A DNA stretch of 64,000 nucleotides from the sequence record MF459647.1; one strand, 5' to 3'. Positions 1 through 64,000 of this stretch are shown here, piece by piece. The notes under the pieces were generated by a model. It did no database searches. It was not told the origin of the DNA and saw nothing but the letters and a program-made list of their open reading frames with translations. How positions within the stretch are numbered: position 1 is the stretch's first letter; each line of letters opens with the position of its first letter. Made by a program: the position numbers and the translations under genes.

Positions 1-1
1 T

Positions 2-349
2 CTACCAAAAGGGAAGTACCACTGTACTGTCATTTATGACAAACGTGAGGAACTTGATAAGCCGCTGTGCGACATCGACCCTGAGCAAGTCTTTGAAGCA
101 CACGTCGTGGAGGTTAAACCACTCGGAGATGCCCTGGTCTTTACTATGACGTCTAAAGATATCTATGATGAATTTAGACGATTGCAGGAAGCCGGATATC
201 AGCACAGTTTCCCTGAGCTGTTGGTTCACATGTCAATTTGCTACGACTTCAGTGCGTACGACAAGTTGAAGGTGGAACAGTTCATGGGCCGATGGATAGG
301 CCGCAACATTCAGTTCTCTCGCGAATCGTTACAACCCGTTAAGTATTGA
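2..349 (+). CDS. Hypothetical protein, 5'-truncated by the window edge
   Basis: Frame is open from base 2 (LPKGKYHCTV...) through the 107..349 ORF; a terminator hairpin follows. Confidence 0.7.
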   Translation, partial: LPKGKYHCTVIYDKREELDKPLCDIDPEQVFEAHVVEVKPLGDALVFTMTSKDIYDEFRRLQEAGYQHSFPELLVHMSICYDFSAYDKLKVEQFMGRWIGRNIQFSRESLQPVKY

Positions 350-351
350 TG

Positions 352-388
352 CTCCCCTGCCCTCGTCCTACGGGACGGGGGTGGGGTT
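352..388 (+). terminator. GC-rich stem-loop after the first CDS
   Basis: cctcgtcc-tacg-ggacgggg, with extended flanking pairing. Confidence 0.6.
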
Positions 389-409
389 AATCTATAAGAA
401 ATTTCATCT

Positions 410-427
410 CTAAATTATTATCGTGTA
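410..427 (+). promoter_or_regulatory. Early-type phage promoter motif
   Basis: cTAAATTAT-tatcg-TGTA; same spacing as nine other intergenic copies. Confidence 0.55.
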
Positions 428-472
428 TGTAGACCACCTATATACACTTATCCAATCAAGAGGACACAAGTA

Positions 473-1042
473 ATGAAAAAGAAAGCGACACATAAATTCT
501 TCCCTAACGGTAAACAAGTGGGTGAAACCGTTTCTGCGTGTTTAAACAACATGGTGTGGGTTGCTGGGAGTCACGGCGTATTACCGCCGAACATGAATGT
601 CACTGCGCCGTTCATGCTTACCGCCACTGACCGCATGATGGTGAAGAACTCCGTGTGCAATATCTTGATCGACAATGAAGCCAGCTGGCAGTTAATTCTG
701 GTGGCCGCTTTCGACAATGCCAAATCCCGCTCTTACGTAACGGCGGATATCCATTTGAATCAATGGACCTTGGCTGAAGTTGGGCAGAAGATTATGGAAA
801 TCTGTGAAGTCACGGTTCGCAAGATGGAAGAGGTGTTCTACGGTGAAGGCGCGGTTAACCTAAACGATATTCACCACTATGGTTACATGCTGTCGCCTAC
901 GCAGGGTCTGAATACTGACGTAGTCGAAGAGCGGTTAATCGATGCGTTACAAACGGGTAGCTTTGACCACTACGACTGGAAGTCCCGTCCGGTCATTACC
1001 CCCAAAGACTTTATTGACTCTATCGCGGCTGTGAAGATTTAA
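473..1042 (+). CDS. Hypothetical protein (189 aa)
   Basis: SD-like gagga upstream; follows the promoter motif; no family recognised. Confidence 0.75.
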   Translation: MKKKATHKFFPNGKQVGETVSACLNNMVWVAGSHGVLPPNMNVTAPFMLTATDRMMVKNSVCNILIDNEASWQLILVAAFDNAKSRSYVTADIHLNQWTLAEVGQKIMEICEVTVRKMEEVFYGEGAVNLNDIHHYGYMLSPTQGLNTDVVEERLIDALQTGSFDHYDWKSRPVITPKDFIDSIAAVKI

Positions 1043-1061
1043 GATATAGAAATGTTCACGT

Positions 1062-1079
1062 CTATATAGTTAGGGTGAA
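1062..1079 (+). promoter_or_regulatory. Early-type phage promoter motif
   Basis: cTATATAGT-taggg-TGAA. Confidence 0.6.
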
Positions 1080-1175
1080 TAAGTAATACATATTTATTCT
1101 TATAATAACGATATTGACAGTTAATCTACTGGAGATAAAAATCATGGCAAAAGAAAGATTACCTGAGGTACTATT

Positions 1176-2108
1176 ATGGATTACAACATTGAGGATATTT
1201 TACCAGAACGAGTGAAGAAAAGTTGGAATGCCTTTACCCCACAAGGTCGGGCTAAGACAAGACATGATCTAATGCTTGCTTATCCTGATGATGAGATTTG
1301 GGACTATCTGGAGTATTACCGATACAATCCTTACAATAAGGAAATGGTGAACTCTCACTTCATTGAAAGAACCATTCTTATCAGTAATAAAGGCAACATT
1401 AAACGAACGACAGGCGAAAAAGTTATTCCTTGGGTTACGACTCAAGGATACTTAATAGCTTGGGCCAGAGAACAGGAATTTAGATTCTTAGTTCATCGAG
1501 CGGTTTGTTTGATGTACAACGTCGTTCCGTTAAAAATATTTGAGATTGATTACGCTTGCCTTCAGGTAAACCATTTAGATGGCGACAAGAAAAATCCTGC
1601 CGCTCTTAATCTTGAATGGTCCACACCTAAACAGAACAACCAACACGCAGTTGAAACTGGGTTGAGGGCATATAAGACGGGAATTGATAATCATCGTTCG
1701 ATACCTGTTTTAGTAACTGTTAAAATCGAAGGCCAATATAAAGACTTTAAGTTTATCATTGCAGGTACATCCGAAAGCGATGAACTAAAGTTTAATAACA
1801 ATCATCTCAAATTCATCAATGTAAAAGACAAACTGGTCAAAGGCTGTTTATTTGAAATCGCCGATGATCTAGATATTGAACTTTACAGTAATCCGATTCC
1901 GGCTGAATTGATTCAACTCATCAGAAAGTACAAAGGTAGCAGTAAGGGTCTAATTATTGGAACCAACCTTAAAACTGGTGAGACTAAAACCTTTAATGGG
2001 TTAAAAGAAATCGAAGCAGCTGGATTTAATAATGGTGAAGTTTATTCTTGTTGTAATGGTCGCCGAGAGAAACATAAAGGCTGGACCTTTAAAAGAATAG
2101 ACACCTAG
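1176..2108 (+). mobile_element. Free-standing HNH homing endonuclease (I-HmuI-like: NUMOD4-like, HNH, NUMOD1-like)
   Basis: VHRAV...VNHLDGDKKN...NLEWSTPKQNNQHA HNH core; C-terminal KTGETKTFNGLKE...VYSCCNGRREKHKGWTFK NUMOD1-type tail; AT-richer than its neighbours. Confidence 0.9.
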
Positions 2109-2119
2109 GAGATATCAAT

Positions 2120-3154
2120 ATGGCCAAGCGCGACATTAATTACGCTGTAGAACGCATCACCAATTCCTTGTCGAATGCAATGAATGGCGGTACGTCGCAA
2201 GAACAACTTCTTGCTCTGTATAAGTCTCGACTGTTTGATGAAGAGCTGGTTGACAAAGATCGTCGCAATCAGGTTCTGATGGCAGTCAATAAAGAACTCG
2301 GCATGGACATCAAGATGCGTGATGTTAAGCAAGCCGACAACACCTTACTTGAACAAGTTCTGGCTAACAGCGGTGAAACCGGGCCTGAAATTGTACAAGA
2401 GCCAAATGACCTCCCTGCTCCTACAGCAGAGTTCATTCTGGCAAACCGGGAAGAGTTCAGTGCAGCTGAAGTTACCAAAGCTGGCATCGACCTCCACTCC
2501 CACCAGGGTACTCAAGTAGCAGACGCTACAGGCCCAGTTTCTGAAGTTAAATCCGCAAACACCGTAAACACTAATTCCACTGAGGATACCGACATGACTA
2601 CCAACGCTTCTAACTCTTACAACACCACTACCTCTACTTCTGCTCAGGCTGACACCAATCACACTGCAGAAGAAGCGCTGAACAAAGGCGCTGAAACCGT
2701 TGACGAAACGCTGAAAGCTGGCGCTGAACAAGCGAAAGAAAAAGCGCAGGAAGCGACTGAGAATCTGGCTGATCCGTCCTTCATGGACAAAGTTAATTCC
2801 ATCCGTCCTGAATACCTGGCTGCAGGTGCTGCTGTAATCGGTGCAGGTGCAACTATCCTGAACGCTGACGCAGTAAACGCTTACAACCTGGCCGGCGGCG
2901 CAGCAGGCGTAGCAGCAAGCTACTTCGGCGCTAAACACTTCCTGGGTGGCCGTGAAAACAACATCGTGACCAAATCCATCGCAGTATCTGCGGGTCTGGT
3001 TACCGGTGCCGCACTGGCTCGTGCTGGCGACATGGTGCGTGACTACGTTATCGCTGGCGATGCCAACCAGGCTGCTGATGGCGAAACCGTGGTTACCATC
3101 AAACCGGTTCCGGCTCCGGCACCTGTAGTAACTGTTGAACAGCCACTGTTCTAA
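2120..3154 (+). CDS. Hypothetical protein with a low-complexity middle and a Gly/Ala-rich hydrophobic C-terminal region
   Basis: aggag SD; strongly biased codons; possible internal start at 2594. Confidence 0.8.
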   Translation: MAKRDINYAVERITNSLSNAMNGGTSQEQLLALYKSRLFDEELVDKDRRNQVLMAVNKELGMDIKMRDVKQADNTLLEQVLANSGETGPEIVQEPNDLPAPTAEFILANREEFSAAEVTKAGIDLHSHQGTQVADATGPVSEVKSANTVNTNSTEDTDMTTNASNSYNTTTSTSAQADTNHTAEEALNKGAETVDETLKAGAEQAKEKAQEATENLADPSFMDKVNSIRPEYLAAGAAVIGAGATILNADAVNAYNLAGGAAGVAASYFGAKHFLGGRENNIVTKSIAVSAGLVTGAALARAGDMVRDYVIAGDANQAADGETVVTIKPVPAPAPVVTVEQPLF

Positions 3155-3160
3155 CAGGCG

Positions 3161-3190
3161 AGGGGGAACTTCGGTTCCCCCTTAGTTTTA
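3161..3190 (+). terminator. Intrinsic terminator
   Basis: agggggaac-TTCG-gttccccct followed by a T-rich tail. Confidence 0.85.
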
Positions 3191-3243
3191 CCCCGACTAT
3201 TTAAAATTTATTAGATTGACGTTTTTCTTTAAAGGGTTGAATC

Positions 3244-3645
3244 ATGAAAAAGTTTATCGCTCCACTTGTTGCTGTTCTGCTGTCTGCTTGCGTTGCCCAA
3301 CCGAAGCCTGCGGTAGAAGTTACCTATGAGTGCTCCAACTTCACCATGGGTCGTATCACCTCCCTGACTGAAGCGCCGGCACCGTCAAAGATTATTCCGG
3401 TTAAGCAGGTTGTTGTTCAGAACGATGAAGGTTACTTCATTCCGAAAGGTGGTGCGTTCGAACGTGACCGTTACTACTTCTGGTTCAATGAAGACGCCAA
3501 CACACAGAAAGCCGTCAGTGGCAAATTGGCCATGACTGAAAAAGATAACAACTTTGTTATCTATGCTTTCCGTACTCCGTACAACGGCACCAACCCGCAG
3601 GACGTTGTGGGTTACATGGCGCTGATGAACTGCGTGAAGAAATAA
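3244..3645 (+). CDS. Predicted lipoprotein
   Basis: MKK, hydrophobic stretch and LLSA-C lipobox. Confidence 0.75.
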   Translation: MKKFIAPLVAVLLSACVAQPKPAVEVTYECSNFTMGRITSLTEAPAPSKIIPVKQVVVQNDEGYFIPKGGAFERDRYYFWFNEDANTQKAVSGKLAMTEKDNNFVIYAFRTPYNGTNPQDVVGYMALMNCVKK

Positions 3646-3669
3646 CCTAGTGGGCTGGATATCCAGCCC

Positions 3670-3883
3670 CTATAGAAAAGTGAAAACCATTGCCATGGTT
3701 TTAACCCAACTGGTAAGAGTCCTTTGGACCGCCTCCTGTTCGAGGCCATTTTTCTATAGTCACCTCGTTAATGCCAACACATCTGATACGTAGATGCCTT
3801 AGGAATCCTTTCTGATTCCGGGAGAAAAAGGAATTTCTCCTTCTTTTTATTCCGTGGCCTTCCCGTAGTTATCTACGGGAGGG
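3670..3883 (+). ncRNA. Candidate structured non-coding RNA or cis-element (unclassified)
   Basis: 13-bp closing stem 3670-3682/3747-3759 encloses three hairpins; four further hairpins follow; no ORF; strand assumed from context. Confidence 0.4.
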
Positions 3884-3928
3884 TCCATACTACAACAATC
3901 ATTTTTATTTTTGTAAGGAAACCGTTTC

Positions 3929-4564
3929 ATGTCTACTCCTGCCGTTACGCCCATTGCCGAAGCCATCAGTGACGTTCTGTGGCCGGACAGTATTCTGATT
4001 GACTTTGAATCGTGCAGTCTCCAGCCTGACAGTGCATTACTTAGCTTTGGGGCATTGGCCTTTAACCGACATCAGGTTGCCAGTGTGTCGCATTACGCCA
4101 ACATCCCTGAGATGATGATTAACATCAACCTCGACCTCACCACTCAATTCCTGCAAGGGTTTGATTTTGATAAAGAAACTGCTAAATGGTGGCGGGAAAA
4201 GAACGGACACAACATCAAAGGGCTGTACATTGATCGTGTGGAACTGATTGACATGGTGACCCAACTGAACACGCTGTTGGCCACGGTGAAGAAGAACTGC
4301 AAAGACGTGGCTTTCTTCTGTCGTCATCCGCATGCTGACTATGTATGGTTGCGTACTGTGTGTGAACGCTTAGGGGTACGTAATCCCATCAGCTACAACC
4401 GCATCTATGACGTAGCGACTTATGTGTTCAGTCGTACCGATAACCTGCGTGGGGTTTATGAACTGGATACACCGCGCAGCAGTTTCCACCATGCGTTCAA
4501 TGATTGCTACCGGGATGCATTACAGGTTGCTACTGTTAACGAAAGGAAGATACTCGATGTCTAA
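3929..4564 (+). CDS. DEDDh 3'-5' exonuclease (RNase T / Rv2179c-like exoribonuclease)
   Basis: ILIDFES ExoI motif, ADYVWL ExoII, HHAFND ExoIII. Confidence 0.8.
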   Translation: MSTPAVTPIAEAISDVLWPDSILIDFESCSLQPDSALLSFGALAFNRHQVASVSHYANIPEMMININLDLTTQFLQGFDFDKETAKWWREKNGHNIKGLYIDRVELIDMVTQLNTLLATVKKNCKDVAFFCRHPHADYVWLRTVCERLGVRNPISYNRIYDVATYVFSRTDNLRGVYELDTPRSSFHHAFNDCYRDALQVATVNERKILDV

Positions 4565-5015
4565 GATTGCGTACATGACCTATCTGGTGAATGAGATACC
4601 AATCGTGTTTCATTCTGCGCTTATGTCGTTGGCTAAGGAGCTCGTAGCATATGAGCAACAGCTTACGATGGATGTGCTGGGAAAACAGCGTCACATGGTT
4701 CCTGTGAACTCTGTGAAGGACTTCTTCATTGAAGACAGTGTGGTTGTGGTGGCCTTTAATGAGCGGGAAGAATTACCGGTTGGGTTCTGTAGCTATTGGG
4801 CAGAACCGACCCAGGGTCGGTTGATTATCGACACGGTTTACGTTGCTCCTGCTTACCGTCAGCAGGGCATTGCCAGAACCATGTTAGCAGGACCCCTGGA
4901 CATGGGGTTCTCACTCATTGACATTCACGCCATGGCGAATAACCCCGCAGCGTTAAAACTGTATACGTCATTAGGATTTAAACCCTATATTACCACGATG
5001 ACGAAAGTAAATTAA
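4557..5015 (+). CDS. GNAT acetyltransferase
   Basis: IDTVYVAPAYRQQGIARTML motif A and N..ALKLYTSLGF motif B; start moved to ATG 4557 (SD aaaggaag). Confidence 0.85.
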   Translation: MSKIAYMTYLVNEIPIVFHSALMSLAKELVAYEQQLTMDVLGKQRHMVPVNSVKDFFIEDSVVVVAFNEREELPVGFCSYWAEPTQGRLIIDTVYVAPAYRQQGIARTMLAGPLDMGFSLIDIHAMANNPAALKLYTSLGFKPYITTMTKVN

Positions 5016-5041
5016 TCTTTTCATTTAAGGAGACATTCCAC

Positions 5042-5530
5042 ATGTCCAACAGCTTAAGACTTGATTCCTCTGTTCCACTGGTTATTTACATGGCCAATAA
5101 GGCTATCCTGGCAAACCATCATCCCGTTTATGAACAGTTGTTAGAAAGAGGGATTATGGATTGGCGGACGACGCTTGATACCGAAGGGTTAGAGGATATC
5201 GGGATGATTTACCCGTTCTTTAACTGTCGTGACCACAATTTCGAAAAGCTTGGGGTGGTGTATCATGCCGACCAGCTGCCGAAAGAAATGTTTTCCAAGT
5301 ACGACGCCCTTACCGACATGGTTATCATTACCAAAGAAACCCTTCTGACCATGCTCGACTTCATGATGAAGCCCGAACACAATCGCGATGATTTTACCGG
5401 TGAGTACGTCAGCACACAGCATCAAATTTTCCGCGACTACCTTAACGCGGTTACTTTCGATGATAACACCATTTTGGTGGCGCTGATTAACGACGGGTAC
5501 GACTTCACTAAAGAACCGAACGATTATTAG
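5042..5530 (+). CDS. Hypothetical protein
   Basis: aaggag SD; tiles the + strand run. Confidence 0.75.
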   Translation: MSNSLRLDSSVPLVIYMANKAILANHHPVYEQLLERGIMDWRTTLDTEGLEDIGMIYPFFNCRDHNFEKLGVVYHADQLPKEMFSKYDALTDMVIITKETLLTMLDFMMKPEHNRDDFTGEYVSTQHQIFRDYLNAVTFDDNTILVALINDGYDFTKEPNDY

Positions 5531-5539
5531 GAGAACGTC

Positions 5540-5911
5540 ATGGCAACACGTATTTTTGCAGGTAGCATTGATTTAGTTACGGTGTCGTTAAACGAACGTC
5601 TGCAGCCCATGTTAAAAGGTCAGGTCATTGACTGGTTTAGCTACACCAAAGAATCAGGCTCTCAGGTTGAGTACGTCTGGGACGGTCCGGCTGTGGTTAC
5701 CATTTGGGATTTGATTGTTTCAGCCAAACCCAATATTGGTAGTGGTGACGACGATGACGGGTTTATTCTCACCGAAGAAGAGGTAAAGGGATTCATTGCA
5801 GACGGACTGGAGCAAACCACTGGGTTTGTTCGTAACAAGTTCCTGAAACTCGAATCATTGGTAGGTCGCTTTGATTTTGACAAGCACTGTCTGGTCTTCT
5901 TCTTTTCTTAA
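5540..5911 (+). CDS. Hypothetical protein
   Basis: aggag SD; tiles the run. Confidence 0.75.
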   Translation: MATRIFAGSIDLVTVSLNERLQPMLKGQVIDWFSYTKESGSQVEYVWDGPAVVTIWDLIVSAKPNIGSGDDDDGFILTEEEVKGFIADGLEQTTGFVRNKFLKLESLVGRFDFDKHCLVFFFS

Positions 5912-5925
5912 TAATAGGTAACAAA

Positions 5926-6099
5926 ATGAAAACTGATATTAACTCGCTGCACGGCGATCAACGTATGGACCAACTGGTACGCAACGGCGAACCGGTCGTG
6001 ATATCTAAAACCAAACTACTGGTGATTGCCCTGGTAGCTTTCCTGACAGGGATGTGCTTTGGTGCGGCTTTCATGTTGGAATACATTCCATGGTTATGA
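5926..6099 (+). CDS. Small membrane protein (57 aa; absent from the ORF track)
   Basis: MKTDINSLHG...KLLVIALVAFLTGMCFGAAFMLEYIPWL; ATGA overlap with the next ORF. Confidence 0.65.
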   Translation: MKTDINSLHGDQRMDQLVRNGEPVVISKTKLLVIALVAFLTGMCFGAAFMLEYIPWL

Positions 6100-6329
6100 A
6101 GAAAAGCGCTCTGTCGATATCAGTGTCGTTACATCTGAGCGGAACATTGGGATTAAAACCCATCTCTCATAATCCTTACCTGTATGGTGGTTGGCGTTTG
6201 CTGCCCGACGTGGAGACTACAACGATATATCAAAAACCCAACTCGGTTTATGAAAACGTTGTGCATGCCCACTTAACAGCAAACATGATACCGAAGGAAA
6301 ATATTCCTAGAGTGAGAATTGTGAAATAA
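6096..6329 (+). CDS. Hypothetical protein
   Basis: Start at 6096 by ATGA coupling to the previous ORF. Confidence 0.55.
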   Translation: MKKSALSISVSLHLSGTLGLKPISHNPYLYGGWRLLPDVETTTIYQKPNSVYENVVHAHLTANMIPKENIPRVRIVK

Positions 6330-6395
6330 GTGATCCTGTTACTTTTTACAAAACAATATATACTTTGTTCACTTACAACTTTTTAGGGAATACTT

Positions 6396-6746
6396 GTGGG
6401 AACTTTTTCTGTTTATTTTGCGGCCAGCCCAATTAAGTTTCTGATTGGGTTGGTGCTGTTGGTGATATTCCTTGTCTCCTTTATCCGTGGCAAGCAAGTG
6501 GCCTGGAAAAGAATGGGGTTGAAGCGGGATACTCGTTTCTATATCTCAGCAGCACTGGTTCTACTGTACTTTGCTTTGGGGTTTAACATCGGACATCGAC
6601 AAGCCGATTTACACCGCGAGCAATTTGACACACCGATGGCTACCACAGCGCCGGCATTACCTGCAGAAAGGTCGATTGAAAAACCTGATGCAAAAGCACT
6701 CTTTAAAACTGAGTTAGAAAACATTAAAAAGGAAAACGCACAGTGA
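6396..6746 (+). CDS. Two-TM membrane protein, partner of the SPFH gene
   Basis: Two hydrophobic segments; GTGA overlap with the next CDS. Confidence 0.7.
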   Translation: MGTFSVYFAASPIKFLIGLVLLVIFLVSFIRGKQVAWKRMGLKRDTRFYISAALVLLYFALGFNIGHRQADLHREQFDTPMATTAPALPAERSIEKPDAKALFKTELENIKKENAQ

Positions 6747-7612
6747 AACGTGTTATCGTACTTATTGGTTTAATCTTTGCTTCTATTCTTCTCTCCGGCT
6801 GCGGTGAGGTTGTTGAACCCGGCTTCAAAGCCAAGTTCCTCAGCCGCGACGGGTATTCTCCGGAAATCAAAGAGTCCGGTCGTTACAACGTCTTCTTATG
6901 GGAAGAGTTGGTCTTCCTGGAAACGTCCACCAAAACGGTTTCTGTTCCGCTGACGGTAAAAATGGCCGACGGCCTTGATCTGAAGTTTAACATTAACTTC
7001 CGTACCCGTATCGGTGGGAACGACAAAGTCCTGAACGCCATGTTCAACGATGTTAAAGTCGATGTCGATGAAAAAGACCGGAAAGTCATCACGTTAGACA
7101 AAGTATTTAACATCTACGGCAGTGACGTGGTCAGTAACGTTGGCCGGTCGGTGCTGGGTAAATACAAAGTGGAAGAAGTCGCCAAGAAATATGACGACAT
7201 CAACAAACAACTTCAGGTTAAACTCAGTGAAGCCATGAAGAACAATCCGCTGGAAGTCTCTAATGTCACCCTGGCGGATGTGGCCTGGCCGAAAGTTATC
7301 ACCGACGCGATTGAGAAACAATCCGAACGTGAGCTGGCGCTAAAAACCGAAGAGAACCAACAAGCTATCGAAATGGTGAAACGCACAAACCAGTTGAGAC
7401 TGGCAGAAGCCGACCGGGAAATTGAACTCACCAAAGCCCGTACGCTGCGCGATCAAAACGCCATTACCAACGAAGGCTTAAGCGATAAACTCCTGGCTTA
7501 CAAAGCACTGGAAGTTCAGGAGAAAATGGCAGAAAACAAAGCCGCCGTCTTTGTGCCTTACGAAGCGTTGAATGCGCCAGGGTTATCTAACCGCATCTTT
7601 AACAACAAGTAA
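6743..7612 (+). CDS. SPFH / Band 7 (prohibitin-like) lipoprotein
   Basis: LLSG-C lipobox; TVKMADGLDLKFNINFR, VTLADVAWPKVITDAIE and a C-terminal coiled coil typical of SPFH. Confidence 0.85.
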   Translation: MKRVIVLIGLIFASILLSGCGEVVEPGFKAKFLSRDGYSPEIKESGRYNVFLWEELVFLETSTKTVSVPLTVKMADGLDLKFNINFRTRIGGNDKVLNAMFNDVKVDVDEKDRKVITLDKVFNIYGSDVVSNVGRSVLGKYKVEEVAKKYDDINKQLQVKLSEAMKNNPLEVSNVTLADVAWPKVITDAIEKQSERELALKTEENQQAIEMVKRTNQLRLAEADREIELTKARTLRDQNAITNEGLSDKLLAYKALEVQEKMAENKAAVFVPYEALNAPGLSNRIFNNK

Positions 7613-7619
7613 TTCGGTG

Positions 7620-7650
7620 TCCTCCTGTTTCGGCAGGAGGATTCTTTTCT
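7620..7650 (+). terminator. Intrinsic terminator
   Basis: tcctcctgt-TTCG-gcaggagga followed by ttcttttct. Confidence 0.8.
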
Positions 7651-7708
7651 TTGAAGTTGAGTAATCGAAAACAAAGAAAAGCATAACCGCACTTATTAAG
7701 GATAAGCA

Positions 7709-8038
7709 ATGCAGCATATCACTAACTTATTAACACAACACCAACTCAACACTATTTGCGACAACAACGTATTGTACGCAGAACTTGCACGATTGACTCA
7801 GGAAGACCCGGTGTTTATCGCCTGTCAGGGTTACCCTGGTGGTACTGTGATTGCCAACAAGAAAGGCAGTGTGCGTCTGGACGGTATTCATATCCGTTTA
7901 GGTGAGCGTTTTCTGACGGCAACCAAGGTTTCCGCACCGGCGGCAGTTCCTTCGGTAACCGTGCAACAAAAAGAAGTGGGCGTAGCGAAAAAGAAAAAAC
8001 CACTGGTTCGCAAAGCCAAAAAGGGAAAACGTAAATGA
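7709..8038 (+). CDS. Hypothetical protein with a Lys-rich C-terminus
   Basis: taagga SD; KKKKPLVRKAKKGKRK tail. Confidence 0.7.
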   Translation: MQHITNLLTQHQLNTICDNNVLYAELARLTQEDPVFIACQGYPGGTVIANKKGSVRLDGIHIRLGERFLTATKVSAPAAVPSVTVQQKEVGVAKKKKPLVRKAKKGKRK

Positions 8039-8067
8039 AACCAATCTTTAATCGTAAGGGTTAATCC

Positions 8068-8715
8068 ATGAGCCACTCGCTTTCTATTTCTACTGACGGA
8101 ACAGTCATCACGCTGACCCGCAACGGTCAGAAGTTCGAACTCATTCTCGAAAAACAAAAAATCATGATCGCCGATAAACCGGTGCGTGCTACGCTGACGC
8201 ATAACGACAAAATCATGTGTCGTATGCCGTGTGTAACCGAAGACCCGATTAAAACGCTGGTCATGGCTTACCGCATGATGAAGTGCGGCGTTATCGGTTA
8301 CGACCGTAATGGTTGCTGGGATCCGCTGGCCGATTTCCGGATGGCTGTCAATCAGTTCACCAAACACGATATTCAAATGAGTGCGTGGATTGAAGACGAA
8401 GACGAAAACTCCAACCGTAACTTCTACAAGCTGCCGTTCTCTAATGGCCTGCTGGCGGTAGAAAGCGTGCTGGACGGCCGTAAGTACAGTGTTCGCCAGG
8501 AATGCTCACCGACCTCTAACCAGATGTATTGTGTGAAGCTGGTGTTCTGTCCGCACAGCGTATATCCGTTACAGCCGGGTTACGTTGAGCAAACCATTGA
8601 AGCGCGCATGTGGTACTCTGACAGTCGTATTCTGCCGGACGCCGAAGCGATGATTGCCCAGTACGTCAAAGCCCGTAAATACCCTCACCCTGAATACGAA
8701 GCAGAACCTGCATAA
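8068..8715 (+). CDS. Hypothetical protein
   Basis: Tiles the run; biased codons. Confidence 0.75.
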   Translation: MSHSLSISTDGTVITLTRNGQKFELILEKQKIMIADKPVRATLTHNDKIMCRMPCVTEDPIKTLVMAYRMMKCGVIGYDRNGCWDPLADFRMAVNQFTKHDIQMSAWIEDEDENSNRNFYKLPFSNGLLAVESVLDGRKYSVRQECSPTSNQMYCVKLVFCPHSVYPLQPGYVEQTIEARMWYSDSRILPDAEAMIAQYVKARKYPHPEYEAEPA

Positions 8716-8723
8716 GGCCCACC

Positions 8724-8987
8724 ATGAGTATCTTTTGGATTGTTGTTCTCTATACCGCTCTGGTAGTGATTCTTTGTGCGGTCGAGTATAAAGCGTACAT
8801 TCGCAACGGTAAGTTCAAGAAGCGGGCCTTCGCTAAAGACTTCGTACGGTTGTGGACGGTGGGGATGTGTATCATCCTGGCTGCGATTTGGGAAGCCGTG
8901 AAGTTTGTGTTCATCTGGGCTGGTAAAATCATTGACTGGACCTGGGCGTTAATGAAGTTCATCGTTGCCAAAGCTCGACAAGATTAA
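8724..8987 (+). CDS. Small membrane protein
   Basis: Two hydrophobic helices. Confidence 0.65.
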   Translation: MSIFWIVVLYTALVVILCAVEYKAYIRNGKFKKRAFAKDFVRLWTVGMCIILAAIWEAVKFVFIWAGKIIDWTWALMKFIVAKARQD

Positions 8988-8992
8988 TCTCC

Positions 8993-9020
8993 TATTCCTC
9001 TGCCTCACCGCAGAGGAATA
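8993..9020 (+). terminator. Stem-loop with CTCACC loop
   Basis: tattcctctgc-ctcacc-gcagaggaata. Confidence 0.6.
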
Positions 9021-9046
9021 TCCTTAAGCTAATTTAAGAGGTAATT

Positions 9047-9538
9047 ATGCAACCTATCCATGTGTTATACCAAGAGTTCATTGAGAAGCTGCGGGCACTG
9101 ATTGATTCACAAAGCAACTTCGCCAAAGTAGAATTCAAAACCGACAGTCGTTGGCTAACCGTGTGGTGTATGGTCGGCCAAAACGAAAATATGGAACGCG
9201 AATGTGCGTACCGGGTAGAGTATGGTCACCTGGACCGCCGTAACAAGGTCAGAATGCACTTTAAAGAGATTACAGACCTGCATGCTTTCATTCGTACCGC
9301 TATCTGGAAAAATCCTCGCTACGCAACGTTGAGAGCAGATTTCGGCCACAAAGATTTCTTTCGGCAAAACACCCAACGCATGCTCCGGGTAATGAAGCGG
9401 ATGCACGAACCCAAAACGGCTACCACCACCGATTTCTTTAAGGGATGTAAAGGCACGGAAGATAACGGTGCGACAACGGAGTTAGTGTTGCACGTAAAGA
9501 AGGACCACGGCGGTAACGTTTTTGTTGTAGAACACTAA
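9047..9538 (+). CDS. Hypothetical protein
   Basis: gaggt SD; tiles the run. Confidence 0.7.
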   Translation: MQPIHVLYQEFIEKLRALIDSQSNFAKVEFKTDSRWLTVWCMVGQNENMERECAYRVEYGHLDRRNKVRMHFKEITDLHAFIRTAIWKNPRYATLRADFGHKDFFRQNTQRMLRVMKRMHEPKTATTTDFFKGCKGTEDNGATTELVLHVKKDHGGNVFVVEH

Positions 9539-9542
9539 TCTA

Positions 9543-9591
9543 CTCTGAGAGGTCCCTTGTGGGCCTCTCAGAGATATGCTTATTTTTTTTT
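9543..9591 (+). terminator. Intrinsic terminator
   Basis: ctctgagaggtcc/gggcctctcagag stem followed by a T-run. Confidence 0.75.
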
Positions 9592-9592
9592 G

Positions 9593-9600
9593 ATGCTATG
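9593..9600 (+). promoter_or_regulatory. Late-type TATG promoter motif
   Basis: atgcTATG 23 nt upstream of a virion-like gene. Confidence 0.45.
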
Positions 9601-9623
9601 GACTCAACCAAAAGGAACTTAAA

Positions 9624-11105
9624 ATGGAAACCAGCATCAAGTTTAGTGAAATGCCAAAACTCGACTCCATCACTAAGGATACCCTTATCCCTGTTGTAGG
9701 AACAGGGGAAGATGGCCAGCCTGCTAACTTTAGTATTAAAGGGTCAACCCTGTTAGCGTTTGTGGAAGAACTTGCTACCCCTGTTGGGTCAGCTAATCAA
9801 CGTCCTTTCCAGGAATGGCTCTCTCAGCTGGAACGTCGTACCACCTATGACTTCCGACCCGTTCCGGTAATGGCTAATCCTCCGGTAACCTCTCTGGTGA
9901 AATCCCAGGGTGTATCAGGTGCAGGTATTGCTAATGGCGGAACAGGTTATAAGGTAGGCGATAACCTGACGGTCGATGGCGGAGAGTATGGGGTTGCGGC
10001 ACGTATTCGTGTAACCACGGTAGATGCTGACGGCAAGATCACTGCAGCGGCCGTACAGTTAACCGGTACGTACATTACCAAACCCACTAACCCGGTGTCG
10101 GTAACAGATGACGGTACTGGCACAGGAGCTACCTTTAACCTGTCATGGAACCCGGGTATTGCGTCTACTATCTATAACGGTAAGACCTGGAACCGTACGG
10201 ATGAAACCCTGTTTAAGTATCTCGGTTACAACATCAAAGATACTTCGGCAGGTTATCGCGGTAACGGTATTGGTAACGGCACACAGTGCATAATTGAATT
10301 CTTCTGCGACGCTGACTCTATTGACTTCCGTTTCATCGGTGGTAATGCGCAGTACGACCTCTACGTCGATGGCCAACGTATCAGTGACAAACCGGTTCAA
10401 ACAGATTCTTCTGGTGCACCCTACATTTATAACGTGTCATGGCCAACCCCCGTGCCACGTCATTATAAACTGATGGGGATCAATACCGGTTTTGGTGGTA
10501 TCATCACCGCCCAACAATACACCGTGTGGCATCCAGGCCCTCGTCGTCGTCCGTTAGTGTGGCAGCTGGGTGACTCCTACACCTACGGTACCGGTGCAAC
10601 CCAAATCTCCTTCAATGATTTCAAAATCCTGGCAGATATTTTGGGTTTTGATTCCATTGCTGACGGCATCGGAGGTAAAGGCTGGACGTCAACGGATTCG
10701 TCTATCCCACAACAGCGTGTGGCTGACAAACTGGCTATCCTTAATGATACGCCAGAGTATGTCTTTCTCTCCCTGGGGTATAACGACGCCGCTGCGGGCC
10801 GTTTAGAAGTGCTGGAAACCAACTTCCGGGCAACGATGGCCAAGCTGAATGAAGTGGTGCCTAATGCCAAGGTCGTGGTGATCGGTCCTGCTACGCCGAT
10901 GGGTTCTACCAGCAAGATTACCGATATCCGTGCATCCCTTATCAAACTCAGCGCTGAATTCAACCTGATGTTTGTGGATGTGGATAACTGGGTTAGTGCG
11001 GCTAACGCCAAGCTGTATACCTTGAACGATAACACCCACCCTAACGATGCCGGTTACATCTACCGCGGGGTACGTTTAGCTCAGGCGTTGGCGAGTCGTA
11101 TCTAG
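9624..11105 (+). CDS. SGNH/GDSL esterase, probably virion-associated
   Basis: Blocks I GDSYTYG, II GIGGKGW, III SLGYND and V DNTHPN; N-terminal fibre-anchor-like segment and a GTGYKVGD beta-repeat. Confidence 0.85.
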   Translation: METSIKFSEMPKLDSITKDTLIPVVGTGEDGQPANFSIKGSTLLAFVEELATPVGSANQRPFQEWLSQLERRTTYDFRPVPVMANPPVTSLVKSQGVSGAGIANGGTGYKVGDNLTVDGGEYGVAARIRVTTVDADGKITAAAVQLTGTYITKPTNPVSVTDDGTGTGATFNLSWNPGIASTIYNGKTWNRTDETLFKYLGYNIKDTSAGYRGNGIGNGTQCIIEFFCDADSIDFRFIGGNAQYDLYVDGQRISDKPVQTDSSGAPYIYNVSWPTPVPRHYKLMGINTGFGGIITAQQYTVWHPGPRRRPLVWQLGDSYTYGTGATQISFNDFKILADILGFDSIADGIGGKGWTSTDSSIPQQRVADKLAILNDTPEYVFLSLGYNDAAAGRLEVLETNFRATMAKLNEVVPNAKVVVIGPATPMGSTSKITDIRASLIKLSAEFNLMFVDVDNWVSAANAKLYTLNDNTHPNDAGYIYRGVRLAQALASRI

Positions 11106-11110
11106 CATAC

Positions 11111-11118
11111 ATGCTATG
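11111..11118 (+). promoter_or_regulatory. Late-type TATG promoter motif
   Basis: atgcTATG directly after the previous stop codon. Confidence 0.45.
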
Positions 11119-11146
11119 CTCTATACAACCTCATTTTGGTGTCACT

Positions 11147-12025
11147 ATGGATAATACGTTTTTGATCGAGTCTCGGCATGTTGACTGTCAGCTCGATCAC
11201 GCGTCACTCATCGCACAAGGAATGTGCGATACTGTCAATGGCAGTGAGGGGCTCACGGATGCCCAATTGTACCTGCACGGTATTCTGTTTGCTCATGGTA
11301 TTCTGCCAAACCGAATAGAAGGTAATGAAGGAATGGTCGTGGGCTCTCTGTTAAACGAGTTCAGCAAGTTCTTTGACATGATTTCCGATATCTCTAACGG
11401 GCTGGGTAAATTCTTCTCAGGCGATGCGTTAACCAATGAGCTGCTCAAATCGTCAAAAGCCATTGAAAGCGCCGTGACCGGTATCAAGAAGTTAGAAGGT
11501 CAACAGCAACTTAAGTCTTCGCATCAAAGTGATTTGAATAAACTGTTTCGTCGTTTCATTAATGACATGGAAGGCAACATCAAGAAACAGGCGAAGATTT
11601 GTGTGTCCATGGAAAAGGTCGATAAAAACGTCACGGGTAACTGGAAGTACCACGCGATGGTCATGAAGCAAAGTTCCTACCATGAAGAACTGTTGGATTG
11701 GGCAGAGAACCTGGGAACGTTATCGTCAGTGTCAGAAGCCAGTCGTATCCTCAGTAGACTCCAGTCGGTTATTAAAAACATGACGGGACAAATTCGGGAT
11801 GCGAATAAAGCGGCACAAGACCTGGAACATAACCGTCGTCTCTTTCTGCAAGGGAAGCGGATTGAGAACAACAAAGAGAACAAAAAGAACTTAGCACTGG
11901 CTCACACCATGACCGTTTACATGATTGACTTAATCAAGTTAACGAAACAGGACATTGAGCTTAAGATGAAATTCATCAGTGCTTGTACCTCGCACTTAAA
12001 ACCAGGCTGCTTCCAGAAGGCATAA
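11147..12025 (+). CDS. Putative internal head (ejection-type) protein; paralog of 41056..41982
   Basis: GSEGLTDAQLYLHGILFAHGI...GNEG matches GVEGLTHAQEYLHGALYAQGI...GNEG; helical body; start placed at ATG 11147. Confidence 0.6.
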   Translation: MDNTFLIESRHVDCQLDHASLIAQGMCDTVNGSEGLTDAQLYLHGILFAHGILPNRIEGNEGMVVGSLLNEFSKFFDMISDISNGLGKFFSGDALTNELLKSSKAIESAVTGIKKLEGQQQLKSSHQSDLNKLFRRFINDMEGNIKKQAKICVSMEKVDKNVTGNWKYHAMVMKQSSYHEELLDWAENLGTLSSVSEASRILSRLQSVIKNMTGQIRDANKAAQDLEHNRRLFLQGKRIENNKENKKNLALAHTMTVYMIDLIKLTKQDIELKMKFISACTSHLKPGCFQKA

Positions 12026-12032
12026 TGAATAT

Positions 12033-12040
12033 ATGTTATG
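12033..12040 (+). promoter_or_regulatory. Late-type TATG promoter motif
   Basis: atgtTATG. Confidence 0.45.
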
Positions 12041-12087
12041 CTTTATAACAAAGTAGCTTGACTTCTTATTTTGCAAAAGGAACTCAC

Positions 12088-12684
12088 ATGTTTGGACTCA
12101 ACTCCCTCTGGGTCTTCCTGGTGCTGGCTGCTGTGATGGTGGTAGGTTACTACCGTTTCAGCGCTAAGGCCAAGAAGCCTTTCGAGATCATTACCGGGAT
12201 TACCGGTTTCTTCGATGACATTCATCGTAAAGTCGAAGAAGTGATCGCTTATATTAAAACCCTGTCCAAGTACCACCTCGACCTGCATGAGCGAATATCC
12301 GGCATTCTGGATTTGTTCAGCAGCGCGCAAACCGAAAGGGCCGCCGTTGAGCAACGCTTGAAACAACACCTTACTGATCTGGTCGACCAGCGTTTCGCCG
12401 AACTTAAGGAGGGGCTGGATAAACAGACGGAACGAATATTCCACGGTCTGGACATGCATCGCAAGGTTCTGGTTACTGAAGTGACAAGTGCGCTTACCCC
12501 GCCGGAACCCGTGGTGCAACAGCTGACTCCTGAGCCGTCGAAAGACACCGAAGCCTCGCCGTTTAAAGCGGCAACTGAGCTGACGGAAGCGCCGAAGGTT
12601 GATCTGACCCAAAGCGGTCAAGCTGGGTTTGTACCCGAACCGGAAGTAAAAGCGGTGAAAGGCCGTGGGCGTAGCAAAAAGTAA
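12088..12684 (+). CDS. N-terminally membrane-anchored coiled-coil protein
   Basis: TM LWVFLVLAAVMVVGYY; helical body; Pro/Glu-rich tail; SD aaggaa before ATG 12088. Confidence 0.7.
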   Translation: MFGLNSLWVFLVLAAVMVVGYYRFSAKAKKPFEIITGITGFFDDIHRKVEEVIAYIKTLSKYHLDLHERISGILDLFSSAQTERAAVEQRLKQHLTDLVDQRFAELKEGLDKQTERIFHGLDMHRKVLVTEVTSALTPPEPVVQQLTPEPSKDTEASPFKAATELTEAPKVDLTQSGQAGFVPEPEVKAVKGRGRSKK

Positions 12685-12694
12685 GTGATCCCCA

Positions 12695-12723
12695 TACTAC
12701 TCCTCGCAATGCGAGGAGTAGTA
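12695..12723 (+). terminator. Terminator of the tactcct/aggagta family
   Basis: tactactcctcgc-aat-gcgaggagtagta. Confidence 0.75.
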
Positions 12724-12755
12724 GTTACTGTAGTTATTTTTTATTCTTCGTACAA

Positions 12756-12763
12756 ATGTTATG
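12756..12763 (+). promoter_or_regulatory. Late-type TATG promoter motif
   Basis: atgtTATG upstream of phoH. Confidence 0.4.
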
Positions 12764-12810
12764 CACAGCAACCCCGTCCATCATTTTGATGTTTAATAAG
12801 GAAGTATCGC

Positions 12811-13575
12811 ATGACTAAACGTATTAATGCGAAACGTATCGCTCGCCAGTCACGTCGTGAAGATAAACGCGCTAAACTCCAACTGGTGTCCGACCAAACG
12901 CAACAAGAGCGTGTACACGAGCCTGCACCGGCGAAGCGTCTCAATGCTCCTCTGGCTGCTCGTAATCCTAATCAGGAACTGTACATCAATGCGCTGCAAT
13001 CCAAGCGTTTGATTTTCAGCACGGGCAGTGCCGGGGCAGGTAAAACGTATCTGGCCACTTCTCACGCTTGCCGTGAACTGCTGGCAAAAGATATCGACCG
13101 CATCATTGTAACCCGTCCGGTGTTACAAGCAGACGAAGACCTGGGCTTCCTTCCGGGTGACGTCAATGAAAAGTTTGCACCGTATTTCCGTCCGGTATAC
13201 GACGTGCTGCTGGAGCAGCTCGGTGGCTCATTCCTGGAGTACTGCTTGAAACCAGGCATCGAGAAAGTTGAAATTGCACCCTTTGCGTTTATGCGAGGCC
13301 GTACCTTCAAGAACGCCGTGGTGATTCTTGACGAAGCGCAAAACGTGACGGTAAACCAGATGAAGCTTTTCCTGACACGTATCGGGGAAAACTGCACGGT
13401 AATTGTGAACGGCGATATCACCCAGTGTGACCTGCCGCATCACAAACAAAGCGGACTGCAGGATGCACTTAACCGCTTCCAGGACAACGAGCTGGTTGGC
13501 GTTGTTCACTTTACTGACGACGATTGTGTTCGTTCAGACATTTGTGCGCTTGCATTAGACGCATACAGCAAATAA
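12811..13575 (+). CDS. phoH: PhoH-like ATPase
   Basis: GSAGAGKT Walker A; LGFLPGD..EK; APFAFMRGRTF; ILDEAQN; GDITQCDL. Confidence 0.95.
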   Translation: MTKRINAKRIARQSRREDKRAKLQLVSDQTQQERVHEPAPAKRLNAPLAARNPNQELYINALQSKRLIFSTGSAGAGKTYLATSHACRELLAKDIDRIIVTRPVLQADEDLGFLPGDVNEKFAPYFRPVYDVLLEQLGGSFLEYCLKPGIEKVEIAPFAFMRGRTFKNAVVILDEAQNVTVNQMKLFLTRIGENCTVIVNGDITQCDLPHHKQSGLQDALNRFQDNELVGVVHFTDDDCVRSDICALALDAYSK

Positions 13576-13589
13576 AAAAGCACTACCAT

Positions 13590-13617
13590 AACCGCACGGG
13601 GGAAACCCTGTGCGGTT
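13590..13617 (+). terminator. Terminator hairpin
   Basis: aaccgcacgggg-gaaa-ccctgtgcggtt. Confidence 0.7.
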
Positions 13618-13632
13618 AAATGGAACTCAGTC

Positions 13633-13650
13633 CTATATTACTAAGGTGAA
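13633..13650 (+). promoter_or_regulatory. Early-type phage promoter containing exact TATATTAC
   Basis: cTATATTAC-taagg-TGAA; TATATTAC is the reported phiKZ early promoter consensus. Confidence 0.7.
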
Positions 13651-13673
13651 TATAACTGAAGAAAGGCTGTATC

Positions 13674-14192
13674 ATGAGCGACATCTTTAAGCAAGATAGC
13701 CAAGGTCGTTTAATCGGTTATCACGTTGAATGTATTTCTGAGTGCAAGGAAGATGCCCGACCCCAACTGTCGACGTCAACCCTGCAGGATGATAAGCCGT
13801 TGTTCTTGTGTGCACGCAAGAATGATTGGTATCCGTTTCATTTAAAGGAAGCCGATAACTACCGTATCCTGAAAGTAACGTTTTGGTCACCCGGTCAGTC
13901 GGTCACCTTTAATGAGGAGAAAGATTATAAGCAACTGTTTAACATGTTGCGTGATAAAGACAATCCCGACAAGTACCACTTCATGCTAACCCCGTTCGGT
14001 AAGACCTATATCGAAAAGGGGTATCACCTCATCAACCTTCACACCAAACATGAGCTGCAGGAATCCTTCCTTTGGACGCCGTCAACCTATGTGGATGAGA
14101 TTGAAGAGATTGAAGTCAAACCCATGCCGTTGAAGATTGCTGGCATGCCGGATATCGTTAACGTTGTTTATCAAGAGGAACCCCCTGAATGA
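13674..14192 (+). CDS. Hypothetical protein
   Basis: First ORF after the early motif. Confidence 0.75.
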   Translation: MSDIFKQDSQGRLIGYHVECISECKEDARPQLSTSTLQDDKPLFLCARKNDWYPFHLKEADNYRILKVTFWSPGQSVTFNEEKDYKQLFNMLRDKDNPDKYHFMLTPFGKTYIEKGYHLINLHTKHELQESFLWTPSTYVDEIEEIEVKPMPLKIAGMPDIVNVVYQEEPPE

Positions 14193-14542
14193 GTAATAGT
14201 CTAACCCAAGTTTGGAAGTCCCTGAAAGCAGAACATGGCGTACCGGTGGCGTCTGAATTGTTGGTGGGGTATTACGAAGAGCAAGGCGTGAAGTTTGCAG
14301 AGAACTGGGACATGATGCAAAAGAGTCAAGTCATCGCTACGTTCTTTGAAAGCATCCGCACTGTGAAAGGTGGGGTGGTGTTTGATGTCAAGGTGGGTGG
14401 TGAGACATTAAAGGAAACCGTGGACGCAGTATTCCATGCGTTAGCGCAATCCCAACCGGTTACCGTACCCGAAGATTTCCTGGTGTACCCGTTCAGCAAA
14501 CAAGAAAAGAAACAACTCCGCAAAGACCGTTACCGTCGCTAA
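14189..14542 (+). CDS. Hypothetical protein
   Basis: ATGA overlap. Confidence 0.75.
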   Translation: MSNSLTQVWKSLKAEHGVPVASELLVGYYEEQGVKFAENWDMMQKSQVIATFFESIRTVKGGVVFDVKVGGETLKETVDAVFHALAQSQPVTVPEDFLVYPFSKQEKKQLRKDRYRR

Positions 14543-14546
14543 CTCT

Positions 14547-14590
14547 CTACCCTGGGCTCACGCCTGGGGTAGGTAGTCTGCTTTATTTTT
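14547..14590 (+). terminator. Terminator with CTCACG loop
   Basis: ctaccctggg-ctcacg-cctggggtag followed by ctttattttt. Confidence 0.6.
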
Positions 14591-14665
14591 AAGTGTTTTT
14601 TCACGGTGCGTTTAATCTATTGTATTAACTGTTCTGATGAGGATAACTTATAATTATTTTCATCC

Positions 14666-14683
14666 CTACATCATTAAGGTGAG
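14666..14683 (+). promoter_or_regulatory. Early-type phage promoter motif
   Basis: cTACATCAT-taagg-TGAG. Confidence 0.6.
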
Positions 14684-14730
14684 TAGGACACCTGATCTGG
14701 GCAGTTTAATACGTAGGGATTCGACACAAG

Positions 14731-15108
14731 ATGAACCATGTTAAAGTAATAACGGCACTGCCCCAAACCAACGAAGCAATTCGTCAGTTGAAGGAGCTAG
14801 TGAATGAGTTAATCGCTTTGATTTTGAGAACTAAGGATAGAGAATTACAAGAACAGCTTGACCGTCGCATATTGCAACTTCGGTTGTATATTGCTGAGCT
14901 TGAATCTGACGTCGACGTAGGTAGGGATAGATTCGATACTGTGCGGTTTAACCAAGCAGTAAAGGAACAATTTGTACTCAAGCGTAAAGTGAAAAACGCT
15001 ATCCACGAACAGCGGGAGCTAGAGCAGATGAGAATACCCGCCGGTATACTGTTCTTGATTTTCTTACTCCTCGTACTGTCAGCTGCAGTCGCAGGATTTG
15101 TTATTTAA
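14731..15108 (+). CDS. Coiled-coil protein with a C-terminal TM anchor
   Basis: Heptad-like body; ILFLIFLLLVLSAAVAGFVI terminus. Confidence 0.7.
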   Translation: MNHVKVITALPQTNEAIRQLKELVNELIALILRTKDRELQEQLDRRILQLRLYIAELESDVDVGRDRFDTVRFNQAVKEQFVLKRKVKNAIHEQRELEQMRIPAGILFLIFLLLVLSAAVAGFVI

Positions 15109-15170
15109 CTTACCGGACAAATCGTAAAACAATTTGCCCTTAACCCAGTAACCCGTAAAAAGGAAGCGAC

Positions 15171-16202
15171 ATGTCTACACAAACTGTATTAAATAAGTTC
15201 GGCACCACCACTATTCATGACCGTATCGTTAAGCTCACCTCTATGCAACCCATGGTTATCATGGAAATGCGTTTCAGTGAAACGGTCTATGACGACGGGG
15301 GCGTCTTCCGTGGCAATAGCCTGATGTTTATTTGTCCTGAGCTGAAAACCTCGCTCTACATTCAACCTAGCGGTTACGGTGCGCTAATTAAGGCACTGGG
15401 AAATGTGGTGTCGGAGGGTCATCAGAAGTTCAAGGATAACCAAATCCCTAACCGGTTTAGCAATACGGTGGGTGAGGTTACGGTCAGTGTCACCCAACGG
15501 GGTGTCAGTGTCTCTTATAAAGGTCAGGCAAACATGATGGTGTATCGCAGTCCACACGCCAAGGTTACCAGCGAATTTGGAGGACTCAGCAGTCAGAAAT
15601 TGCTGTCCCGTCATATCCAATGTGCTGACGATATCTTGACCGCGTTGATACCTACCGTCGCTGCGGGTGATGCCTGGATTACTAAACGGGCATTGCCAGA
15701 GAACAACGACCACGGTGAGATTGTTCAACCTCACATGCTGTACCGTCAAGTTCCAAGCAGTGAAGCAGGACGCGGATTAACCACCATGTCTATCCTGGTT
15801 CACAAATGCCTGAACTTCACGGAGTCAGTTTACCGTGTTCAGCTTTCTACCTCGAACACCATCCTGAGTTTGTATGATGAGCCCAGTGACCATAACCCGC
15901 GTCCAAAGTGGGTGTTGATTCAGCTGCGGAAAGCCCTCATCACGCTGAAACACCTGATGGAAGATAATCCTGACGTTCCCCAGCGCGTTGACCTGTTTGA
16001 CTGTACTGCGCAGTATGACATGTTCAAAGTGTACAACGGGTACGTGGCGTCGGTTCCCTCTAAACGGGGAATGCGCATTGTCATTAACTACGACTACGTT
16101 CCGGCGTATTCTAAGTTAAGCTGGTTGGACAGTGAGATAGATATGGACGATGTCCTTGCGGCATTTGACCACATCATTGAACACTATCCCGCCGATAACT
16201 GA
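15171..16202 (+). CDS. Hypothetical protein; paralog of 16273..17187
   Basis: C-terminal VDLF...YNGYVA...RIVINYD...SKLSW aligns with the neighbour. Confidence 0.75.
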   Translation: MSTQTVLNKFGTTTIHDRIVKLTSMQPMVIMEMRFSETVYDDGGVFRGNSLMFICPELKTSLYIQPSGYGALIKALGNVVSEGHQKFKDNQIPNRFSNTVGEVTVSVTQRGVSVSYKGQANMMVYRSPHAKVTSEFGGLSSQKLLSRHIQCADDILTALIPTVAAGDAWITKRALPENNDHGEIVQPHMLYRQVPSSEAGRGLTTMSILVHKCLNFTESVYRVQLSTSNTILSLYDEPSDHNPRPKWVLIQLRKALITLKHLMEDNPDVPQRVDLFDCTAQYDMFKVYNGYVASVPSKRGMRIVINYDYVPAYSKLSWLDSEIDMDDVLAAFDHIIEHYPADN

Positions 16203-16218
16203 GACTCAGTCTCTTGTG

Positions 16219-16248
16219 GCAGCAAGGGTAACAGCTTGCTGCTTTTTT
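16219..16248 (+). terminator. Intrinsic terminator
   Basis: gcagcaag/cttgctgc stem followed by T6. Confidence 0.75.
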
Positions 16249-16272
16249 CCATCCCAATAGAAGGGTTTTAAT

Positions 16273-17187
16273 ATGTTTACTAAAGTTGATATGCACCGTA
16301 TCGAACGCGTCGTCTGTGATAACCCACTGGTGACCTGTTCATTCGTTATGTCTGTAGCGGACGATAATGGAAAATTGAACAACGTTTCTCGTTTTGAATT
16401 CCACAACTACAACACCGGTCAGGTTCTACGAATCATTGGCGGTAAAAAGAAAGACCTGGTGAAAGATTTGAAAACCATGTTGGAAAACAGAAACACTAAT
16501 CAACAGGTTGGCGATACCAACAAACGGTTGTTGATTAATGCGTTGGGTGAACGCAAGACGGAAATCAGTTACTCGTTCCGGGGGTATCGTCATGTGTTGA
16601 CTCATGGCACCACGGAATACGTCACCACTGAGCATCTGAAACGGTTGATCGCGATTCTGGACTGGTACATGGAGATGCGTCTTCCATGGATTCACGACGG
16701 GTTCTTTGACAACCGGGTTAAGGTTTCTCCGGACCAAACAGCCGAAGACCTTACCGTACGTATTATCCGTAAGAAAGATTCCAAGAACCCACCGATGGCC
16801 ATTGCATTAGAGAATGACATCAACAACGGTCAACGCACGGTTCGGTTCTTAAACGGAATGTCGTCACTGGTGCTGGTTGATTATACTGCTGGGCTGAAAG
16901 ACACCACCATTAAGAAAGTGCTGGAAAAAATAAGTAATACTTTACTGCACGTTCTAAACTATGACCAGAAATGCCACAACATCGATTTGTTTCATCATTC
17001 CGATGACATCTCTCCGGAGATTTTAACCTACAAAGGTTATGTGGCACTTTCTCAGGATGCCAAGCATCGCCGTGTGGTGATTAATTTCGACCAGAATATA
17101 ATGTGTTCAAAAGCACACTGGGTTCACGAACGTTTCTTTACCAAAGCAGTACAAGAAGCTCTATCTGATATTATCGCGGTTTATTAA
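16273..17187 (+). CDS. Hypothetical protein; paralog of 15171..16202
   Basis: IDLF...YKGYVA...RVVINFD...SKAHW. Confidence 0.75.
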   Translation: MFTKVDMHRIERVVCDNPLVTCSFVMSVADDNGKLNNVSRFEFHNYNTGQVLRIIGGKKKDLVKDLKTMLENRNTNQQVGDTNKRLLINALGERKTEISYSFRGYRHVLTHGTTEYVTTEHLKRLIAILDWYMEMRLPWIHDGFFDNRVKVSPDQTAEDLTVRIIRKKDSKNPPMAIALENDINNGQRTVRFLNGMSSLVLVDYTAGLKDTTIKKVLEKISNTLLHVLNYDQKCHNIDLFHHSDDISPEILTYKGYVALSQDAKHRRVVINFDQNIMCSKAHWVHERFFTKAVQEALSDIIAVY

Positions 17188-17194
17188 GCAGGAC

Positions 17195-17220
17195 CTGGAG
17201 CCTCCGCAAGGGGGCTCCAG
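17195..17220 (+). terminator. Terminator hairpin with a GNRA loop
   Basis: ctggagcctcc-GCAA-gggggctccag. Confidence 0.7.
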
Positions 17221-17282
17221 TAGTAGTACGTAGTACCTATAACTAAAATCAAAAATATTTTCATTTACAAAGGAGAATTATA

Positions 17283-17693
17283 ATGAAAAAGAAAGACACA
17301 ATTACTACCATAGAAGCAGAAGTATTACACAGCATGGCAAACAAATTAATTGCACGTTGTCACGTACAGAATCAAAAACAGTATTCCGCAGAATTAAACG
17401 GTATCTGTATCGACCTGAGTGCACGTTCCAGTAACTACCTGGCGATTTCACAGGGTCGCATGTCTTCCCCGATTTATAACAACGACGCGTTAGAAGTCGA
17501 GTTAGAGGTTTTGAACAGTTACGAAGTTATCATCAAAGGGTTTGAAGTTCCTAGACCCCGTGTATTATCCGGCATTTATGACGTGGAAGATACCGGTGAT
17601 GAAGATGCACCGTGGAACAGTAAGTCAGAATGGATTGTGTTTGGTGGTCTGCTGGTACTGACCGCAATATCCTTCTGCTGGGTCTACTTCTAA
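17283..17693 (+). CDS. Hypothetical protein with a C-terminal TM anchor
   Basis: aaggag SD; WIVFGGLLVLTAISFCWVYF terminus. Confidence 0.75.
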   Translation: MKKKDTITTIEAEVLHSMANKLIARCHVQNQKQYSAELNGICIDLSARSSNYLAISQGRMSSPIYNNDALEVELEVLNSYEVIIKGFEVPRPRVLSGIYDVEDTGDEDAPWNSKSEWIVFGGLLVLTAISFCWVYF

Positions 17694-17748
17694 AAACAAT
17701 AGGTGACCTCGTGTCACCTATTTTATTTTTTATGTGAGGGCGTAATTT

Positions 17749-18135
17749 ATGACGCAACAAGAAGTCTTACAGGCGATTTACGTCAGAGCAGAACTGATTC
17801 ATAAACTGATGGTGTTTGCTAACCTGGCCGTACAACGCTTTCCAAAACCCATGATAATCCGGCTATCACCGTTCATGGAAAACTGTACCGAATGGGTGGA
17901 GTATTTTACTCGACTCATTCATTCTGTTCAACACGACTGGGATGACTCGGTGGAAACCTCCGCAGAGTTTCATTCTCTGTTCAGTAAAGCCGATCTGTTC
18001 CTGCAACGGTCAGCAGAAGAATTGTTGGCGGTGGTAGAAGCTGCTTATAAATGGCGACGCAAGATACTTACGCGTTTCTACCTGACCATCGTATTGTTTA
18101 TCGTGGCGATTGCTTTCGCCGTTATCACCACTTAA
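17749..18135 (+). CDS. Helical protein with a C-terminal TM anchor
   Basis: FYLTIVLFIVAIAFAVITT terminus. Confidence 0.7.
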   Translation: MTQQEVLQAIYVRAELIHKLMVFANLAVQRFPKPMIIRLSPFMENCTEWVEYFTRLIHSVQHDWDDSVETSAEFHSLFSKADLFLQRSAEELLAVVEAAYKWRRKILTRFYLTIVLFIVAIAFAVITT

Positions 18136-18147
18136 TAAGGATAACCC

Positions 18148-18660
18148 ATGCCACATTTCTTAGGGGCAGATTTTCATCTGTGTGACCCCAGTTCCCTCAA
18201 ATACCGAAAACAGTTTCCCTCTCTGGGGTATCACGACGAATACGTCTGCGATGTGGTCTTGGCCAAACTTCGCCCTAATGATCTGCTCACCATGGTAGGA
18301 GATTGCCTGGTGGGAAAGGGAGCCATTGAGCTGATTAAAAAGTTTCCCTGCCGTAAGCGCCTGATTGCAGGCAACCATGAATTTGAGAAAGGCATTAACT
18401 TCGCCGATTTAGTAGGAGTCGTGGATGAGATTCACTCATCGTACAAATGGCGAGGCCGTTTTAATATTGTCCATATTCCGCCGCATCCTGCCCATCTTCG
18501 TGGCAAGACTATTATTCATGGGCATCTTCACGAAGTCATTATACCTGATCCTCGTTTCATTAACGTCTCGTTAGAAGCGACAGGGTATCGTCTGGTACAG
18601 GCCGAAGAGATTATTACCGGCGAGTATCGTTCTTATCGTATTCCGGAGGTTTGCACGTGA
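18148..18660 (+). CDS. Calcineurin-like metallophosphoesterase
   Basis: DFH, VGD, GNHE, HIP and HGHLH motifs. Confidence 0.9.
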   Translation: MPHFLGADFHLCDPSSLKYRKQFPSLGYHDEYVCDVVLAKLRPNDLLTMVGDCLVGKGAIELIKKFPCRKRLIAGNHEFEKGINFADLVGVVDEIHSSYKWRGRFNIVHIPPHPAHLRGKTIIHGHLHEVIIPDPRFINVSLEATGYRLVQAEEIITGEYRSYRIPEVCT

Positions 18661-19040
18661 TCTTTGTTAATGGATATGCTAAAACCCACATCAACATCGC
18701 TAAGCCTGATGAACTGGTAGAGCGCATCGAAGTGATGCCCGTCACGGGATTACAGGCTAAAGCCGATATCCGCAAGCAGGTGGATGATTTGGTGCGTGAC
18801 CAGAAGCTGTGGGTATTAACAAGTGACCCCGCCAGCTTGAATCCCATTGACCCAAGCAGTCGTTGGTGCCGTGGTTATGTAACACACATCGATTGGATTG
18901 ATGACACCGAGGTCAAGGTCACCATGCAGGTCATGAAGCACACCCGTGGTGCCGAGTTTAACCGGTGGCAGCTTACTGCTAAACAAACCCGGAGTCGGGA
19001 AGACGGGCTTTATATTGAGCCCTACGTTCTACTGTTCTAA
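18657..19040 (+). CDS. Hypothetical protein
   Basis: GTG start after ggagg SD; GTGA overlap. Confidence 0.7.
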   Translation: MIFVNGYAKTHINIAKPDELVERIEVMPVTGLQAKADIRKQVDDLVRDQKLWVLTSDPASLNPIDPSSRWCRGYVTHIDWIDDTEVKVTMQVMKHTRGAEFNRWQLTAKQTRSREDGLYIEPYVLLF

Positions 19041-19066
19041 AAATTAATCTGGAGTTGTTCTCAGGT

Positions 19067-19084
19067 CTATATAGTTAAGGTGAA
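19067..19084 (+). promoter_or_regulatory. Early-type phage promoter motif
   Basis: cTATATAGT-taagg-TGAA, nearly identical to the 1062 copy. Confidence 0.65.
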
Positions 19085-19133
19085 TAAACAACATAGTTTA
19101 TCACTTTAATTCACCTGCCTGAGGATAACCCAA

Positions 19134-19427
19134 ATGAAACGTCGCATCTATAGCAACCCTGAAAAACTGTTTTCTGCTCTTACAAAACGTCACGCTGTGA
19201 AAGGTGACTGGTTAGGTCGTATGGCTGTCAAATTCGAAGAACTGGGCGTCGCCTTCCCTACTACGTGGTCTAAAGAAAAACGTGATGACTTCATCATGAC
19301 TTTCCTGAACACTGCAACAGTAGAAGATTGTGGCACCAAACTGTCTTTAATGACAGCGAAAGAAATTGGCAACGACGAGGCTCTGACCATTTTGTACGAT
19401 ATCATAAAAGCAGTATCAATAACCTAG
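19134..19427 (+). CDS. Hypothetical protein
   Basis: gagga SD; between the promoter motif and a terminator. Confidence 0.75.
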   Translation: MKRRIYSNPEKLFSALTKRHAVKGDWLGRMAVKFEELGVAFPTTWSKEKRDDFIMTFLNTATVEDCGTKLSLMTAKEIGNDEALTILYDIIKAVSIT

Positions 19428-19485
19428 CGGAGGAGCCTATGCTCACTCCGCTAGAGTTTATTTTTTTTTTGTCTCTTTTTTTTTT
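19424..19485 (+). terminator. Terminator with two T10 tracts
   Basis: ctagcggag/ctccgctag stem; T10 at 19461-70 and 19476-85. Confidence 0.7.
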
Positions 19486-19528
19486 CGTGTAATTTTATGA
19501 CCCGTCACTTTACATAAGGAATCGGTAA

Positions 19529-20212
19529 ATGAAAATCGGCATTGAGCAGACCCTTATCAATGCGCTTGTTAGGACACACACGCCTTTGGTTACTCCAGAG
19601 TTGGCTACGCGTTTATTCACTGATTTAGCCACATCTGAAATAATCGTAGTGCCGACTGCCGGGGATGTGACTTCCATGAAGTTTACTGCAGACATCACCT
19701 GTGAACGTCGACGATTCCGAGCACCGGACCAAACGTGGCAAGGATCCCCACTACAGGACATCATTAAGCCAGAGCTGCTGTATTCAGGAACACTGGATGA
19801 ATTCTTGGCTGAAGGTGATAATGCATTGATATTGGTAGACGACGGTAAGCTGTATGTTCCGTATTCTCCCGACGATACCTACATGACCGAAACAGAAGCT
19901 CTTGAGTTATTAAGCTTCGCCACGGGATTTGACTTTGGTGACATCGGTGAGATTAACGGCATTCACGCCACCAACTTCTTTACCAAAGAAACGATTACCA
20001 CTCCCCCTGCAAATCTAACGAACAGATTAGAGGCTGTTTGGACCATCACAGGCGGGATTATCAGTGGTACCGTGTTTTTCATTAATGATGGTTATTTCTC
20101 GTTTGCGGAAGACGTTGACCTTGGAACATTGCCTACTCAGTTAAACGGTGTTCTGGCGGAAAACGGTAACAGCTTCGTAACGGAACAAGGAACTTCTATT
20201 GTTACGGAGTAG
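19529..20212 (+). CDS. Putative virion protein (family with 20245 and 26262)
   Basis: LLSFATGFDF and IISGTVFFINDG match the paralogs; ends in an ENGNSFVTEQGTSIVTE tail-protein-like motif; TATG at 19496. Confidence 0.65.
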   Translation: MKIGIEQTLINALVRTHTPLVTPELATRLFTDLATSEIIVVPTAGDVTSMKFTADITCERRRFRAPDQTWQGSPLQDIIKPELLYSGTLDEFLAEGDNALILVDDGKLYVPYSPDDTYMTETEALELLSFATGFDFGDIGEINGIHATNFFTKETITTPPANLTNRLEAVWTITGGIISGTVFFINDGYFSFAEDVDLGTLPTQLNGVLAENGNSFVTEQGTSIVTE

Positions 20213-20244
20213 CAAACCCATACGCTATTATAAGGAAAGTTGCA

Positions 20245-20910
20245 ATGAAGATAGAACAAAGTTTGCTCGATCGTTTTATTGCCGTGCGTAGTTCGGAGTT
20301 AACGGCCGAACAGATAACCCAGTATTTTGACGGTCTTACCCTCGAAGACCTTCAGCTTACCGCCATCAAGTGGGACGGTAATAACAACCGAGCCGTTCGT
20401 GGCGTAATGGTGTGTAAGAGCCGTAAATGGCGAGCGATTCGTGTAGCATGGACCAACACCGCCATGTCCAGCATGATCAAACCGGATTTCCTGGATGACC
20501 GTACGTTGGCAGAATTCTTGACAGAGGTTGTACCGGGTAAGTTGCATGTCATCCCCAGTGACAACCGCGGTCAGATGGGTCATATCTGTATCCCGTCTGC
20601 TGCTGGACAGAGTTACGATCAAGAAACCCTGATGTCCTTGCTGGGTGCATTAACCGGGTACGACTTCACCGACATGGGGACATTAAAAGACGAGTACGGT
20701 AAGCCATGTCACGTTATTGAAACGTTCCCTAACCCAACGATAGAAGACAGCGTCATACCGGACATCAGCATGAATGGGCGTGTTGATTACGCGTACCGTA
20801 TCTCCGGTCCGATTGCCGAAGGTATCGTGCTGTTTGTGAATGACGGTTATCACCAGTTCCAGAATGATGTGGACATTGGTGTACTGCCGGGTGAGTTACC
20901 TACCACGTAA
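20245..20910 (+). CDS. Putative virion protein (family with 19529 and 26262)
   Basis: LLGALTGYDF; ISGPIAEGIVLFVNDG; DVDIGVL. Confidence 0.65.
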   Translation: MKIEQSLLDRFIAVRSSELTAEQITQYFDGLTLEDLQLTAIKWDGNNNRAVRGVMVCKSRKWRAIRVAWTNTAMSSMIKPDFLDDRTLAEFLTEVVPGKLHVIPSDNRGQMGHICIPSAAGQSYDQETLMSLLGALTGYDFTDMGTLKDEYGKPCHVIETFPNPTIEDSVIPDISMNGRVDYAYRISGPIAEGIVLFVNDGYHQFQNDVDIGVLPGELPTT

Positions 20911-20916
20911 TAATAA

Positions 20917-20942
20917 ACTCCTGGGGCTTCGGTCCTGGGAGT
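20917..20942 (+). terminator. Terminator hairpin
   Basis: actcctggggc-TTCG-gtcctgggagt. Confidence 0.65.
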
Positions 20943-20964
20943 CATTGTCATTATTTTTTCACAC

Positions 20965-20982
20965 CTACATTATCTATATGTA
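20965..20982 (+). promoter_or_regulatory. Early-type phage promoter motif
   Basis: cTACATTAT-ctata-TGTA; 20956-20982 is identical to 42033-42059 (27 nt). Confidence 0.7.
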
Positions 20983-21024
20983 AGACAACCGGTTTCTTAC
21001 TCATTTAACTCAAAAGGATAGATC

Positions 21025-21285
21025 ATGTCTAAGAGCATCAAAATCGCAGAATCGCAACTGGGCTTTGTTGGCGAAACCAAAGAGTTCGTGGTTACCGGTG
21101 TGAAAGCTGGTTCTTTCACCATCGCCAAAGACGAGCAGGTGCTGTCTGTGGAAGGTAGCCTCGACGGCCTGAAGGTTGCCGATCTGGTTGTGGTGAAAGA
21201 CGGTTCGCTGTGGAAGAAAGGCACCGAAACCAGTCAGAAAAAGCACAACCCGTCGCCAGCTACCATGGCTGAATACGGTTTCTAA
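21025..21285 (+). CDS. Small hypothetical protein, probably highly expressed
   Basis: aagga SD; monocistronic between promoter motif and terminator; biased codons. Confidence 0.8.
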   Translation: MSKSIKIAESQLGFVGETKEFVVTGVKAGSFTIAKDEQVLSVEGSLDGLKVADLVVVKDGSLWKKGTETSQKKHNPSPATMAEYGF

Positions 21286-21305
21286 TCTTCGATCATGCTG
21301 GCGCG

Positions 21306-21329
21306 CTCCGTACCCTTCGGGGTACGGAG
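21306..21329 (+). terminator. Terminator hairpin
   Basis: ctccgtaccc-TTCG-gggtacggag. Confidence 0.75.
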
Positions 21330-21364
21330 TTCAATAACTACAATATCAGAGTTTTTCGTGAACC

Positions 21365-21934
21365 ATGAAAAGAACAAAAAATATTAACCGAGCACGGTTT
21401 CGTAAGAAGTTAGTTGTAACTCACGCTTCTTTGTTTTACGGCGGGATATTAGGTGCTGCACTTTTCTTAACGGGGTGTGATGATACCACGACCCGAACTG
21501 AATACCTCAACCGTCCTTATACTGACGCGGTTGATTGTTACAAACACAGTGATTTAAGTTATGACGACTGTGTGCGTGGCCAGAAACAGGCCGTTGAAGA
21601 AGCCATGGCGACGAAACGCTTTTCCTCCAGAGAAGAGTGTCTTCGGGACAACCCCAATAACGATTGTCAACAGAACGGTAGCGGGTCCCATGCAACGTAC
21701 TACCCCTATCCCCACTATTACGGTTACAACACCGCCACGGGAACGGGACAAGCCTTTTACCAGGGAAGAAGCAGCAACAGTTTTTCCTCCTCTCAAGGTA
21801 AATCGTTTAACGCCAAAACGTCCAGTGTACCCAGAACGTACACAACCACACGTGGTGGTTTCGGTTCGTCTTTCGGATCTTCGTCTCATTCATCTTTCTC
21901 GTCTTCTTCCTCCCGGAGCAGTTTTGGGGGATAA
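21365..21934 (+). CDS. DUF1190 (YgiB / UPF0441-like) lipoprotein
   Basis: MKRTKNINRARFRK resembles the start of enterobacterial YgiB; FLTG-C lipobox; paired Cys; TTTRGGFGSS and a Ser-rich tail. Confidence 0.8.
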   Translation: MKRTKNINRARFRKKLVVTHASLFYGGILGAALFLTGCDDTTTRTEYLNRPYTDAVDCYKHSDLSYDDCVRGQKQAVEEAMATKRFSSREECLRDNPNNDCQQNGSGSHATYYPYPHYYGYNTATGTGQAFYQGRSSNSFSSSQGKSFNAKTSSVPRTYTTTRGGFGSSFGSSSHSSFSSSSSRSSFGG

Positions 21935-21951
21935 CCATTAAGGTAACAATT

Positions 21952-22503
21952 ATGAGCATCATTGTTTACTCACCGTCTGAGATGTGTATTATTGCAGATA
22001 CCTTTACTCTGCATACGGATGATTTCAACGGGGCTATCAGTCAGGCATCGTTTCGTAACGAAAGCAAGATTGTTACCACAGACGATCAACATTTCGCCTA
22101 CTGCTTTGAAGAGACCCAGGCTCCGGCATTTATTCCGGTACTGACGGCGTACCTTAAACGGTATGAACTTGGGTTGCTGAAGAAAGACGACAAGCTTCCC
22201 CTCTATGAACCCATTCAGTTCTCGCTGGGTATCATGAGTAAACGTTACATGTACCGGGTCATCAACCGGAAAGACAAGATCACCATCAGTCGTCGAGTGA
22301 TGACGTTCTGTAATCATTGTGACAATGCGTCGTTAATGTATGCGGCTAAATTGCCAGCAATGGAAGTGTGGGAAGAGCTAACGAAGATGGATGATGTCTA
22401 TCATGGGTTAGTGCCAGACGTGGTCACCAACAAGCATCTCAAGCTGATTAAGAAGCAAAAGAAAACCACCGTCCAGCCTGACCAGATTACGACCGAGGTG
22501 TAA
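21952..22503 (+). CDS. Hypothetical protein, possible Ntn-hydrolase (HslV-like) fold
   Basis: N-terminal M-SIIVY...IIADT pattern; weak support. Confidence 0.45.
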   Translation: MSIIVYSPSEMCIIADTFTLHTDDFNGAISQASFRNESKIVTTDDQHFAYCFEETQAPAFIPVLTAYLKRYELGLLKKDDKLPLYEPIQFSLGIMSKRYMYRVINRKDKITISRRVMTFCNHCDNASLMYAAKLPAMEVWEELTKMDDVYHGLVPDVVTNKHLKLIKKQKKTTVQPDQITTEV

Positions 22504-22506
22504 CCC

Positions 22507-22983
22507 ATGTTTATTACCGACAATAAGTATGCTGCCTTCAGCGATTGCAAAGACGACATGAAATGTGGTCCGTATGAAGTTATGCCGTATGTGGTAGAGT
22601 ATAAAGAACAACACTACCTGTTGTGGCAGGGCGAGATTAAAAACGCAAAAGGTACCGACCGTTATACACTGGGTTTGTTAATGAACAAGCACGGTGTGTT
22701 CTTCCATTGCCAAATCGATCAGGTCACCCTGTCCGTAATGCAAACTGTACCGGCGATTAAGAACCGTGTACTGAGCCTCTGTAGTGTGGACTCCGAGAAC
22801 GGGCGTTTCCAGGTGGGAATTATGGAACGGGCTATGCGTTATCACGGTTGGTCGGTGAAAGAGCTGTTTGATAACTTCCGCAACTGCGGGACCTCTTACC
22901 TGACGCAGTGTGTCAGCATTGATGATTTGAAGAAACGCCTGGAGAAAGTAAATGAAAGTGACATCAACTACCACCTCAATTAA
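22507..22983 (+). CDS. Hypothetical protein
   Basis: Tiles the run. Confidence 0.7.
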   Translation: MFITDNKYAAFSDCKDDMKCGPYEVMPYVVEYKEQHYLLWQGEIKNAKGTDRYTLGLLMNKHGVFFHCQIDQVTLSVMQTVPAIKNRVLSLCSVDSENGRFQVGIMERAMRYHGWSVKELFDNFRNCGTSYLTQCVSIDDLKKRLEKVNESDINYHLN

Positions 22984-23323
22984 GAGCGTGGAGATTACTG
23001 GCACCATGATTGCAGGACCACACAAGTTAACCCGCAGTGTGCGTCGTGAATTGTTGGAAAGCATTAAGCGGGAAGAACTGAAAGTATACCAGCGCATCTT
23101 AAGCTACGGAGCCAAGACCTATGCCGAACTTGAGTTGGCACAGTGCGGTGAAGTTACCTCCCTGCATTTCCACGACAAAAAGAAAACCAACAAGGTTACC
23201 GTTGTCCTGGATAAAGCCACCTGGGAAAACCGCAGCTGGGCCAGTTCGTTTGACTTGGTACGTTTATACGTGGTCGATAAAGTCCTCGGCCCTCACTACA
23301 TTTATGGTTTACGTTTCCTGTAA
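22952..23323 (+). CDS. Hypothetical protein
   Basis: ggag SD; overlaps the previous stop. Confidence 0.65.
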   Translation: MKVTSTTTSIKSVEITGTMIAGPHKLTRSVRRELLESIKREELKVYQRILSYGAKTYAELELAQCGEVTSLHFHDKKKTNKVTVVLDKATWENRSWASSFDLVRLYVVDKVLGPHYIYGLRFL

Positions 23324-23333
23324 GGATAGAACA

Positions 23334-23918
23334 ATGTCTGATTCCGTTAAGCACACACCGCACAACCGTCATCCTGAAGGTGACGATCCGTTTGAAAAAT
23401 ACATTCGCTTAGAGCGCCACCAGTTGGCCATGGGCGATTTAACCGACGATGCATTAGCCAATGCCGTTTACCTGCACGGTAACGTAACACCGAAGATTGA
23501 AGACGTGTTAAGCGGTGAAGCAAAAATGCCGATCATTTATCTTACCGCGGCCAAAGAACGTATTCGCTGGTTAAGCCGCCGCAACATGAAGCTGGAACAA
23601 CAGCTGGCAGAAGCGCAAGCTGCCCTGGCAGAGAAGAACCGTTATGTTCAAATTGACGGGGCGGTCAGTGAACACGGTTCGGCAAACGGCGAACTTAAGA
23701 ACATCATATTGAAACAGCTTTCCCACACTCCGGCCAAAGAGATCTCTATCTCCAAGCCATTACAAGACGCTATCAAGAACGGCGGTGGAATTCCTCGCGG
23801 AAGTTTTTATATGATTGCTGCAATTACTCCGCCTGAAAAGTCACGCCTTCTGATTATAGAAGGTTCCTATGACACTACTGAAAAAGCTCCCGATGGGGGA
23901 GAAGGCCAGGGAAGTTGA
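23334..23918 (+). CDS. Hypothetical protein (coiled coil plus a possible helicase-like remnant)
   Basis: taagga SD before ATG 23334. Confidence 0.7.
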   Translation: MSDSVKHTPHNRHPEGDDPFEKYIRLERHQLAMGDLTDDALANAVYLHGNVTPKIEDVLSGEAKMPIIYLTAAKERIRWLSRRNMKLEQQLAEAQAALAEKNRYVQIDGAVSEHGSANGELKNIILKQLSHTPAKEISISKPLQDAIKNGGGIPRGSFYMIAAITPPEKSRLLIIEGSYDTTEKAPDGGEGQGS

Positions 23919-24231
23919 TACCCTGGCTTTAAGTGAACTCATTGAAGATGGCCTGCACGAAACTGAAACGTCAGGCTACTTCAAATCCAAACGCGGTGGT
24001 TACGTTTATTTAAGTGCTGCCGCGGCGGCTGTTATCCGGCTTTTTGTTGCTGACATTAAGGCCCACGCTAAAGAACACAAATACGAGTTCGCAAATGCAA
24101 CCAAACAAGGTTGCTTTATGTTGTGGAAGCATTCCAACGAGAAAGCCCGCAACCGTGAACTTTATTATCGTTATGCGTTTCATCCACCGGTTGAAAGACA
24201 CATCCCGGTGGTGGACCTGCAAATTCCGTAG
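23869..24231 (+). CDS. Hypothetical protein
   Basis: Tiles the run. Confidence 0.65.
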   Translation: MTLLKKLPMGEKAREVDTLALSELIEDGLHETETSGYFKSKRGGYVYLSAAAAAVIRLFVADIKAHAKEHKYEFANATKQGCFMLWKHSNEKARNRELYYRYAFHPPVERHIPVVDLQIP

Positions 24232-24240
24232 GGAACCCCC

Positions 24241-24630
24241 ATGAAAAACCATGGCATTATCCGTCGTACTCCTGAAAACAGTCTCCATACGTTCCTGGTG
24301 AAGTTGGACGCGGACTGTGTCCCTGAAGGTGATAACCGTCAAATCTTTGCGGTAATCGACCGTCAGTTTCAAACGCTTGGGACAGCGCGTATTAAAGAAC
24401 GTCGACACGGTCAATATGTGTTTGAGATGGTTATCCCCAATAAAGCCACAGCCGCCGCGTTGTATTCGTTAACCGATAAAGAAAACCAATCTGCGGGGAA
24501 CATTTGGGGGCACAGCAACCGACGTTGCCAGGATATCTTCTGTATTGAGCTGGGTATCATGAGCCAGGCTAACAGTCCGGAAAGTTTTGGCTATCGGGAA
24601 TACAACCCGATTTACCGTAACCTGCACTAA
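24241..24630 (+). CDS. Hypothetical protein
   Basis: Tiles the run. Confidence 0.7.
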   Translation: MKNHGIIRRTPENSLHTFLVKLDADCVPEGDNRQIFAVIDRQFQTLGTARIKERRHGQYVFEMVIPNKATAAALYSLTDKENQSAGNIWGHSNRRCQDIFCIELGIMSQANSPESFGYREYNPIYRNLH

Positions 24631-24695
24631 GTAAAGTTTCTCTGGTGGTTTATTATATTACGTAAACCACCTCACTCCCTTTAAAAGGAAACCTC

Positions 24696-25310
24696 ATGTT
24701 TAACGTCACCATTTTTGATAAGATCATCAGCTGGTCTAAAGCCCGCAACATTATTGGTGCTGGTACTACTATCGGTCAGGTTGGTAAATTCAACGAAGAA
24801 GTCGGGGAAATCCAAACCGGTTTGGTACGGACCAACGTTGCTGATATCAAAGATGCGGTTGGGGATGCGCTGGTTATTATGACCAACGTGCTGACAATGG
24901 AGCAGTACGCAGTAAAGCAAACCATTAACCTGTTGGTGGAACCGACGCTGCGTTTTAAAGACCTGCACGACAACCACATCATTTGTGGCATCAACTACAA
25001 GTGGTGTAAATATTTCTGGGAAGAAGGTTTCCTGGGGATGTGCATGACCGATCTGGATGACTTGGCAAGCGATGTAGTCGAGCTGCTGGCTGAACTGGCC
25101 CGTCGTCATGGGTTTACCTTGACCGAAGCCATCGAACATTCCTACGCTCAGATTGAGCACCGTGTGGGTATCTTCTATAACAACGTCTTCATCAAGCAAC
25201 AAGACTTCACCGTTGACCTGTTGCAGAACATCATCGCTGACAGTGAAATCACTGATGATGTCCGTATCTTTGCTGACGAACAACTTCACCTGCTGCGAGA
25301 GAAACTGTAA
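24696..25310 (+). CDS. MazG-like (all-alpha) NTP pyrophosphohydrolase
   Basis: WSKARNII...QVGKFNEEVGEI...IKDAVGDALV (EExxE and DxxxD) and YAQIEHRVG. Confidence 0.8.
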   Translation: MFNVTIFDKIISWSKARNIIGAGTTIGQVGKFNEEVGEIQTGLVRTNVADIKDAVGDALVIMTNVLTMEQYAVKQTINLLVEPTLRFKDLHDNHIICGINYKWCKYFWEEGFLGMCMTDLDDLASDVVELLAELARRHGFTLTEAIEHSYAQIEHRVGIFYNNVFIKQQDFTVDLLQNIIADSEITDDVRIFADEQLHLLREKL

Positions 25311-25582
25311 TGTCCGAAATCAAAATTGAACAAAAGCTCAGCAAGCAACACAGCGCGGATATGCAAGCCCAGTATAAAAACGGAGTGGTGTATATCCTGA
25401 GCAAGCGTCCAGACGACAACAAGTGTGTGGCAGACCTGATTGCCGGTAAAGCCAAACGCATCATGTTCCTGCACTCTAAGCTGGTCGTTCACGCTGAGGT
25501 TCTGAACAATGCCGATATTGACATGAAAGGCAAATTCAAGGTCAGTAAGCTCGACGACGGTTTCGCTATTCATCCACTGTAA
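25310..25582 (+). CDS. Hypothetical protein
   Basis: TAATG coupling. Confidence 0.75.
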   Translation: MSEIKIEQKLSKQHSADMQAQYKNGVVYILSKRPDDNKCVADLIAGKAKRIMFLHSKLVVHAEVLNNADIDMKGKFKVSKLDDGFAIHPL

Positions 25583-25624
25583 CAGTTGCCTCCTTACCCT
25601 AGGGTAAGGAGGTAGGAGCTTATT

Positions 25625-26038
25625 ATGAATCTTTTGATTATTCCTGGGTTTATTGCATTTATTGCGTTACTGCTTGTATTCCCAAAGAAAGACCGTACCC
25701 CTGGTCGTAAAACAGTCGCGTGGTGTATGTTGGGTGTTGCTGCCTTCTTCACGGTACAAATCTTTACAATAGATTACGTGTACAATCGTGTAGGGGACAA
25801 GTATTATGTCGAAGGTACCATCACCCAAACCGGTCCTGCTAAAGACGGCGGGTTCTTTGAACAAGCAGGATGTTATGCCAGTGTTCGCACCGAGAGTGGT
25901 CATATCGTCACTCCTTGGATACCCAACTGCGGGGTCGTGGGAATGAAAGTGTATAAAGCTTGCGAAGGCACTAGCTGTTATGGTTCATGGGTTAGTTATA
26001 ATGAGTTGTCCCCAGGGCATCGTCTCTCCCGCAGTTAA
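25625..26038 (+). CDS. Two-TM protein with a Cys-containing C-terminal domain
   Basis: Two hydrophobic helices; four Cys in the C-terminal domain. Confidence 0.7.
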   Translation: MNLLIIPGFIAFIALLLVFPKKDRTPGRKTVAWCMLGVAAFFTVQIFTIDYVYNRVGDKYYVEGTITQTGPAKDGGFFEQAGCYASVRTESGHIVTPWIPNCGVVGMKVYKACEGTSCYGSWVSYNELSPGHRLSRS

Positions 26039-26040
26039 CC

Positions 26041-26071
26041 TACTCCTACTCCCTTTTGGGGAGTAGGAGTA
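26041..26071 (+). terminator. Terminator of the tactcct/aggagta family
   Basis: tactcctactccc-ttttg-gggagtaggagta; 13-bp stem identical to 41016-41045. Confidence 0.8.
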
Positions 26072-26215
26072 AACCCTGGCTTATTTATTGTTTGTATCTT
26101 GGATGTCGTAATACTTCGTATTACTCCGCTATTAACTGTCGATCCCTGGACAGTATAGGTAGGATGATATTAATAAGTTAATATAATAGTACCAAAATAA
26201 AACTTTATGGGTTTA

Positions 26216-26223
26216 ATGTTATG
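26216..26223 (+). promoter_or_regulatory. Late-type TATG promoter motif
   Basis: atgtTATG. Confidence 0.45.
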
Positions 26224-26261
26224 CAACACCCGAAGTCGTATTATTTGAAAAGGATACCATC

Positions 26262-26912
26262 ATGGCTCTTATTAATTTCGAAACCGCGTTTCTGGACAAG
26301 TTCAAAGCAGCTCACACTGAAGAACATGACCTGAGCGCACTCCTGCCGCAGCACCTGTCTGTTGCAGCAGCAGCTATCGCCGACGTGGGTGGTGCTGCTA
26401 AATTCAAAGGCAACGTTGTCTCTGTTGTAGGTTCTCCGATCAAGTTCTCTGCGGTTGATCAGCTGTGGAACCCGACCAAGCTGTCTGCGCTGGTCATGGA
26501 CGGTTACATCACTGAAACCGATCCGGCTGTGTTCACCTCGAACACCACCAAAGAAGTGTACACCGAAGAGGGTACCATCGTTCTGCGTCTGGAAACCCTG
26601 ACCGGTGACGGCGCATCTGACCTCGACCTGATCAAAGATCGTCTGGGCGTCCTGACCAACTATGACTTCGCCACTGCGGGCGCTATCGTAACGGCTGAAG
26701 GTGTAACCGGTCTGGTGCAGGTAACTGCAACTGACGGTTCTTCTGAACTCGACGGTTCTGCACTGAAGTCCGAAGATTTCGACCACGTGTACAAAATCGC
26801 CCTGGGCGGTAAACTGTTCGACGGCGAACTGGTGTTCGTGGTTGGCGGTAACGGTACTGTTGAACTGGCGTCCAAAGATCTCGGTGACGTCGCTACTCAG
26901 CAGACTGTTTAA
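26262..26912 (+). CDS. Putative abundant virion protein (family with 19529 and 20245)
   Basis: FLDKF N-terminus; LGVLTNYDF; LFDGELVFVVGG; SKDLGDV; very strong codon bias. Confidence 0.7.
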   Translation: MALINFETAFLDKFKAAHTEEHDLSALLPQHLSVAAAAIADVGGAAKFKGNVVSVVGSPIKFSAVDQLWNPTKLSALVMDGYITETDPAVFTSNTTKEVYTEEGTIVLRLETLTGDGASDLDLIKDRLGVLTNYDFATAGAIVTAEGVTGLVQVTATDGSSELDGSALKSEDFDHVYKIALGGKLFDGELVFVVGGNGTVELASKDLGDVATQQTV

Positions 26913-26930
26913 ACCACTCTCTAAATAAGC

Positions 26931-26969
26931 AACCTTCTACCCTACCCCGTAAAGGGTAGGGTAGGGGTT
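26931..26969. terminator. Bidirectional terminator between convergent genes
   Basis: ctaccctaccc-cgtaaa-gggtagggtag. Confidence 0.75.
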
Positions 26970-26977
26970 TATGCTGT

Positions 26978-27772
26978 TTATTTGTACATCAGTAATTCCG
27001 TAACTGATTGGCGTGTGTCACCTTTACAACTGATGAGCCGCATGATGTCCAGCTCAACAAAAGAGAATCCATTATAGAGTTCTTTTACAACTTCATTGTT
27101 AGAGTTCGTGGCAATAACCTTTATGCCTTTACTGGCTAATTCTTCCAGGCGACATTTTAATTCTACCTGGTGAGTCATATTAAAGGGTTCTTTATTGTAG
27201 TTGGTAAAGTTACTGGTGTAGTTAAGAGGGACATAGGGTGGGTCGCAAAACACCACATCGTTGTCGTTAGCCGTTGCCAGGGTTTCTTCAAAGGACTGAT
27301 GGAGAAACACGGCGTTCTGACTGTGCCTATGAAAATCCAGTAACTCTTCTTCTGGGAAGTACACTGACTTGTATTTTCCGTAAGCGGCGTTAAACACCCC
27401 CTTCAGATTATACCGCACCAACCCGTTAAAGCTGTGGCGGTTTAAATACAGCAATAACACAGCCCGTTCATAAGCGTCCTCAGAGTTGTTGTACTCGTCT
27501 CGGAACTTAAGGTACTGTTCTGGATTGTTGTGTTTAAACAACGCCTGTGTGTCCTTTATAACACGTTTAACGTTATCCCTGACAGCAGTATGAAGACTGA
27601 TTAAATCTTTGTTGTTATCCGAGAGAACATACTCATCAAACTGGGTATTGAGGAACACCGCCCCGCTACCTACAAAGGGTTCTATCAATCGCTTGCCAGA
27701 ACCGACGTAGGGTAACAGTTGGTCGAGTACGCGAGTCTTGCCGCCTACCCATTTCAAATAGGGCCTAAGCAT
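26978..27772 (-). CDS. dam: Dam-family N6-adenine DNA methyltransferase
   Basis: LKWVGGK; IEPFVGSGAVF; NRHSFNGLVRYN; FCDPPY; TNS. Confidence 0.95.
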   Translation of the reverse strand: MLRPYLKWVGGKTRVLDQLLPYVGSGKRLIEPFVGSGAVFLNTQFDEYVLSDNNKDLISLHTAVRDNVKRVIKDTQALFKHNNPEQYLKFRDEYNNSEDAYERAVLLLYLNRHSFNGLVRYNLKGVFNAAYGKYKSVYFPEEELLDFHRHSQNAVFLHQSFEETLATANDNDVVFCDPPYVPLNYTSNFTNYNKEPFNMTHQVELKCRLEELASKGIKVIATNSNNEVVKELYNGFSFVELDIMRLISCKGDTRQSVTELLMYK

Positions 27773-27805
27773 TGCTGTATCCTTAACATACAGTAATTTT
27801 TACGT

Positions 27806-27823
27806 CTACATTATTAACATGAA
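27806..27823 (+). promoter_or_regulatory. Early-type phage promoter motif flanked by 12-bp repeats
   Basis: cTACATTAT-taaca-TGAA; agtaatttttac at 27792 and 27832. Confidence 0.65.
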
Positions 27824-27857
27824 TAACGTATAGTAATTTTTACTTGGAGTGTAACGA

Positions 27858-28286
27858 ATGAAAAAGGTAATTGCAGGTCTGGTTGCAGGTTTAGTTTTAG
27901 TATCCGGTTCAGCGTTCGCCGATACCGTGTTTTATTGTAAAAGTGATACTACTATGGTAACCGTCGTAGAGAAAAACAATATCTTTACGTTTAGCGAATT
28001 TAAAGAAGGTCGCACCAAACCTGTGTTGTCTATTTCCAAACCCCGTGACAGTCTGGGGATGGACATCAATACCGAGAACGGTCGCGACTTCGCCGTCTCG
28101 TTGATGTTCGTAGAAGGCGACATTGTTTATCAAGCTGCCAACGATAAACAGGGCGGTAAAAACTACGGCAGCTTTGAAGTGCTGCGCATGGGAACGTCCG
28201 TGGGATTTGGCAAGTGTGAGCCTGACAGTTACATCCAGAAGCTCACCGATGCGAAAACCATGAAAGACATCACGGTCGTTGATTAA
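27858..28286 (+). CDS. Secreted or periplasmic protein
   Basis: Sec signal MKKVIAGLVAGLVLVSGSAFA-D; beta-rich with two Cys. Confidence 0.8.
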   Translation: MKKVIAGLVAGLVLVSGSAFADTVFYCKSDTTMVTVVEKNNIFTFSEFKEGRTKPVLSISKPRDSLGMDINTENGRDFAVSLMFVEGDIVYQAANDKQGGKNYGSFEVLRMGTSVGFGKCEPDSYIQKLTDAKTMKDITVVD

Positions 28287-28322
28287 CGTTATCAGTTATT
28301 CCATATAACAAAGGAAGGCAAT

Positions 28323-29162
28323 ATGTTTAGCAAGAACCTTGACTGGTTTACTCGGTCATCTTATTTTAGGACCTGGAGCCGTGTGTTGCTGCGCATGGGC
28401 GGTGACTACCCGAAGCAGGTTGAAATCTCGCTCAATACCCCCAACGATTGGGATTTGGAATGGCGGGATATGCTGCAGTGTCGGGTGCGTGTTCATCAGA
28501 CGCCGAAAGCAGAACGGGATGTGTATACCCACAACCTCCCCGACAGCGTGTATGATACCCTGGTAGATCATTTCGATACAGAGACGGCGGACTTCTTTGT
28601 TCACACCGACCTTTATAAAATGATTGACTGGGAAAACTTCGACGAAGTTGAAGCCGACTGGATCGGAGGCGGTGGGGTGCCTATCGCACTGGTGATTAAG
28701 TCCCAGGCATGGTTACCGAATCTGATGCGGGACTACTGGGAAGCCAACCGCGCAACACTGTGTGAAAGCTTCTACATTCACCGTGATGCTCGCATGCAAG
28801 CCAAGCTGCGTTTACTGGCCAACAAGTTCAATCCCGAAGATGCCGGTGACTTCGGTAAGTTCATGAACTACGTGACCACTGCTGATAACGTGTGGAACCC
28901 TGAGAAGTATCAGAACTCACGGGTTATGTCTGGCAACAGCTTTGGTAAAGAATCCTGGTTCCGTTACCAGTATGTGTTAGGTAACGCCTTTGCCGAAGGT
29001 TACATCGACACCTTCCAGTTCCGTGTCTTTAAGAACCACTCGAACTTCCAGCTTTACATGAAGACTCGCGACGGTCAGTGGCCCGAGAACTGTACCTACA
29101 GTGTCACGGTCGATAAGAAGAACGACATGATTGCGTTCATTGCTGACAAACTTAACCATTAA
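28323..29162 (+). CDS. Hypothetical protein
   Basis: aaggaagg SD. Confidence 0.75.
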   Translation: MFSKNLDWFTRSSYFRTWSRVLLRMGGDYPKQVEISLNTPNDWDLEWRDMLQCRVRVHQTPKAERDVYTHNLPDSVYDTLVDHFDTETADFFVHTDLYKMIDWENFDEVEADWIGGGGVPIALVIKSQAWLPNLMRDYWEANRATLCESFYIHRDARMQAKLRLLANKFNPEDAGDFGKFMNYVTTADNVWNPEKYQNSRVMSGNSFGKESWFRYQYVLGNAFAEGYIDTFQFRVFKNHSNFQLYMKTRDGQWPENCTYSVTVDKKNDMIAFIADKLNH

Positions 29163-29202
29163 TCTATTTGAAGGGGAGTCCATCTCCCCGTAAGGAAACA
29201 AC

Positions 29203-29643
29203 ATGACTCTGAACTTAGTAAAAACTCACGAAGAAAACACCACCCCGGCTTTCACTATCATTACCGTTGACCGCTTTGGTGAGGAAACGCTGTGCTATGT
29301 TGACCAGGACGAATTTCTGGGTGAAGCGCTGCTCTCTTTTGATGAAGACGGCAGCACTCGTTTTGGTGTGCTGTACGACAACAATGAAACTCACTCTCAG
29401 ATTATGATGGTGAACTATTTCAGCGGCGACCTGGAAATGTTGAAACTGGTTGCGTACCACAATGATTCCGAGCTGGTGCTGACCTGCTGTATCGAAAACG
29501 AAGACGGAGCCGACAAGCGTCTTAATGACGTTGTGGACTTCCTGAACAGTTCAGAGAAACTTCTGATGATTAATGGCGACGTTTGGACGGAGATTCTGAG
29601 CGCATACGGGAACTGCATGGATCGCTTCCAACAGGAGGCGTGA
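29203..29643 (+). CDS. Acidic hypothetical protein
   Basis: taagga SD. Confidence 0.75.
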   Translation: MTLNLVKTHEENTTPAFTIITVDRFGEETLCYVDQDEFLGEALLSFDEDGSTRFGVLYDNNETHSQIMMVNYFSGDLEMLKLVAYHNDSELVLTCCIENEDGADKRLNDVVDFLNSSEKLLMINGDVWTEILSAYGNCMDRFQQEA

Positions 29644-29644
29644 T

Positions 29645-30118
29645 ATGGTTACTCGTCGCTTGACCTCACGGAACCGGGTTAACTCAGCGCACTATGTGGT
29701 TAACCATGTTCACTATGCCCGTAACGGCATTTACGAAATTAAACTGGCAGAGTTTCCCGCTGACCGCATTCTTAACTCCGACGAATCATTAGAGCGTCTG
29801 GCCCGAGCAATGCAGCGCGAAGCTTTTATTGTGGAATACTACCCCAGCTTAGCCCACAACCCGAACAAAGAAAAGCAGTGTGCAAAAGTCCTCAAAGCCT
29901 GGTACGACGCCAAAGAACGTGTTATTCGCGGCATGGTTCAGCTTGAGGGACATTATGCGCGTCACCTTGACCAACTGATTCGGTATTCAGGTGAACTCAC
30001 ATTGGCTATTCGTGGCAAGTACATTCCGGGTGGTGCCAACAAGAATGAATCCACTACCTTTACCTACACGGAAATCACCGGTTTCCGTTTAATGATCCCT
30101 AACGTTCGCTCTTGGTAA
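29645..30118 (+). CDS. Hypothetical protein
   Basis: aggagg SD. Confidence 0.75.
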   Translation: MVTRRLTSRNRVNSAHYVVNHVHYARNGIYEIKLAEFPADRILNSDESLERLARAMQREAFIVEYYPSLAHNPNKEKQCAKVLKAWYDAKERVIRGMVQLEGHYARHLDQLIRYSGELTLAIRGKYIPGGANKNESTTFTYTEITGFRLMIPNVRSW

Positions 30119-30144
30119 TCCAATTACTTAATAAGGACAGTATA

Positions 30145-30777
30145 ATGAACAAGCATTCTTTCTTCTCCTCACTCGCTTCTTTCCGTAATCCTGAGTTCAA
30201 AAAAATCGCCTTTCAAAGAAAATGTGTTACCGCTATTCGCGAGCACCTGAAATGGTTGGTAACGGATTTTGAACTCACTGACGATCTTTATCAGGAAGGC
30301 CGTCCTATTTTGCTGGAGCCCAGCAAAACCAAAGTGGACGATAATCTGGAACTGGTGATTGCAACAGAGATTGATTTACGCGGTCACATTCTGACATACA
30401 TTGCTTTCCACAGCTATAAAGAGAAACAACCTAAAGCCAAAGAAGGCAAAGTGGATGACACGTCTAAAGTGAACCAACCCACTGGATTTGGTTTCAGCCA
30501 CCAGTCATCTGACCGTGACTCTCGTACTCCGTGGCCGACTTCAATGGATCCGAAAGACACAGAAACCCACACTGTTTCAATTAAACGTCTCAGTGATCGC
30601 ATCTCAACTTTCTCAGTGCCGCGTTCTCAGGTACGACATGAAACTGTTCGTGGGCCGGAACTGTCGTTGGTCGATACATTGACACAAGACCACCAATTAC
30701 GTGAAGCGCTGTGGAAAGCTGAGTTCCGTATGTTCTATTCTGAAGAAGAAGCCATCTTTACTGTTGCGATAATCTAA
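30145..30777 (+). CDS. Hypothetical protein
   Basis: taagga SD before ATG 30145. Confidence 0.7.
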   Translation: MNKHSFFSSLASFRNPEFKKIAFQRKCVTAIREHLKWLVTDFELTDDLYQEGRPILLEPSKTKVDDNLELVIATEIDLRGHILTYIAFHSYKEKQPKAKEGKVDDTSKVNQPTGFGFSHQSSDRDSRTPWPTSMDPKDTETHTVSIKRLSDRISTFSVPRSQVRHETVRGPELSLVDTLTQDHQLREALWKAEFRMFYSEEEAIFTVAII

Positions 30778-31010
30778 TGATACGCGAGCTGGAAAACGGC
30801 AAGCGGTACTTAAGTTACTCCGGTCGACCCTTCCAGGTCACCGGGGTGATGCAGTATGCGCTGAACTGTTCAGTCAGGGCAGTTCGATATATCAACCTTC
30901 TTCCAACCGACGATGCCGCTGCAGGTACAGAGTGGTATCTGGAAGAGTCTGTGTTTTTAAGAACGTTCCGGTACGATGATACCGAGACGTATGTCACGAG
31001 GGTAGAATAA
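30777..31010 (+). CDS. DUF1653-like small SH3-fold protein
   Basis: GKRYLSYSGRPFQVTGV...VRYINL...WYLEESVFL pattern. Confidence 0.55.
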   Translation: MIRELENGKRYLSYSGRPFQVTGVMQYALNCSVRAVRYINLLPTDDAAAGTEWYLEESVFLRTFRYDDTETYVTRVE

Positions 31011-31666
31011 TGGAACCAATTGTCAATAACCGCGTAGTAGAACCGTCTCATACCGTCAGTGAAGATATTTACCTGTTGTCGATGTCTGCGGTCGGTGATA
31101 TCGCAAAAGCGATTTACGTCAGTATCTTTGCGTTGGTGAATGAACCCCACCAGGTAAAGAACGTTAAAGTTCACCGGGCCCGTATCGTTACCGATGATCG
31201 TCGTCGTTCTATGCAAAAAGACTTTATCGGTAAAGTCCGTTTTCTGGAAGCCCGCTGCGGGAATCACCTGTTGGAAAACTACTGTACAGACCGCGTCACG
31301 GGAATTAACAACTTTGTATTCTACCCCACCGCTTTTATCAACGAACATTGTGCAAACAAAGTCAACAGCGCAAAAGCGTTAGCTGAAACGTTTGAACAGC
31401 ATGGCGTTGCTACGTCCTACATGGAACTGGGGATGGCGCTTAACTTGATAGCACATCAATACCAGGCCAGTGCAATGGCGGGTGATTTCCATCAGCACCG
31501 CATGGAACTGTTGGATAACATCAAACAACAGGTTCAGGACAATTTCCCGGAGTTAATGATTGAAGAACACCGGATGATTGTTGATGGACCCATTTTCTAC
31601 AAGCTGCGTAAATGCCCCGGTAATGTGGAGAAAGATAATGTCTCAACTGAAGACGAGGATGAATGA
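31010..31666 (+). CDS. Hypothetical protein
   Basis: TAATG coupling. Confidence 0.75.
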   Translation: MEPIVNNRVVEPSHTVSEDIYLLSMSAVGDIAKAIYVSIFALVNEPHQVKNVKVHRARIVTDDRRRSMQKDFIGKVRFLEARCGNHLLENYCTDRVTGINNFVFYPTAFINEHCANKVNSAKALAETFEQHGVATSYMELGMALNLIAHQYQASAMAGDFHQHRMELLDNIKQQVQDNFPELMIEEHRMIVDGPIFYKLRKCPGNVEKDNVSTEDEDE

Positions 31667-31802
31667 TGCCTTCCTCGACCACCTGCTCAAAACCTCGGCT
31701 CCTGTCACGCCGAAAGCCAAACCCGATTTTACTCCGCCGCAACCCACAACGTTCCGGCAAATCTTTTCCACTACTTTAGAGAAAGCTAAAAATGAACGAT
31801 AA
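31659..31802 (+). CDS. Small hypothetical protein (47 aa)
   Basis: Overlaps both neighbours and fills the gap. Confidence 0.5.
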   Translation: MNDAFLDHLLKTSAPVTPKAKPDFTPPQPTTFRQIFSTTLEKAKNER

Positions 31803-32490
31803 ACAGATTGATGCAATTATTGACGATATCATGAACCTGGACAAAAAAGCCGAGTTTCTTCCTATCGTCACGCCGGATGGAAAAGAAACCCTTGTCAGTG
31901 TGGATACGGTAATGAAAGCCATCGGCTTGAGTAAACTGCACGAAGGTGAAATCTCGCCGGTTATTCTCGGTGAACAGGTTATCTTCGATCACAAAGATCG
32001 CATCTCCGGTAACCGTTATGTGTTCTATACTCATAGTCGGGTAAACACAGCGTTTGACTTAACGGTTTGTGTCATGAACAAAGACAACAAACTGATTAAA
32101 CGCGGGGTAGTCGCAGAGCTGTGCGGTGAGAGCTACACGTTTGCGCGTTTCATGGAAAACCTGTATCAGGAATTCAGCTTCGCGTTTGCGTACCCAGCAA
32201 CCACTACCATTCTCAATATGGCCAAAGCCGGATTGGGCGGTAACGAAGTTGACGAAGGGAACTGGGAACCGCTGTTGAACGGTAACAAGATTACTGATAA
32301 CGGCGAAGTTATCCCTCCCGGATTTAAACTGACTGAAGGTGACCAAAGTAAAGGGGTCATTGTTCAGGTTCTGGAAGACAGCGATCTTCCGCACAATGCG
32401 AAGGGTGAGATTGCTGAAGTTGCGCGTTACAACACCCCCACTTTCCCAAACAAATCAAAAATCGGCTTTGACCCAAAGGATAAGAACTAA
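31792..32490 (+). CDS. Hypothetical protein
   Basis: Tiles the run. Confidence 0.75.
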   Translation: MNDKQIDAIIDDIMNLDKKAEFLPIVTPDGKETLVSVDTVMKAIGLSKLHEGEISPVILGEQVIFDHKDRISGNRYVFYTHSRVNTAFDLTVCVMNKDNKLIKRGVVAELCGESYTFARFMENLYQEFSFAFAYPATTTILNMAKAGLGGNEVDEGNWEPLLNGNKITDNGEVIPPGFKLTEGDQSKGVIVQVLEDSDLPHNAKGEIAEVARYNTPTFPNKSKIGFDPKDKN

Positions 32491-32491
32491 T

Positions 32492-33019
32492 ATGTTACAC
32501 GTTAATTTAAGTATGCCACAGCACACCCGTTTCGGTCACGCTCTTCTGCATTTCTGGTATGGCTCTAAATCCGAAGAGATGCGTGGGCTGGTAATCTCCA
32601 TGACCGGTTACCCACACAACGGCGGTGAACACACCCTGACCGTCAGTGCACACCCGAAAGACGTCATTGCCTGGGTGCAGTTGTTCCGTGATGAGTTCCC
32701 GTATGTTGATGAAGAAATCCAGCTTCTTCTGAAAGAGTTGGAAGGCAAGACCACGGGCAAGGTTGACCTGATTCAGGTAATCCGCGACAACAAAGAAAGC
32801 CTGTTGTGGCAGTGGGTACGCTGTCAGGACCGTTTCATCAGTCCTGTTGATGAAAACACGGATAAGAAACAACTCATCCGCAAACACGTCGTCGGTCAAC
32901 AGCAACCGTTTGTGGGTCGTCCGGTTCGTACCGAAGAAGCACCTGATGAAATCCACTGTCGTGAAGAAGACGCACCGGCAATTATCGAACACATCAATCA
33001 ACACGGGTGGGTGCATTAA
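32492..33019 (+). CDS. Hypothetical protein
   Basis: Start placed at ATG 32492 after the previous stop. Confidence 0.7.
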   Translation: MLHVNLSMPQHTRFGHALLHFWYGSKSEEMRGLVISMTGYPHNGGEHTLTVSAHPKDVIAWVQLFRDEFPYVDEEIQLLLKELEGKTTGKVDLIQVIRDNKESLLWQWVRCQDRFISPVDENTDKKQLIRKHVVGQQQPFVGRPVRTEEAPDEIHCREEDAPAIIEHINQHGWVH

Positions 33020-33327
33020 TGTCTCGACTAAAAGAGTTTGCAGTGGTCTCTGAAACCACCGGTAAGGTCCTGGGACGCTACTTAGAAGATAAAGTGACCG
33101 GATGTATCAAGAAGTTCCGTCACCTCTCCTACGGCGTTCTGAAGGACGGTGAAGTGGTATCCCAGGACACCGTGATGCTCACGTCTACCCAAAAATACAT
33201 CCACGCAATAAAAGAAGTCGGCAACGACAAGTTTGTGGTGGATGGCAAAGCGTTTGGCCATGACGTCGAAATCTTGATGGTGCTTCAAGATTGGGAGGTC
33301 GAACCGATTCAAGCCGACGCAATTTAA
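33019..33327 (+). CDS. Hypothetical protein
   Basis: TAATG coupling. Confidence 0.7.
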   Translation: MSRLKEFAVVSETTGKVLGRYLEDKVTGCIKKFRHLSYGVLKDGEVVSQDTVMLTSTQKYIHAIKEVGNDKFVVDGKAFGHDVEILMVLQDWEVEPIQADAI

Positions 33328-33346
33328 TCTGCAGAAGTATTCGTCT

Positions 33347-33364
33347 CTACATCATTAACGTGAA
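33347..33364 (+). promoter_or_regulatory. Early-type phage promoter motif
   Basis: cTACATCAT-taacg-TGAA. Confidence 0.6.
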
Positions 33365-33382
33365 TCTAACCAGGAGTTATTA

Positions 33383-33748
33383 ATGTCAAATAAACATCAC
33401 CAAAATACCAACCCAATCAGAAACGTACTTGATACAGAATCGAGACTGTATCCTGGCCATTCGTTTCTTCATCCCACCGACATCATCTGCAATGCATTAC
33501 TGCAAGTTGTCATGAACATGGAAGTAGACACACGCTTCACCCTCCAGGAATTGGCGCAGGGTTATTGCAAATCCGATACCATCACCCACATGGATACCAC
33601 GGCGGTATACAAACAAATGTACGAACAGTTACTCATTCGTAACTTGGCGTACGTGGGTGGAATACCGGAAGGCACCGATTTGGGTGAAGTGGTTTGGTTC
33701 CGGTCGTTTGACAACGGCATGTACGAAATTTACAAAAATCACAAGTAA
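33383..33748 (+). CDS. Hypothetical protein
   Basis: aggag SD. Confidence 0.75.
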   Translation: MSNKHHQNTNPIRNVLDTESRLYPGHSFLHPTDIICNALLQVVMNMEVDTRFTLQELAQGYCKSDTITHMDTTAVYKQMYEQLLIRNLAYVGGIPEGTDLGEVVWFRSFDNGMYEIYKNHK

Positions 33749-33759
33749 GGAGAACGGCA

Positions 33760-34683
33760 ATGGGTATGTTTGACAGTATCAAAGTAGATGAACACAACGT
33801 TTGCAATATCGCTATTCCGGTAGATGAGTATCAAACTTACAGTCTGGACAATCAGTGCTGGACGTATCGCATTACACAAGACGGCAAGTTGGTTGTTGAC
33901 AACAAACCCAGCGACTACGCAAAGCCTTACGATGAGCAATTCCAACGTTGCTTGAGTGACGGAGCATTTGCATTGGCCAGAATTAACTCCGGTCTGTTTG
34001 AGGGCGTTATTCAAATGGGCGGTGACGTCAAAGAGATTGGCGAATGGAAAGATTACACGCTATTGATTCACGGTAGCGAAATCCAGTTTGTCATGTCTTA
34101 CGGCGAAGTGATTTACAGTCGCGATCCTGAAAGCAATGATAACTTTAAAGAAGCCATTGAGCGGGAATGTAATCAACCATCGATTTCAGCAACACAAGAC
34201 ATCATGTTTCAGCAGATGATGTCGACTAAACATCTTCTAATGAAGCCGGCCACTATGGAAGGTGTGCGTGCAGCAAACAGCATACTTGAAGAGACCATGG
34301 CAAAGCTGGGTTACAACATTGACGGCACACCATCGGAACGCGGACCCGCTACACCTGAAGACAGTGAGTTTGTCAAAACATTGTCCGCGAAGTTCCCTGG
34401 CATCCTGCGTCCTGATGGCAGTATTGATATCTATCAACTCATCCGCGGTCAAACAGGCGATCTGAGTGTTGAGATGATCAAGCAACTCAACGAATCACCC
34501 ATCATGGACCATTATGCTGATGGGATTGTTAACCTGGGTTCAAATATGGAATCTCGTTGTGCGTCTCGTTCTTTGCTAACTAAAGAGCAGGCAGAGAAAG
34601 GGTTTAAGCTCGAATTAGAGGCCCGCAGAGAAAAACTGTTAGAAGAAATAAAGAAAGGAGAGGATGATGGAAGTAAAATTTGA
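33760..34683 (+). CDS. Hypothetical protein
   Basis: aaggag SD; MGMFDSI...EYQTYSL...YRITQDGKL N-terminus of a type common in phage hypotheticals. Confidence 0.75.
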   Translation: MGMFDSIKVDEHNVCNIAIPVDEYQTYSLDNQCWTYRITQDGKLVVDNKPSDYAKPYDEQFQRCLSDGAFALARINSGLFEGVIQMGGDVKEIGEWKDYTLLIHGSEIQFVMSYGEVIYSRDPESNDNFKEAIERECNQPSISATQDIMFQQMMSTKHLLMKPATMEGVRAANSILEETMAKLGYNIDGTPSERGPATPEDSEFVKTLSAKFPGILRPDGSIDIYQLIRGQTGDLSVEMIKQLNESPIMDHYADGIVNLGSNMESRCASRSLLTKEQAEKGFKLELEARREKLLEEIKKGEDDGSKI

Positions 34684-35110
34684 TGTTACTCCGGCGCAGC
34701 TTAAACGTTTAATGGGTAGCAGCCAGACCGATAAAGAGGTGGTTACTCGGCTTATCAACGCGATAAACCAGTCGGAATTCTTTAAGTCAATTGATGATCT
34801 GGCTAGCGATATCGTTGCTCATATTTTGAACACTGTTACTGTTAAAGCCAATGAACGTGGATTCTCTATTGCTGCAACAGCGATGTTTTACATCACCAAC
34901 GTCAAACCTCAAAAAATGGACAAAGAGGTGTTTGATATGTTGGTGGATATGGTTAGAAACCGACTATTGAAAATGGGACTAATCTATAAACATCCTGAAT
35001 GCGATAAAGTAGCCGACAACGACCTGTGGAAGTTTGGTGAAAATCAACCAGCCATATTCAGGGACTCTGCTGCATTTCACTTCGCCCACACATTCTCTCA
35101 GTTTAAATAA
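34664..35110 (+). CDS. Hypothetical protein
   Basis: aaggag SD; overlap. Confidence 0.7.
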   Translation: MMEVKFDVTPAQLKRLMGSSQTDKEVVTRLINAINQSEFFKSIDDLASDIVAHILNTVTVKANERGFSIAATAMFYITNVKPQKMDKEVFDMLVDMVRNRLLKMGLIYKHPECDKVADNDLWKFGENQPAIFRDSAAFHFAHTFSQFK

Positions 35111-35118
35111 GGTACAAC

Positions 35119-35325
35119 ATGGAAAAGGTCAAACGTCTGTACGTCATGGTTAACAACACCCGTGTGGGTTCCGGTTATACCGACTATAACCGCGCAGTAA
35201 AGAAGTTCAATCAGGCAGTTAAAAGCAACAGCGGCAACAATAAAGTAAGCCTTGTTATTCTCACCGACAAGAATAACAAAGTTGAGCTGCTGTCTAACCA
35301 ATCACAAGAGCAGTTCGCTGCTTAA
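35119..35325 (+). CDS. Small hypothetical protein
   Basis: taagg SD. Confidence 0.7.
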   Translation: MEKVKRLYVMVNNTRVGSGYTDYNRAVKKFNQAVKSNSGNNKVSLVILTDKNNKVELLSNQSQEQFAA

Positions 35326-35365
35326 TTAGCATTACTCTATAACTACAATATCTTAAGGAACCATT

Positions 35366-35740
35366 ATGTCTCGTAAATTAAAATCTGTAGAGTCTGTAAC
35401 TCGTTTCGCCTTAACCCGTCTGTCTTCTATGCTGTACCGTCTGCATAAAGAAAAGACCATGAAAGAAATTGCTGAACGTGCTGGCGTGTCAGCGAGTGTT
35501 CTGTCGAGCATCAAAAACGACACCATTAAAAGCATTGCGCTCCCGCGTGTACTCCGTATCATTGAAAACCTCAACGTGGAGTACACCATGAACATCAGCA
35601 ACCGCGCCGGCATCAAATACTACTCCTTTGAAATGGAAGGCCACGGTCACTTTGGGCGGTCTGATAAAGACACCGTCGAAGTCCGTGAGCCGGGTAAGAA
35701 ATTACCCAAACACGTTCCGTCTACTGTTCGCTATAACTAA
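35366..35740 (+). CDS. XRE/Cro-like HTH DNA-binding protein
   Basis: KTMKEIAERAGVSASVLSSIKN...RVLRIIENL. Confidence 0.75.
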   Translation: MSRKLKSVESVTRFALTRLSSMLYRLHKEKTMKEIAERAGVSASVLSSIKNDTIKSIALPRVLRIIENLNVEYTMNISNRAGIKYYSFEMEGHGHFGRSDKDTVEVREPGKKLPKHVPSTVRYN

Positions 35741-35748
35741 GGTGTCCC

Positions 35749-36003
35749 ATGCTTGAGAATTTGCAGTACGTGGTGTTTATTGACACAAAGCTTCAACTCA
35801 TGCCGCGTTTCAACAATGATACGCACGCAGAAATAGGCCCGGCTAAAATCAAGGTACCGGTGCTGTTTGATGAAGCCATCATCCGTCAGTTACTGCCTGC
35901 CAAAATCATGGTAGTCACCATGGATCCTAAAAAGCGTCAGGTCATCAAATCTACGGTAATTGAACGCTGTGAAACATGGCCTCCGTTTGTAGACAAAGCG
36001 TAA
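35749..36003 (+). CDS. Hypothetical protein
   Basis: taagg SD. Confidence 0.7.
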   Translation: MLENLQYVVFIDTKLQLMPRFNNDTHAEIGPAKIKVPVLFDEAIIRQLLPAKIMVVTMDPKKRQVIKSTVIERCETWPPFVDKA

Positions 36004-36007
36004 CGTT

Positions 36008-36040
36008 ACTACTCCTACCCAAAAGGTAGGAGTAGTTTTT
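36008..36040 (+). terminator. Terminator of the tactcct/aggagta family
   Basis: actactcctacc-caaaa-ggtaggagtagt followed by T-run. Confidence 0.8.
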
Positions 36041-36081
36041 CACTGCCTTTTTATTTGTATGTTTGCTATTGGGTTTGAAAC

Positions 36082-36099
36082 CTATATTACTATTATGAG
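36082..36099 (+). promoter_or_regulatory. Early-type phage promoter containing exact TATATTAC
   Basis: cTATATTAC-tatta-TGAG. Confidence 0.7.
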
Positions 36100-36122
36100 A
36101 AAAGTGAAAAGGTTCTTTTATC

Positions 36123-36740
36123 ATGGCTAAATTTAATAAATTTGGACGGGAGTTTCTTTTAAATAAAGCAGCATGTCCAGATGTGGTTTACTGGGCTTTA
36201 CGGTTTAGTGATGAAGGGTTTTGGAATGCCGACAAAGATTCATGGATGGGGGCATTTAATATCCGAATTGACAAAACCACTATCTTGCTGCATACCAGTA
36301 ATGAAAACGACGACACCAATTTCCTGAAGTTCTTGTGGAAACTGCATAAACTGGAAACAGCAATAAAGCAGTTCATGGAAACAGCCAAGAAAGGTCCCAA
36401 AGGGTTTAAGAGTACCAGGACCTGGCTTAATCCAGAAAACACCAAAGGCGAACATTACTTTAACGGCTATGTGGTTCAGTCGTTTGAAGAAGCGTCTTTC
36501 TCACGTATCTCTATTGCTGACTGCAACCGATCCATCATCATGTCGTTTGCTGATGAGACCATTGGAGGAAGATGGGCAAAGCGAGAGAACAGAGACAACT
36601 ATCGCCGACTCGAAAGCATAATCAAACAGATTGGTGCTATTCGAGAAGCAGCTAAACAAATCAATGAAAAAGTGGCAGCGCGCCCACCCGTAAAAGAAGA
36701 TCGGGTTCCGGTGTCCACCACGAAGATTACGGTACGTTAA
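36123..36740 (+). CDS. Hypothetical protein
   Basis: First ORF after the early motif. Confidence 0.75.
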   Translation: MAKFNKFGREFLLNKAACPDVVYWALRFSDEGFWNADKDSWMGAFNIRIDKTTILLHTSNENDDTNFLKFLWKLHKLETAIKQFMETAKKGPKGFKSTRTWLNPENTKGEHYFNGYVVQSFEEASFSRISIADCNRSIIMSFADETIGGRWAKRENRDNYRRLESIIKQIGAIREAAKQINEKVAARPPVKEDRVPVSTTKITVR

Positions 36741-36759
36741 TTATTAAGGATGGAACGTT

Positions 36760-37083
36760 ATGGGACGGTTTACTCGTAATGTGGGTTATCGTAGCAAGCA
36801 CAATAAACGTTGTCAGGAACTCAAAGAAACTATCCTGAAAACAGCGGCAGATTATCGACGAGTGTGTGAGCTCGGACGCAACAAGAAACATCTGCTGAAC
36901 TACATGATTCGTCAATACGGTCGCAACAAAGTGGCTGCGGATTTACACACCATCAAAGTTTTACGGATAACCCTGGCGAAATTAGCAAGGGAATCCAAAC
37001 TGTATGAACTGCAGCTGATTGAACTGAAAGCGCAGTATCATAGTGCCTACCAAAAACTTTTTAAGGTTGTGGAACATGCTTGA
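36760..37083 (+). CDS. Basic coiled-coil hypothetical protein
   Basis: taagga SD. Confidence 0.7.
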   Translation: MGRFTRNVGYRSKHNKRCQELKETILKTAADYRRVCELGRNKKHLLNYMIRQYGRNKVAADLHTIKVLRITLAKLARESKLYELQLIELKAQYHSAYQKLFKVVEHA

Positions 37084-37366
37084 GTCCCAAGATGACGACC
37101 GTCCAGTATTGACTGAAATATGTCCCGGTCAATCGTACAGTATTGTGGTTGACTTGAAAAAGCTGGATTATGTCGGGCCTTTATTCAAAGAATCCAGCGG
37201 TCAGTGGCCTCACTTCTATATTGGGTATGGAACTGGGGAACACAAAGTAACCTTCAAACTTAACTCCGAAGCTGAAAAGGTTCGTAAAGAACTTTTAACA
37301 CACGTTATCAACGATAGAGGAACGAAAGATGCCAAACCAATCTCAAGCTCCAGCAGTTGTTACTAA
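37076..37366 (+). CDS. Hypothetical protein
   Basis: Start placed at ATG 37076. Confidence 0.65.
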   Translation: MLESQDDDRPVLTEICPGQSYSIVVDLKKLDYVGPLFKESSGQWPHFYIGYGTGEHKVTFKLNSEAEKVRKELLTHVINDRGTKDAKPISSSSSCY

Positions 37367-37709
37367 TCGTATCGCCTTGGTTTTAAAGGTCAATCACCTG
37401 GAAGCCATCGAAGGCGGGTTTGAATCCGGTGCGCCGTTTGTACTGGAATACGAGAACAAGCAGGTCTTCCCAAATGAAGAAGCCCGTACGCTGTTCCTGA
37501 AGTCCATGCAGCTTATCCAGACCACCGAATACGGTTGGGACTATGCGGTGTATCGTGTAATTCCGGAAAACCGTGAAGTCCTCGTTGGTCCGGGCGACTA
37601 CCTCGTGATCTTTGAAGACCGTAGCTTCGCCGCGTATGTGGGTGCCGGCGGCCTTAACATCATCAACCACCCAGAACTGGGTGACGTCATTACGGTGAGC
37701 CGCGATTAA
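37329..37709 (+). CDS. Hypothetical protein
   Basis: gagga SD; biased codons. Confidence 0.7.
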   Translation: MPNQSQAPAVVTNRIALVLKVNHLEAIEGGFESGAPFVLEYENKQVFPNEEARTLFLKSMQLIQTTEYGWDYAVYRVIPENREVLVGPGDYLVIFEDRSFAAYVGAGGLNIINHPELGDVITVSRD

Positions 37710-37711
37710 TC

Positions 37712-38656
37712 ATGGCCACGGAGAAACCTAAAATGACCAATACACCCTTAGAGCTCTTTGAGGCTTTTGAAGAGCTGCAGTCTGACATCTATGCCAAGTA
37801 CAAAGGTGAAAGTGTCACACCTGAGTTATTGGGTCAGGTTGAAGCTGACTTCTTCGATGCAATTAACCTGTGGCGCTACCGTCCCTCGTTGATTCCTCGT
37901 ACTAAGGGCCGTCTGTTGTCGGTAAAGGCAGCGGTAAGTGAATCGGGCAATGGGTTTACTATTACCCCCAGTGATGATCTGAAAACAATCCTGGAAGATC
38001 TTATCCGTGATCTCATCAACGAGTCCTTTCGTAATAAACGTGCGCACCACTCAAGGAATCACCCGATGCTTGAATCTGGACATTTCCGCTCACAGCTTAA
38101 CCTGTTTGTAAAGTATGACGGTCGACTGATTAAACCGTTCTTGTCAACCATTGAACGACCTGATGCAGAGAACCAGCACGTCCAACACTTGTTCATTGGG
38201 TTCAGAAAATCTTTCGATCGGTTATTCAATACCGATGAGTTTGAGAAAGAGTTCCCTGACCTCATCCGTCGTGCAGAACAAACCGGTAAAGCGACTTTGG
38301 CTAAACCCCATGTTGAGATTATCGTTATCAAGAGCGCGATGGGGATAAGCCCTGAAACCTTGGTTAACGAACATAACCTGGGTGAATACACCGGACCTAA
38401 ACTGGTGTTAAGCGGGGGTGCAACTGATGTACTGCACAAGCTGTTTTGGTTCGGTCCGCAAAACGTTGGTGACTTGCCTTCAAAAGCAGGTGAAAGCGAA
38501 TTGCGAGAACTGGGCTACTGTCAGCGCATGCTTGTAAAGAACGCACCCAAAGACAGAGATCAGTGTGTCATCATGTTAACCACTCAAGGGTTGCTGTACG
38601 CAATTAAAGAGTACCAGGCAGCCAAAAACTTACCACCGTCTGTTCGCAAACTGTAA
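37712..38656 (+). CDS. Hypothetical protein
   Basis: Tiles the run. Confidence 0.75.
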   Translation: MATEKPKMTNTPLELFEAFEELQSDIYAKYKGESVTPELLGQVEADFFDAINLWRYRPSLIPRTKGRLLSVKAAVSESGNGFTITPSDDLKTILEDLIRDLINESFRNKRAHHSRNHPMLESGHFRSQLNLFVKYDGRLIKPFLSTIERPDAENQHVQHLFIGFRKSFDRLFNTDEFEKEFPDLIRRAEQTGKATLAKPHVEIIVIKSAMGISPETLVNEHNLGEYTGPKLVLSGGATDVLHKLFWFGPQNVGDLPSKAGESELRELGYCQRMLVKNAPKDRDQCVIMLTTQGLLYAIKEYQAAKNLPPSVRKL

Positions 38657-38661
38657 CATAT

Positions 38662-38700
38662 CAGGTGAGGGCACATGCCCTCACCTGTGATTAGTTTTTA
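38662..38700 (+). terminator. Terminator hairpin
   Basis: caggtgagggca/tgccctcacctg. Confidence 0.7.
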
Positions 38701-38757
38701 CTGTCGGTCTGATGATATAACTCTCTGATCGAATCATTAAATGAGTAAGGATAGAAA

Positions 38758-39615
38758 ATGAAACAATATTTAGATATGGCACGTCATGTACTGGAAACCG
38801 GCGTTGAAAAGAAAGACCGTACCGGTACAGGCACCCTGTCTGTGTTTGGTTACCAGATGCGTTTTAACCTGCAAGAAGGTTTCCCGCTGGTGACCACGAA
38901 GAAGTGCCATATGCGTTCTATTATCCATGAGCTGCTGTGGTTCCTCAAAGGCGACACCAACACCCAGTACCTTACGGATAACGGCGTCACCATCTGGGAT
39001 GAGTGGGCGCTGAAAGAAGATGAAGTAACTGAGTACCCGCTGTCTAATCCTGACCGTGTGGGTTATGCCATGACCAATGGGTTATGGACTGATGGGGGTT
39101 CTCGCTTAATTGCCAAACTTAACAAGCTGGGTGAGGAAGAAGGAAACCTCTACCTGGATACGCTGGGCGTGCCGCGCAGTGAGAAATATGTTAATCGTAA
39201 AAAGGGCGACCTGGGTCCAGTTTACGGCAAGCAGTGGCGTAACTGGGACGCAACCTCCCGTCGTGGTATGATTGCCGGTCAGGCCGAAAGTATCGACCAA
39301 ATTGCAGTGGTCATGGATCAGCTGAGAAAAGACCCTGATAGTCGCCGTATCATCGTGTCAGCCTGGAACGTTGCAGAGCTGTCGCAAATGGCGCTGGCTC
39401 CGTGTCATGCGTTCTTCCAGTTCTATACGCGCGAGCTTACCTTCAGAGAACGTTATGACTGGGCTAAAGATAACCTTGAAGGTGGTCTGCGTCAGATGTT
39501 CATTGACCGTCCGGCGGAAGTTCGTTTAGAACATAAAGAAGTAGAGTATTACACCGAACAGTTTGATAAGCATAATGTTCCTACGCGCGCATTATCCTGT
39601 CAGCTCTATCAGCGT
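38758..39615 (+). CDS. thyA: Thymidylate synthase, exon 1
   Basis: KKDRTGTGT; FPLVTTKK; [12 protein letters not shown]; [11 protein letters not shown]; ALAPCH (catalytic Cys); ends at LSCQLYQR. Confidence 0.95.
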
Positions 39616-40704
39616 AAACAACACTGCGCCTTCTAGTGGTGACACTAGTCGAAAAACACTCCCTAAAACGGGAAGAACTCCATTGGAGAGAATCCGTTAC
39701 TAAGTAATCCATTTCCATGCATACTTCTTTTTTAAAAAAGGAGGTAGTTATGGAAGCTGTGTGTTATATCCTCTCTTTTAAGAAAGAAGATAAAGTGAAG
39801 ACCTACGTTGGTCACACGGTTGAGTTTGAGAAACGTCTTGCTCGTCATTTACGAGAGCTAAAGCAAGGTATTCATCATAACAGTGAATTACAAGCTTTAT
39901 ATGACGATGGCTGGGAATTCGACAGCAGCAAACTCATTCCGGTTGGGAATAAGAAACTTGCTCATCAGTTAGAGCAGGAACACATTCTCGCCAACAAAGA
40001 TAATCCTGATTCAGTCAACATTGAGTGTGGTAACGACACCTTTACCAATAATCCTCGTAAAGAGGAAATAAAGGTAAAACTCGTTGCGCATCTTAAGAAC
40101 TTCATGGACAGTCTTTCTGATGAAGAAAGAAAAGAAGTGTATGGTCGTGTTGGCGAAATAAATGGGATGCACGGTCAATCTCACTCAGAAGAAACACGCA
40201 AATTAATCAGCGAGAAGGTTAAGGCTTATTACGAAGAACACGATGCTCCTGCTAAGGGCCGTAAACTTACAGATGAACAACGTGCGCTCCTTTCTATTCT
40301 AGCGTCTGGCCGTACTGGTGAAGCTAATCCGTTTTACGGAAAGACTCACAGCGACGAGACCAAGAAGAAAATAGCCGAGGCTAAAAAGGGTAATCTCCCA
40401 TCCAACACTAAATCAGTGTCGGTAAATGGGGTTATCTATAAGAGTATGTCAGAAGCTGCAAGAACGCTGGGTATTAATCCTACCGTGGCTCTTTGGCGTA
40501 TCAAAAGTCCCAACGTGAAGTATGCTGATTGGAAATGGGTTTAAATGTCCAACGACCAGAACGTGATTGTTCGTAGGGTTCAAGTGAACTCGAAATGGGA
40601 GAGCTTCTGCATAAGCAGAAGGTGATATGGTCTGATCTGCATGGTGACATGCAGCTGCAAGTAATGTTGCGGGGTGGGAGTAACGAACCCACCTGAACAT
40701 ATTG
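39616..40704 (+). mobile_element. Group I self-splicing intron (IA2-like), 1089 nt
   Basis: 5' exon ends in U, intron ends in G; IGS cactGcgc (39622-29) forms P1 with a U.G pair and P10 with exon 2 agtg; P2 and P9 have GUGA loops; P3 ctccc/gggag; P4 aacgg/ccgtt; P7 GACCA/UGGUC; P8 cttctgc/gcagaag; removal restores QLYQR|SADVFLG in frame. Confidence 0.93.
39750..40544 (+). CDS. Intron-encoded GIY-YIG homing endonuclease (I-TevI-like)
   Basis: CY...YVG...R...H...E...N catalytic domain; NUMOD3-type repeats HSEETRKLIS and HSDETKKKIA; C-terminal HTH VNGVIYKSMSEAARTLG; aaggagg SD before ATG 39750. Confidence 0.92.
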   Translation: MEAVCYILSFKKEDKVKTYVGHTVEFEKRLARHLRELKQGIHHNSELQALYDDGWEFDSSKLIPVGNKKLAHQLEQEHILANKDNPDSVNIECGNDTFTNNPRKEEIKVKLVAHLKNFMDSLSDEERKEVYGRVGEINGMHGQSHSEETRKLISEKVKAYYEEHDAPAKGRKLTDEQRALLSILASGRTGEANPFYGKTHSDETKKKIAEAKKGNLPSNTKSVSVNGVIYKSMSEAARTLGINPTVALWRIKSPNVKYADWKWV

Positions 40705-41001
40705 AGTGCTGACGTCTTCCTCGGCGTGCCGTTTAACATCGCCAGCTACGCGCTGCTGATTCACATGGTTGCTCAACAGGTTAACATGGTGCCTGAAGAG
40801 TTCGTGTGGACAGGCGGTGATGTGCATCTGTACTCTAACCACCTGGAACAGATTAAAGAACAGCTGACCCGTGAACCACGTCCGCTGCCAAAACTGGTTA
40901 TCAAACATAAGCCGGCCTCTATCTTTGAATATAACTTCATTGACTTTGAGCTGCAGGATTATGATTCACATCCGACCATCAAAGCACCGGTCGCGATTTA
41001 A
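40705..41001 (+). CDS. thyA: Thymidylate synthase, exon 2
   Basis: [15 protein letters not shown]...GDVHLYSNH...IKAPVAI. Confidence 0.95.
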
Positions 41002-41015
41002 AACCATTTAATCTA

Positions 41016-41045
41016 TACTCCTACTCCCGTTGGGGAGTAGGAGTA
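41016..41045. terminator. Bidirectional terminator between convergent genes
   Basis: tactcctactccc-gttg-gggagtaggagta. Confidence 0.8.
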
Positions 41046-41055
41046 TTTATATTGC

Positions 41056-41982
41056 TTATTTTTTGCTTGCAATAAATTCAGAGAGTTTATTACATTCGGT
41101 GACGATAGCCAGGTTCAATTTGGTTACCTTAGCCACAGCGGTAATCCAAATCTTAAGCATCTCCATTACTTGACGAACGGTAACACCCTTTTCCCGTTCC
41201 GGCGCTTGTGAGTCATCGGTAGTCAAGCCCAGAGATTTTAGATGCTCAAACGATTCGTAATACTTCTTGTAGAACGATTCGCTGCCTTGCAGGGATTTGA
41301 ACTCTAGGTCCGCGTGCTCAACATAATACTCACATGTGCTGAGCGTTTGGGAGAAGTCTGTGGATGAAAAGGTTTTCTCATCCCCACCGGCGCTGATTAA
41401 CTTCTTGGCGTAACCTTCCAGATCGTTGTAGAGTTTCGGCTCAACGTCTTTGCGTTTTTCCAGCTCGGTTAACGCATGGTCAAGGACGTTCTTACGCTCT
41501 TCAGCAATCTTGATGATTTTGTCACCGCGTGCTTTAACGTCGTCTTCGATATCGATGATTTTCATCTTCTCTTTGAACTCGACGGTGTTCACTACCTTCT
41601 TGCATTCCAGCAAGCTGGCTTTGGTTTCTTTCACAGCGGTTTCAGCGGTCTTCTTCTTAAAGAAGAAATCCCAGATACCACGGAAGATCTTCTGGATATA
41701 CTCCAGCGCTTTACCGAAGGTTTTCTTGATGGTATCCATCGCCCCTTCGTTACCGTCACGCATCATCGGTACAATGCCTTGAGCGTACAGTGCGCCATGC
41801 AGGTATTCCTGTGCGTGGGTCAGTCCTTCCACACCAGTTACCGGTGAGATGGTGTCAATCACGCCGTCCATTACCTGCTCGATGTGCTCTGGCAGACCGT
41901 CAAAGTCTTCAGCCTGAATATCAACACCTGGAGTTTCAGGAGCAAGGCCTTTGATTTCCAGGAAATCTTCGTAGTACGTCAT
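41056..41982 (-). CDS. Putative internal head (ejection-type) protein; paralog of 11147..12025
   Basis: Acidic N-terminal propeptide-like region; GVEG...AQEYLHG...GNEG; amphipathic IQKIFRGIWDFF. Confidence 0.65.
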   Translation of the reverse strand: MTYYEDFLEIKGLAPETPGVDIQAEDFDGLPEHIEQVMDGVIDTISPVTGVEGLTHAQEYLHGALYAQGIVPMMRDGNEGAMDTIKKTFGKALEYIQKIFRGIWDFFFKKKTAETAVKETKASLLECKKVVNTVEFKEKMKIIDIEDDVKARGDKIIKIAEERKNVLDHALTELEKRKDVEPKLYNDLEGYAKKLISAGGDEKTFSSTDFSQTLSTCEYYVEHADLEFKSLQGSESFYKKYYESFEHLKSLGLTTDDSQAPEREKGVTVRQVMEMLKIWITAVAKVTKLNLAIVTECNKLSEFIASKK

Positions 41983-42015
41983 AATGTTCTATCCTGTCTG
42001 AATAAGGGTTAAAGT

Positions 42016-42023
42016 CATAACAT
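42016..42023 (-). promoter_or_regulatory. Late-type TATG promoter motif (minus strand)
   Basis: atgtTATG on the minus strand upstream of 41982. Confidence 0.45.
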
Positions 42024-42041
42024 TCTTATTAATTTTCACAC

Positions 42042-42059
42042 CTACATTATCTATATGTA
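42042..42059 (+). promoter_or_regulatory. Early-type phage promoter motif
   Basis: cTACATTAT-ctata-TGTA. Confidence 0.7.
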
Positions 42060-42091
42060 TTAGCAACCCTTGATGAATAAAGGATAGAGAA

Positions 42092-43771
42092 ATGACCGAC
42101 ATGTTTACTCCATGTAATAGCAACGACATCGATTTCAACAAGCTGGCACCGCAGACGTTTTATAAAGGTGATGAAGTTCGAGTGATTGTTGACCATGTGG
42201 TTAAAGAAGTGGAAGCGATGGTAACATCGACCATGGGTCCGAACGGTCGTCTGGCGGTAATCAGTTACGGTACCGAACCCAAGACCACCAAAGACGGCGT
42301 CACTGTAGCGCGCAGCATCAAGTTCACTAACGAAGCTGCCGAGTACATCAACCGCATCATCACCGAGCCGGCTCTGAAAACCGACGAAGAGTGTGGCGAT
42401 GGTACCACAACAACAATCTTCTTAACCAAGCTGTTGTACGATCTGATGATCGAACACAACACCTTCCTGAAACATAAACGCATTGAAGAAATCGTGCAGT
42501 TTATGATTCTCAAACTCAAAGAGATGGCCATTCTGCCAGACGTGAACAGCGAAGAGCTGGCGGCGTTGGCGTTAACCAGCAGTAACAACGACCAGGCCAT
42601 TGCGACCACGGTAGTAAAAACCTATCGTGATTCTGAAACCGGGTTCCCGCACATTGAGTTGCGTTCTGGTAGCCAGCCGCATGACGTGGTAGAACCTATT
42701 GCTGGTTTACCGCTGCGCATGAAGTTCGCTAACGCCGCGTTCAGTCGTTACGGTAACGGTGAGAACACTACGCTGACAGATTACGTGGCTGTGGGTGTGG
42801 ATGCGTTGTTGAGCGTTCCTAATGACGACGTTGGCAAGGTGTATCTCGAAGCGCTGAAAGAGCTGGCTGATAAATACCCGAACCGTCCTATTCTGTTAAT
42901 TGGTCGCAGCATTGAAATCGATCTGTGCAACCTGGTGATGCAAGTTAACCGCCACAAGAACTCCTGGATTATTCCGGTAACCACTGGGCTGGGCGGTACG
43001 CTGGCAACCTTGCTGTTGGGCGATATCTTAACGGTGCTGGGTGGTAAGCTGGTGACCTCGGTTAGCGAAGTGGCGTCTGTGGAATTAATCCCGTCGTCAG
43101 ATGAGCTGGTGTTGGGTTCTGACCGTGGGTTGGTAACTAAGCTGACCGCTGAATCTCAAGAGCGTGTGAATGCACGTATTGCAGAAGTTCAGGAAACCTT
43201 AAACCAGCTACAACAGGCTGACCGTTTCAGCTTACGTTCTCGTTTCACTGAAAGTCGTATCCGTGATTTGAAAGGCGAACTGATTGTTATCTATGTAGGT
43301 GGCGAAACCCAGTCCGAAGTCAAAGAGCGCATCGACCGTTTCGAAGACGTAAACAAAGCGGTACGCAGTGCACTGGATAACGGCATCCTGCCGGGGTCGG
43401 GCTATGCCATGCGTGAACTGGGAACGGAAGTTATGCGTAACTTCGATAACGAAGAAGATCTCGAACTGGTGGGGGATATCTTCAATATCTGTTATCAACA
43501 ATACTTCCGTCTATTTGGTTCGTTGGGTCTCTTTGATGCCCATCGTTATCTTGAACTGGTGGACCAAATGGATGTGGATACTCTGGGCAGTGAGTTCAGT
43601 CGTTACATTAACCTGGCAACGGGTGAAGAAGGTCTGCCGCATGAAATCGGTGTCTTCGATACTGCGTATGCTTCTATCACCGCACTGCGTGGTGGTCTGA
43701 AGACAGCGAAGATTCTGGCGCAAACCAGCACGATTCTGCTGGGCAGCAAACTGGGCTCTCGTCAATTCTAA
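42092..43771 (+). CDS. groEL: Phage GroEL-like chaperonin
   Basis: STMGPNGR; TKDGVTVARSI; GDGTTT; VGGETQSEVKERIDRFED; GILPGSG; no GGM tail. Confidence 0.92.
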   Translation: MTDMFTPCNSNDIDFNKLAPQTFYKGDEVRVIVDHVVKEVEAMVTSTMGPNGRLAVISYGTEPKTTKDGVTVARSIKFTNEAAEYINRIITEPALKTDEECGDGTTTTIFLTKLLYDLMIEHNTFLKHKRIEEIVQFMILKLKEMAILPDVNSEELAALALTSSNNDQAIATTVVKTYRDSETGFPHIELRSGSQPHDVVEPIAGLPLRMKFANAAFSRYGNGENTTLTDYVAVGVDALLSVPNDDVGKVYLEALKELADKYPNRPILLIGRSIEIDLCNLVMQVNRHKNSWIIPVTTGLGGTLATLLLGDILTVLGGKLVTSVSEVASVELIPSSDELVLGSDRGLVTKLTAESQERVNARIAEVQETLNQLQQADRFSLRSRFTESRIRDLKGELIVIYVGGETQSEVKERIDRFEDVNKAVRSALDNGILPGSGYAMRELGTEVMRNFDNEEDLELVGDIFNICYQQYFRLFGSLGLFDAHRYLELVDQMDVDTLGSEFSRYINLATGEEGLPHEIGVFDTAYASITALRGGLKTAKILAQTSTILLGSKLGSRQF

Positions 43772-43778
43772 ATAATAC

Positions 43779-43806
43779 AAGGGGGCTTCGGCTCCCTTTA
43801 TTTTTT
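43779..43806 (+). terminator. Intrinsic terminator
   Basis: aagggggc-TTCG-gctccctt followed by a T-run. Confidence 0.75.
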
Positions 43807-43817
43807 GTAGGTAAATC

Positions 43818-44078
43818 ATGTTAACCAAACATATGCGCTTGTTGTTAAAACCTGGGTTTCTGCTGTACCTGTTTGTAGCGCTGGTTATGGAACGGTTCTC
43901 TTTCACCGAATTGGGCCGTACCTTTATTCAACTTCACCTGCTATCCACCATCACCATTATTCTGCTGCACGGATTGCCTTTACGGGAAGCGTTTAAGATT
44001 AAGTACATGCTGTTGATAATGGTTAGCTCATTAGGATTTTACTGCTTGTTCCATATTGTGTTAGCTTCTCTTTATTAA
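43818..44078 (+). CDS. Small multi-TM membrane protein
   Basis: Three hydrophobic segments in 86 aa. Confidence 0.65.
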   Translation: MLTKHMRLLLKPGFLLYLFVALVMERFSFTELGRTFIQLHLLSTITIILLHGLPLREAFKIKYMLLIMVSSLGFYCLFHIVLASLY

Positions 44079-44092
44079 AAGGATAATTCGCG

Positions 44093-44680
44093 ATGTCCGC
44101 AAAACTGTATTTCTATTATGGTGCCATGAATGGGGCAAAGACCACACAGCTCATTCAGAACGCGTATAACTATCAAGAGCGCAAGATGCTGCCGGTGGTG
44201 CTTAAGCCTAGCATGGATACCCGTGAAGGTGAAAAGCCGCGTGTGATTAGCCGTATTGGCTTAGAGTATCCTGCCATGATTGTGGAGTCCTACAACACCG
44301 ACGCCATGATTGCGGCCTGCAAAGACATTCTGGCTACCGGTGTGAACGTGGTCATGGTAGACGAGTCGCAGTTCTTTAGCGTAGAACAGATTCGTGTACT
44401 GGAAGACCTGGTTGACGAACACAACATTCCGGTGGTGTGCTACGGTCTGCGTAACAGCTTTAATAATGCCGGTTTCGAATCCATTGACTGGCTGTTGCGT
44501 AATGCCGACAAAATGGTTGAAGTCAAAAACATCTGCTTCTGCGGCGCGAAAGCCACTCACAACCTCATGGTCGTAGAAGGCAAGCCGGTAAAAGAAGCGG
44601 ACAGTCCGGTTTGTGTGGGTGGGAACACCCTGTACCATGCGGTTTGCCGACGTCACTTTAAACGCGGGCAGTTCGAATAA
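44093..44680 (+). CDS. tdk: Thymidine kinase (TK1 type)
   Basis: YGAMNGAKT; VDESQFF; CYGLR; ICFCG and AVCRRH Zn lasso; VCVGGNTLY. Confidence 0.93.
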   Translation: MSAKLYFYYGAMNGAKTTQLIQNAYNYQERKMLPVVLKPSMDTREGEKPRVISRIGLEYPAMIVESYNTDAMIAACKDILATGVNVVMVDESQFFSVEQIRVLEDLVDEHNIPVVCYGLRNSFNNAGFESIDWLLRNADKMVEVKNICFCGAKATHNLMVVEGKPVKEADSPVCVGGNTLYHAVCRRHFKRGQFE

Positions 44681-44703
44681 GAATTCTATGGTAGGTCTTT
44701 ACT

Positions 44704-44729
44704 CTAACCTCCCCTCACCGGGAGGTTAG
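44704..44729 (+). terminator. Stem-loop with CTCACC loop
   Basis: ctaacctccc-ctcacc-gggaggttag. Confidence 0.6.
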
Positions 44730-44768
44730 GGTGTTATCCATGGTTTTTATTTTTTTCGGAACTCCGCC

Positions 44769-47159
44769 ATGAAAGAAATCACTGAAGTGAAGGAATTCAC
44801 TCCAATTGTCCCCTTGCTTGAACCGGGAGACAAAGTTGAAGGTGGCGACTCTGGTCCCAGTAACGCACAAGCAAAAGCGTTAGCAAACCGTACCGCCTTT
44901 TTGAAAGACGAGCAGGAAAAGCTCGATCAAAAGGTCGATAATCTTGGTCCAACGGATGTGGGCGCAGAACCAACGGGTGCTGTACAGCAAGGTGTCGATG
45001 CTCACAAACAGGAGGCCGATCCCCATACGCAGTACGTGCGTAAGGATACCGCTAACAAACCCAATGGCTATTTGCAACTTGATGATACAGGTAAGTTACC
45101 TGCTGGAGTTATCAGTACCCTTTCTGCTCGCTATCTTACTCTGGCTACTGAAGCGGAAAGGCTAGCGCTGACGAAAGCCCCTGACCTGACGATTTGTGCT
45201 CAAGTCGATAACAACACGATGTACTACCTCAATGCGAATCTAGACCCGTCTGTGAAGACGAACTGGATCACAGGGCAGTCAGCTGTTGTATCAGGTCTTA
45301 TCTCCTTCCACGGCCGTACAGGCGTCGTAGAACCCGAAGCAGGCGACTATGATGCAGACGACATCACCGAAACCCCTACCCGTGAATTTGTTACCCCACA
45401 ACAGAAGCAGTCGTGGTCCGGTAAACAAGATACACTGGTGTCGGGTGTTAACATTGCTACCTTTAATGGTAAAAGTATTCTGGGTAAGCAGGATTTAAAA
45501 CCTGCTGATATCGGGTGTGCTGAAACAGGCCACAAACACGTTCCTGATGACATCACGGGATTGAACACCCGTATTCAAACCGTAGCCGGTAACGCATTGG
45601 TGGCAGGTTCTGGTGCACAGGTGGTGTTTGACCCGGAAACCGGGAAAACCACGATTGGTATCAGTGGGAGTTCAAACGGCAGCGGATTGACCGTGATAAC
45701 CCGTAACGGGTCCACTGCAGGACAGACACACTCTTTCCTGTTGGATAAACCCAGCGACTACAGTTTGATGGCTCAGGTATTAAAAGAAGAGATCGGCACC
45801 ACGAACCAATCATACCCGGTAGATTCTTTTGATGCAGCGTCGGCTCAGTATTACGACATGACATCGGCTTTGACCTTCAACGGGGTTATGCAACCGTACA
45901 GCGGTGAACTATATACCCTTGCCCTGAATAACGGGTACTACCAGTCAGTTATTGCTGCAGATGGCGTCTCTCTCAGTATTGATGCGACAGCCGGCGACCT
46001 GTTGATTCCTACGATGACATCGGATAGTGTACCCTCTGGTTATGTCATTACCCAAAGTTCATCATACAACTCCTCGTACATGGGATGGAAAGCCTTTAAC
46101 GGTAACCCTACTGACCCGGCGAACCGATGGTCTACTACAGCGGGTGCGCCGCAATGGCTGCAGATGCAGTTACCTGTCGCCACGGATGTAGCAGCATATG
46201 TCATGCAGACCCGACCAGATACTCAGTTTGGTGGGATTCCAGCAGCCTGGACGTTGGCAGGGTCTAACGACGGCACTACCTGGACACCGGTAGACAGTCG
46301 CTCTGGTATTACCTGGACCAACAGCGAGAAGAAAACTTTTACCCTTGCCAACAAAGTCAACTACCGTTATTTCCGTTTGACCATCACAGCGGTAACAGGT
46401 AACCAAGACCTGGTCACGGTGTCGTTGTTCAACCTGATGGGCCCGCAAGGCAAAGCGATTCTGAAAGCCAGTGACGGTCATAACTACACTGCCGCTAACG
46501 GCACATTAACTCAGGTGAGTGATGATCTGTCTCTGATTGATTTCGACACCTCGGGTTTCTCTCAGTCCGGTACTATACTGGCATCAACCTTAGTAGGTAA
46601 GTTACCGATTACACTGGTCTCAAAGAACCCCATTAAAGCGCAAACTCGTTACCTGGCCAAAAACCAGATTGCGAAGATGAAGGTGGCCTTAAATGGATAC
46701 CAATGGGCAAAGGTCAACAGTGCGGCCGTTGTGTCGACCCAAACCGGGAACGGTAAAGTTCGTATTGCGGTAAGTCGAGACAACAAAAACTTCTTTGCCT
46801 GGAGTGGGTCTGCTTGGGTGAGCTTGGGTATCTTAACCAATGACGACACCAGTGCAATCACGCTCATTAACCAAGGTATGAGTCCGGCTACAATTGCAGG
46901 ATTAACGTCTACGCAATGGATGGCATTGTTCGGTGGGGATACCAGTGAACCCGATGTACTTGCTTTTGCTTACGGGTTGCAGGTTTCCTCAACAACAGAT
47001 GTGGCAAGTTTGGACTCTATCACACTGAACGTAAACAACGCCAGTTTGTGGAAAGTTCAAACGCCAACAGAAGTAGAAATTCGTTGGAACCGTAAGTCAG
47101 TAAGTTTCAAAACGGTTACCGCGGGTAACTACAAATTTATTTACCAAACTCCTCGATAA
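44769..47159 (+). CDS. Tail-fibre / receptor-binding protein with an F5/8 type C (discoidin) domain
   Basis: GGDSGPSNAQAKALANRT fibre N-terminus; HKQEADPHTQY; SFHGRTGVV; WKAFNG...PQWLQMQL...WTLAGSNDGTTWT...YRYFRL discoidin. Confidence 0.8.
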   Translation: MKEITEVKEFTPIVPLLEPGDKVEGGDSGPSNAQAKALANRTAFLKDEQEKLDQKVDNLGPTDVGAEPTGAVQQGVDAHKQEADPHTQYVRKDTANKPNGYLQLDDTGKLPAGVISTLSARYLTLATEAERLALTKAPDLTICAQVDNNTMYYLNANLDPSVKTNWITGQSAVVSGLISFHGRTGVVEPEAGDYDADDITETPTREFVTPQQKQSWSGKQDTLVSGVNIATFNGKSILGKQDLKPADIGCAETGHKHVPDDITGLNTRIQTVAGNALVAGSGAQVVFDPETGKTTIGISGSSNGSGLTVITRNGSTAGQTHSFLLDKPSDYSLMAQVLKEEIGTTNQSYPVDSFDAASAQYYDMTSALTFNGVMQPYSGELYTLALNNGYYQSVIAADGVSLSIDATAGDLLIPTMTSDSVPSGYVITQSSSYNSSYMGWKAFNGNPTDPANRWSTTAGAPQWLQMQLPVATDVAAYVMQTRPDTQFGGIPAAWTLAGSNDGTTWTPVDSRSGITWTNSEKKTFTLANKVNYRYFRLTITAVTGNQDLVTVSLFNLMGPQGKAILKASDGHNYTAANGTLTQVSDDLSLIDFDTSGFSQSGTILASTLVGKLPITLVSKNPIKAQTRYLAKNQIAKMKVALNGYQWAKVNSAAVVSTQTGNGKVRIAVSRDNKNFFAWSGSAWVSLGILTNDDTSAITLINQGMSPATIAGLTSTQWMALFGGDTSEPDVLAFAYGLQVSSTTDVASLDSITLNVNNASLWKVQTPTEVEIRWNRKSVSFKTVTAGNYKFIYQTPR

Positions 47160-47168
47160 GGTGTAATC

Positions 47169-47684
47169 ATGCGCTATTGGATTCGTCGTGACACGTTAAG
47201 TTATGAACTTAGCGAAGATGACATGTCGTTCATGGGCTATGTGGAAGTAACCAAACGTCCCGATGTCTATTCGGAAGTTTACTCGTGGTCCTTTGCAGAA
47301 GGCCGCTGGGTAGCTGACCGTGAAGCATTGCGTGTTGCTATTGCTCAGCGTCGTTTTGATGTTGAAACCGCCGGGGTGTATGTGGGTGAATACCGCATCG
47401 ACACCACTGACCGCGGTAAGTTGATGTTAATGATGGCGGCAAGCCGTGCAGAGTCTCTGCCGGAAGGCACGTTGGTGTCGTGGAAAGTCTCCAATGATTC
47501 CTACACCTCGTTCACCCCTGCTCAAATCATTGCATTAAAGAACGAAGTGTGTGACTACATCGGTCAGTGTTTTGAATACGAACGTTTGTTAGCGGACCGC
47601 ATTATCCGCCAGGATTTTGATGTTGCTGAAATCACCGTTGGGTGGCCAAGTAACGTCATTACTCTGCCTGGGGTAGCGGCGTAA
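47169..47684 (+). CDS. DUF4376 tail-fibre assembly chaperone-like protein
   Basis: IAQRRFDVETAGV...IDTTDRGK...WKVSND...CFEYE...GWP; lies between two fibre genes. Confidence 0.8.
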   Translation: MRYWIRRDTLSYELSEDDMSFMGYVEVTKRPDVYSEVYSWSFAEGRWVADREALRVAIAQRRFDVETAGVYVGEYRIDTTDRGKLMLMMAASRAESLPEGTLVSWKVSNDSYTSFTPAQIIALKNEVCDYIGQCFEYERLLADRIIRQDFDVAEITVGWPSNVITLPGVAA

Positions 47685-47739
47685 TTTGTTGTCCGGTTCT
47701 GTTGGGGGAGCCGGACAATTTCTCTTTATTGGTGATGGC

Positions 47740-50199
47740 ATGAAACCGATCAATGAATTGGATGTATTTGTACCAGAGGTTCCTCTCTTAGAAGAATCGG
47801 ATTTGGTAAAGGGCGGGGAACAAGGCCCGAGTAATGCTCAAGCACTGGCATTGGCGAGCCGTACCCATTTTCTCAATGAGCGTCGTAAAGAACTCGAAAC
47901 CGAACTCGACCGCATTGATACCGCACTCAGTGGTTTAGATGCCGATAAAGTCGGGGCTGATGCTAAAGGCACAGCAACCGGTTTGATTGATGCTCACGTA
48001 AAAGACGCAGACCCACACATTCAGTATTTAACCGATGCTCGTGGTAAACTGTTGTTTGTGGATAAAACCACCGCCAACAAACCGAACGGGTATCTGCAGT
48101 TAGATGCCAACGGGAAACTGCCGGCCGGCGTTGTAACCAGCTTATCGGCACGTTACGTTATTGTGGCTGATGAAACCGAACGACTGAAGTTAACAATCAC
48201 GAACGACCTTACCATTGCAGCGCAGCAATCTGACGATACCCTGTACTACTTAAATGCCGGGACTGATCCTTCTGTCAAAGGCAATTGGATTAAAGGTCAA
48301 TCGGCTACGGTATCGGGCGTCGTATCTTTCTTTGGTCGTACCGGGGTAATTACTGCTGAAAGCGGTGACTATACGGCTGACCAGATTAATGAAACGTTAA
48401 CGCGGTTATTTGTTTCCCCTCAAGAGAAACAGACCTGGAACCAGAAACAGGATAAGCTGGTTTCCGGTACCAACATTAAAACCTTTAAAGGACAGTCTTT
48501 GGTTGGGGCGGGCGACCTTTCATTCAACTATGCTGACTTTGGTGCAGCAGCTGAAATACACAAGCATGTGGCTTCGGATATCACTGACTTTAATGATAAG
48601 GTAGACGGGCGTGCTTCTTCTTTATTAAAGGCAGGCCAAAACATACAGCTCGTGGTTGATCCTACAACCAAAGCCGTTACCATTAATGCGGCACCACCTA
48701 ATGCGGCTTCATTGTTTGCTTCGGTTGACCGAATGGGTTCGGCTGCAAACCAGATGCACGTGATAAACTTCAACCAGGATATAACGTACAACCTGGAAGC
48801 GTATGCTTTGAAGTTAGAGAAGGGGTCGACTAACCAGGTGTATACCTTGGAAACGTTTGATCCAACTTCTGCACCGTTCTTTAACTCTACCCAATATCTG
48901 ACCTTTAACGGTGTTTTGGGTGTGGCGTATAACTGGACACCGACGCTGCGTCAAAACAAAACGCGTTATGAAATGGAATTCGATCCGAACGTTAATGCTT
49001 TATCACTGTTCTCTACAGCCGGTAAAAACATTATCCCGGTGATGGCAGGCAATGGTGGGATTAACGGTTATGTGCCGTTTGCATCTTCGGAGTACAGTGC
49101 GGACTATACAGCATATCGTGCGTTCTCCAACCTCCAGGCTGCTAATGGTGCATCAGACTGTTGGGCATCAGGTAAAGGCCAAGTTCCGTCTGCTGCTAAC
49201 CCACAATGGATAGGTATCTCTTTGCCTGCGGGCGTTAAGATAACAGCGTACAGTTTTGTGAACCGTAGTGCAGGTGCGGTATCCACACCGTCTAAATATA
49301 AACTCCAGGGCAGTAACGATAAAACCACCTGGGATGACATTGAAGCGGTACGCTCTAACACTAACGATGCAGCGGCGTTTGAGTTCTTCCATTCAGCGAG
49401 ACCTACCAAAGCCTATCAGCATTATCGTCTCTACATTACTGAACGTTATCCTAACAATCCCGACTATGACTTTGTCGTGGTTTGGCGTTTACGGTTGTAT
49501 GTAGAGAAACCGGTGGTGTTCCAGGGTGAGACCAGTGATGCTTTATACACACTGGACAGTAATAACGTATTGGTTCCGTTAACTGACATCTCTGACGCGG
49601 GTATTGAAGCACAGGGTATTTCGGTGGCTAAAAATATTCCACCGGCAAACCTGTTGGCTTATCCGTTGAAAAAGATTGTGGGACTGGAACCCTCTACCCT
49701 GAACGTCAAGCTTGTCCCGATGGAACAGATCGCCATCATGAAAGACCCGTTGGTGACGAAGCCGTTTAGTAAAATAAACGCCATGAACTACACCGCGGTC
49801 CTGTTGGAAAAGACCCGGTACGCTATCTCCCCTGACGGTGTTACCTTCTATACTTACAACGGCGGTACGTGGACGTCATTAGGGGCGTTGAAGAACGACC
49901 TGGCGTCAGCGAAGAAATTGGCGGCTCAAGGTATGATGAACGGCTTGGCAACAGGGACTATCATGACCTTGTACACCCAGCTGGGGATTAGATTCACGGC
50001 GTTCAGTTTGGCCTACGGGATTTTCCCAACGGTAGCCAACGAAGTTATCTCGGTCGACCAAACGTTGTTGAGTGTGGATTTCGCGGATACGTGGAAGAAA
50101 CAAACACCGGCTGAGGTAGAGATTCGTTACAGCTCCGGGAATATCTCCTTTAAAACGGTGGCAGCGGGAGACTACAAGCTAGTTTACCAAGTCGCCTAA
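47740..50199 (+). CDS. Second tail-fibre / receptor-binding protein with a discoidin domain
   Basis: Collinear paralog of 44769; YRAFSN...PQWIGISL...YKLQGSNDKTTW...YQHYRL; start placed at ATG 47740. Confidence 0.8.
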   Translation: MKPINELDVFVPEVPLLEESDLVKGGEQGPSNAQALALASRTHFLNERRKELETELDRIDTALSGLDADKVGADAKGTATGLIDAHVKDADPHIQYLTDARGKLLFVDKTTANKPNGYLQLDANGKLPAGVVTSLSARYVIVADETERLKLTITNDLTIAAQQSDDTLYYLNAGTDPSVKGNWIKGQSATVSGVVSFFGRTGVITAESGDYTADQINETLTRLFVSPQEKQTWNQKQDKLVSGTNIKTFKGQSLVGAGDLSFNYADFGAAAEIHKHVASDITDFNDKVDGRASSLLKAGQNIQLVVDPTTKAVTINAAPPNAASLFASVDRMGSAANQMHVINFNQDITYNLEAYALKLEKGSTNQVYTLETFDPTSAPFFNSTQYLTFNGVLGVAYNWTPTLRQNKTRYEMEFDPNVNALSLFSTAGKNIIPVMAGNGGINGYVPFASSEYSADYTAYRAFSNLQAANGASDCWASGKGQVPSAANPQWIGISLPAGVKITAYSFVNRSAGAVSTPSKYKLQGSNDKTTWDDIEAVRSNTNDAAAFEFFHSARPTKAYQHYRLYITERYPNNPDYDFVVVWRLRLYVEKPVVFQGETSDALYTLDSNNVLVPLTDISDAGIEAQGISVAKNIPPANLLAYPLKKIVGLEPSTLNVKLVPMEQIAIMKDPLVTKPFSKINAMNYTAVLLEKTRYAISPDGVTFYTYNGGTWTSLGALKNDLASAKKLAAQGMMNGLATGTIMTLYTQLGIRFTAFSLAYGIFPTVANEVISVDQTLLSVDFADTWKKQTPAEVEIRYSSGNISFKTVAAGDYKLVYQVA

Positions 50200-50221
50200 T
50201 TTTATGGTAGGTTCAATATTG

Positions 50222-50260
50222 CTCAGCCTCCCTTTCGGAGGCTGAGTACTTTCTATTTTT
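50222..50260 (+). terminator. Stem-loop
   Basis: ctcagcctcc/ggaggctgag followed by a T-rich tail. Confidence 0.65.
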
Positions 50261-50274
50261 ACAAGGCGATTCGT

Positions 50275-51144
50275 ATGGGCTTAAATCTTCGTTTTATGCC
50301 TTACACTGATGGGGATTCTGACGGGGTGGATATTTACCGAGCCACATCCAAGACCGGTGAGCGTCAGCTCATGAAGAGTCTGGCCGCTGGGATTCATGAG
50401 TTTAGCGACCACAGTGTGGAAGCCAATAAAGTGTATTGGTACTGGATACTGAACAAATCTGCTGCCAACGGAGACCGACTCAGCCAACCCATGAGTGCAC
50501 CAACGTTCATTGATTTGGGCCCCGGTCCGAAGAAACTGCTACGTGGGGATTGGGACTTCGGTTACCTGGGGTATGTCCCGGTTGCGGATATGTTCACCTA
50601 TGCTCAAGCACAGAGCGCGGCAGCCATTCAAGCAGCACCGGATGGCGGCACACTGAACGGATTCCATAAGTGTGTAGTACGGGGACGGATTATTTACTTT
50701 GGGGATGTCATTTATTCCCGCACGGTGAACCGGACCACGGTAGGGAATGCCCTGTTAGCGCAGGACAGCAATCCGTTAACCACAGCACCTCGTCTGGCGG
50801 TAAATGATTATGAGTACATCGTACGGTGCCCTTACTCTTCTACTTTATCTACTACTGCGGTTGTGGGTACGGGTGACGGGTTGGATGGCACCATCAAACT
50901 CAGTGAAGTCGGCATGCTGGCGTCGCTTATTCTGGATGCAGATACTGCTGGTAAGCTTAGTGGGAATAAGCTGAGTGATCTCGCTAATAATGGGATATCA
51001 ACCTTTTATTTCTCTAATACGTACGCTGCTAACAATGTTGTGAACGTGTTCAGTCTGGTTGCTGATGCGTCTATCGGACCTGCCAGTGACATGACAGGGA
51101 ACCGTCCATTCTGGCCTGTCTTCGAGTTAGTGCTACACGAATAA
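50275..51144 (+). CDS. Virion paralog: FN3-like N-terminus, GPGP..LLRGDW.FG, ...WPVFEL
   Basis: Motifs shared with 53837, 54780, 58325 and 59300. Confidence 0.75.
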   Translation: MGLNLRFMPYTDGDSDGVDIYRATSKTGERQLMKSLAAGIHEFSDHSVEANKVYWYWILNKSAANGDRLSQPMSAPTFIDLGPGPKKLLRGDWDFGYLGYVPVADMFTYAQAQSAAAIQAAPDGGTLNGFHKCVVRGRIIYFGDVIYSRTVNRTTVGNALLAQDSNPLTTAPRLAVNDYEYIVRCPYSSTLSTTAVVGTGDGLDGTIKLSEVGMLASLILDADTAGKLSGNKLSDLANNGISTFYFSNTYAANNVVNVFSLVADASIGPASDMTGNRPFWPVFELVLHE

Positions 51145-51170
51145 GGCTGTTAAACATACAGGTGGATTAA

Positions 51171-52922
51171 ATGAGTTTACCGAGTCGGCAACTCTTTTTA
51201 GACCGTTTTATGGAAGTAAACCGTATACGGTATAAAAACGATCCTGAAGTTTTGGACCGGTTGAACAAGCTCACTGTAAAAGACATTGTCTTTGAGGGGC
51301 TGACCGAAGACCCAAACCGACCTGGGGGGATGATTTCCAACTTCTCGGTACCTGCCAAAGCCATTGAAGCCTATGCGCAACGATGGATTCCGGTAGACAT
51401 CAAGAGCAAACACATCATCAATCCAGCAAACGTTACCAATGTCCCGACATTGAATGACGTCATTGCTGCGCAAGCCCGCGGGTTGTTTACCTATCAGGAT
51501 AATGGGTCAACCAAACTAGCGATCGTTATGGCCTTCCGTCAAGATATCCCTGTGGAGAACTTGGCGAAAGAAGTTACCAAAACCTTAAACCGCACAACCA
51601 GTTACGTCATTAAAGACGGTGACCTGCAAATAAACTTCAACGACTCCACGGATGATTATAGATTATTTGATGTTCGTAATGAGACCATCAGCGGTGAAGT
51701 AGCAGTGATTCGTCTCCCCAGTAACCTGTTAAAAGGAACCTGGTGGTTAGGCTATCTGGGTGAGTGGACACCTGATGAAGTTATCCGTCCCAGTATTCTG
51801 GCCGAAATGGTTGGGGTGCCGAATGGGATTAACCCAGACGTGGAATGGTTAAAGTTCTCAGTAGAGGGCCGCATCATTTATGTTGCCAAACGACCCATTA
51901 GCAAAATGGTCAGTTATGGTAGCCTGTCGGGGTTAAACCTGGTAGACGGTAACCGTATTGTTGATATCGATCATGAACAGTACAAGATTCGACTGTTAAC
52001 CGCAGAAGACTCTGACACGTCCGACTGGAACCGGGTGATGTACCGTGTTTCTGAAGATGACCCCACAGGAACTTTCTGGGAAGAGTTCACCGACCAAGAG
52101 TTAGGTATCAATAACTCTGATAACGGTGGGATTACCCTGTCTCGTTCTGAAAGTGGTGGGTCGGTCTACGGTCGTGGTCGTTACAGCATCACGTCTCTGC
52201 AATCTGTTATTAAAACCGCTTCTTCTCCGGCAACGGGCTGGCGTCCTGTTCTGGAACTTATCGGTGTTGACAATATTGAATACGCACCGACAGCACACTT
52301 AACCGGCGTGATTCCTGTTGAACCTGAGATGTCAGGCGGAGCATCGGGTGACTTTGTTTATGCCGTAGGTCCTGTGGCTTCACGCATGACGGAACACACC
52401 GACTTTAACGGTTACCGTTATGATGATGTCGTCTTTGCGGTGCAGGGTGTCGAGGTCTATCAGAACCAGTTAGTGCCGGCAACGGAAATTGTTGACTACA
52501 GCTACGTCGCGGTCTTCAACGTTATGTCGGTAGAGGTTAAACCTGACACGGTCGTGAAACCCACGGAAATTACAGGGTCGAGAATTCAGGACGTTGTAAT
52601 TGTACCAAATACCGTTAAGTCAACGGTTGACCCTGACTGGCTGGAGTCTGACAATAACACCGCCGTGTCGAACGGAATCATTTCAGCCGTTGCAAAACGC
52701 GGTGTTATCACTTTGTTACCAACTTCGGGTTACGCTAATACCGCTGACTCAAACAGCGTGGTTGGGGCCGTAACGAAGAAAGGTAGCTATGTCATTGCCG
52801 CTGATTTTGTAATTGAAGAGATTACGTTTAACGGCATCGACAACTGGATTCCAGAAACAGACTACGGCGATCTGTTTGAAGAAGAAGTGTATAATCCTGA
52901 CACGACATTTATGTCTTTCTAA
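51171..52922 (+). CDS. Long virion paralog (QLFLDRF domain + WRPVLEL domain + PETDYGDL tail); cassette 1 gene A
   Basis: Collinear with 55752. Confidence 0.75.
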   Translation: MSLPSRQLFLDRFMEVNRIRYKNDPEVLDRLNKLTVKDIVFEGLTEDPNRPGGMISNFSVPAKAIEAYAQRWIPVDIKSKHIINPANVTNVPTLNDVIAAQARGLFTYQDNGSTKLAIVMAFRQDIPVENLAKEVTKTLNRTTSYVIKDGDLQINFNDSTDDYRLFDVRNETISGEVAVIRLPSNLLKGTWWLGYLGEWTPDEVIRPSILAEMVGVPNGINPDVEWLKFSVEGRIIYVAKRPISKMVSYGSLSGLNLVDGNRIVDIDHEQYKIRLLTAEDSDTSDWNRVMYRVSEDDPTGTFWEEFTDQELGINNSDNGGITLSRSESGGSVYGRGRYSITSLQSVIKTASSPATGWRPVLELIGVDNIEYAPTAHLTGVIPVEPEMSGGASGDFVYAVGPVASRMTEHTDFNGYRYDDVVFAVQGVEVYQNQLVPATEIVDYSYVAVFNVMSVEVKPDTVVKPTEITGSRIQDVVIVPNTVKSTVDPDWLESDNNTAVSNGIISAVAKRGVITLLPTSGYANTADSNSVVGAVTKKGSYVIAADFVIEEITFNGIDNWIPETDYGDLFEEEVYNPDTTFMSF

Positions 52923-52935
52923 AAGAGAGTAAATC

Positions 52936-53832
52936 ATGGGCATTCGTCTCGAAATTACTAACAAAAACACCGTACCGGTAACGATTAACGTTTACCGTGG
53001 TGATCAAGAACTGGACCGTGCTAATCTCCCGCCGGCAATTGGTCAGATTGCCAACACCACCGATAACCCGGCTATCTTTAATGATAACACGGTGGTGCAA
53101 GGCAAAACGTATTTCTACGTGTTTGAAACCGTGGGACCGAAAGATCGTGCCTACACCCGTAACTTCAAAATCCAGGCGCTGGAAACCCGCGGTCCGGGTG
53201 ATAACGATCTCAAAATCGGCAACCGCAACCTGGGGTATTACGGCAACCTGTCAGCCGGTGCGATTACTGATGCCGCGTCTCTGTGCTCTGCGATCGGTTT
53301 GACCGGCCACACCGTTAACTCCTTTGCGACCTGGTACAAATTTGCGCGTAAAGGCAAAGTGCTGTTTGTGCCGAACGCACACATTGCTCGCGGTGGGATG
53401 TCGTTCAACAAACTGAAGACGCTCGGTCTGGTGGACGGCAAAACCATCACCATCGGTGCCTTTAAATATAAAGTGCGTCTGATGAGCGGTTGGGATGACA
53501 GCAAAGCGCTGGATGCGAACATGGTGGTAGGTACTAACTACAGCATGGAAGATTACCTGGACAACTCTTGCGAATTCAACGACCTGGTATATCCGCTGGT
53601 GAAGTGGACACCTAACGGTCAGCATTTGCCAGGTCTGTTCCAGCAGACAGTTACGGCGGTAACGTCTAACACGCTGCCGCTGTGCAAGGATAACGACGGT
53701 ACAAAATTTGTGCGCCGCACTATGGCGGCTGATACCCGTGCCGCTGTTTCCACCATTGCTATCGATAATACACCAGACGCTGTAAACGCTTCTTACAGCC
53801 TGCTGCCGGTTCTGGAACTCATCGAGGGGTAA
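52936..53832 (+). CDS. Virion paralog (FN3-like, ETRGPG, ...LPVLELIEG); cassette 1 gene B
   Basis: Collinear with 57432 (WYKFARKGKVLFVP vs WVKFARKGKVFFVP; CEFNDLVYPL in both). Confidence 0.8.
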   Translation: MGIRLEITNKNTVPVTINVYRGDQELDRANLPPAIGQIANTTDNPAIFNDNTVVQGKTYFYVFETVGPKDRAYTRNFKIQALETRGPGDNDLKIGNRNLGYYGNLSAGAITDAASLCSAIGLTGHTVNSFATWYKFARKGKVLFVPNAHIARGGMSFNKLKTLGLVDGKTITIGAFKYKVRLMSGWDDSKALDANMVVGTNYSMEDYLDNSCEFNDLVYPLVKWTPNGQHLPGLFQQTVTAVTSNTLPLCKDNDGTKFVRRTMAADTRAAVSTIAIDNTPDAVNASYSLLPVLELIEG

Positions 53833-53836
53833 TCTC

Positions 53837-54769
53837 ATGTCATTAGTGGTGCAATGGGAAGATATCCCAGATGCCGCTGGTTACGAAATCTATCGGTCTA
53901 AGACGAAGTTCTCTTTGAGCACGTTGCCGACCGATAAGGTTAGTGTGCCGGCTGGTGCAACGGAATACGAATACACCGACGTGGATCGCCAAACCGTTTA
54001 CTGGTTTGCTATTCGTACCCTCGACGCTAACGGAGCAGGAACCTTTGGTCAAGTCTTCCCGTTAGGTTATTTCCCGGACACCGGTCCTGGTCCTTCTACA
54101 TTGTTACGTGGGGACTGGGCGTTTGGTTTCTTTGGGGAAGTTAGCCCGAGTCTGGTAGGGACATCGGACGAAGTGTATGCTCAACTGACGCAGACAACGG
54201 CGGATAACCCCATCAAGCCTACGGTAAAAGATTTTGTTTACCTGAAATGCATTGTGAACGGGAAGATTGTCTTTATTCCTTCGTCTCCGTTTGCAACCTA
54301 TGCGGTGATGGGAACGACGGCGCATTACATCTCAATAGGTGCAACGGGCGATGCTGGGTTAGATGACAACACCGCACCGGTTATCAAACTCAAGGGACGG
54401 GATTACCGTCACCGCTTACCAAGAGCAAGCAACAGCAAATCCACAGCGGGAACTGTTAATCTGGATGTGGTATCAGACGATGTGTTAATGTCTGAGGTCG
54501 GTATGTTAGCGGCGCTCCTGTTATCGACCGCTGAAACAGACGTGTCGAAGAACCCAGACAACCGTAATGCCGCACCGTTGCATTATCGTCTCGGTGACTA
54601 TACCGATCTTGCCAACGTCATTACGCTTCATCGTTTCGCTAACTACGGTGGCGACAACAACTCGCTGTACAGTTACGTTGTTACGCCAAGCACGGGCGCT
54701 ATTGCAAACAAGGTCTGGTATTACACCGACCCGAAAGCCTACCTGCCGGTATTAGAACTGCTCTTCTAA
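53837..54769 (+). CDS. Virion paralog (FN3-like, DTGPGP, ...LPVLELLF); cassette 1 gene C
   Basis: Collinear with 58325. Confidence 0.8.
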   Translation: MSLVVQWEDIPDAAGYEIYRSKTKFSLSTLPTDKVSVPAGATEYEYTDVDRQTVYWFAIRTLDANGAGTFGQVFPLGYFPDTGPGPSTLLRGDWAFGFFGEVSPSLVGTSDEVYAQLTQTTADNPIKPTVKDFVYLKCIVNGKIVFIPSSPFATYAVMGTTAHYISIGATGDAGLDDNTAPVIKLKGRDYRHRLPRASNSKSTAGTVNLDVVSDDVLMSEVGMLAALLLSTAETDVSKNPDNRNAAPLHYRLGDYTDLANVITLHRFANYGGDNNSLYSYVVTPSTGAIANKVWYYTDPKAYLPVLELLF

Positions 54770-54779
54770 GGAGAACATA

Positions 54780-55640
54780 ATGGGTGTGAAGATTCAGTGG
54801 ATTGACCCCAATATCGATCCATTAGATACAGTAGAAATCTGGCGTTCTCCCACAAAAGCCGGTGCGCCGGTTAAGATTGGGAGTGTGGCTGGCGACGTGC
54901 GTGAGTATCAGGACGATACAGCTGAACGAAACAAAGTTAGTTGGTACACACTGACTTCAGTGCGTGGTCAAGGCAAAGCCATCAGTACACCGTTTCCGGT
55001 AGGTAACTATCCTGATACGGGTCCAGGCCCTAAAACCATCATGCGTGGTACGTGGGAGTTTGGTGTGTTCGGTGAAGTGGATGCTAACCTGCTTCCGGGT
55101 TTCAGTGAAATCCAGGAGAAGGTGGGTATCGCTCCGAACAATTCCGTGGTCCGATTCTACAAATGGATTGTTAACGGCCGCATCATCTTTATTCCATGGG
55201 GACCGTACAGCAGTGCGTTTGGTACTACTATCACTGCTGCCGGTATCATGGTGCCTCAGGGTAAAACGAATGAGGCGGGTTTGGTGATTGATCGTGAGGG
55301 GTACGGCTACAACATTCGTCCTCCTTACGCGACCAACAACTTCACCAGTGAACTAACGACCATTGCTGACGGTGGGGATGAAACCCTGAAGCTTTCAGAG
55401 TTGGCTGCAATTATGACCAGTCTGGTTGGGATGGACACGAAGTTAATGTACGGTGACATGAAGTGGGGTGATATTTCTCCTGCTGCAGCGGGCGGTAACT
55501 ATTACCTGACCAACACCTACATTAACGCCAACAACTCCACCCTGGTAGCAAACATCGCAGCGTCACCGGCGTTAGTGAGATCAGGTAGTACATCTTCTGC
55601 TCGTGGCTTGTGGCCCGTGTACGAACTGCTGTTAACATAA
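54780..55640 (+). CDS. Virion paralog (FN3-like, DTGPGP, ...WPVYELLLT); cassette 1 gene D
   Basis: Collinear with 59300. Confidence 0.8.
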   Translation: MGVKIQWIDPNIDPLDTVEIWRSPTKAGAPVKIGSVAGDVREYQDDTAERNKVSWYTLTSVRGQGKAISTPFPVGNYPDTGPGPKTIMRGTWEFGVFGEVDANLLPGFSEIQEKVGIAPNNSVVRFYKWIVNGRIIFIPWGPYSSAFGTTITAAGIMVPQGKTNEAGLVIDREGYGYNIRPPYATNNFTSELTTIADGGDETLKLSELAAIMTSLVGMDTKLMYGDMKWGDISPAAAGGNYYLTNTYINANNSTLVANIAASPALVRSGSTSSARGLWPVYELLLT

Positions 55641-55648
55641 TGGGGACA

Positions 55649-55672
55649 CCTCCTCCCTTCACTGGGAGGAGG
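55649..55672 (+). terminator. Stem-loop with TTCACT loop at the cassette junction
   Basis: cctcctccc-ttcact-gggaggagg. Confidence 0.6.
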
Positions 55673-55694
55673 GTCTTATATAACTGATGGCAAA

Positions 55695-55702
55695 ATGTTA
55701 TG
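55695..55702 (+). promoter_or_regulatory. Late-type TATG promoter motif
   Basis: atgtTATG upstream of cassette 2. Confidence 0.45.
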
Positions 55703-55751
55703 TTCCTGATTTCTTTATCCCTTATTATCCGTAAACGGAGAGGTACATGAC

Positions 55752-57416
55752 GTGAGTATAAACAGGCGTCAGCTCTTCCTGGACAGGTTCCTTGCCTATA
55801 ACAGGTCGCGCTATAAAGATAACCCTGACGCACTCAAACGACTGGACAGACTCACCTTCGAGGACATGGTTTTCGATGGCATTGCTATTGATACCAGCAA
55901 AGCCGGTGAGCTTCGTCGTCGCGTCGCTAACTTCCATGCCGATGCGCAAATGATGGAAGGTGTTGATCAACGCTGGACGTGCACCAGTCTGTTGCATCGC
56001 AAAGTCATCCCCACTGAAAACTATATCAACAGCACGCCGTTTGCCTCTCTGGAAGATTTTAAGAAAGTTAACCTGCAAGGTGTGTATCAGTATTTAGATG
56101 ACGGTGTTCCGGTATTGGGTGTGGTACTTGCTACCGACTCGTCTAAAACCGAAGACGTTACCCCGGAGTTGATTACACTCCTGAACACGGTATCTCGTTA
56201 CCAACTGTTAACCACCGAGCTGTCAATTGAAGCTGCTGACCGTGACCACTTCCCAATGCACTTCACCTACATGGGTGATACCATTGTGGGTCGCATTACT
56301 GTCATCCGTCAAGCTGCAGACCGACCTGCGGTAGGTAACGAAATTCTTGGTTATTACGGTGAGTTCCCGTCCGACTACTTAATCTCCAGCGGTGTATTGG
56401 CTGAGATGTTAGGGTTGGCTGGTGATAAACTGATTACCGGTGCAGAGACAGTGCCGTGGTTGAAGTTTGCTTACTTCGGTAAACTCCTGCATGTGTCAAA
56501 GCGTCCTATCAGTAAAAACATGACGTGGACGGCGCTGAACGACATGGGGTTAGTTGACGGCTCCCGTATTATTCAGTTAGGTAATAAGCGTTATCGGGTA
56601 CGTTTATTACACGGAGCAGCAAATGACTTCGGTAATGAATGGAACGACCTCATCTATCGCGTTCATTATCAAGATCCAACTAATACGTTCTGGGAGCGAT
56701 TCACAGACGAAGAGATGGGGCTTGGTTGGGATGCAGTTACCAACAAATGGTATCGTGATGGGTCCATTGCCTTTACCCAGGATGCAGTCGATGCTACTAC
56801 GGTGGTAACACGTGGTGGCGGGCAGGATGGTGCGTCACTGACCGTGACCGGTACCGTAGCGAAAACCACGACCAGCAAGTATTACGGTTGGCGACCGGTG
56901 TTGGAATACATTGGAACAAGCGGAATAGATACACCGTACATTGCGGATATCAGTTCTCCACTGTCGTTGGATTTCTCATCTGAAATCAACACCGACTTTA
57001 CTGGGGTCTTGCGTCCGTTTGGGTTTGACGTGGAAATGGTGCCGGATGCGAAGATTGTACCTAGCGCTGTTAACAACGTTACCCTGTTTGCGGTGAAGTT
57101 GGATTCTGCTTCGCTGGTAGGTAGTGCAGAAGCTCCGGTTGTCACCAAAATCGAAAACAACTCGGTGAAATTCCCACGTGATGTCAGACTGGATAAAATG
57201 GTCCCGTTAACGTGTGACATCTATTCACTGGAAGAGCCGGACGATACAGTTAGACTGGCTACGGTCGACATGGGTGACATCACTCCACGTCAAATTCGAC
57301 CAACCATTCCATTAGCGGCACAGGACCTCGGTGACATTGCAACCAAACAAGTCAACCCAGATGCTGATGGGAAATACAACGGTCTGTTTACCCATAACGG
57401 CACGCTACATTATTAA
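55752..57416 (+). CDS. Long virion paralog; cassette 2 gene A
   Basis: RRQLFLDRFLAYNRSRYK; WLKFAYFGKLLHVSKRPIS; GWRPVLEY. Confidence 0.75.
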   Translation: MSINRRQLFLDRFLAYNRSRYKDNPDALKRLDRLTFEDMVFDGIAIDTSKAGELRRRVANFHADAQMMEGVDQRWTCTSLLHRKVIPTENYINSTPFASLEDFKKVNLQGVYQYLDDGVPVLGVVLATDSSKTEDVTPELITLLNTVSRYQLLTTELSIEAADRDHFPMHFTYMGDTIVGRITVIRQAADRPAVGNEILGYYGEFPSDYLISSGVLAEMLGLAGDKLITGAETVPWLKFAYFGKLLHVSKRPISKNMTWTALNDMGLVDGSRIIQLGNKRYRVRLLHGAANDFGNEWNDLIYRVHYQDPTNTFWERFTDEEMGLGWDAVTNKWYRDGSIAFTQDAVDATTVVTRGGGQDGASLTVTGTVAKTTTSKYYGWRPVLEYIGTSGIDTPYIADISSPLSLDFSSEINTDFTGVLRPFGFDVEMVPDAKIVPSAVNNVTLFAVKLDSASLVGSAEAPVVTKIENNSVKFPRDVRLDKMVPLTCDIYSLEEPDDTVRLATVDMGDITPRQIRPTIPLAAQDLGDIATKQVNPDADGKYNGLFTHNGTLHY

Positions 57417-57431
57417 TTCATAGGAACAGTC

Positions 57432-58322
57432 ATGGCTATTCTGATTAAATTCAACAACCCCAATGCTGATGACATTACCCTGAATGTCTATCGAGCAGAT
57501 GCTGAAATGGACCGCAGCAAACTTCCGGCTCCGCTGGCTACCTTAACCGGTCGCCCAACTGAGTTCCTGGACAAAACTGCTGTGCAGGGCAAAACCTACT
57601 TCTATATCTTCGAAGCTATCGGTAACAACGACCGTGACATCTCTCGCAACATTAAACTGATTGCAGCAGAAACACGCGGTCCAGGCAACAACATTCTGAA
57701 AGAAGGCACTCGTGAGCTAGGCCACTATGACGTGATGCCGGCGTCTGACCTGCTGGATTACCAACAGCTGTTTGCTAAGATGGGTAACCCTGCTGGCTTT
57801 ACAGCGAGTAACTTCACGAACTGGGTTAAGTTTGCACGCAAAGGGAAAGTCTTCTTTGTGCCTTCATCACCTATTGGGGTAGCTATGCCTCAGGCAATGA
57901 AAGATGCCGGCTTTATGGGTGACGGTAAGATTATTGAACAGAACGGGTTCAAATACCGTGTTCGTTTAGCACGCGGTTGCAGTGAAACCGATGCCGAAGC
58001 GACGACGTTCCTGGCGGATAAAGTCGCGTTGACTAACTACGACATGGATACATTTGATATCAGTTGTGAATTCAACGATCTGGTGTACCCGCTGTTAAAC
58101 GTTACGCCGTTAAAACAACGGTTGTCAAATAAACTCAATGGCAGCATCAAAACGATAACAGGTAGTCGCTTTGTTCCTGTAAAGGAAGCATTGGCTGATT
58201 CGTCTCCGGTGTCCCGTACCTATTACGACGCAACCGATCGTACCCAGGCGACGTGTCTTCGTGCTATTGCTCTTAACGTGGCTTGTGCGTTCTGGCCGGT
58301 ATTAGAACTGATTGAGGGCTAA
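57432..58322 (+). CDS. Virion paralog; cassette 2 gene B
   Basis: ETRGPG; FWPVLELIEG. Confidence 0.8.
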   Translation: MAILIKFNNPNADDITLNVYRADAEMDRSKLPAPLATLTGRPTEFLDKTAVQGKTYFYIFEAIGNNDRDISRNIKLIAAETRGPGNNILKEGTRELGHYDVMPASDLLDYQQLFAKMGNPAGFTASNFTNWVKFARKGKVFFVPSSPIGVAMPQAMKDAGFMGDGKIIEQNGFKYRVRLARGCSETDAEATTFLADKVALTNYDMDTFDISCEFNDLVYPLLNVTPLKQRLSNKLNGSIKTITGSRFVPVKEALADSSPVSRTYYDATDRTQATCLRAIALNVACAFWPVLELIEG

Positions 58323-58324
58323 TT

Positions 58325-59290
58325 ATGGCAGTCATTATTAGTTGGAAGCCCATAGCCAACGCCGACAAGATTCGCGTGTATCAATCAACTACTCCGTTCA
58401 CGTTTGCAGACATTGCCGGGAACCCCGCTATTACCATGGTAGAAGTGCCCGGGACTGATGTTAGCAAAGCTGTGACCATCCCACGTAATAACGTGCACTG
58501 GTTCGCGTTGTCAGCGGTTGATGCAGACGGTCTGGAGTTGTTCTGTGAAGTGTTCCCAATGGGTAACTTCCCTAACACCGGACCTGGGCCGGATACCATT
58601 CTTCGTGGTAACTGGGATTTCGGTTTGTTTGGTGAGCTTTCTACCGAACAGCTGTTTACTAATGCTGAACTAGGTGCAGGAATTGTTGCAGCAGGTGCGA
58701 CCGTTGATAACGTTACCAGCGGCAACCGTATCACCAAGTGGTTTAAGTGTATCGTTAACGGGAAGATTCTGTTTATCCCAAATAACTACGTTTATCTCAT
58801 GCCTGAAGGTGGCGATAAACCGACCCTGTTAGCCCAGCGTAAGTTGAGCATGACCGCCGGGTTTCCGGGTGCAGCTGTTCTAAGCAAGAACGGCAATGAT
58901 TTCATGTATCGTTTACCGTCCTATACCCGAAGTGTGCCTGCTGGGCAAATCACGCAGCCAGCCTCTGACGATATCTTGAGTTCTGAAGCCGGGATGATTG
59001 CGGCATTAGAAACAGGGGCATTGAAAATTGGGCGAAACAGCGTGGGGGTTGGGCGCACTCCGTATAACGTGTGGGATAACCTCGGTGATATGGTCTTGGG
59101 TTCAACTGGTAACACCCCGCTGGCAACGGCGAACTATTATTCAGTAAGTTCGAACATGCAATGGGGTGTGCACTGCATGATTCCTCGTGATGGGTCGTAC
59201 ATGACCTACGGGATTCAGCAGTGGTTCCAGAACAGTAGCGTCTCCTACGGTAACTTCTACGTCATGCCGATTCTTGAATTGGTCTTCTAA
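58325..59290 (+). CDS. Virion paralog; cassette 2 gene C
   Basis: NTGPGPDTILRGNWDFG; VMPILELVF. Confidence 0.8.
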   Translation: MAVIISWKPIANADKIRVYQSTTPFTFADIAGNPAITMVEVPGTDVSKAVTIPRNNVHWFALSAVDADGLELFCEVFPMGNFPNTGPGPDTILRGNWDFGLFGELSTEQLFTNAELGAGIVAAGATVDNVTSGNRITKWFKCIVNGKILFIPNNYVYLMPEGGDKPTLLAQRKLSMTAGFPGAAVLSKNGNDFMYRLPSYTRSVPAGQITQPASDDILSSEAGMIAALETGALKIGRNSVGVGRTPYNVWDNLGDMVLGSTGNTPLATANYYSVSSNMQWGVHCMIPRDGSYMTYGIQQWFQNSSVSYGNFYVMPILELVF

Positions 59291-59299
59291 GGATATCCA

Positions 59300-60154
59300 A
59301 TGAGCATTACTATTAACTTTCGTAACCGCAACATTGATGCCCTGGATGAGATTCGTATTTACCGTACGGAGAACCGGGGTGTTGCACCAACCCTGATTGC
59401 GACCATTACCAACGACAAGGTCTTTTACAAGGACACAACAGCCCAGTACAACCAACTGTACTTCTATCAGACCGGTGCGGTGTATCAAGGTATCGAAAAC
59501 CGCAGCGAACTGTTCCCGGCTATTGCGTTCCGTAATAATGACAACGGTCCGGGTCCACAAAAGCTCATTCGCGGTAACTTTGAGTTTGGGCTGTTTGGTC
59601 CGGTGGACATGAATGACCTGCCGTCGTTTGATGCAGTGTCGGTATCAGCAGGTGTTACCCGTAACGTTACGGGTAACCCAACGGTGGCGCTGAAGTGGTG
59701 TATTAATGGCAAAATCATTTACACCTTTAATGCTGCGTTCCACACAGGCATCTCCAAAGACAACCTGAAGAAGCTGTTCATTGCTGCAAACAAAGAGTCG
59801 GACTTCTTCAGTATCGACTTAGCGGGGAAAACCTTTAAAGTACGTCCGCCGTTTGCCACTACACTGCGTGGGGCCATCGTAGGGACCGGGGAAACCTATC
59901 CCCTGACGTGGTCAACGGATGTTCAGCAAAGTGAAGCAGGCGCGATTATGCGCAGCTATCTGGGGTCTGCTGTTATCAAGGCCGGCGATCGGATGTATGA
60001 CCTGGCTCCGTTACCGGCGGGTGGCTTCTGGACTAACACCTACTATGACCTGAACACATACTACATGTTCTATCTGGACGGCAACACAAGCGCCTATCGT
60101 GCATCCTCTGGAACGGGTCCTTTCTATCCGGTGTATGAACTGATGCTTGATTAA
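59300..60154 (+). CDS. Virion paralog; cassette 2 gene D
   Basis: GPGPQKLIRGNFEFG; FYPVYELMLD. Confidence 0.8.
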   Translation: MSITINFRNRNIDALDEIRIYRTENRGVAPTLIATITNDKVFYKDTTAQYNQLYFYQTGAVYQGIENRSELFPAIAFRNNDNGPGPQKLIRGNFEFGLFGPVDMNDLPSFDAVSVSAGVTRNVTGNPTVALKWCINGKIIYTFNAAFHTGISKDNLKKLFIAANKESDFFSIDLAGKTFKVRPPFATTLRGAIVGTGETYPLTWSTDVQQSEAGAIMRSYLGSAVIKAGDRMYDLAPLPAGGFWTNTYYDLNTYYMFYLDGNTSAYRASSGTGPFYPVYELMLD

Positions 60155-60169
60155 TAAACTGGAGACTTA

Positions 60170-60754
60170 ATGAAAATTCCAAACATGCAGTTGTTTTTGG
60201 ACAGGTTCATTAGCGTTAACAGAGTCAGGTATCGGCAACAGCCGAGCGTTTTGGCTATCCTCGACACATTGACATTAAAGAACGTTATCTTCTCGAAGGT
60301 GCGTTCTGATATTGATGCGTTCGGGGAACTGGTGCGTACAGTGGACATGTACGTGCCAAAAGTCATGAAGGCCATGGACCAAAGTTGGTTACCTGCCTAC
60401 TACACCACTCCGCGTATCACCAACATGGTGACTACTGATGTGCAGGATGAAAACGATCTCATCACGCTCGAGGTACCGGGGTTCTACTTTTACAAGGACC
60501 GTTACAGTAAAGTGCAGGGATGCGTGGTGGTGCCTGCCCAGATTAATTCGGAAGACATTGCGGATTACGTCAAGGACATGGTAAAGAATGCAAATGCTTA
60601 CCAAATCAATGACGACCAAATCTCGGTAGCCGGTAACTTCTCTGAGGTTATTGTAGACACCCCCGCCATCTACCAACGACTCAAGCTTGTCCTTTCTCTG
60701 CGTGATTTCTCATTTAATATCCCCGACACGGACTACGGGGATTTGGGGGTCTGA
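60170..60754 (+). CDS. Virion protein: QLFLDRF domain plus IPDTDYGDL
   Basis: N- and C-terminal motifs shared with 51171. Confidence 0.75.
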   Translation: MKIPNMQLFLDRFISVNRVRYRQQPSVLAILDTLTLKNVIFSKVRSDIDAFGELVRTVDMYVPKVMKAMDQSWLPAYYTTPRITNMVTTDVQDENDLITLEVPGFYFYKDRYSKVQGCVVVPAQINSEDIADYVKDMVKNANAYQINDDQISVAGNFSEVIVDTPAIYQRLKLVLSLRDFSFNIPDTDYGDLGV

Positions 60755-60794
60755 ATTTTATGGACCGATTATTATAACACCGAGGTAATTTATT

Positions 60795-61430
60795 ATGGGA
60801 ATGCTTGACCAACGTCAGCTATTTCTGGATAAGTTCGTTGCGTATAACAAACAACGTTATGCCTCCGAACCTAACAAAGTTGCGGCGTTCGATAACTTAT
60901 CGTTGAGCGACGTCCAGTTCGGTACCATCACCAAGACGGAAGATAACGGCGTTTACAAACGCTCTTACGACCACGTTAACTCAACTACTCGTAACTTCAC
61001 GTCTGACCCGCAGCGTTTCAATGCAGCTAACCTGGCCAGCCAGTGGGTAACCACAGCCAGCCAGATGGCGGACATTGCCGATGTGCGTGCTGCACCGCCG
61101 GGCATCTATTTCTACCTGGATGCGCTGAACAACAATGCTCGTACCCTGTGCGTGGTATATCCGTACGACTTCGATACCAGTGACGATGTCGCGTTCAAAG
61201 ATCAAATCTTCACCATGATCAACGGCGCGTGTAAATACGCACTGGATAAATCGGTCTTCGATATCCTGCCGTGGACTCAGTCTGACCCGACGGACAAAAT
61301 GACTTACGTTCAAGACGAAGTCATCGCGGGTTGGGTACTGACCATTAAAGGTACTCAGGATACGCTGGTCATTCCGGATACCGACTACGGCGATCTGATT
61401 AACGAACAAAACGGTGGCGTTGCGCCGTAA
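60795..61430 (+). CDS. Virion protein: QLFLDKF domain plus IPDTDYGDL
   Basis: Motifs as above; strong codon bias; TATG at 60759. Confidence 0.78.
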   Translation: MGMLDQRQLFLDKFVAYNKQRYASEPNKVAAFDNLSLSDVQFGTITKTEDNGVYKRSYDHVNSTTRNFTSDPQRFNAANLASQWVTTASQMADIADVRAAPPGIYFYLDALNNNARTLCVVYPYDFDTSDDVAFKDQIFTMINGACKYALDKSVFDILPWTQSDPTDKMTYVQDEVIAGWVLTIKGTQDTLVIPDTDYGDLINEQNGGVAP

Positions 61431-61448
61431 TAACGTTTGTTACTGACT

Positions 61449-61480
61449 AGGTTAACCCCGCGATGGGGTTAACCTTTTCT
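61449..61480 (+). terminator. Intrinsic terminator
   Basis: aggttaacccc/ggggttaacct followed by a T-run. Confidence 0.75.
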
Positions 61481-61503
61481 CTTTTCTGTTAAGGACATTT
61501 GAT

Positions 61504-62379
61504 ATGGACGCAAACCTGCAACTCTTCCTTGACAAGTTCATTGAGGTGAATAAGCAGAAGTATGCTGATGAACCTGAAGTGCTTGCTCTTCTGGAAGGAT
61601 TGACACTGGCGGATGTTGTTTTCGACAGCATCGAAATCGATGAGAGTTTAGGCGAAGGCGGTCGTATTGCCAGCTTCCATTCTCCTTCCCGTAAATTCAA
61701 TGCCCCGCAACAACAGTGGCTTTGTTCAACTCTCCAGGGTAAGAACGTCGTTACCTTTACTGATGCAAAAGTGTTTGATGACAAAGCATCGGTAAAAGCA
61801 CTGACGGCACCAGGCGTCTACCTGCACAAAGCAGGCGACGCCACAGCGGTATCGGTATTGACAGCTGAAGACGTTGCCGATGTTGACACTGCAACGCAAA
61901 ACATCATTGCTGCTTTGACCGGCGCGGCGAATTATGAACTGAAGGTTGAAGACCTGCTGATTCCAACCTTTACCCTCGGAACAGATTTCGAAGGTCTGGT
62001 CAGTTCACACTGCATCGAAGACACGTTCAACGTGTACTTTATCCCGAAAGCGACAGCTCCGTCTGAACCGGGTGACGGTGGTGAAACTGATCCAGGTACT
62101 GGCGGCGGTGAAACCGGTGGTGAAGGTGAAGGTGGCGAACCTGAAGTGGATCCTAACGAACCGGTAATCACGCCGGAAATGGAAGCCGAAGATAAAGCCC
62201 TGGCCGACCCAACTGCCGGTGGTATTTATTCTGACGTAGGTGACAAAGGGTTTGGTGTATTAACTGTACCGCGTGAAATCTCTGAAGAGACAGCCAACAT
62301 CGCTACCATCACTGGTATGACGTTTGGTCTGGTAGGCGCTGGTTCTCTGCAGGTGGAGACTTTAAATGAAAACGCGTAA
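61504..62379 (+). CDS. Virion protein: QLFLDKF domain plus a Gly/Glu/Pro-rich linker
   Basis: LQLFLDKFIEVNKQKY; PSEPGDGGETDPGTGGGETGGEGEGGEPE. Confidence 0.75.
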   Translation: MDANLQLFLDKFIEVNKQKYADEPEVLALLEGLTLADVVFDSIEIDESLGEGGRIASFHSPSRKFNAPQQQWLCSTLQGKNVVTFTDAKVFDDKASVKALTAPGVYLHKAGDATAVSVLTAEDVADVDTATQNIIAALTGAANYELKVEDLLIPTFTLGTDFEGLVSSHCIEDTFNVYFIPKATAPSEPGDGGETDPGTGGGETGGEGEGGEPEVDPNEPVITPEMEAEDKALADPTAGGIYSDVGDKGFGVLTVPREISEETANIATITGMTFGLVGAGSLQVETLNENA

Positions 62380-63715
62380 GCATATTAACGAAATCTTCCT
62401 GGAAGCTTTAGCGGAGTGGTTGCGTAAACAAGATCGTGAAGCTGACGCGAAAATCATTGACGGTATCGATCCTACTACCTTTGTCCGCAGTGGTTATAAG
62501 TCCAACAACATCTACGGCAGCAGCGGTAACCCGAACAAAGGTAACGGTGGCAAAGTCACCATTAACCAGCTGGGTTATACTGCACAGGTAACCAAACGTA
62601 CCGGCGAAGTCATGAACGGTCGTGTGCTGTCGCTGGCTGATTTCGTTGCGCAGATTCCACCGGAAATCCGTCCTAAGTTTATCGGTGATTTGGGTTCAAG
62701 CTCCAGCACCGTTTGGGATCCGACTTCGGTAGGTTTGGACATGGGTCGTCCGGGCTGTCGTTGCTTTGGTCAGATGGGTGCCAACGGTCATGCATTTATC
62801 GTGGTGGTAGGTTCCGATGAAGACAGCACCGATCCAGCCGTGATTGAAAAGTACCTGCCGTTTACGTTCGGGTTCACTAAATCCGACATCTTTGCAGGCA
62901 GTGCGTACGGCGCGGAAACCTATTTCCGTAACTCCAACAACCTGTTTAACTGCACCTTCAGCGCGCTGGTATGGAAATCCACTTCACCGGCTCCTGAGCA
63001 GAAACCGGTTAACCAGGACCTGCCGATTCTGACGTACTCTACTCCGACCAACAAAGCACCGAGCGCACGTTATCGTAAAGTGCCGGCGTTGAACCTAACG
63101 GTTGACTGGGAAGTGCTGCGTGGTAAGTACACGTCGAAAGTTCACTATAACCAGCTGTGGATTGACGTGGTAGAAGCTGCGCTGCGTAAAGCCGGTGATA
63201 ACTACAACGCCGATCTGATTAAACGTATTAATCCGGAAACCTTTGTTCCATTCCAGATTAAGAACGACACAACGAACAAGAAGTACACCTACCTCGGCGC
63301 GCAGTGCAGTACGTCGAAGCTGTATTTCGAAAGCATCACTTTCAACATCTATCAGGCCGCTGCGGATTCTACCCGCATGTTCCTGTCAGACTTTGGTTGG
63401 GTGTATGCGCCGGAAGCGGGTATCTCTTGGAAACTTGTGGCGGACCAGGCAACGGCTACCGCCTACACCGGTACGGACATTATTGCGGAGAATCAGTTCC
63501 ATTACTTCTACCGCCATATTGCCAAAGGCACGAAGCTTACCAAGCAAATGCTGTTGGATTCGTTCCCGTTCCATGCAGACGGTGTAGACTATCTTTACCA
63601 GACGTTTACGGATACCTTGACCAAAGCTTCCGCTAACTTCTATAACGAACTGCAGGAGAACATGTGGACCGGTTCTTCTACCATTAGCGTTAACGTTGTC
63701 GCTGATTTAGTGTAA
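62366..63715 (+). CDS. Putative virion protein with an internal domain duplication
   Basis: HINEIFLEALAEWLRK...IDPTTF vs HYNQLWIDVVEAALRK...INPETF. Confidence 0.7.
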   Translation: MKTRKHINEIFLEALAEWLRKQDREADAKIIDGIDPTTFVRSGYKSNNIYGSSGNPNKGNGGKVTINQLGYTAQVTKRTGEVMNGRVLSLADFVAQIPPEIRPKFIGDLGSSSSTVWDPTSVGLDMGRPGCRCFGQMGANGHAFIVVVGSDEDSTDPAVIEKYLPFTFGFTKSDIFAGSAYGAETYFRNSNNLFNCTFSALVWKSTSPAPEQKPVNQDLPILTYSTPTNKAPSARYRKVPALNLTVDWEVLRGKYTSKVHYNQLWIDVVEAALRKAGDNYNADLIKRINPETFVPFQIKNDTTNKKYTYLGAQCSTSKLYFESITFNIYQAAADSTRMFLSDFGWVYAPEAGISWKLVADQATATAYTGTDIIAENQFHYFYRHIAKGTKLTKQMLLDSFPFHADGVDYLYQTFTDTLTKASANFYNELQENMWTGSSTISVNVVADLV

Positions 63716-63722
63716 CCCCCTA

Positions 63723-63770
63723 TCACTCCTACCTCCGAAAGGGGGTGGGGGTGGTATAACAATAATTTTT
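63723..63770 (+). terminator. Terminator hairpin
   Basis: tcactcctacctcc-GAAA-gggggtgggggtgg. Confidence 0.65.
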
Positions 63771-63775
63771 CAGAT

Positions 63776-63793
63776 CTACATTATTAATATGTA
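63776..63793 (+). promoter_or_regulatory. Early-type phage promoter motif
   Basis: cTACATTAT-taata-TGTA. Confidence 0.65.
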
Positions 63794-63838
63794 AGTTTAG
63801 CTGATATCTTTTTATGAGGTGTAAATGAGGTAACCATT

Positions 63839-64000
63839 ATGCCGCAAGTTGAATTTTTATACCGGGGAATTGTAAAGCTAAAAGGCAATACACTGCACTG
63901 GGATAATGACCAGAACAGCATTTCTCCTAAACGAACCCCCAACACTATACCGGTGCGAGTTACGTTAGAGCACCCGCCTAATTACGTATCTGTTACGCGA
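63839..64000 (+). CDS. Hypothetical protein, 3'-truncated
   Basis: gaggt SD; MPQVEFLYRG... open to the window end. Confidence 0.6.
   Translation, partial: MPQVEFLYRGIVKLKGNTLHWDNDQNSISPKRTPNTIPVRVTLEHPPNYVSVTR

Follow-up and report, generated by a model that had tools for sequence, protein, structure and literature searches.

Introduction

The jumbo phages of the phiKZ group encode their own RNA polymerases and, where this has been studied, transcription takes place inside a protein shell. To our knowledge, regulation at the RNA level in these phages is almost unexplored.

The closest described systems are short leader RNAs. In phiKZ, premature terminators in 5' UTRs give rise to short RNAs of less than 250 nt, as confirmed by northern blot (PMC10914365), and eleven such sRNAs have been reported for 201phi2-1 (PMC11512511). 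Many 5' UTRs of the two phages carry terminators of this kind, giving an abundant short RNA and a rarer full-length mRNA (PMC10914365, PMC11512511). This premature 5' UTR termination design has been documented by long-read RNA-seq and northern blots, and the examples include a 71-nt RNA before PHIKZ221, a 141-nt RNA before PHIKZ302 and, in 201phi2-1, sRNA005 before a tail gene of the gp182 family (PMC10914365, PMC11512511).

The Erwinia phages vB_EamM_Joad and vB_EamM_RisingSun are 235-kb jumbo myoviruses of the genus Risingsunvirus, with phiKZ as a distant relative. No tRNA was found in either phage by tRNAscan-SE, and the paper describing them mentions no RNA genes (PMC6034870). The window analysed here is a stretch of 64,000 nt that is 100% identical to the Joad record MF459647.1, covers positions 124001-188000 of the Joad genome (window position 1 is genome position 124001) and is 96.4% identical to RisingSun. 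All coordinates below are those of the window. The structured element that is the subject of this report is located within the spacer of 283 nt that separates gp124 (3244-3645) from gp125 (3929-4564), and had been picked out from the letters alone in an earlier note.

The putative RNA resembles the phiKZ-type sRNAs in phage group, in its co-oriented intergenic position, in having a terminator before the start codon, in a predicted length below 250 nt and in its positional conservation. It differs from them in locus and sequence, in being longer, and in having a four-helix junction that is supported by covariation, not simple hairpins. The phiKZ sRNAs are known from transcripts, whereas this RNA is known from sequence, and its start site can be inferred in one lineage (L062) only. 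The family matched none of the Rfam models, and the literature examined does not mention it; its kind, a terminated phiKZ-like leader or sRNA, is known.

Results

Structure of the Spacer

The spacer folded with a minimum free energy (MFE) of -100.7 kcal/mol (z -7.39), and none of 200 dinucleotide shuffles folded as well. The minus strand of the spacer folded less well (z -5.84). The MFE fold contained all of the helices listed in the earlier note, and each of its hairpins was found at the positions given there, both in the sequence and in the fold. The impression that this spacer is more structured than others in the phage was borne out. Among the 29 longest non-coding gaps of Joad (at least 140 nt), it ranked second by z (-6.6, mononucleotide shuffles) and carried the most hairpins (11), with an energy per nucleotide near the lowest. 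A search of the Joad genome found no second copy of the element, and no repeats or iterons. The claim that the spacer holds no ORF stood only in part: spurious ORFs of 47 aa (plus strand) and 45 aa (minus strand) exist, and comparison with the relatives described below revealed no ORF with a conserved frame, strand or length. The loop-length differences between lineages are not multiples of three. The features of the locus are listed here.

3244-3645, plus strand: gp124, the upstream gene (133 aa; weak PHROG 'Cor-like' match; context only)
3652-3669, plus strand: P0, a perfect 18-nt palindrome, GGGCTGGATATCCAGCCC, 6 nt after the gp124 stop and 0 nt before P1
3670-3759, plus strand: core junction domain, 90 nt, in which P1 encloses P2, J2/3, P3 and P4
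3670-3682 / 3747-3759, plus strand: P1, 13 bp with one G.U
3683-3702, plus strand: P2 hairpin, 8 bp, tetraloop UGCC
3703-3718, plus strand: J2/3, single-stranded linker, 16 nt
3719-3729, plus strand: P3 hairpin, GUCC-UUU-GGAC
3731-3746, plus strand: P4 hairpin, GCCUC/GAGGC, with a variable loop of 4-6 nt, adjoining the P1 3' strand
3760-3801, plus strand: variable linker, including a hairpin at 3780-3796; not a conserved part
3802-3819, plus strand: P5 hairpin, GGAAUC/GAUUCC, 0-1 nt 5' of T1
3820-3852, plus strand: T1, intrinsic-terminator hairpin (3820-3841) and U tract (3842-3852), from terminator scans
3854-3888, plus strand: T2, a second strong hairpin (inner 11 bp at 3858-3883), Joad clade only
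3887-3928, plus strand: conserved block of the Joad clade, with ATACTACA, TTTTTATTTTT and an AAGGA ribosome-binding site, followed by the exonuclease ATG
3929-4564, plus strand: gp125, DEDDh Rv2179c-like 3'-5' exonuclease (PF16473, E 4e-13)
4557-5015, plus strand: gp126, GNAT acetyltransferase (PF00583, E 2e-12)

The Pfam matches of gp125 and gp126 agree with the DEDDh exonuclease and GNAT pair that had been read directly downstream of the element. The start of gp126 overlaps the end of gp125 by 8 nt.

Relatives of the Locus

Homologues of gp125 (P0002-P0008) were used as the route to relatives. Exonucleases 79, 75, 72 and 63% identical to that of Joad were found on metagenomic contigs of up to 243 kb, and further homologues, 40 and 38% identical, lay on contigs in which the genes have the same order. 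In six further lineages, all of them jumbo phages known from metagenomes and not from culture, a spacer of 262-355 nt is kept in the same place, and a small gene of 128-146 aa occupies the place of gp124 in every lineage that bears the RNA. Alignment and independent single-sequence folds gave a common architecture, consisting of P0, then P1 closing a junction (P2, linker, P3, P4), a variable linker, P5, T1 and a U tract.

Joad and RisingSun differ by one substitution and one indel in the 268 nt from 3661 to 3928. Their conservation here is uninformative because the phages have diverged unevenly along their genomes, and 36% of all windows of 268 nt show at most two differences. Among GenBank phages, the element was present only in these two. 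A pattern scan of IMG/VR for the J2/3-P3-P4 core returned RisingSun only, and the same kind of scan of JGI metagenomes gave 15 matches, of which only L055, a near-identical copy, was real. The 17 matches in GTDB genomes all failed the covariance model described below (best E 0.047), and thus no cellular homologue was found.

Covariation and Strand

A covariance model was built from Joad and RisingSun alone, using the structure given in the earlier note. L040, L036, L039, L041 and L058 were recovered by the model with scores running from 73 down to 40 bits (E 1e-13 to 2e-6); for L058, E was 2e-6. L062 was weakly matched (10.3 bits), exactly at the predicted site, and is a probable homologue on its architecture and gene order. 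The covariation analysis is based on about seven distinct lineages. Standard pairs make up 97.9% of cells in the eight-sequence alignment of the junction, with both sides changed in 16 of the 30 pairs; none of 500 shuffles reached this level. When the partners were slid by 1-3 columns, pairing fell to 35-50%.

P1 is anchored by sequence and is robust. In this helix, 7 of 13 pairs have changed on both sides. For example, three lineages have G-C in place of A-U, and L041 shows both C-G to U-A and the reverse; the outer half of the helix is wholly rewritten in L058. P1 measures 12-13 bp across lineages and about 8 bp with a bulge in L062. The stem length and loop of P2 differ between lineages, and its covariation counts should be discounted because the alignment was fitted to the model. 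The single-stranded linker of the junction varies from 13 to 22 nt (16 nt in Joad). A conserved motif, GGUAAGAG, comprises the 3' part of J2/3 and the first base of P3, and has one-base variants in L039 (GAUAAGAG) and L058 (GGUAAAAG); it is absent from L062. The stem of P3 is nearly invariant, with a U-A pair changed to U.G in two lineages and a loop of 3-4 nt, and it is flipped in L062 (GGAC/GUCC). P4 exists in versions with compensatory changes, of 7 bp in L058 and 6 bp in L062. Outside the junction, covariation is also seen in P0, T1 and T2 of the Joad clade. Pairing of the P2 loop with GGUA of J2/3 as a pseudoknot was checked by eye and rejected, being kept in none of L039, L041 and L058.

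Several features were informative about the strand. The junction helices contain 11 G.U cells and T1 of L058 three G.U pairs, the U tract of T1 is present on the plus strand only, and the covariance-model scores were 66-106 bits on the plus strand and 19-28 bits on the minus strand. As G.U pairs become A.C mismatches on the opposite strand, these pairs, the U tract and the model scores together indicate a plus-strand RNA.

The same observations bear on the idea that the spacer has no dedicated RNA function and is a pile-up of terminators with DNA-level signals (inverted repeats, an origin or packaging). P0, T1 and T2 are indeed terminator-type hairpins, P4 with the U-rich 3' strand of P1 has a terminator-like score in all three clades, and the CTATAG found at both ends of P1 is itself palindromic. 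Against this, bases of P1 that lie 78 nt apart are kept paired by compensatory changes, and L041 loses the CTATAG palindromes yet keeps the pairing. The covariation of the distal P1 pairs shows that the RNA continues past P4. P2, P3 and the conserved J2/3 play no part in termination, and the element is single-copy. We regard this explanation as very improbable, and the DNA-level origin or packaging signal offered in the earlier note is not supported, as the G.U pairs, the U tract on one side only and the difference in model score between the strands favour a plus-strand RNA.

The covariation of the core helices across seven lineages indicates that the spacer encodes a real structured RNA that is kept by compensatory changes in a small clade of related jumbo phages and matches no Rfam family, in keeping with the original suggestion of an undescribed RNA and not a chance fold.

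Hairpins Outside the Junction

The eight hairpins had been described as one element. The junction, P5 and T1 form its core, while the hairpins at 3652-3669, 3780-3796 and 3858-3883 lie outside it. The first of these, P0, lies just after the stop codon of the upstream gene in all lineages. It has no U tract in Joad and L058, and within the Joad clade it covaries by a change from GC to UA in L041 and a rebuilt stem in L040. In L062, P0 is followed by a U-rich tail, then a promoter-like site and then the RNA. P0 is probably the terminal hairpin of the upstream gene.

The variable linker is 18-58 nt long in other lineages and lacks the hairpin at 3780-3796, which occurs only in Joad and RisingSun and is disrupted by a mutation in the near-identical contig L055. 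This hairpin together with CCTTAGGAA has what we take to be a likeness to a type I-F CRISPR repeat; the candidate was rejected, as the hairpin is not conserved and is disrupted in L055.

P5 has an invariant stem and a variable loop in the Joad clade, and a 5-bp equivalent directly 5' of T1 is present in L058 and L062. T1 consists of a hairpin and a U tract in every lineage and qualifies in each as an intrinsic terminator. In Joad, the hairpin at 3820-3841 is followed by the U tract TCTTTTTATT, which is the predicted 3' end of the RNA. The stem of T1 covaries, being GGGCGG/CCGCCC in L040, 11 bp long in L058 and 14 bp long in L062. Its 5' side starts with GGGAG (GGAG in L039, GGGGCGG in L040).

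T2 is absent from L058 and L062 and, on this distribution, is a clade-specific terminator-type hairpin outside the conserved RNA. The stem contains ACGGGAG, a motif over-represented in the intergenic DNA of Joad. Six Joad spacers have a strong hairpin followed by TTTTTATTTTT, either directly or after 13-19 nt, and a start codon lies within 20 nt after TTTTTATTTTT at four of these six. The conserved block at 3887-3928 is a possible separate promoter. ACTACAA..ATCA was rejected as a promoter class, with just two sites in the Joad genome, one besides that of the block. The Joad clade, though not L058 or L062, keeps three GGA motifs, which lie in the stem of P5, the loop of T1 and the ribosome-binding site; they presumably recall CsrA/RsmA sites, as candidates only.

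Comparison with Known RNA Classes

A search of Joad positions 3400-4200 with Rfam 15 (4227 models) gave a best match at E 7.1 (rli61, 15.5 bits against a gathering threshold of 50) and a next match at E 7.7. The loci of the six relatives gave no match at E up to 1. The Rfam comparison that the earlier note had called for thus returned no family for Joad or its relatives. Two further classes were considered and rejected. A retron ncRNA (msr-msd) was set aside as there was no RVT_1 match anywhere in the Joad genome, and a Y RNA or YrlA was set aside as there was no TROVE match in Joad and no Rfam Y RNA match.

The junction resembles tRNA and YrlA in having four helices round a junction and a last hairpin that stacks on the helix closing it, and it had been suggested to be a tRNA mimic. 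Under that reading, a tRNA-like RNA would be recognised by tRNA enzymes or anticodon nucleases. The position of P4 on P1 is like that of a T arm on an acceptor stem, and the downstream exonuclease is labelled RNase T-like in other phage records. However, ARAGORN found no genes in the window or in the six relatives, tRNAscan-SE was negative for both cultured phages (PMC6034870), and no tRNA or tmRNA family was among the Rfam matches for Joad even at E up to 10. The helix lengths and loops are also a poor fit. P1, at 12-13 bp (13 in Joad), exceeds the 7 bp of an acceptor stem, a 7-nt T loop is missing, the place of the anticodon arm is taken by a single-stranded linker (13-22 nt), and there is no conserved 3' CCA. 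The likeness to YrlA similarly fails in a phage without Ro/TROVE and with no Rfam match to Y RNA or YrlA. The tRNA-like mimic is largely refuted and, in our view, scarcely credible.

The element was also compared with bacterial terminating riboswitches and attenuators, which it resembles in its P1-closed junction, its conserved unpaired bases and the presence of a terminator and U tract 5' of the ribosome-binding site. As a riboswitch-like sensor, the junction would be an aptamer that sets termination at T1 and thereby switches the exo-GNAT operon. An aptamer-like multi-helix junction with invariant unpaired nucleotides was found, co-oriented and 5' of a fixed exo-GNAT pair, with T1 and its U tract just 5' of the ribosome-binding site and a fixed tie to one operon. 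By reading the sequences, the P1 3' segment UUUUUCU was seen to be complementary to AGAAAAA of T1 in Joad, with a 6-bp equivalent in L036. This pairing was rejected as an antiterminator, being available in about four of seven lineages and absent from L040, L058 and L062, and the constrained folds spoke against it. In those folds, no mutually exclusive terminator/antiterminator pairing involving the junction was found in any of the seven lineages. P5 and T1 still formed in 7/7 lineages when the 5' strand of P1 was blocked or when the 3' half was folded alone. As T1 and P5 always fold, and as the complementarity is not conserved, a classical terminator/antiterminator switch is not supported. A variable linker of 18-58 nt between aptamer and expression platform would be atypical, and no known riboswitch class was matched in Rfam. 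We consider a switch of this type quite unlikely.

Promoters and Association with the Exo-GNAT Operon

Analysis of k-mer enrichment in Joad spacers identified a motif composed of ATTTTT, a short gap and CTAYATTAYTAnnGTG. Genome-wide, 25-27 sites score highly and hardly any score at an intermediate level. It resembles the described early promoter of phiKZ, which has a T-rich element and an extended -10 (PMC8244752). In L062, a 36.2-bit match to this early-type promoter lies between P0 and P1, which suggests that the RNA there has its own promoter and is a 5' leader of the exonuclease gene. Neither the Joad clade nor L058 showed a match to the motif near or upstream of the element, and in both of them the RNA might be a 3' UTR belonging to gp124. 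The CTATAG at the start of P1 was tried as a promoter core and rejected for its poor position-weight-matrix score.

In L058 and L062, the U tract of T1 ends about 25-35 nt 5' of the start codon, which leaves no room for a conventional separate promoter, so that expression of the exo-GNAT pair would imply read-through. In the Joad clade, T2 and the conserved block lie between T1 and the exonuclease, which may thus be transcribed from a promoter of its own, independently of the RNA.

The RNA was found only where a GNAT gene follows the exonuclease, that is, in L058, L062 and the five lineages of the Joad clade. Four lineages whose exonuclease is just as distant have neither a GNAT after it nor the RNA (L061; L063-65, which are like Klebsiella phage Miami; L066; and L085 of IMG/VR). 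In L085, the gap is 117 nt long and contains a plain hairpin and an early-type promoter. As the exonuclease tree has no deep resolution, the co-occurrence of RNA and GNAT may represent one ancestral event and is not countable as independent.

Discussion

The most likely reading of the results is a leader-derived small RNA of the exo-GNAT operon that is freed by premature termination at T1, the design described above for phiKZ and 201phi2-1; we give it roughly even credence. The RNA would be a structured plus-strand transcript of about 180-200 nt, reaching from P0/P1 to the U tract of T1, and would be made up of the four-helix junction domain and a 3' module in which P5 is stacked on T1. Most transcription entering the spacer would end at T1 and free a stable small RNA, and a minority of transcripts would read through T1, allowing the exonuclease and GNAT to be expressed. 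In the Joad clade, the exonuclease and GNAT transcripts might alternatively come from a separate downstream promoter. A leader of the exonuclease was among the options originally put forward, and it fits the conserved position and the terminator directly 5' of the gene.

The element could instead be an independent trans-acting sRNA, or an sRNA derived from the 3' UTR of gp124, that would serve as a protein sponge or decoy, directed for instance at a host defence or an RNA-binding regulator, and would not regulate the exo-GNAT pair. T1 is predicted to form constitutively; T2 and the possible promoter block separate T1 from the exonuclease in the Joad clade; and gp124 transcripts could enter the RNA in Joad and L058, where P0 is not followed by a U tract. 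The anti-defence-type neighbours and the GGA motifs of the Joad clade are also compatible with action in trans. The loss of those motifs from L058 and L062 is not, and the place directly 5' of the exo-GNAT pair is kept in 7/7 lineages, the space after T1 in L058 and L062 does not admit a conventional separate promoter, and elsewhere the RNA is lost along with GNAT. We consider action in trans doubtful, though it is the strongest rival of the terminated leader.

In a terminated leader, the junction with its invariant unpaired bases would probably be a binding platform for a protein or small molecule and not an antisense seed. The surroundings of the locus offer one context for this. A gene for an Acb1-family phosphodiesterase (PF23474) lies nearby, AcrVA2-like genes occur near the locus in relatives, and the slot after GNAT is variable, with the genes of Joad and RisingSun in that slot unrelated to each other. 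These genes and the variable slot suggest a counter-defence neighbourhood, which motivates a decoy or sensor reading of the junction without testing it. The junction might then be a counter-defence sensor, in which an aptamer for an immune or stress signal tunes the exo-GNAT pair without an antiterminator, or else a decoy for a host defence or regulatory RNA-binding protein. We hold this proposal to be speculative and unlikely. Searches of the flanking proteins in PDB, NCBIfam and PADLOC gave nothing bearing on the RNA.

The small RNAs that we know of in the phiKZ group came from transcript mapping, and just one of them has a predicted secondary structure that is conserved. The order is reversed here, in that compensatory changes have given a well-defined RNA family with a domain structure and a fixed exo-GNAT partner. 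Two cultured phages with a tractable host carry the RNA, which is thus a concrete target for northern blots, SHAPE and pull-downs, and the alignment could seed an Rfam entry. The RNA also offers a way to ask what the exonuclease-GNAT pair does. If the sensor reading is true, no earlier riboswitch-like sensor would be on record for a phiKZ-like jumbo phage, and a decoy, if true, would add a phage RNA decoy. If the element is only a terminated leader with no specific partner, its value is modest and consists of better annotation and a terminator and promoter map for the genus.

Some observations were made on the occurrence of the element in public data. In one RNA library, contig depth over the element was about that of the flanking genes, a comparison that comes from assembled contigs only and from a library that may contain DNA. 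Relatives are present in roughly 20 public runs, and the studies represented include four unrelated ones (root, food fermentation, groundwater and one other organism). A contig in one run has two differences from Joad in 361 nt (3663-4023), and its flanking genes differ by 8-10%. The change 3773 G>A, in the variable linker, is the only substitution within the element among the 40 differences listed (there are 88 further ones). The near-identical block reaches 90 nt into the exonuclease gene and may therefore be a recombination block.

Promoter-like motif and structured spacers

The Joad genome contains a sharply defined promoter-like motif, consisting of ATTTTT, a short gap and CTAYATTAYTAnnGTG. 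It has about 25-27 sites, nearly all of them on the + strand and 5' of genes. The motif is similar to the early promoter of phiKZ and has apparently not been annotated so far. The sites within the window are listed here, with others located elsewhere in the genome:

Window 13633, 14666, 20965, 27806, 33347, 36082, 42042 and 63776, + strand: motif sites

A repeated spacer layout was also identified at six sites in Joad, in which a strong hairpin is followed by TTTTTATTTTT, either directly or 13-19 nt on. At four of the six, the next 20 nt downstream include a start codon.

Joad genome 13249, 14273, 18094, 127902 (window 3902), 168744 (window 44744) and 202831: hairpin and TTTTTATTTTT spacers

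Folding of the 29 longest non-coding gaps against mononucleotide shuffles gave strongly negative z-scores for three spacers, which on this basis could contain further structured RNAs; the z-score of a fourth spacer (window 40545-40701) was -5.1.

Window 14543-14730: spacer, z -4.5
Joad 88058-88221 (outside the window): spacer, z -7.1
Joad 76855-77100 (outside the window): spacer, z -5.5

Gene content and annotation relative to RisingSun

Window 2-349: Joad gp120, C-terminal part
RisingSun sequence (L002) 1692-2126: gp120
Window 1176-2108: Joad gp122, HNH endonuclease gene
Window 5042-5530: Joad gp127, in a variable gene slot 3' of the GNAT gene

GenBank labels Joad gp120 a 'structural protein' and RisingSun gp120 an 'RNA ligase'. 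The latter protein matched the Pfam Acb1 family (anti-CBASS phosphodiesterase) with an E-value of 2e-13.

RisingSun has no counterpart of gp122; there, the gp123 homologue comes immediately after gp121. The missing gene accounts for the 955 bases left unaligned between the two genomes, and gp122 looks like a free-standing homing-endonuclease insertion.

The slot after GNAT is occupied by unrelated genes in Joad (gp127, 162 aa) and RisingSun (gp126, 333 aa), and in relatives it holds AcrVA2-like genes or is empty. A weak early-promoter-like site, CCTATATTACC, was noted just 5' of this slot (about window 4984-4994).

Distribution of close relatives

Close relatives of Joad (90-99% identity) were found in root, food-fermentation, groundwater, bioreactor, wastewater and animal-gut data sets, counted across public sequencing runs X2-X20. 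These relatives come from at least 13 studies. The distribution of the genus is wider than its two isolates would imply.

Follow-up and report, generated by a model that had tools for sequence, protein, structure and literature searches.

Three described groups of proteins are close enough to the locus considered here to serve as points of comparison. The first is 'paralog family B' of phage SPN3US, a set of low-copy virion proteins reported in 2016-2017 and studied again since (Thomas 2016, PMC5105663; Ali 2017, PMC5694885; Scheuch 2023, PMC10052503), and also collected as PHROG 1062. The second is DUF7941 (PF25613), which includes Goslar gp22 and gp23 and phiKZ gp126 and gp127, and whose members were placed at the peripheral baseplate in the Goslar study (PMC13742148). 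The third is the phiKZ gp131-gp135 group (Sycheva 2012; PMC13250141), a single cluster of paralogues with a common N-terminal domain and divergent C-termini that has been proposed to make a hetero-oligomeric fibre base (PMC13250141).

The locus lies in a 64,000-nucleotide window (the whole stretch of DNA that was analysed) of the jumbo phage Erwinia phage vB_EamM_Joad, to whose record, MF459647.1, the window is 100% identical. Its gene array belongs to paralog family B, so that a sequence-only reading of the same DNA, according to which ordinary annotation does not explain the system, overstated its novelty. The array shares with phiKZ gp131-gp135 the arrangement of clustered paralogues with a common N-terminal domain and divergent C-termini, and it shares with DUF7941 a restriction to chimalliviruses, many paralogues per genome, and a mixture of short forms that consist of the N-module only and long multi-domain forms, sometimes carbohydrate-binding. 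In SPN3US, DUF7941 supplies the N-module of the long protein at the first (A) position of the unit and is there joined to the core module of the Joad array, whereas that core module forms no part of DUF7941 itself.

Gene content and modules of the Joad array

The array, gp198-gp209, opens with nine open reading frames on the + strand, gp198-gp206, all intact, with no stops or frameshifts, whose coordinates and lengths agree with those of the sequence-only reading. That reading described a tandem duplication of an ordered four-gene cassette, A-B-C-D, preceded by a D-like gene. The preceding gene is D0 (gp198, 289 aa, 50275..51144), a D-clade member of phrog_1062. Cassette 1 comprises A1 (gp199, 583 aa, 51171..52922), B1 (gp200, 298 aa, 52936..53832), C1 (gp201, 310 aa, 53837..54769) and D1 (gp202, 286 aa, 54780..55640), and cassette 2 comprises A2 (gp203, 554 aa, 55752..57416), together with B2 (gp204, 296 aa, 57432..58322), C2 (gp205, 321 aa, 58325..59290) and D2 (gp206, 284 aa, 59300..60154), the last three assigned by BLASTP paralogy and by their place in the tree.

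The position-by-position matches between cassettes are borne out by all-vs-all BLASTP, with E values from 1e-36 to 1e-70. B1-B2 (43% identity, E 3e-67), C1-C2 (32%, E 2e-39) and D1-D2 (32%, E 1.6e-36) align over their full lengths, and D0, the additional D-type gene, matches D1 at 29% identity (E 4.7e-38). The A pair (33%, E 5e-70) aligns N-terminally only, over residues 1-401 of A1 and 1-422 of A2; BLASTP gave no alignment between the C-terminal ~180-220 residues of the two proteins. All of the peptides that had been quoted as shared occur in both partners at equivalent positions, for example GWRPVLE at residue 356 of A1 and 379 of A2, and KCIVNGKI.FIP at 137 of C1 and 141 of C2.

The B, C, D and D0 proteins are also paralogous to one another (C1-D1, E 1e-29; C2-D1, E 8e-22), and each consists of an Fn3-like domain followed by an alpha/beta core module of ~210 aa. 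In B1 the Fn3-like domain occupies residues 1-80 and the core ends in the strand PVLELIEG; the AF2 model of this protein has a pLDDT of 92.8, and its Fn3-like domain matches PDB 3b4n (E 7e-5). The same core lies in the middle of A1 and A2, behind an N-domain of ~170 aa and ahead of a C-terminal extension (in A1, N-domain 1-180, core ~183-365 and extension 366-583). The A1 extension was modelled with very low AF2 confidence and ends in IPETDYGDL, with a pLDDT of ~30 in the stretch between the core and this terminal peptide. The N-domain recurs downstream in gp207 (194 aa, 60170..60754) and gp208 (211 aa, 60795..61430; repeat family D4), both N-domain-only proteins with an A1-like C-terminal peptide, IPDTDYGDL in gp207, and in gp209 (291 aa, 61504..62379), where it is followed by ~130 further residues. 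The gene set is thus wider than two copies of A-B-C-D, with the extra D0, the core within A and the N-domain in gp207-gp209.

All nine core modules of the Joad genome are found within this array. Both modules are confined to phiKZ-like (chimallivirus) phages, the core fold is restricted to virion proteins of these phages, and the core has no relative among solved structures.

Upstream of the array are two genes with an F5/8 type C (discoidin) lectin-like domain, gp195 (796 aa, 44769..47159; Pfam PF00754, E 1.5e-16), annotated in the record as a carbohydrate-binding protein, and its paralogue gp197 (47740..50199, with the start taken from the deposited record; 39% identical, E 5e-172). Between them lies gp196 (171 aa, 47169..47684), a DUF4376 protein (Pfam PF14301, E 1.7e-15). 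In Noxifer, PhiEaH1 and L016, too, the gene for a small protein of this type separates a long fibre-like gene from the ~300-aa array.

History of the repeated unit

In neighbour-joining trees, the B, C and D subtypes form clades that run across phages, with bootstrap values of 100%, 80% and 73%, respectively, and the genes cluster by subtype across cassettes rather than within them. An ordered four-gene unit does occur in two copies. The sequence-only reading expected each gene to be the sister of its counterpart, but D1 and D2 are not sisters, so one clean duplication cannot account for every pair. The sisterhood of C1 and C2 is weak (72% in one tree and below 60% in another).

The three subtypes B, C and D, like the order in which they stand, are ancient and recur in many phiKZ-like phages, and the locus in which A-B-C-D precedes short N-domain genes is old and conserved. 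The layout of D0 followed by two A-B-C-D units is retained in the relatives L008 and L015 (50-68% protein identity), and a single unit is present in FishSpeaker and in L010, whose contig ends just past the unit. SNU37 and L017 have one unit with an A-type protein that lacks the N-domain. The A-B-C-D block was duplicated in tandem, and an extra D gained, in an ancestor of the Risingsunvirus-like phages; the duplication is real and ancient, the copies having diverged to 32-43% identity.

SPN3US provides the closest parallel. Its gp145-153 are the same kind of Fn3-like and core proteins, encoded in a fixed order by a tandem unit that recurs en bloc, and the family is virion-associated. SPN3US gp146, gp149 and gp152 belong to the B clade at 100%, gp147, gp150 and gp153 find their best Joad matches among the D-type proteins, and the long A-type protein holds the Joad-type core. 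The SPN3US unit, however, has three genes, lacks C and is present three times, versus four genes present twice in Joad, and DUF7941 forms the N-terminal module of its A-type protein, a module to which the Joad N-domain has no detectable homology. Family B, defined by PSI-BLAST, also takes in pure DUF7941 proteins (gp138-144) that are absent from Joad. The SPN3US triplication was independent, both trios being monophyletic at 100%, and the metagenomic phage L009 carries two units that are not each other's closest relatives. The independent en-bloc duplication in SPN3US and the two copies in L009 argue that the unit behaves as a set. A keyword search of the available portions of the SPN3US literature found no description of this repeated-unit substructure.

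Virion association and possible sites of the array proteins

That the proteins are virion components, as the sequence-only reading supposed, is supported by proteomics of two relatives. In RisingSun, from a crude lysate, peptides were detected for the counterparts of D0 (gp196), D1 (gp200, five peptides), D2 (gp204, six), gp208 (gp206, one) and gp209 (gp207, one) (PMC6034870). Among the nine core-module proteins, all three D-types and none of the six A, B and C proteins were detected, a poor fit to simple equimolar complexes. In SPN3US, all of the homologues are present in purified virions (PMC10052503). There is therefore support both for virion association and for a gene set that is inherited together.

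The sequence-only reading went further and had each cassette encode one hetero-oligomeric appendage of an adsorption system. Taken as a fibre on the baseplate, this appendage would be anchored by A and carry a receptor-binding head in which B, C and D form an obligate heterotrimer, and each virion would have two kinds of tail fibre. The inheritance and duplication of the unit as one block fit this idea, as do the lectin-domain genes upstream of the array in Joad and the organisation of the phiKZ fibres, which are paralogues that have a common N-terminal attachment domain and dock at two sites on each lobe of the baseplate (PMC13250141). The array adjoins tail sheath and 'tail fiber' genes in Noxifer, PhiEaH1, SA002 and L016, and in several relatives the order is tail sheath, long 'tail fiber' gene, DUF4376 gene and then the array, a neighbourhood that could point to a location on the tail.

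The evidence from SPN3US argues against a baseplate adsorption organ. SPN3US gp145-153, which are 25-30% identical to the Joad proteins, remain with CsCl-purified tailless heads at heads/WT ratios of 1.06-1.67 (PMC10052503, Table S2), whereas the ratios for tail and fibre proteins are no higher than 0.07 (PMC10052503), with the fibre proteins gp168-170 at 0.004-0.013 (Table S2 of the same study). Two independent tailless mutants showed this retention at full level together with the loss of fibre proteins. The relatives of phiKZ gp131 in SPN3US (family C, gp168-170) are tail proteins, while those of the Joad array belong to the head fraction. Nor do the Joad modules resemble phiKZ baseplate or fibre chains: sequence profiles found no match to them at E<=1 for the core or E<=10 for the N-domain, and the best Foldseek match to their models reached only E 0.17 and TM 0.36. 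Joad also has, elsewhere in its genome and behind a 'tail fiber' gene, three paralogues of ~1,100-1,170 aa, gp99-101, which are likely its gp131-type set and are better fibre candidates than the array. The obligate B-C-D heterotrimer likewise fails for the family as a whole, because the SPN3US units have no C gene, and the D-skewed detection in RisingSun lysate does not favour it. On this evidence a baseplate fibre is improbable.

Retention on heads could also mean that the array proteins lie inside the head, where they would be packaged alongside the DNA and from which they might enter the host on ejection. The SPN3US authors tentatively suggested an internal or ejected role for abundant family B members and labelled gp141, gp143 and gp160 'Head ejection?', and the head-fraction assignment in the two tailless mutants is compatible with such a role. 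The proteins so labelled, however, are of the DUF7941 type and not the Fn3-core type, and the 2017 study (PMC5694885) names eight proteolytically processed head proteins, none from family B (a later count is nine). Fn3-like domains, and the Kelch and lectin fusions of relatives, fit exposed ligand-binding proteins, and the neighbouring genes are of lectin-domain and fibre type. An internal position accordingly seems more doubtful still than a baseplate fibre.

A third possibility is that the array corresponds to the 'fiber cloud' of DUF7941 proteins that has been proposed in Goslar, with gp207-209, A1 and A2 polymerising head to tail into long flexible filaments, the C-terminal peptide of one subunit docking to the next N-domain, and the A, B, C and D cores decorating or capping them. 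Goslar gp22 does form filaments in vitro (PMC13742148), and the SPN3US proteins at the A position (gp145, gp148 and gp151) bear a DUF7941 module in place of the Joad N-domain. In both phages short N-module-only proteins share their C-terminal peptide with long A-types (SPN3US gp160 with gp145, gp148 and gp151; Joad gp207 and gp208 with A1), and the low pLDDT before the A1 peptide is as expected of a flexible linker. Since Joad has no canonical DUF7941 protein, the N-domain family could take its role. Homology between the two, however, was not detectable: Pfam DUF7941 matched 0 of 82 family members, hhalign of the Joad N-domain with DUF7941 gave probabilities of 0.2% and 0.6%, and none of the Joad proteins obtains a score against Pfam DUF7941. 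The C-terminal peptide pattern is present in just 23 of 84 N-domain family representatives, and the low confidence of the A1 tail may stem merely from an alignment of 22 sequences. Copy number is a further difficulty, since SPN3US gp145-153 yield 1.2-4.5 PSM per kDa versus 3.9 for the 12-copy portal (PMC10052503, Table S2), so that the A, B and D homologues are at portal level rather than at the hundreds to thousands expected. A filament cloud is accordingly unlikely, if less so than either of the preceding alternatives.

The account we favour, with roughly even confidence, is a hetero-oligomeric, surface-exposed appendage of the head or neck in two diverged versions, its location and assembly being inferred and its head association carried over from the SPN3US proteins. 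Against it stand the D-only detection among core-module proteins in RisingSun, the tail-gene neighbourhood of the array in some relatives, and the position at the peripheral baseplate that the Goslar study gave to DUF7941 proteins, the type joined to this core in SPN3US. Surface exposure is suggested by the Fn3-like N-terminal domain, by the flanking lectin genes gp195 and gp197, and by relatives in which modules of the array are fused to Kelch propellers or to an F5/8 type C lectin domain. Each unit's products would co-assemble through their core modules, tethered by the N-domain of A together with the short N-domain proteins, and the appendage would sit on the head or neck and not on the baseplate. 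Two diverged units would give two versions per virion, with the greatest difference in the C-terminal extensions of A1 and A2, which are unrelated. A head or neck appendage of this kind would probably make weak or accessory contact with glycans on the host surface, rather than perform the primary function of a tail fibre.

Hairpins and the cassette junction

Three hairpins on the + strand divide the two cassettes into two separate units. The upstream one (50220..50248; -23.6 kcal/mol, z -5.1) is terminator-like, with a T-rich tail behind a 12-bp stem, and marks the edge of the D0-D1 unit; the downstream one (61449..61475; -21.6 kcal/mol, z -3.6), also terminator-like, has a 12-bp stem and then a T-run, and lies at the edge of the A2-gp208 unit. 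At the cassette junction itself, a 9-bp G+C-rich stem (55649..55672) folds at -26.2 kcal/mol (z -3.9), and none of 200 shuffles folds as well. Its position is kept in L008 and L015, whose proteins are just 50-68% identical to those of Joad, and the junction intergenic region of the three phages has a mean column identity of 80% versus 50-68% for the flanking proteins.

The sequence-only reading had taken this hairpin and a TATG as joint marks of the junction. The hairpin is real and conserved, but a lone TATG, present once in the 111-bp gap, is meaningless by itself, since there are 3.4 such tetramers per kb. The junction copy falls inside a conserved 12-nt, A-rich stretch with TTATGT, on the + strand 3' of the hairpin (55692..55703), in which 11 of 12 columns are invariant among Joad, L008 and L015, and this stretch may be a promoter for cassette 2.

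Two collinear cassettes of paralogous genes

Erwinia phage vB_EamM_Joad, a distant relative of phiKZ, is a 235-kb myovirus of the genus Risingsunvirus that infects Erwinia amylovora. Window coordinates are obtained by subtracting 124000 from the record coordinate, and window positions 50000-62000 are 100% identical to Joad MF459647.1 and 99.3% identical to the sibling phage RisingSun. Nine plus-strand genes in this region, gp198-206, all carry the deposited label "putative virion structural protein", and every open reading frame is intact. The first gene, D0 (gp198, 50275-51144), precedes cassette 1 (A1, B1, C1 and D1, or gp199-202, starting at 51171, 52936, 53837 and 54780) and cassette 2 (A2, B2, C2 and D2, or gp203-206, starting at 55752, 57432, 58325 and 59300), just where the sequence-only reading had placed them. 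By all-versus-all BLASTP, the closest in-genome relative of each A, B and C protein is the protein at the same position of the other cassette, with 33% identity for A1-A2 (E 5e-70), 43% for B1-B2 (E 3e-67) and 32% for C1-C2 (E 2e-39). D1 and D2 are 32% identical (E 1.6e-36), and the best in-genome match of D1 is D0 (29% identity, E 4.7e-38), narrowly ahead of D2. Gene order is collinear, as in a tandem segmental duplication, and the peptides that the sequence-only reading had quoted as shared all occur in both partners at equivalent positions. Together, the BLASTP pairs and these peptides show that the cassette duplication is real and far beyond chance. The duplication is old. Nucleotide similarity between the cassettes is gone apart from short conserved coding stretches, and there is therefore no sign that the two copies have undergone recent gene conversion.

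The B, C, D and D0 proteins are also related to one another (C1-D1 at E 1e-29 and C2-D1 at E 8e-22 by BLASTP), and D0, B1, C1, D1, B2, C2 and D2 each match PHROG 1062 over their full length (E 8e-33 to 5e-49). In RisingSun, a single significant "regulatory motif" has been reported (PMC6034870, Fig. 6), and it falls inside RisingSun gp196, gp199, gp200, gp203 and gp204, which correspond to D0, C1, D1, C2 and D2. Because it sits inside these paralogues, the motif is most likely conserved coding sequence and not a regulatory site. A family of 46-nt direct repeats, located at 54245-54290 in C1, 55161-55206 in D1 and 58745-58790 in C2, codes for the conserved peptide KCIVNGKI.FIP of C1 and C2 and for its D1 version.

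Intergenic gaps within the array are 2-40 bp, with three exceptions: 75 bp between the upstream gene gp197 and D0, 111 bp between D1 and A2, and 73 bp between gp208 and gp209, two of the short genes (gp207-209, 60170-62379, plus strand) that follow cassette 2. Each of these longer gaps contains a strong hairpin, at 50220 (-23.6 kcal/mol, T-rich tail), 55649 (-26.2 kcal/mol, with a weaker tail in Joad and a T-run in the metagenomic phage contig L008) and 61449 (-21.6 kcal/mol, T-rich tail), with z-scores of -3.6 to -5.1. The D1-A2 intergenic region has a mean column identity of 80% among Joad, L008 and a second contig, L015, and both contigs conserve the junction hairpin, the downstream A-rich stretch with TTATGT, and the ribosome-binding site. 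The hallmarks of an intrinsic terminator, namely a G+C-rich hairpin with a U-run that is kept in relatives, are present. From the sequence, we infer that the hairpins would serve as terminators and the conserved stretch as a promoter, and the likely transcription units would be D0-A1-B1-C1-D1 and A2-B2-C2-D2-gp207-gp208. A sigma-70 promoter scan gave 9 matches versus 23 in shuffled sequence and was uninformative for Joad.

Domain composition and predicted structure

A1 and A2 are composite proteins, with an N-terminal module of about 170 residues (the N-domain, residues 1 to ~170) followed by the ~210-aa alpha/beta core module that characterizes the whole A/B/C/D/D0 group (residues ~183 to 365). 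The N-domain alone makes up gp207, gp208 and the first half of gp209. The final strand of the core module reads PVLELI in A1 and PVLELIEG at the very C-terminal end of B1, and A1 and A2 have unrelated C-terminal ends of ~180-220 residues. HMM scans of the entire Joad genome detected exactly nine core modules, all within the array, and five strong N-domains (A1, A2 and gp207-209), with three weak ones elsewhere in the window. The weak profile matches are plus-strand open reading frames of ~220 aa at 19529-20212 (E 5e-5), 20245-20910 (E 5e-7) and 26262-26912 (E 8e-4); they have zero matches in Pfam, and on profile similarity they may be distant additional members of the N-domain family.

AlphaFold2 modelled B1 with confidence (mean pLDDT 92.8). 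Residues 1-80 fold as an N-terminal beta-sandwich, which is joined to a mixed alpha/beta domain whose last strand is the conserved C-terminal peptide. The sandwich is Fn3-like, with the family profile matching the Fn3 domain of a pectate lyase (3b4n) at E 7e-5, and a loose pattern for the C-terminal peptide is present in 53 of 62 assembled family members and 73 of 80 database homologues of B1. In the A1 model, pLDDT is moderate in the N-domain (70-85), higher in the core (82-92) and ~30 in residues 366-583, a segment in which no Pfam domain was found and which would be either flexible or merely unmodelled given the 22-sequence alignment.

A Pfam scan of all array proteins returned nothing above the cut-off, and a BD-FAE match in gp207 (E 0.04), being below it, was disregarded. 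Sequence searches of solved structures with A1, B1, the B/C/D profile, the N-domain profile and the N-terminus of gp195 (a lectin-domain gene upstream of the array) recovered only Fn3 domains (3b4n, 4u49) and chance matches. Foldseek comparison of the B1 and A1 models with the PDB gave nothing below 1e-3; matches to Caf1M and usher-chaperone proteins were due solely to the Ig-like domain, and glyoxalase-like matches of A1 were rejected with TM scores below 0.25. Against BFVD, the B1 matches below 1e-3 were all virion structural proteins of phiKZ-like phages or nameless entries.

Immediately upstream of the array, gp195 and gp197 are paralogues with F5/8 type C domains, and a DUF4376 protein is encoded between them. 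In Noxifer, PhiEaH1 and contig L016, a DUF4376 gene likewise separates the ~300-aa array from a long "tail fiber" gene. Comparison of gp195 and gp197 with the long "tail fiber" proteins from Noxifer, PhiEaH1, SA002 and L016 yielded only one weak N-terminal match (E 0.001), and homology between them was rejected. Some A-type relatives have Kelch propellers, and an F5/8 type C domain occurs in one N-domain family protein. Along with the Fn3-like domains, these features point to array proteins that would be exposed and contact glycans. Both Joad (44769-50199) and L008 have two lectin-domain paralogues around the DUF4376 gene, and L015 (4272-7314) has only one, with the DUF4376 gene ahead of it, so that this locus has varied by duplication or loss.

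Related arrays and the history of the unit

A tblastn search with D1 led to gp150 of phage SPN3US, which lies within the gp138-154 array that the Thomas laboratory named "paralog family B". Similarity to family B and PHROG 1062 (the Fn3-core subgroup) extends over whole proteins, for instance SPN3US gp146 with B2 (E 1.7e-27) and gp153 with D1 (E 7e-22), and it is nearly certain that the Joad array belongs to this family. The family itself had been described before. Novelty may lie in the recurrence of an en-bloc unit and in an A-type protein that bridges two paralogue families, neither of which was found described in the accessible parts of the literature on the family. A similar unit is present three times in SPN3US (gp145-146-147, gp148-149-150 and gp151-152-153), in which the 470-500-aa genes have the core module mid-protein, those of 330 aa belong to the B clade, and those of 300 aa find their best Joad matches among D-type proteins. 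Unlike the Joad cassette, the SPN3US unit lacks a C gene, and the N-terminus of its A-position protein is a Pfam DUF7941 module (PF25613; E 5e-22 to 2e-31) that is not detectable in Joad. No significant Pfam match was found in gp146, gp147, gp149 or gp150. Both SPN3US trios are monophyletic at 100%, and this triplication was therefore independent of the Joad duplication.

Paralogue arrays were found in Joad, RisingSun, FishSpeaker, SNU37, Noxifer, PhiEaH1, SA002, SPN3US and six metagenomic contigs, and such tandem arrays are confined to phiKZ-like jumbo phages. The number of units varies. L008 and L015, at 50-68% protein identity, have exactly the Joad arrangement of D0 plus two ABCD cassettes, followed by the short N-domain genes and a helicase gene. 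FishSpeaker, in the same GroEL-to-helicase setting, has one A, one B, two C-type and one D gene with two short N-domain genes. SNU37 and contig L017 have a single unit, in which A is shorter and without the N-domain, L009 has two units, and L010 shows one unit, with the contig stopping just past it.

Phylogenetic analysis was limited to bootstrapped neighbor-joining trees, one of 62 proteins (279 columns, 200 replicates) and one earlier tree. The subtypes are monophyletic across phages (bootstrap values of 100% for B, 80% for C and 73% for D), and the grouping of genes within cassettes that the sequence-only reading had named as its refutation does not appear. Its expectation that the two copies of each gene would be sisters held for the B1 and B2 groups (71-79%) but not for D, where D1 joins a D gene of L009 (L009_g4) at 68-81% and D2 lies outside that pair. 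One tree pairs C1 with C2 as sisters at 72%; in the other, support falls below 60% and the pair is not resolved. The A proteins of Joad match each other (E 1e-69) better than they match the A protein of L010 or FishSpeaker. The unequal behavior of the B, C and D pairs implies either that there was not one clean event for every gene or that D was later replaced.

The two units of L009 have different affinities. The second and the single unit found in SNU37 and L017 are orthologues (92-100% bootstrap), and the first is nearer to the Joad genes, its B and D genes grouping with the Joad lineage (loci compared: L009 7053-14738, L005 8861-12698 and L017 8867-12689). On these sequence relationships, the two-unit state could reflect an old duplication with later loss, or a whole unit acquired from another phage.

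A four-gene set is also found in some phages of the phiKZ genus, including SL2, PA7 (MZ444140), Churi, OMKO1 and others. In Pseudomonas phage SL2 it comprises gp018-021 (contig L014, 5001-9638), with products of 324 aa, 649 aa (with Kelch repeats), 286 aa and 286 aa; the first matches residues 1-135 of D1, and a tblastn search of phiKZ itself with this first gene gave no match. Homologues of B1 (P0003, 87% identity) and A1 (P0083, 81%) are deposited at NCBI as Salmonella enterica "hypothetical proteins". Their contigs are ~232.7 kb, the scale of a complete Risingsunvirus genome, and the source is probably a related jumbo phage co-sequenced with a Salmonella isolate.

The ~8.1-kb block from A1 to C2 (51171-59290) has only 2 differing sites between Joad and RisingSun. 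Divergence rises to 20-41 sites per kb in the flanking genes D0 (50275-51144), D2 and gp207-209 (59300 onward) and to 144 sites per kb in gp210 (62366-63715), and window positions 20000-44000 are just 94.5% identical. By this comparison the A1-to-C2 block looks to have been shared recently by recombination. The cassettes are bounded differently from this block, whose borders are D0|A1 and C2|D2. Elsewhere in the window, about 130 nt in the thymidylate synthase region (40574-40705) have 60-90% nucleotide identity to T4-like phages of Escherichia, Yersinia and Shigella, with ~150 phage records matching.

Location in the virion and possible assembly

A crude lysate of RisingSun yielded peptides from RisingSun gp196, gp200, gp204, gp206 and gp207 (PMC6034870). 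RisingSun numbers are two lower than those of Joad, and the detected set is therefore D0, D1, D2, gp208 and gp209; A1, A2, B1, B2, C1 and C2 were unreported in that study. With random detection of three among the nine core-module proteins, a set made up of D-types alone would have a probability of 1 in 84, which hints that the D-types are more abundant.

The strongest available evidence on location is from SPN3US, in which all of the homologues were detected in purified virions (PMC10052503). The same study compared CsCl-purified tailless heads of a tail-tube mutant with triplicate wild-type virions, and its Table S2 gives normalized heads/WT ratios of 1.06-1.67 for the cassette homologues gp145-153, close to the values for the major capsid protein (1.39) and portal (1.40). 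The sheath, tube and tape measure have ratios of 0.03 or less, and the gp131-like fiber candidates gp168-170 have ratios of 0.013 or less. An independent tailless mutant of SPN3US had led earlier to the same head assignment. Spectral counts per kDa were 1.2-4.5 for gp145-153 and 3.9 for the 12-copy portal (PMC10052503), which makes these low-copy proteins, and the first SPN3US unit is roughly equimolar (1.2 : 1.2 : 1.6). The sequence-only reading had proposed that each cassette builds a separate adsorption organ at the baseplate, topped by a B-C-D heterotrimer. By analogy, the retention of the SPN3US homologues on tailless heads argues against the baseplate organ, and the heterotrimer has gained no support; what survives of that proposal is a co-inherited, duplicated unit of virion proteins.

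A different placement is suggested by the Goslar study (November 2026, PMC13742148), which proposes a "fiber cloud" of DUF7941 proteins that polymerize head to tail and are anchored at the peripheral baseplate. This conflicts with the SPN3US data, in which the Fn3-core proteins and DUF7941 proteins such as gp141 (ratio 1.44) are in the head fraction (PMC10052503); the terms "SPN3US" and "tailless" were absent from the Goslar text by keyword. As a rival explanation, by analogy with the DUF7941 proposal, the Joad N-domain proteins might form a filament-like assembly. The architectures are indeed parallel: in both phages an N-terminal module stands alone in short proteins and also begins the A-type proteins, and a C-terminal peptide is common to short and long forms (A1, gp207 and gp208 in Joad; gp145, gp148, gp151 and gp160 in SPN3US). 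However, Joad has no detectable DUF7941 protein. Pfam found no DUF7941 match in A1-D2, D0 or gp207-209 at E<=0.1 and none in the 82 members of the N-domain family, with a library in which SPN3US gp141 scores E 1e-84. An HMM built from the SPN3US DUF7941 proteins found nothing significant in the whole Joad genome, and profile-profile comparison (hhalign) gave probabilities of 0.2% and 0.6%. By Pfam and remote homology alike, the Joad proteins are not members of DUF7941.

Much of the virion periphery is unmodelled in the phiKZ atlas (PMC13250141) and the Goslar structure (PMC13742148), and no chain in the phiKZ structural models resembles the N-domain or the core module. In particular, no attachment domain like that at the N-terminus of phiKZ gp131, a fiber paralogue type, was recognized: the N-domain profile matched none of the PDB's phiKZ chains at E<=10, and Foldseek aligned the A1 model to chain 0 of 9xqd at just E 0.17 and TM 0.36. 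Related phages of the phiKZ group gave no placement of the array in the atlas: PA7 gp296 matched Kelch proteins only, and SL2 gp018 and gp019 had no PDB counterpart.

Taken as a whole, the array has about an even chance of specifying a hetero-oligomeric, exposed appendage of the head or neck in two diverged versions, the location and assembly of which we infer, weakly, from the analogy with SPN3US. A bolder extension, which we consider improbable as a joint claim, is that A-B-(C)-D constitutes a self-contained set for a heteromeric head or neck appendage new to phage structures, repeatedly amplified en bloc by chimalliviruses and swapped between co-circulating phages. The en-bloc copies (three in SPN3US, two in Risingsunvirus-like phages and two in L009) bear on its amplification component, and the A1-to-C2 block, with 2 differing sites in 8.1 kb next to DNA that is 2-5% different, bears on swapping. 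If this extension were true, capsids would display variable, combinatorial ligand-binding structures apart from the tail fibers.

The phiKZ-like jumbo phages have some 20 to 50 virion proteins without an assigned place or role, and the array family is among the largest such groups. Its nature is narrowed by the finding of a fixed, ordered unit duplicated whole in separate lineages, and by an A-type member that physically joins the N-terminal module family to the core-module family. Resolution of the conflict between the SPN3US and Goslar data should give a clearer picture of how these phages first contact the host. For Joad itself the value is mostly improved annotation.

Far from the array and outside the window (Joad record 99130-110313; L020 2131-13314), gp98, a "tail fiber" gene of 245 aa, is followed by three paralogues of ~1,100-1,170 aa, gp99-101. 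Pfam found no matches in gp99-101. By size, number and annotation, gp99-101 look like the counterpart of SPN3US family C and the phiKZ gp131 fiber set.
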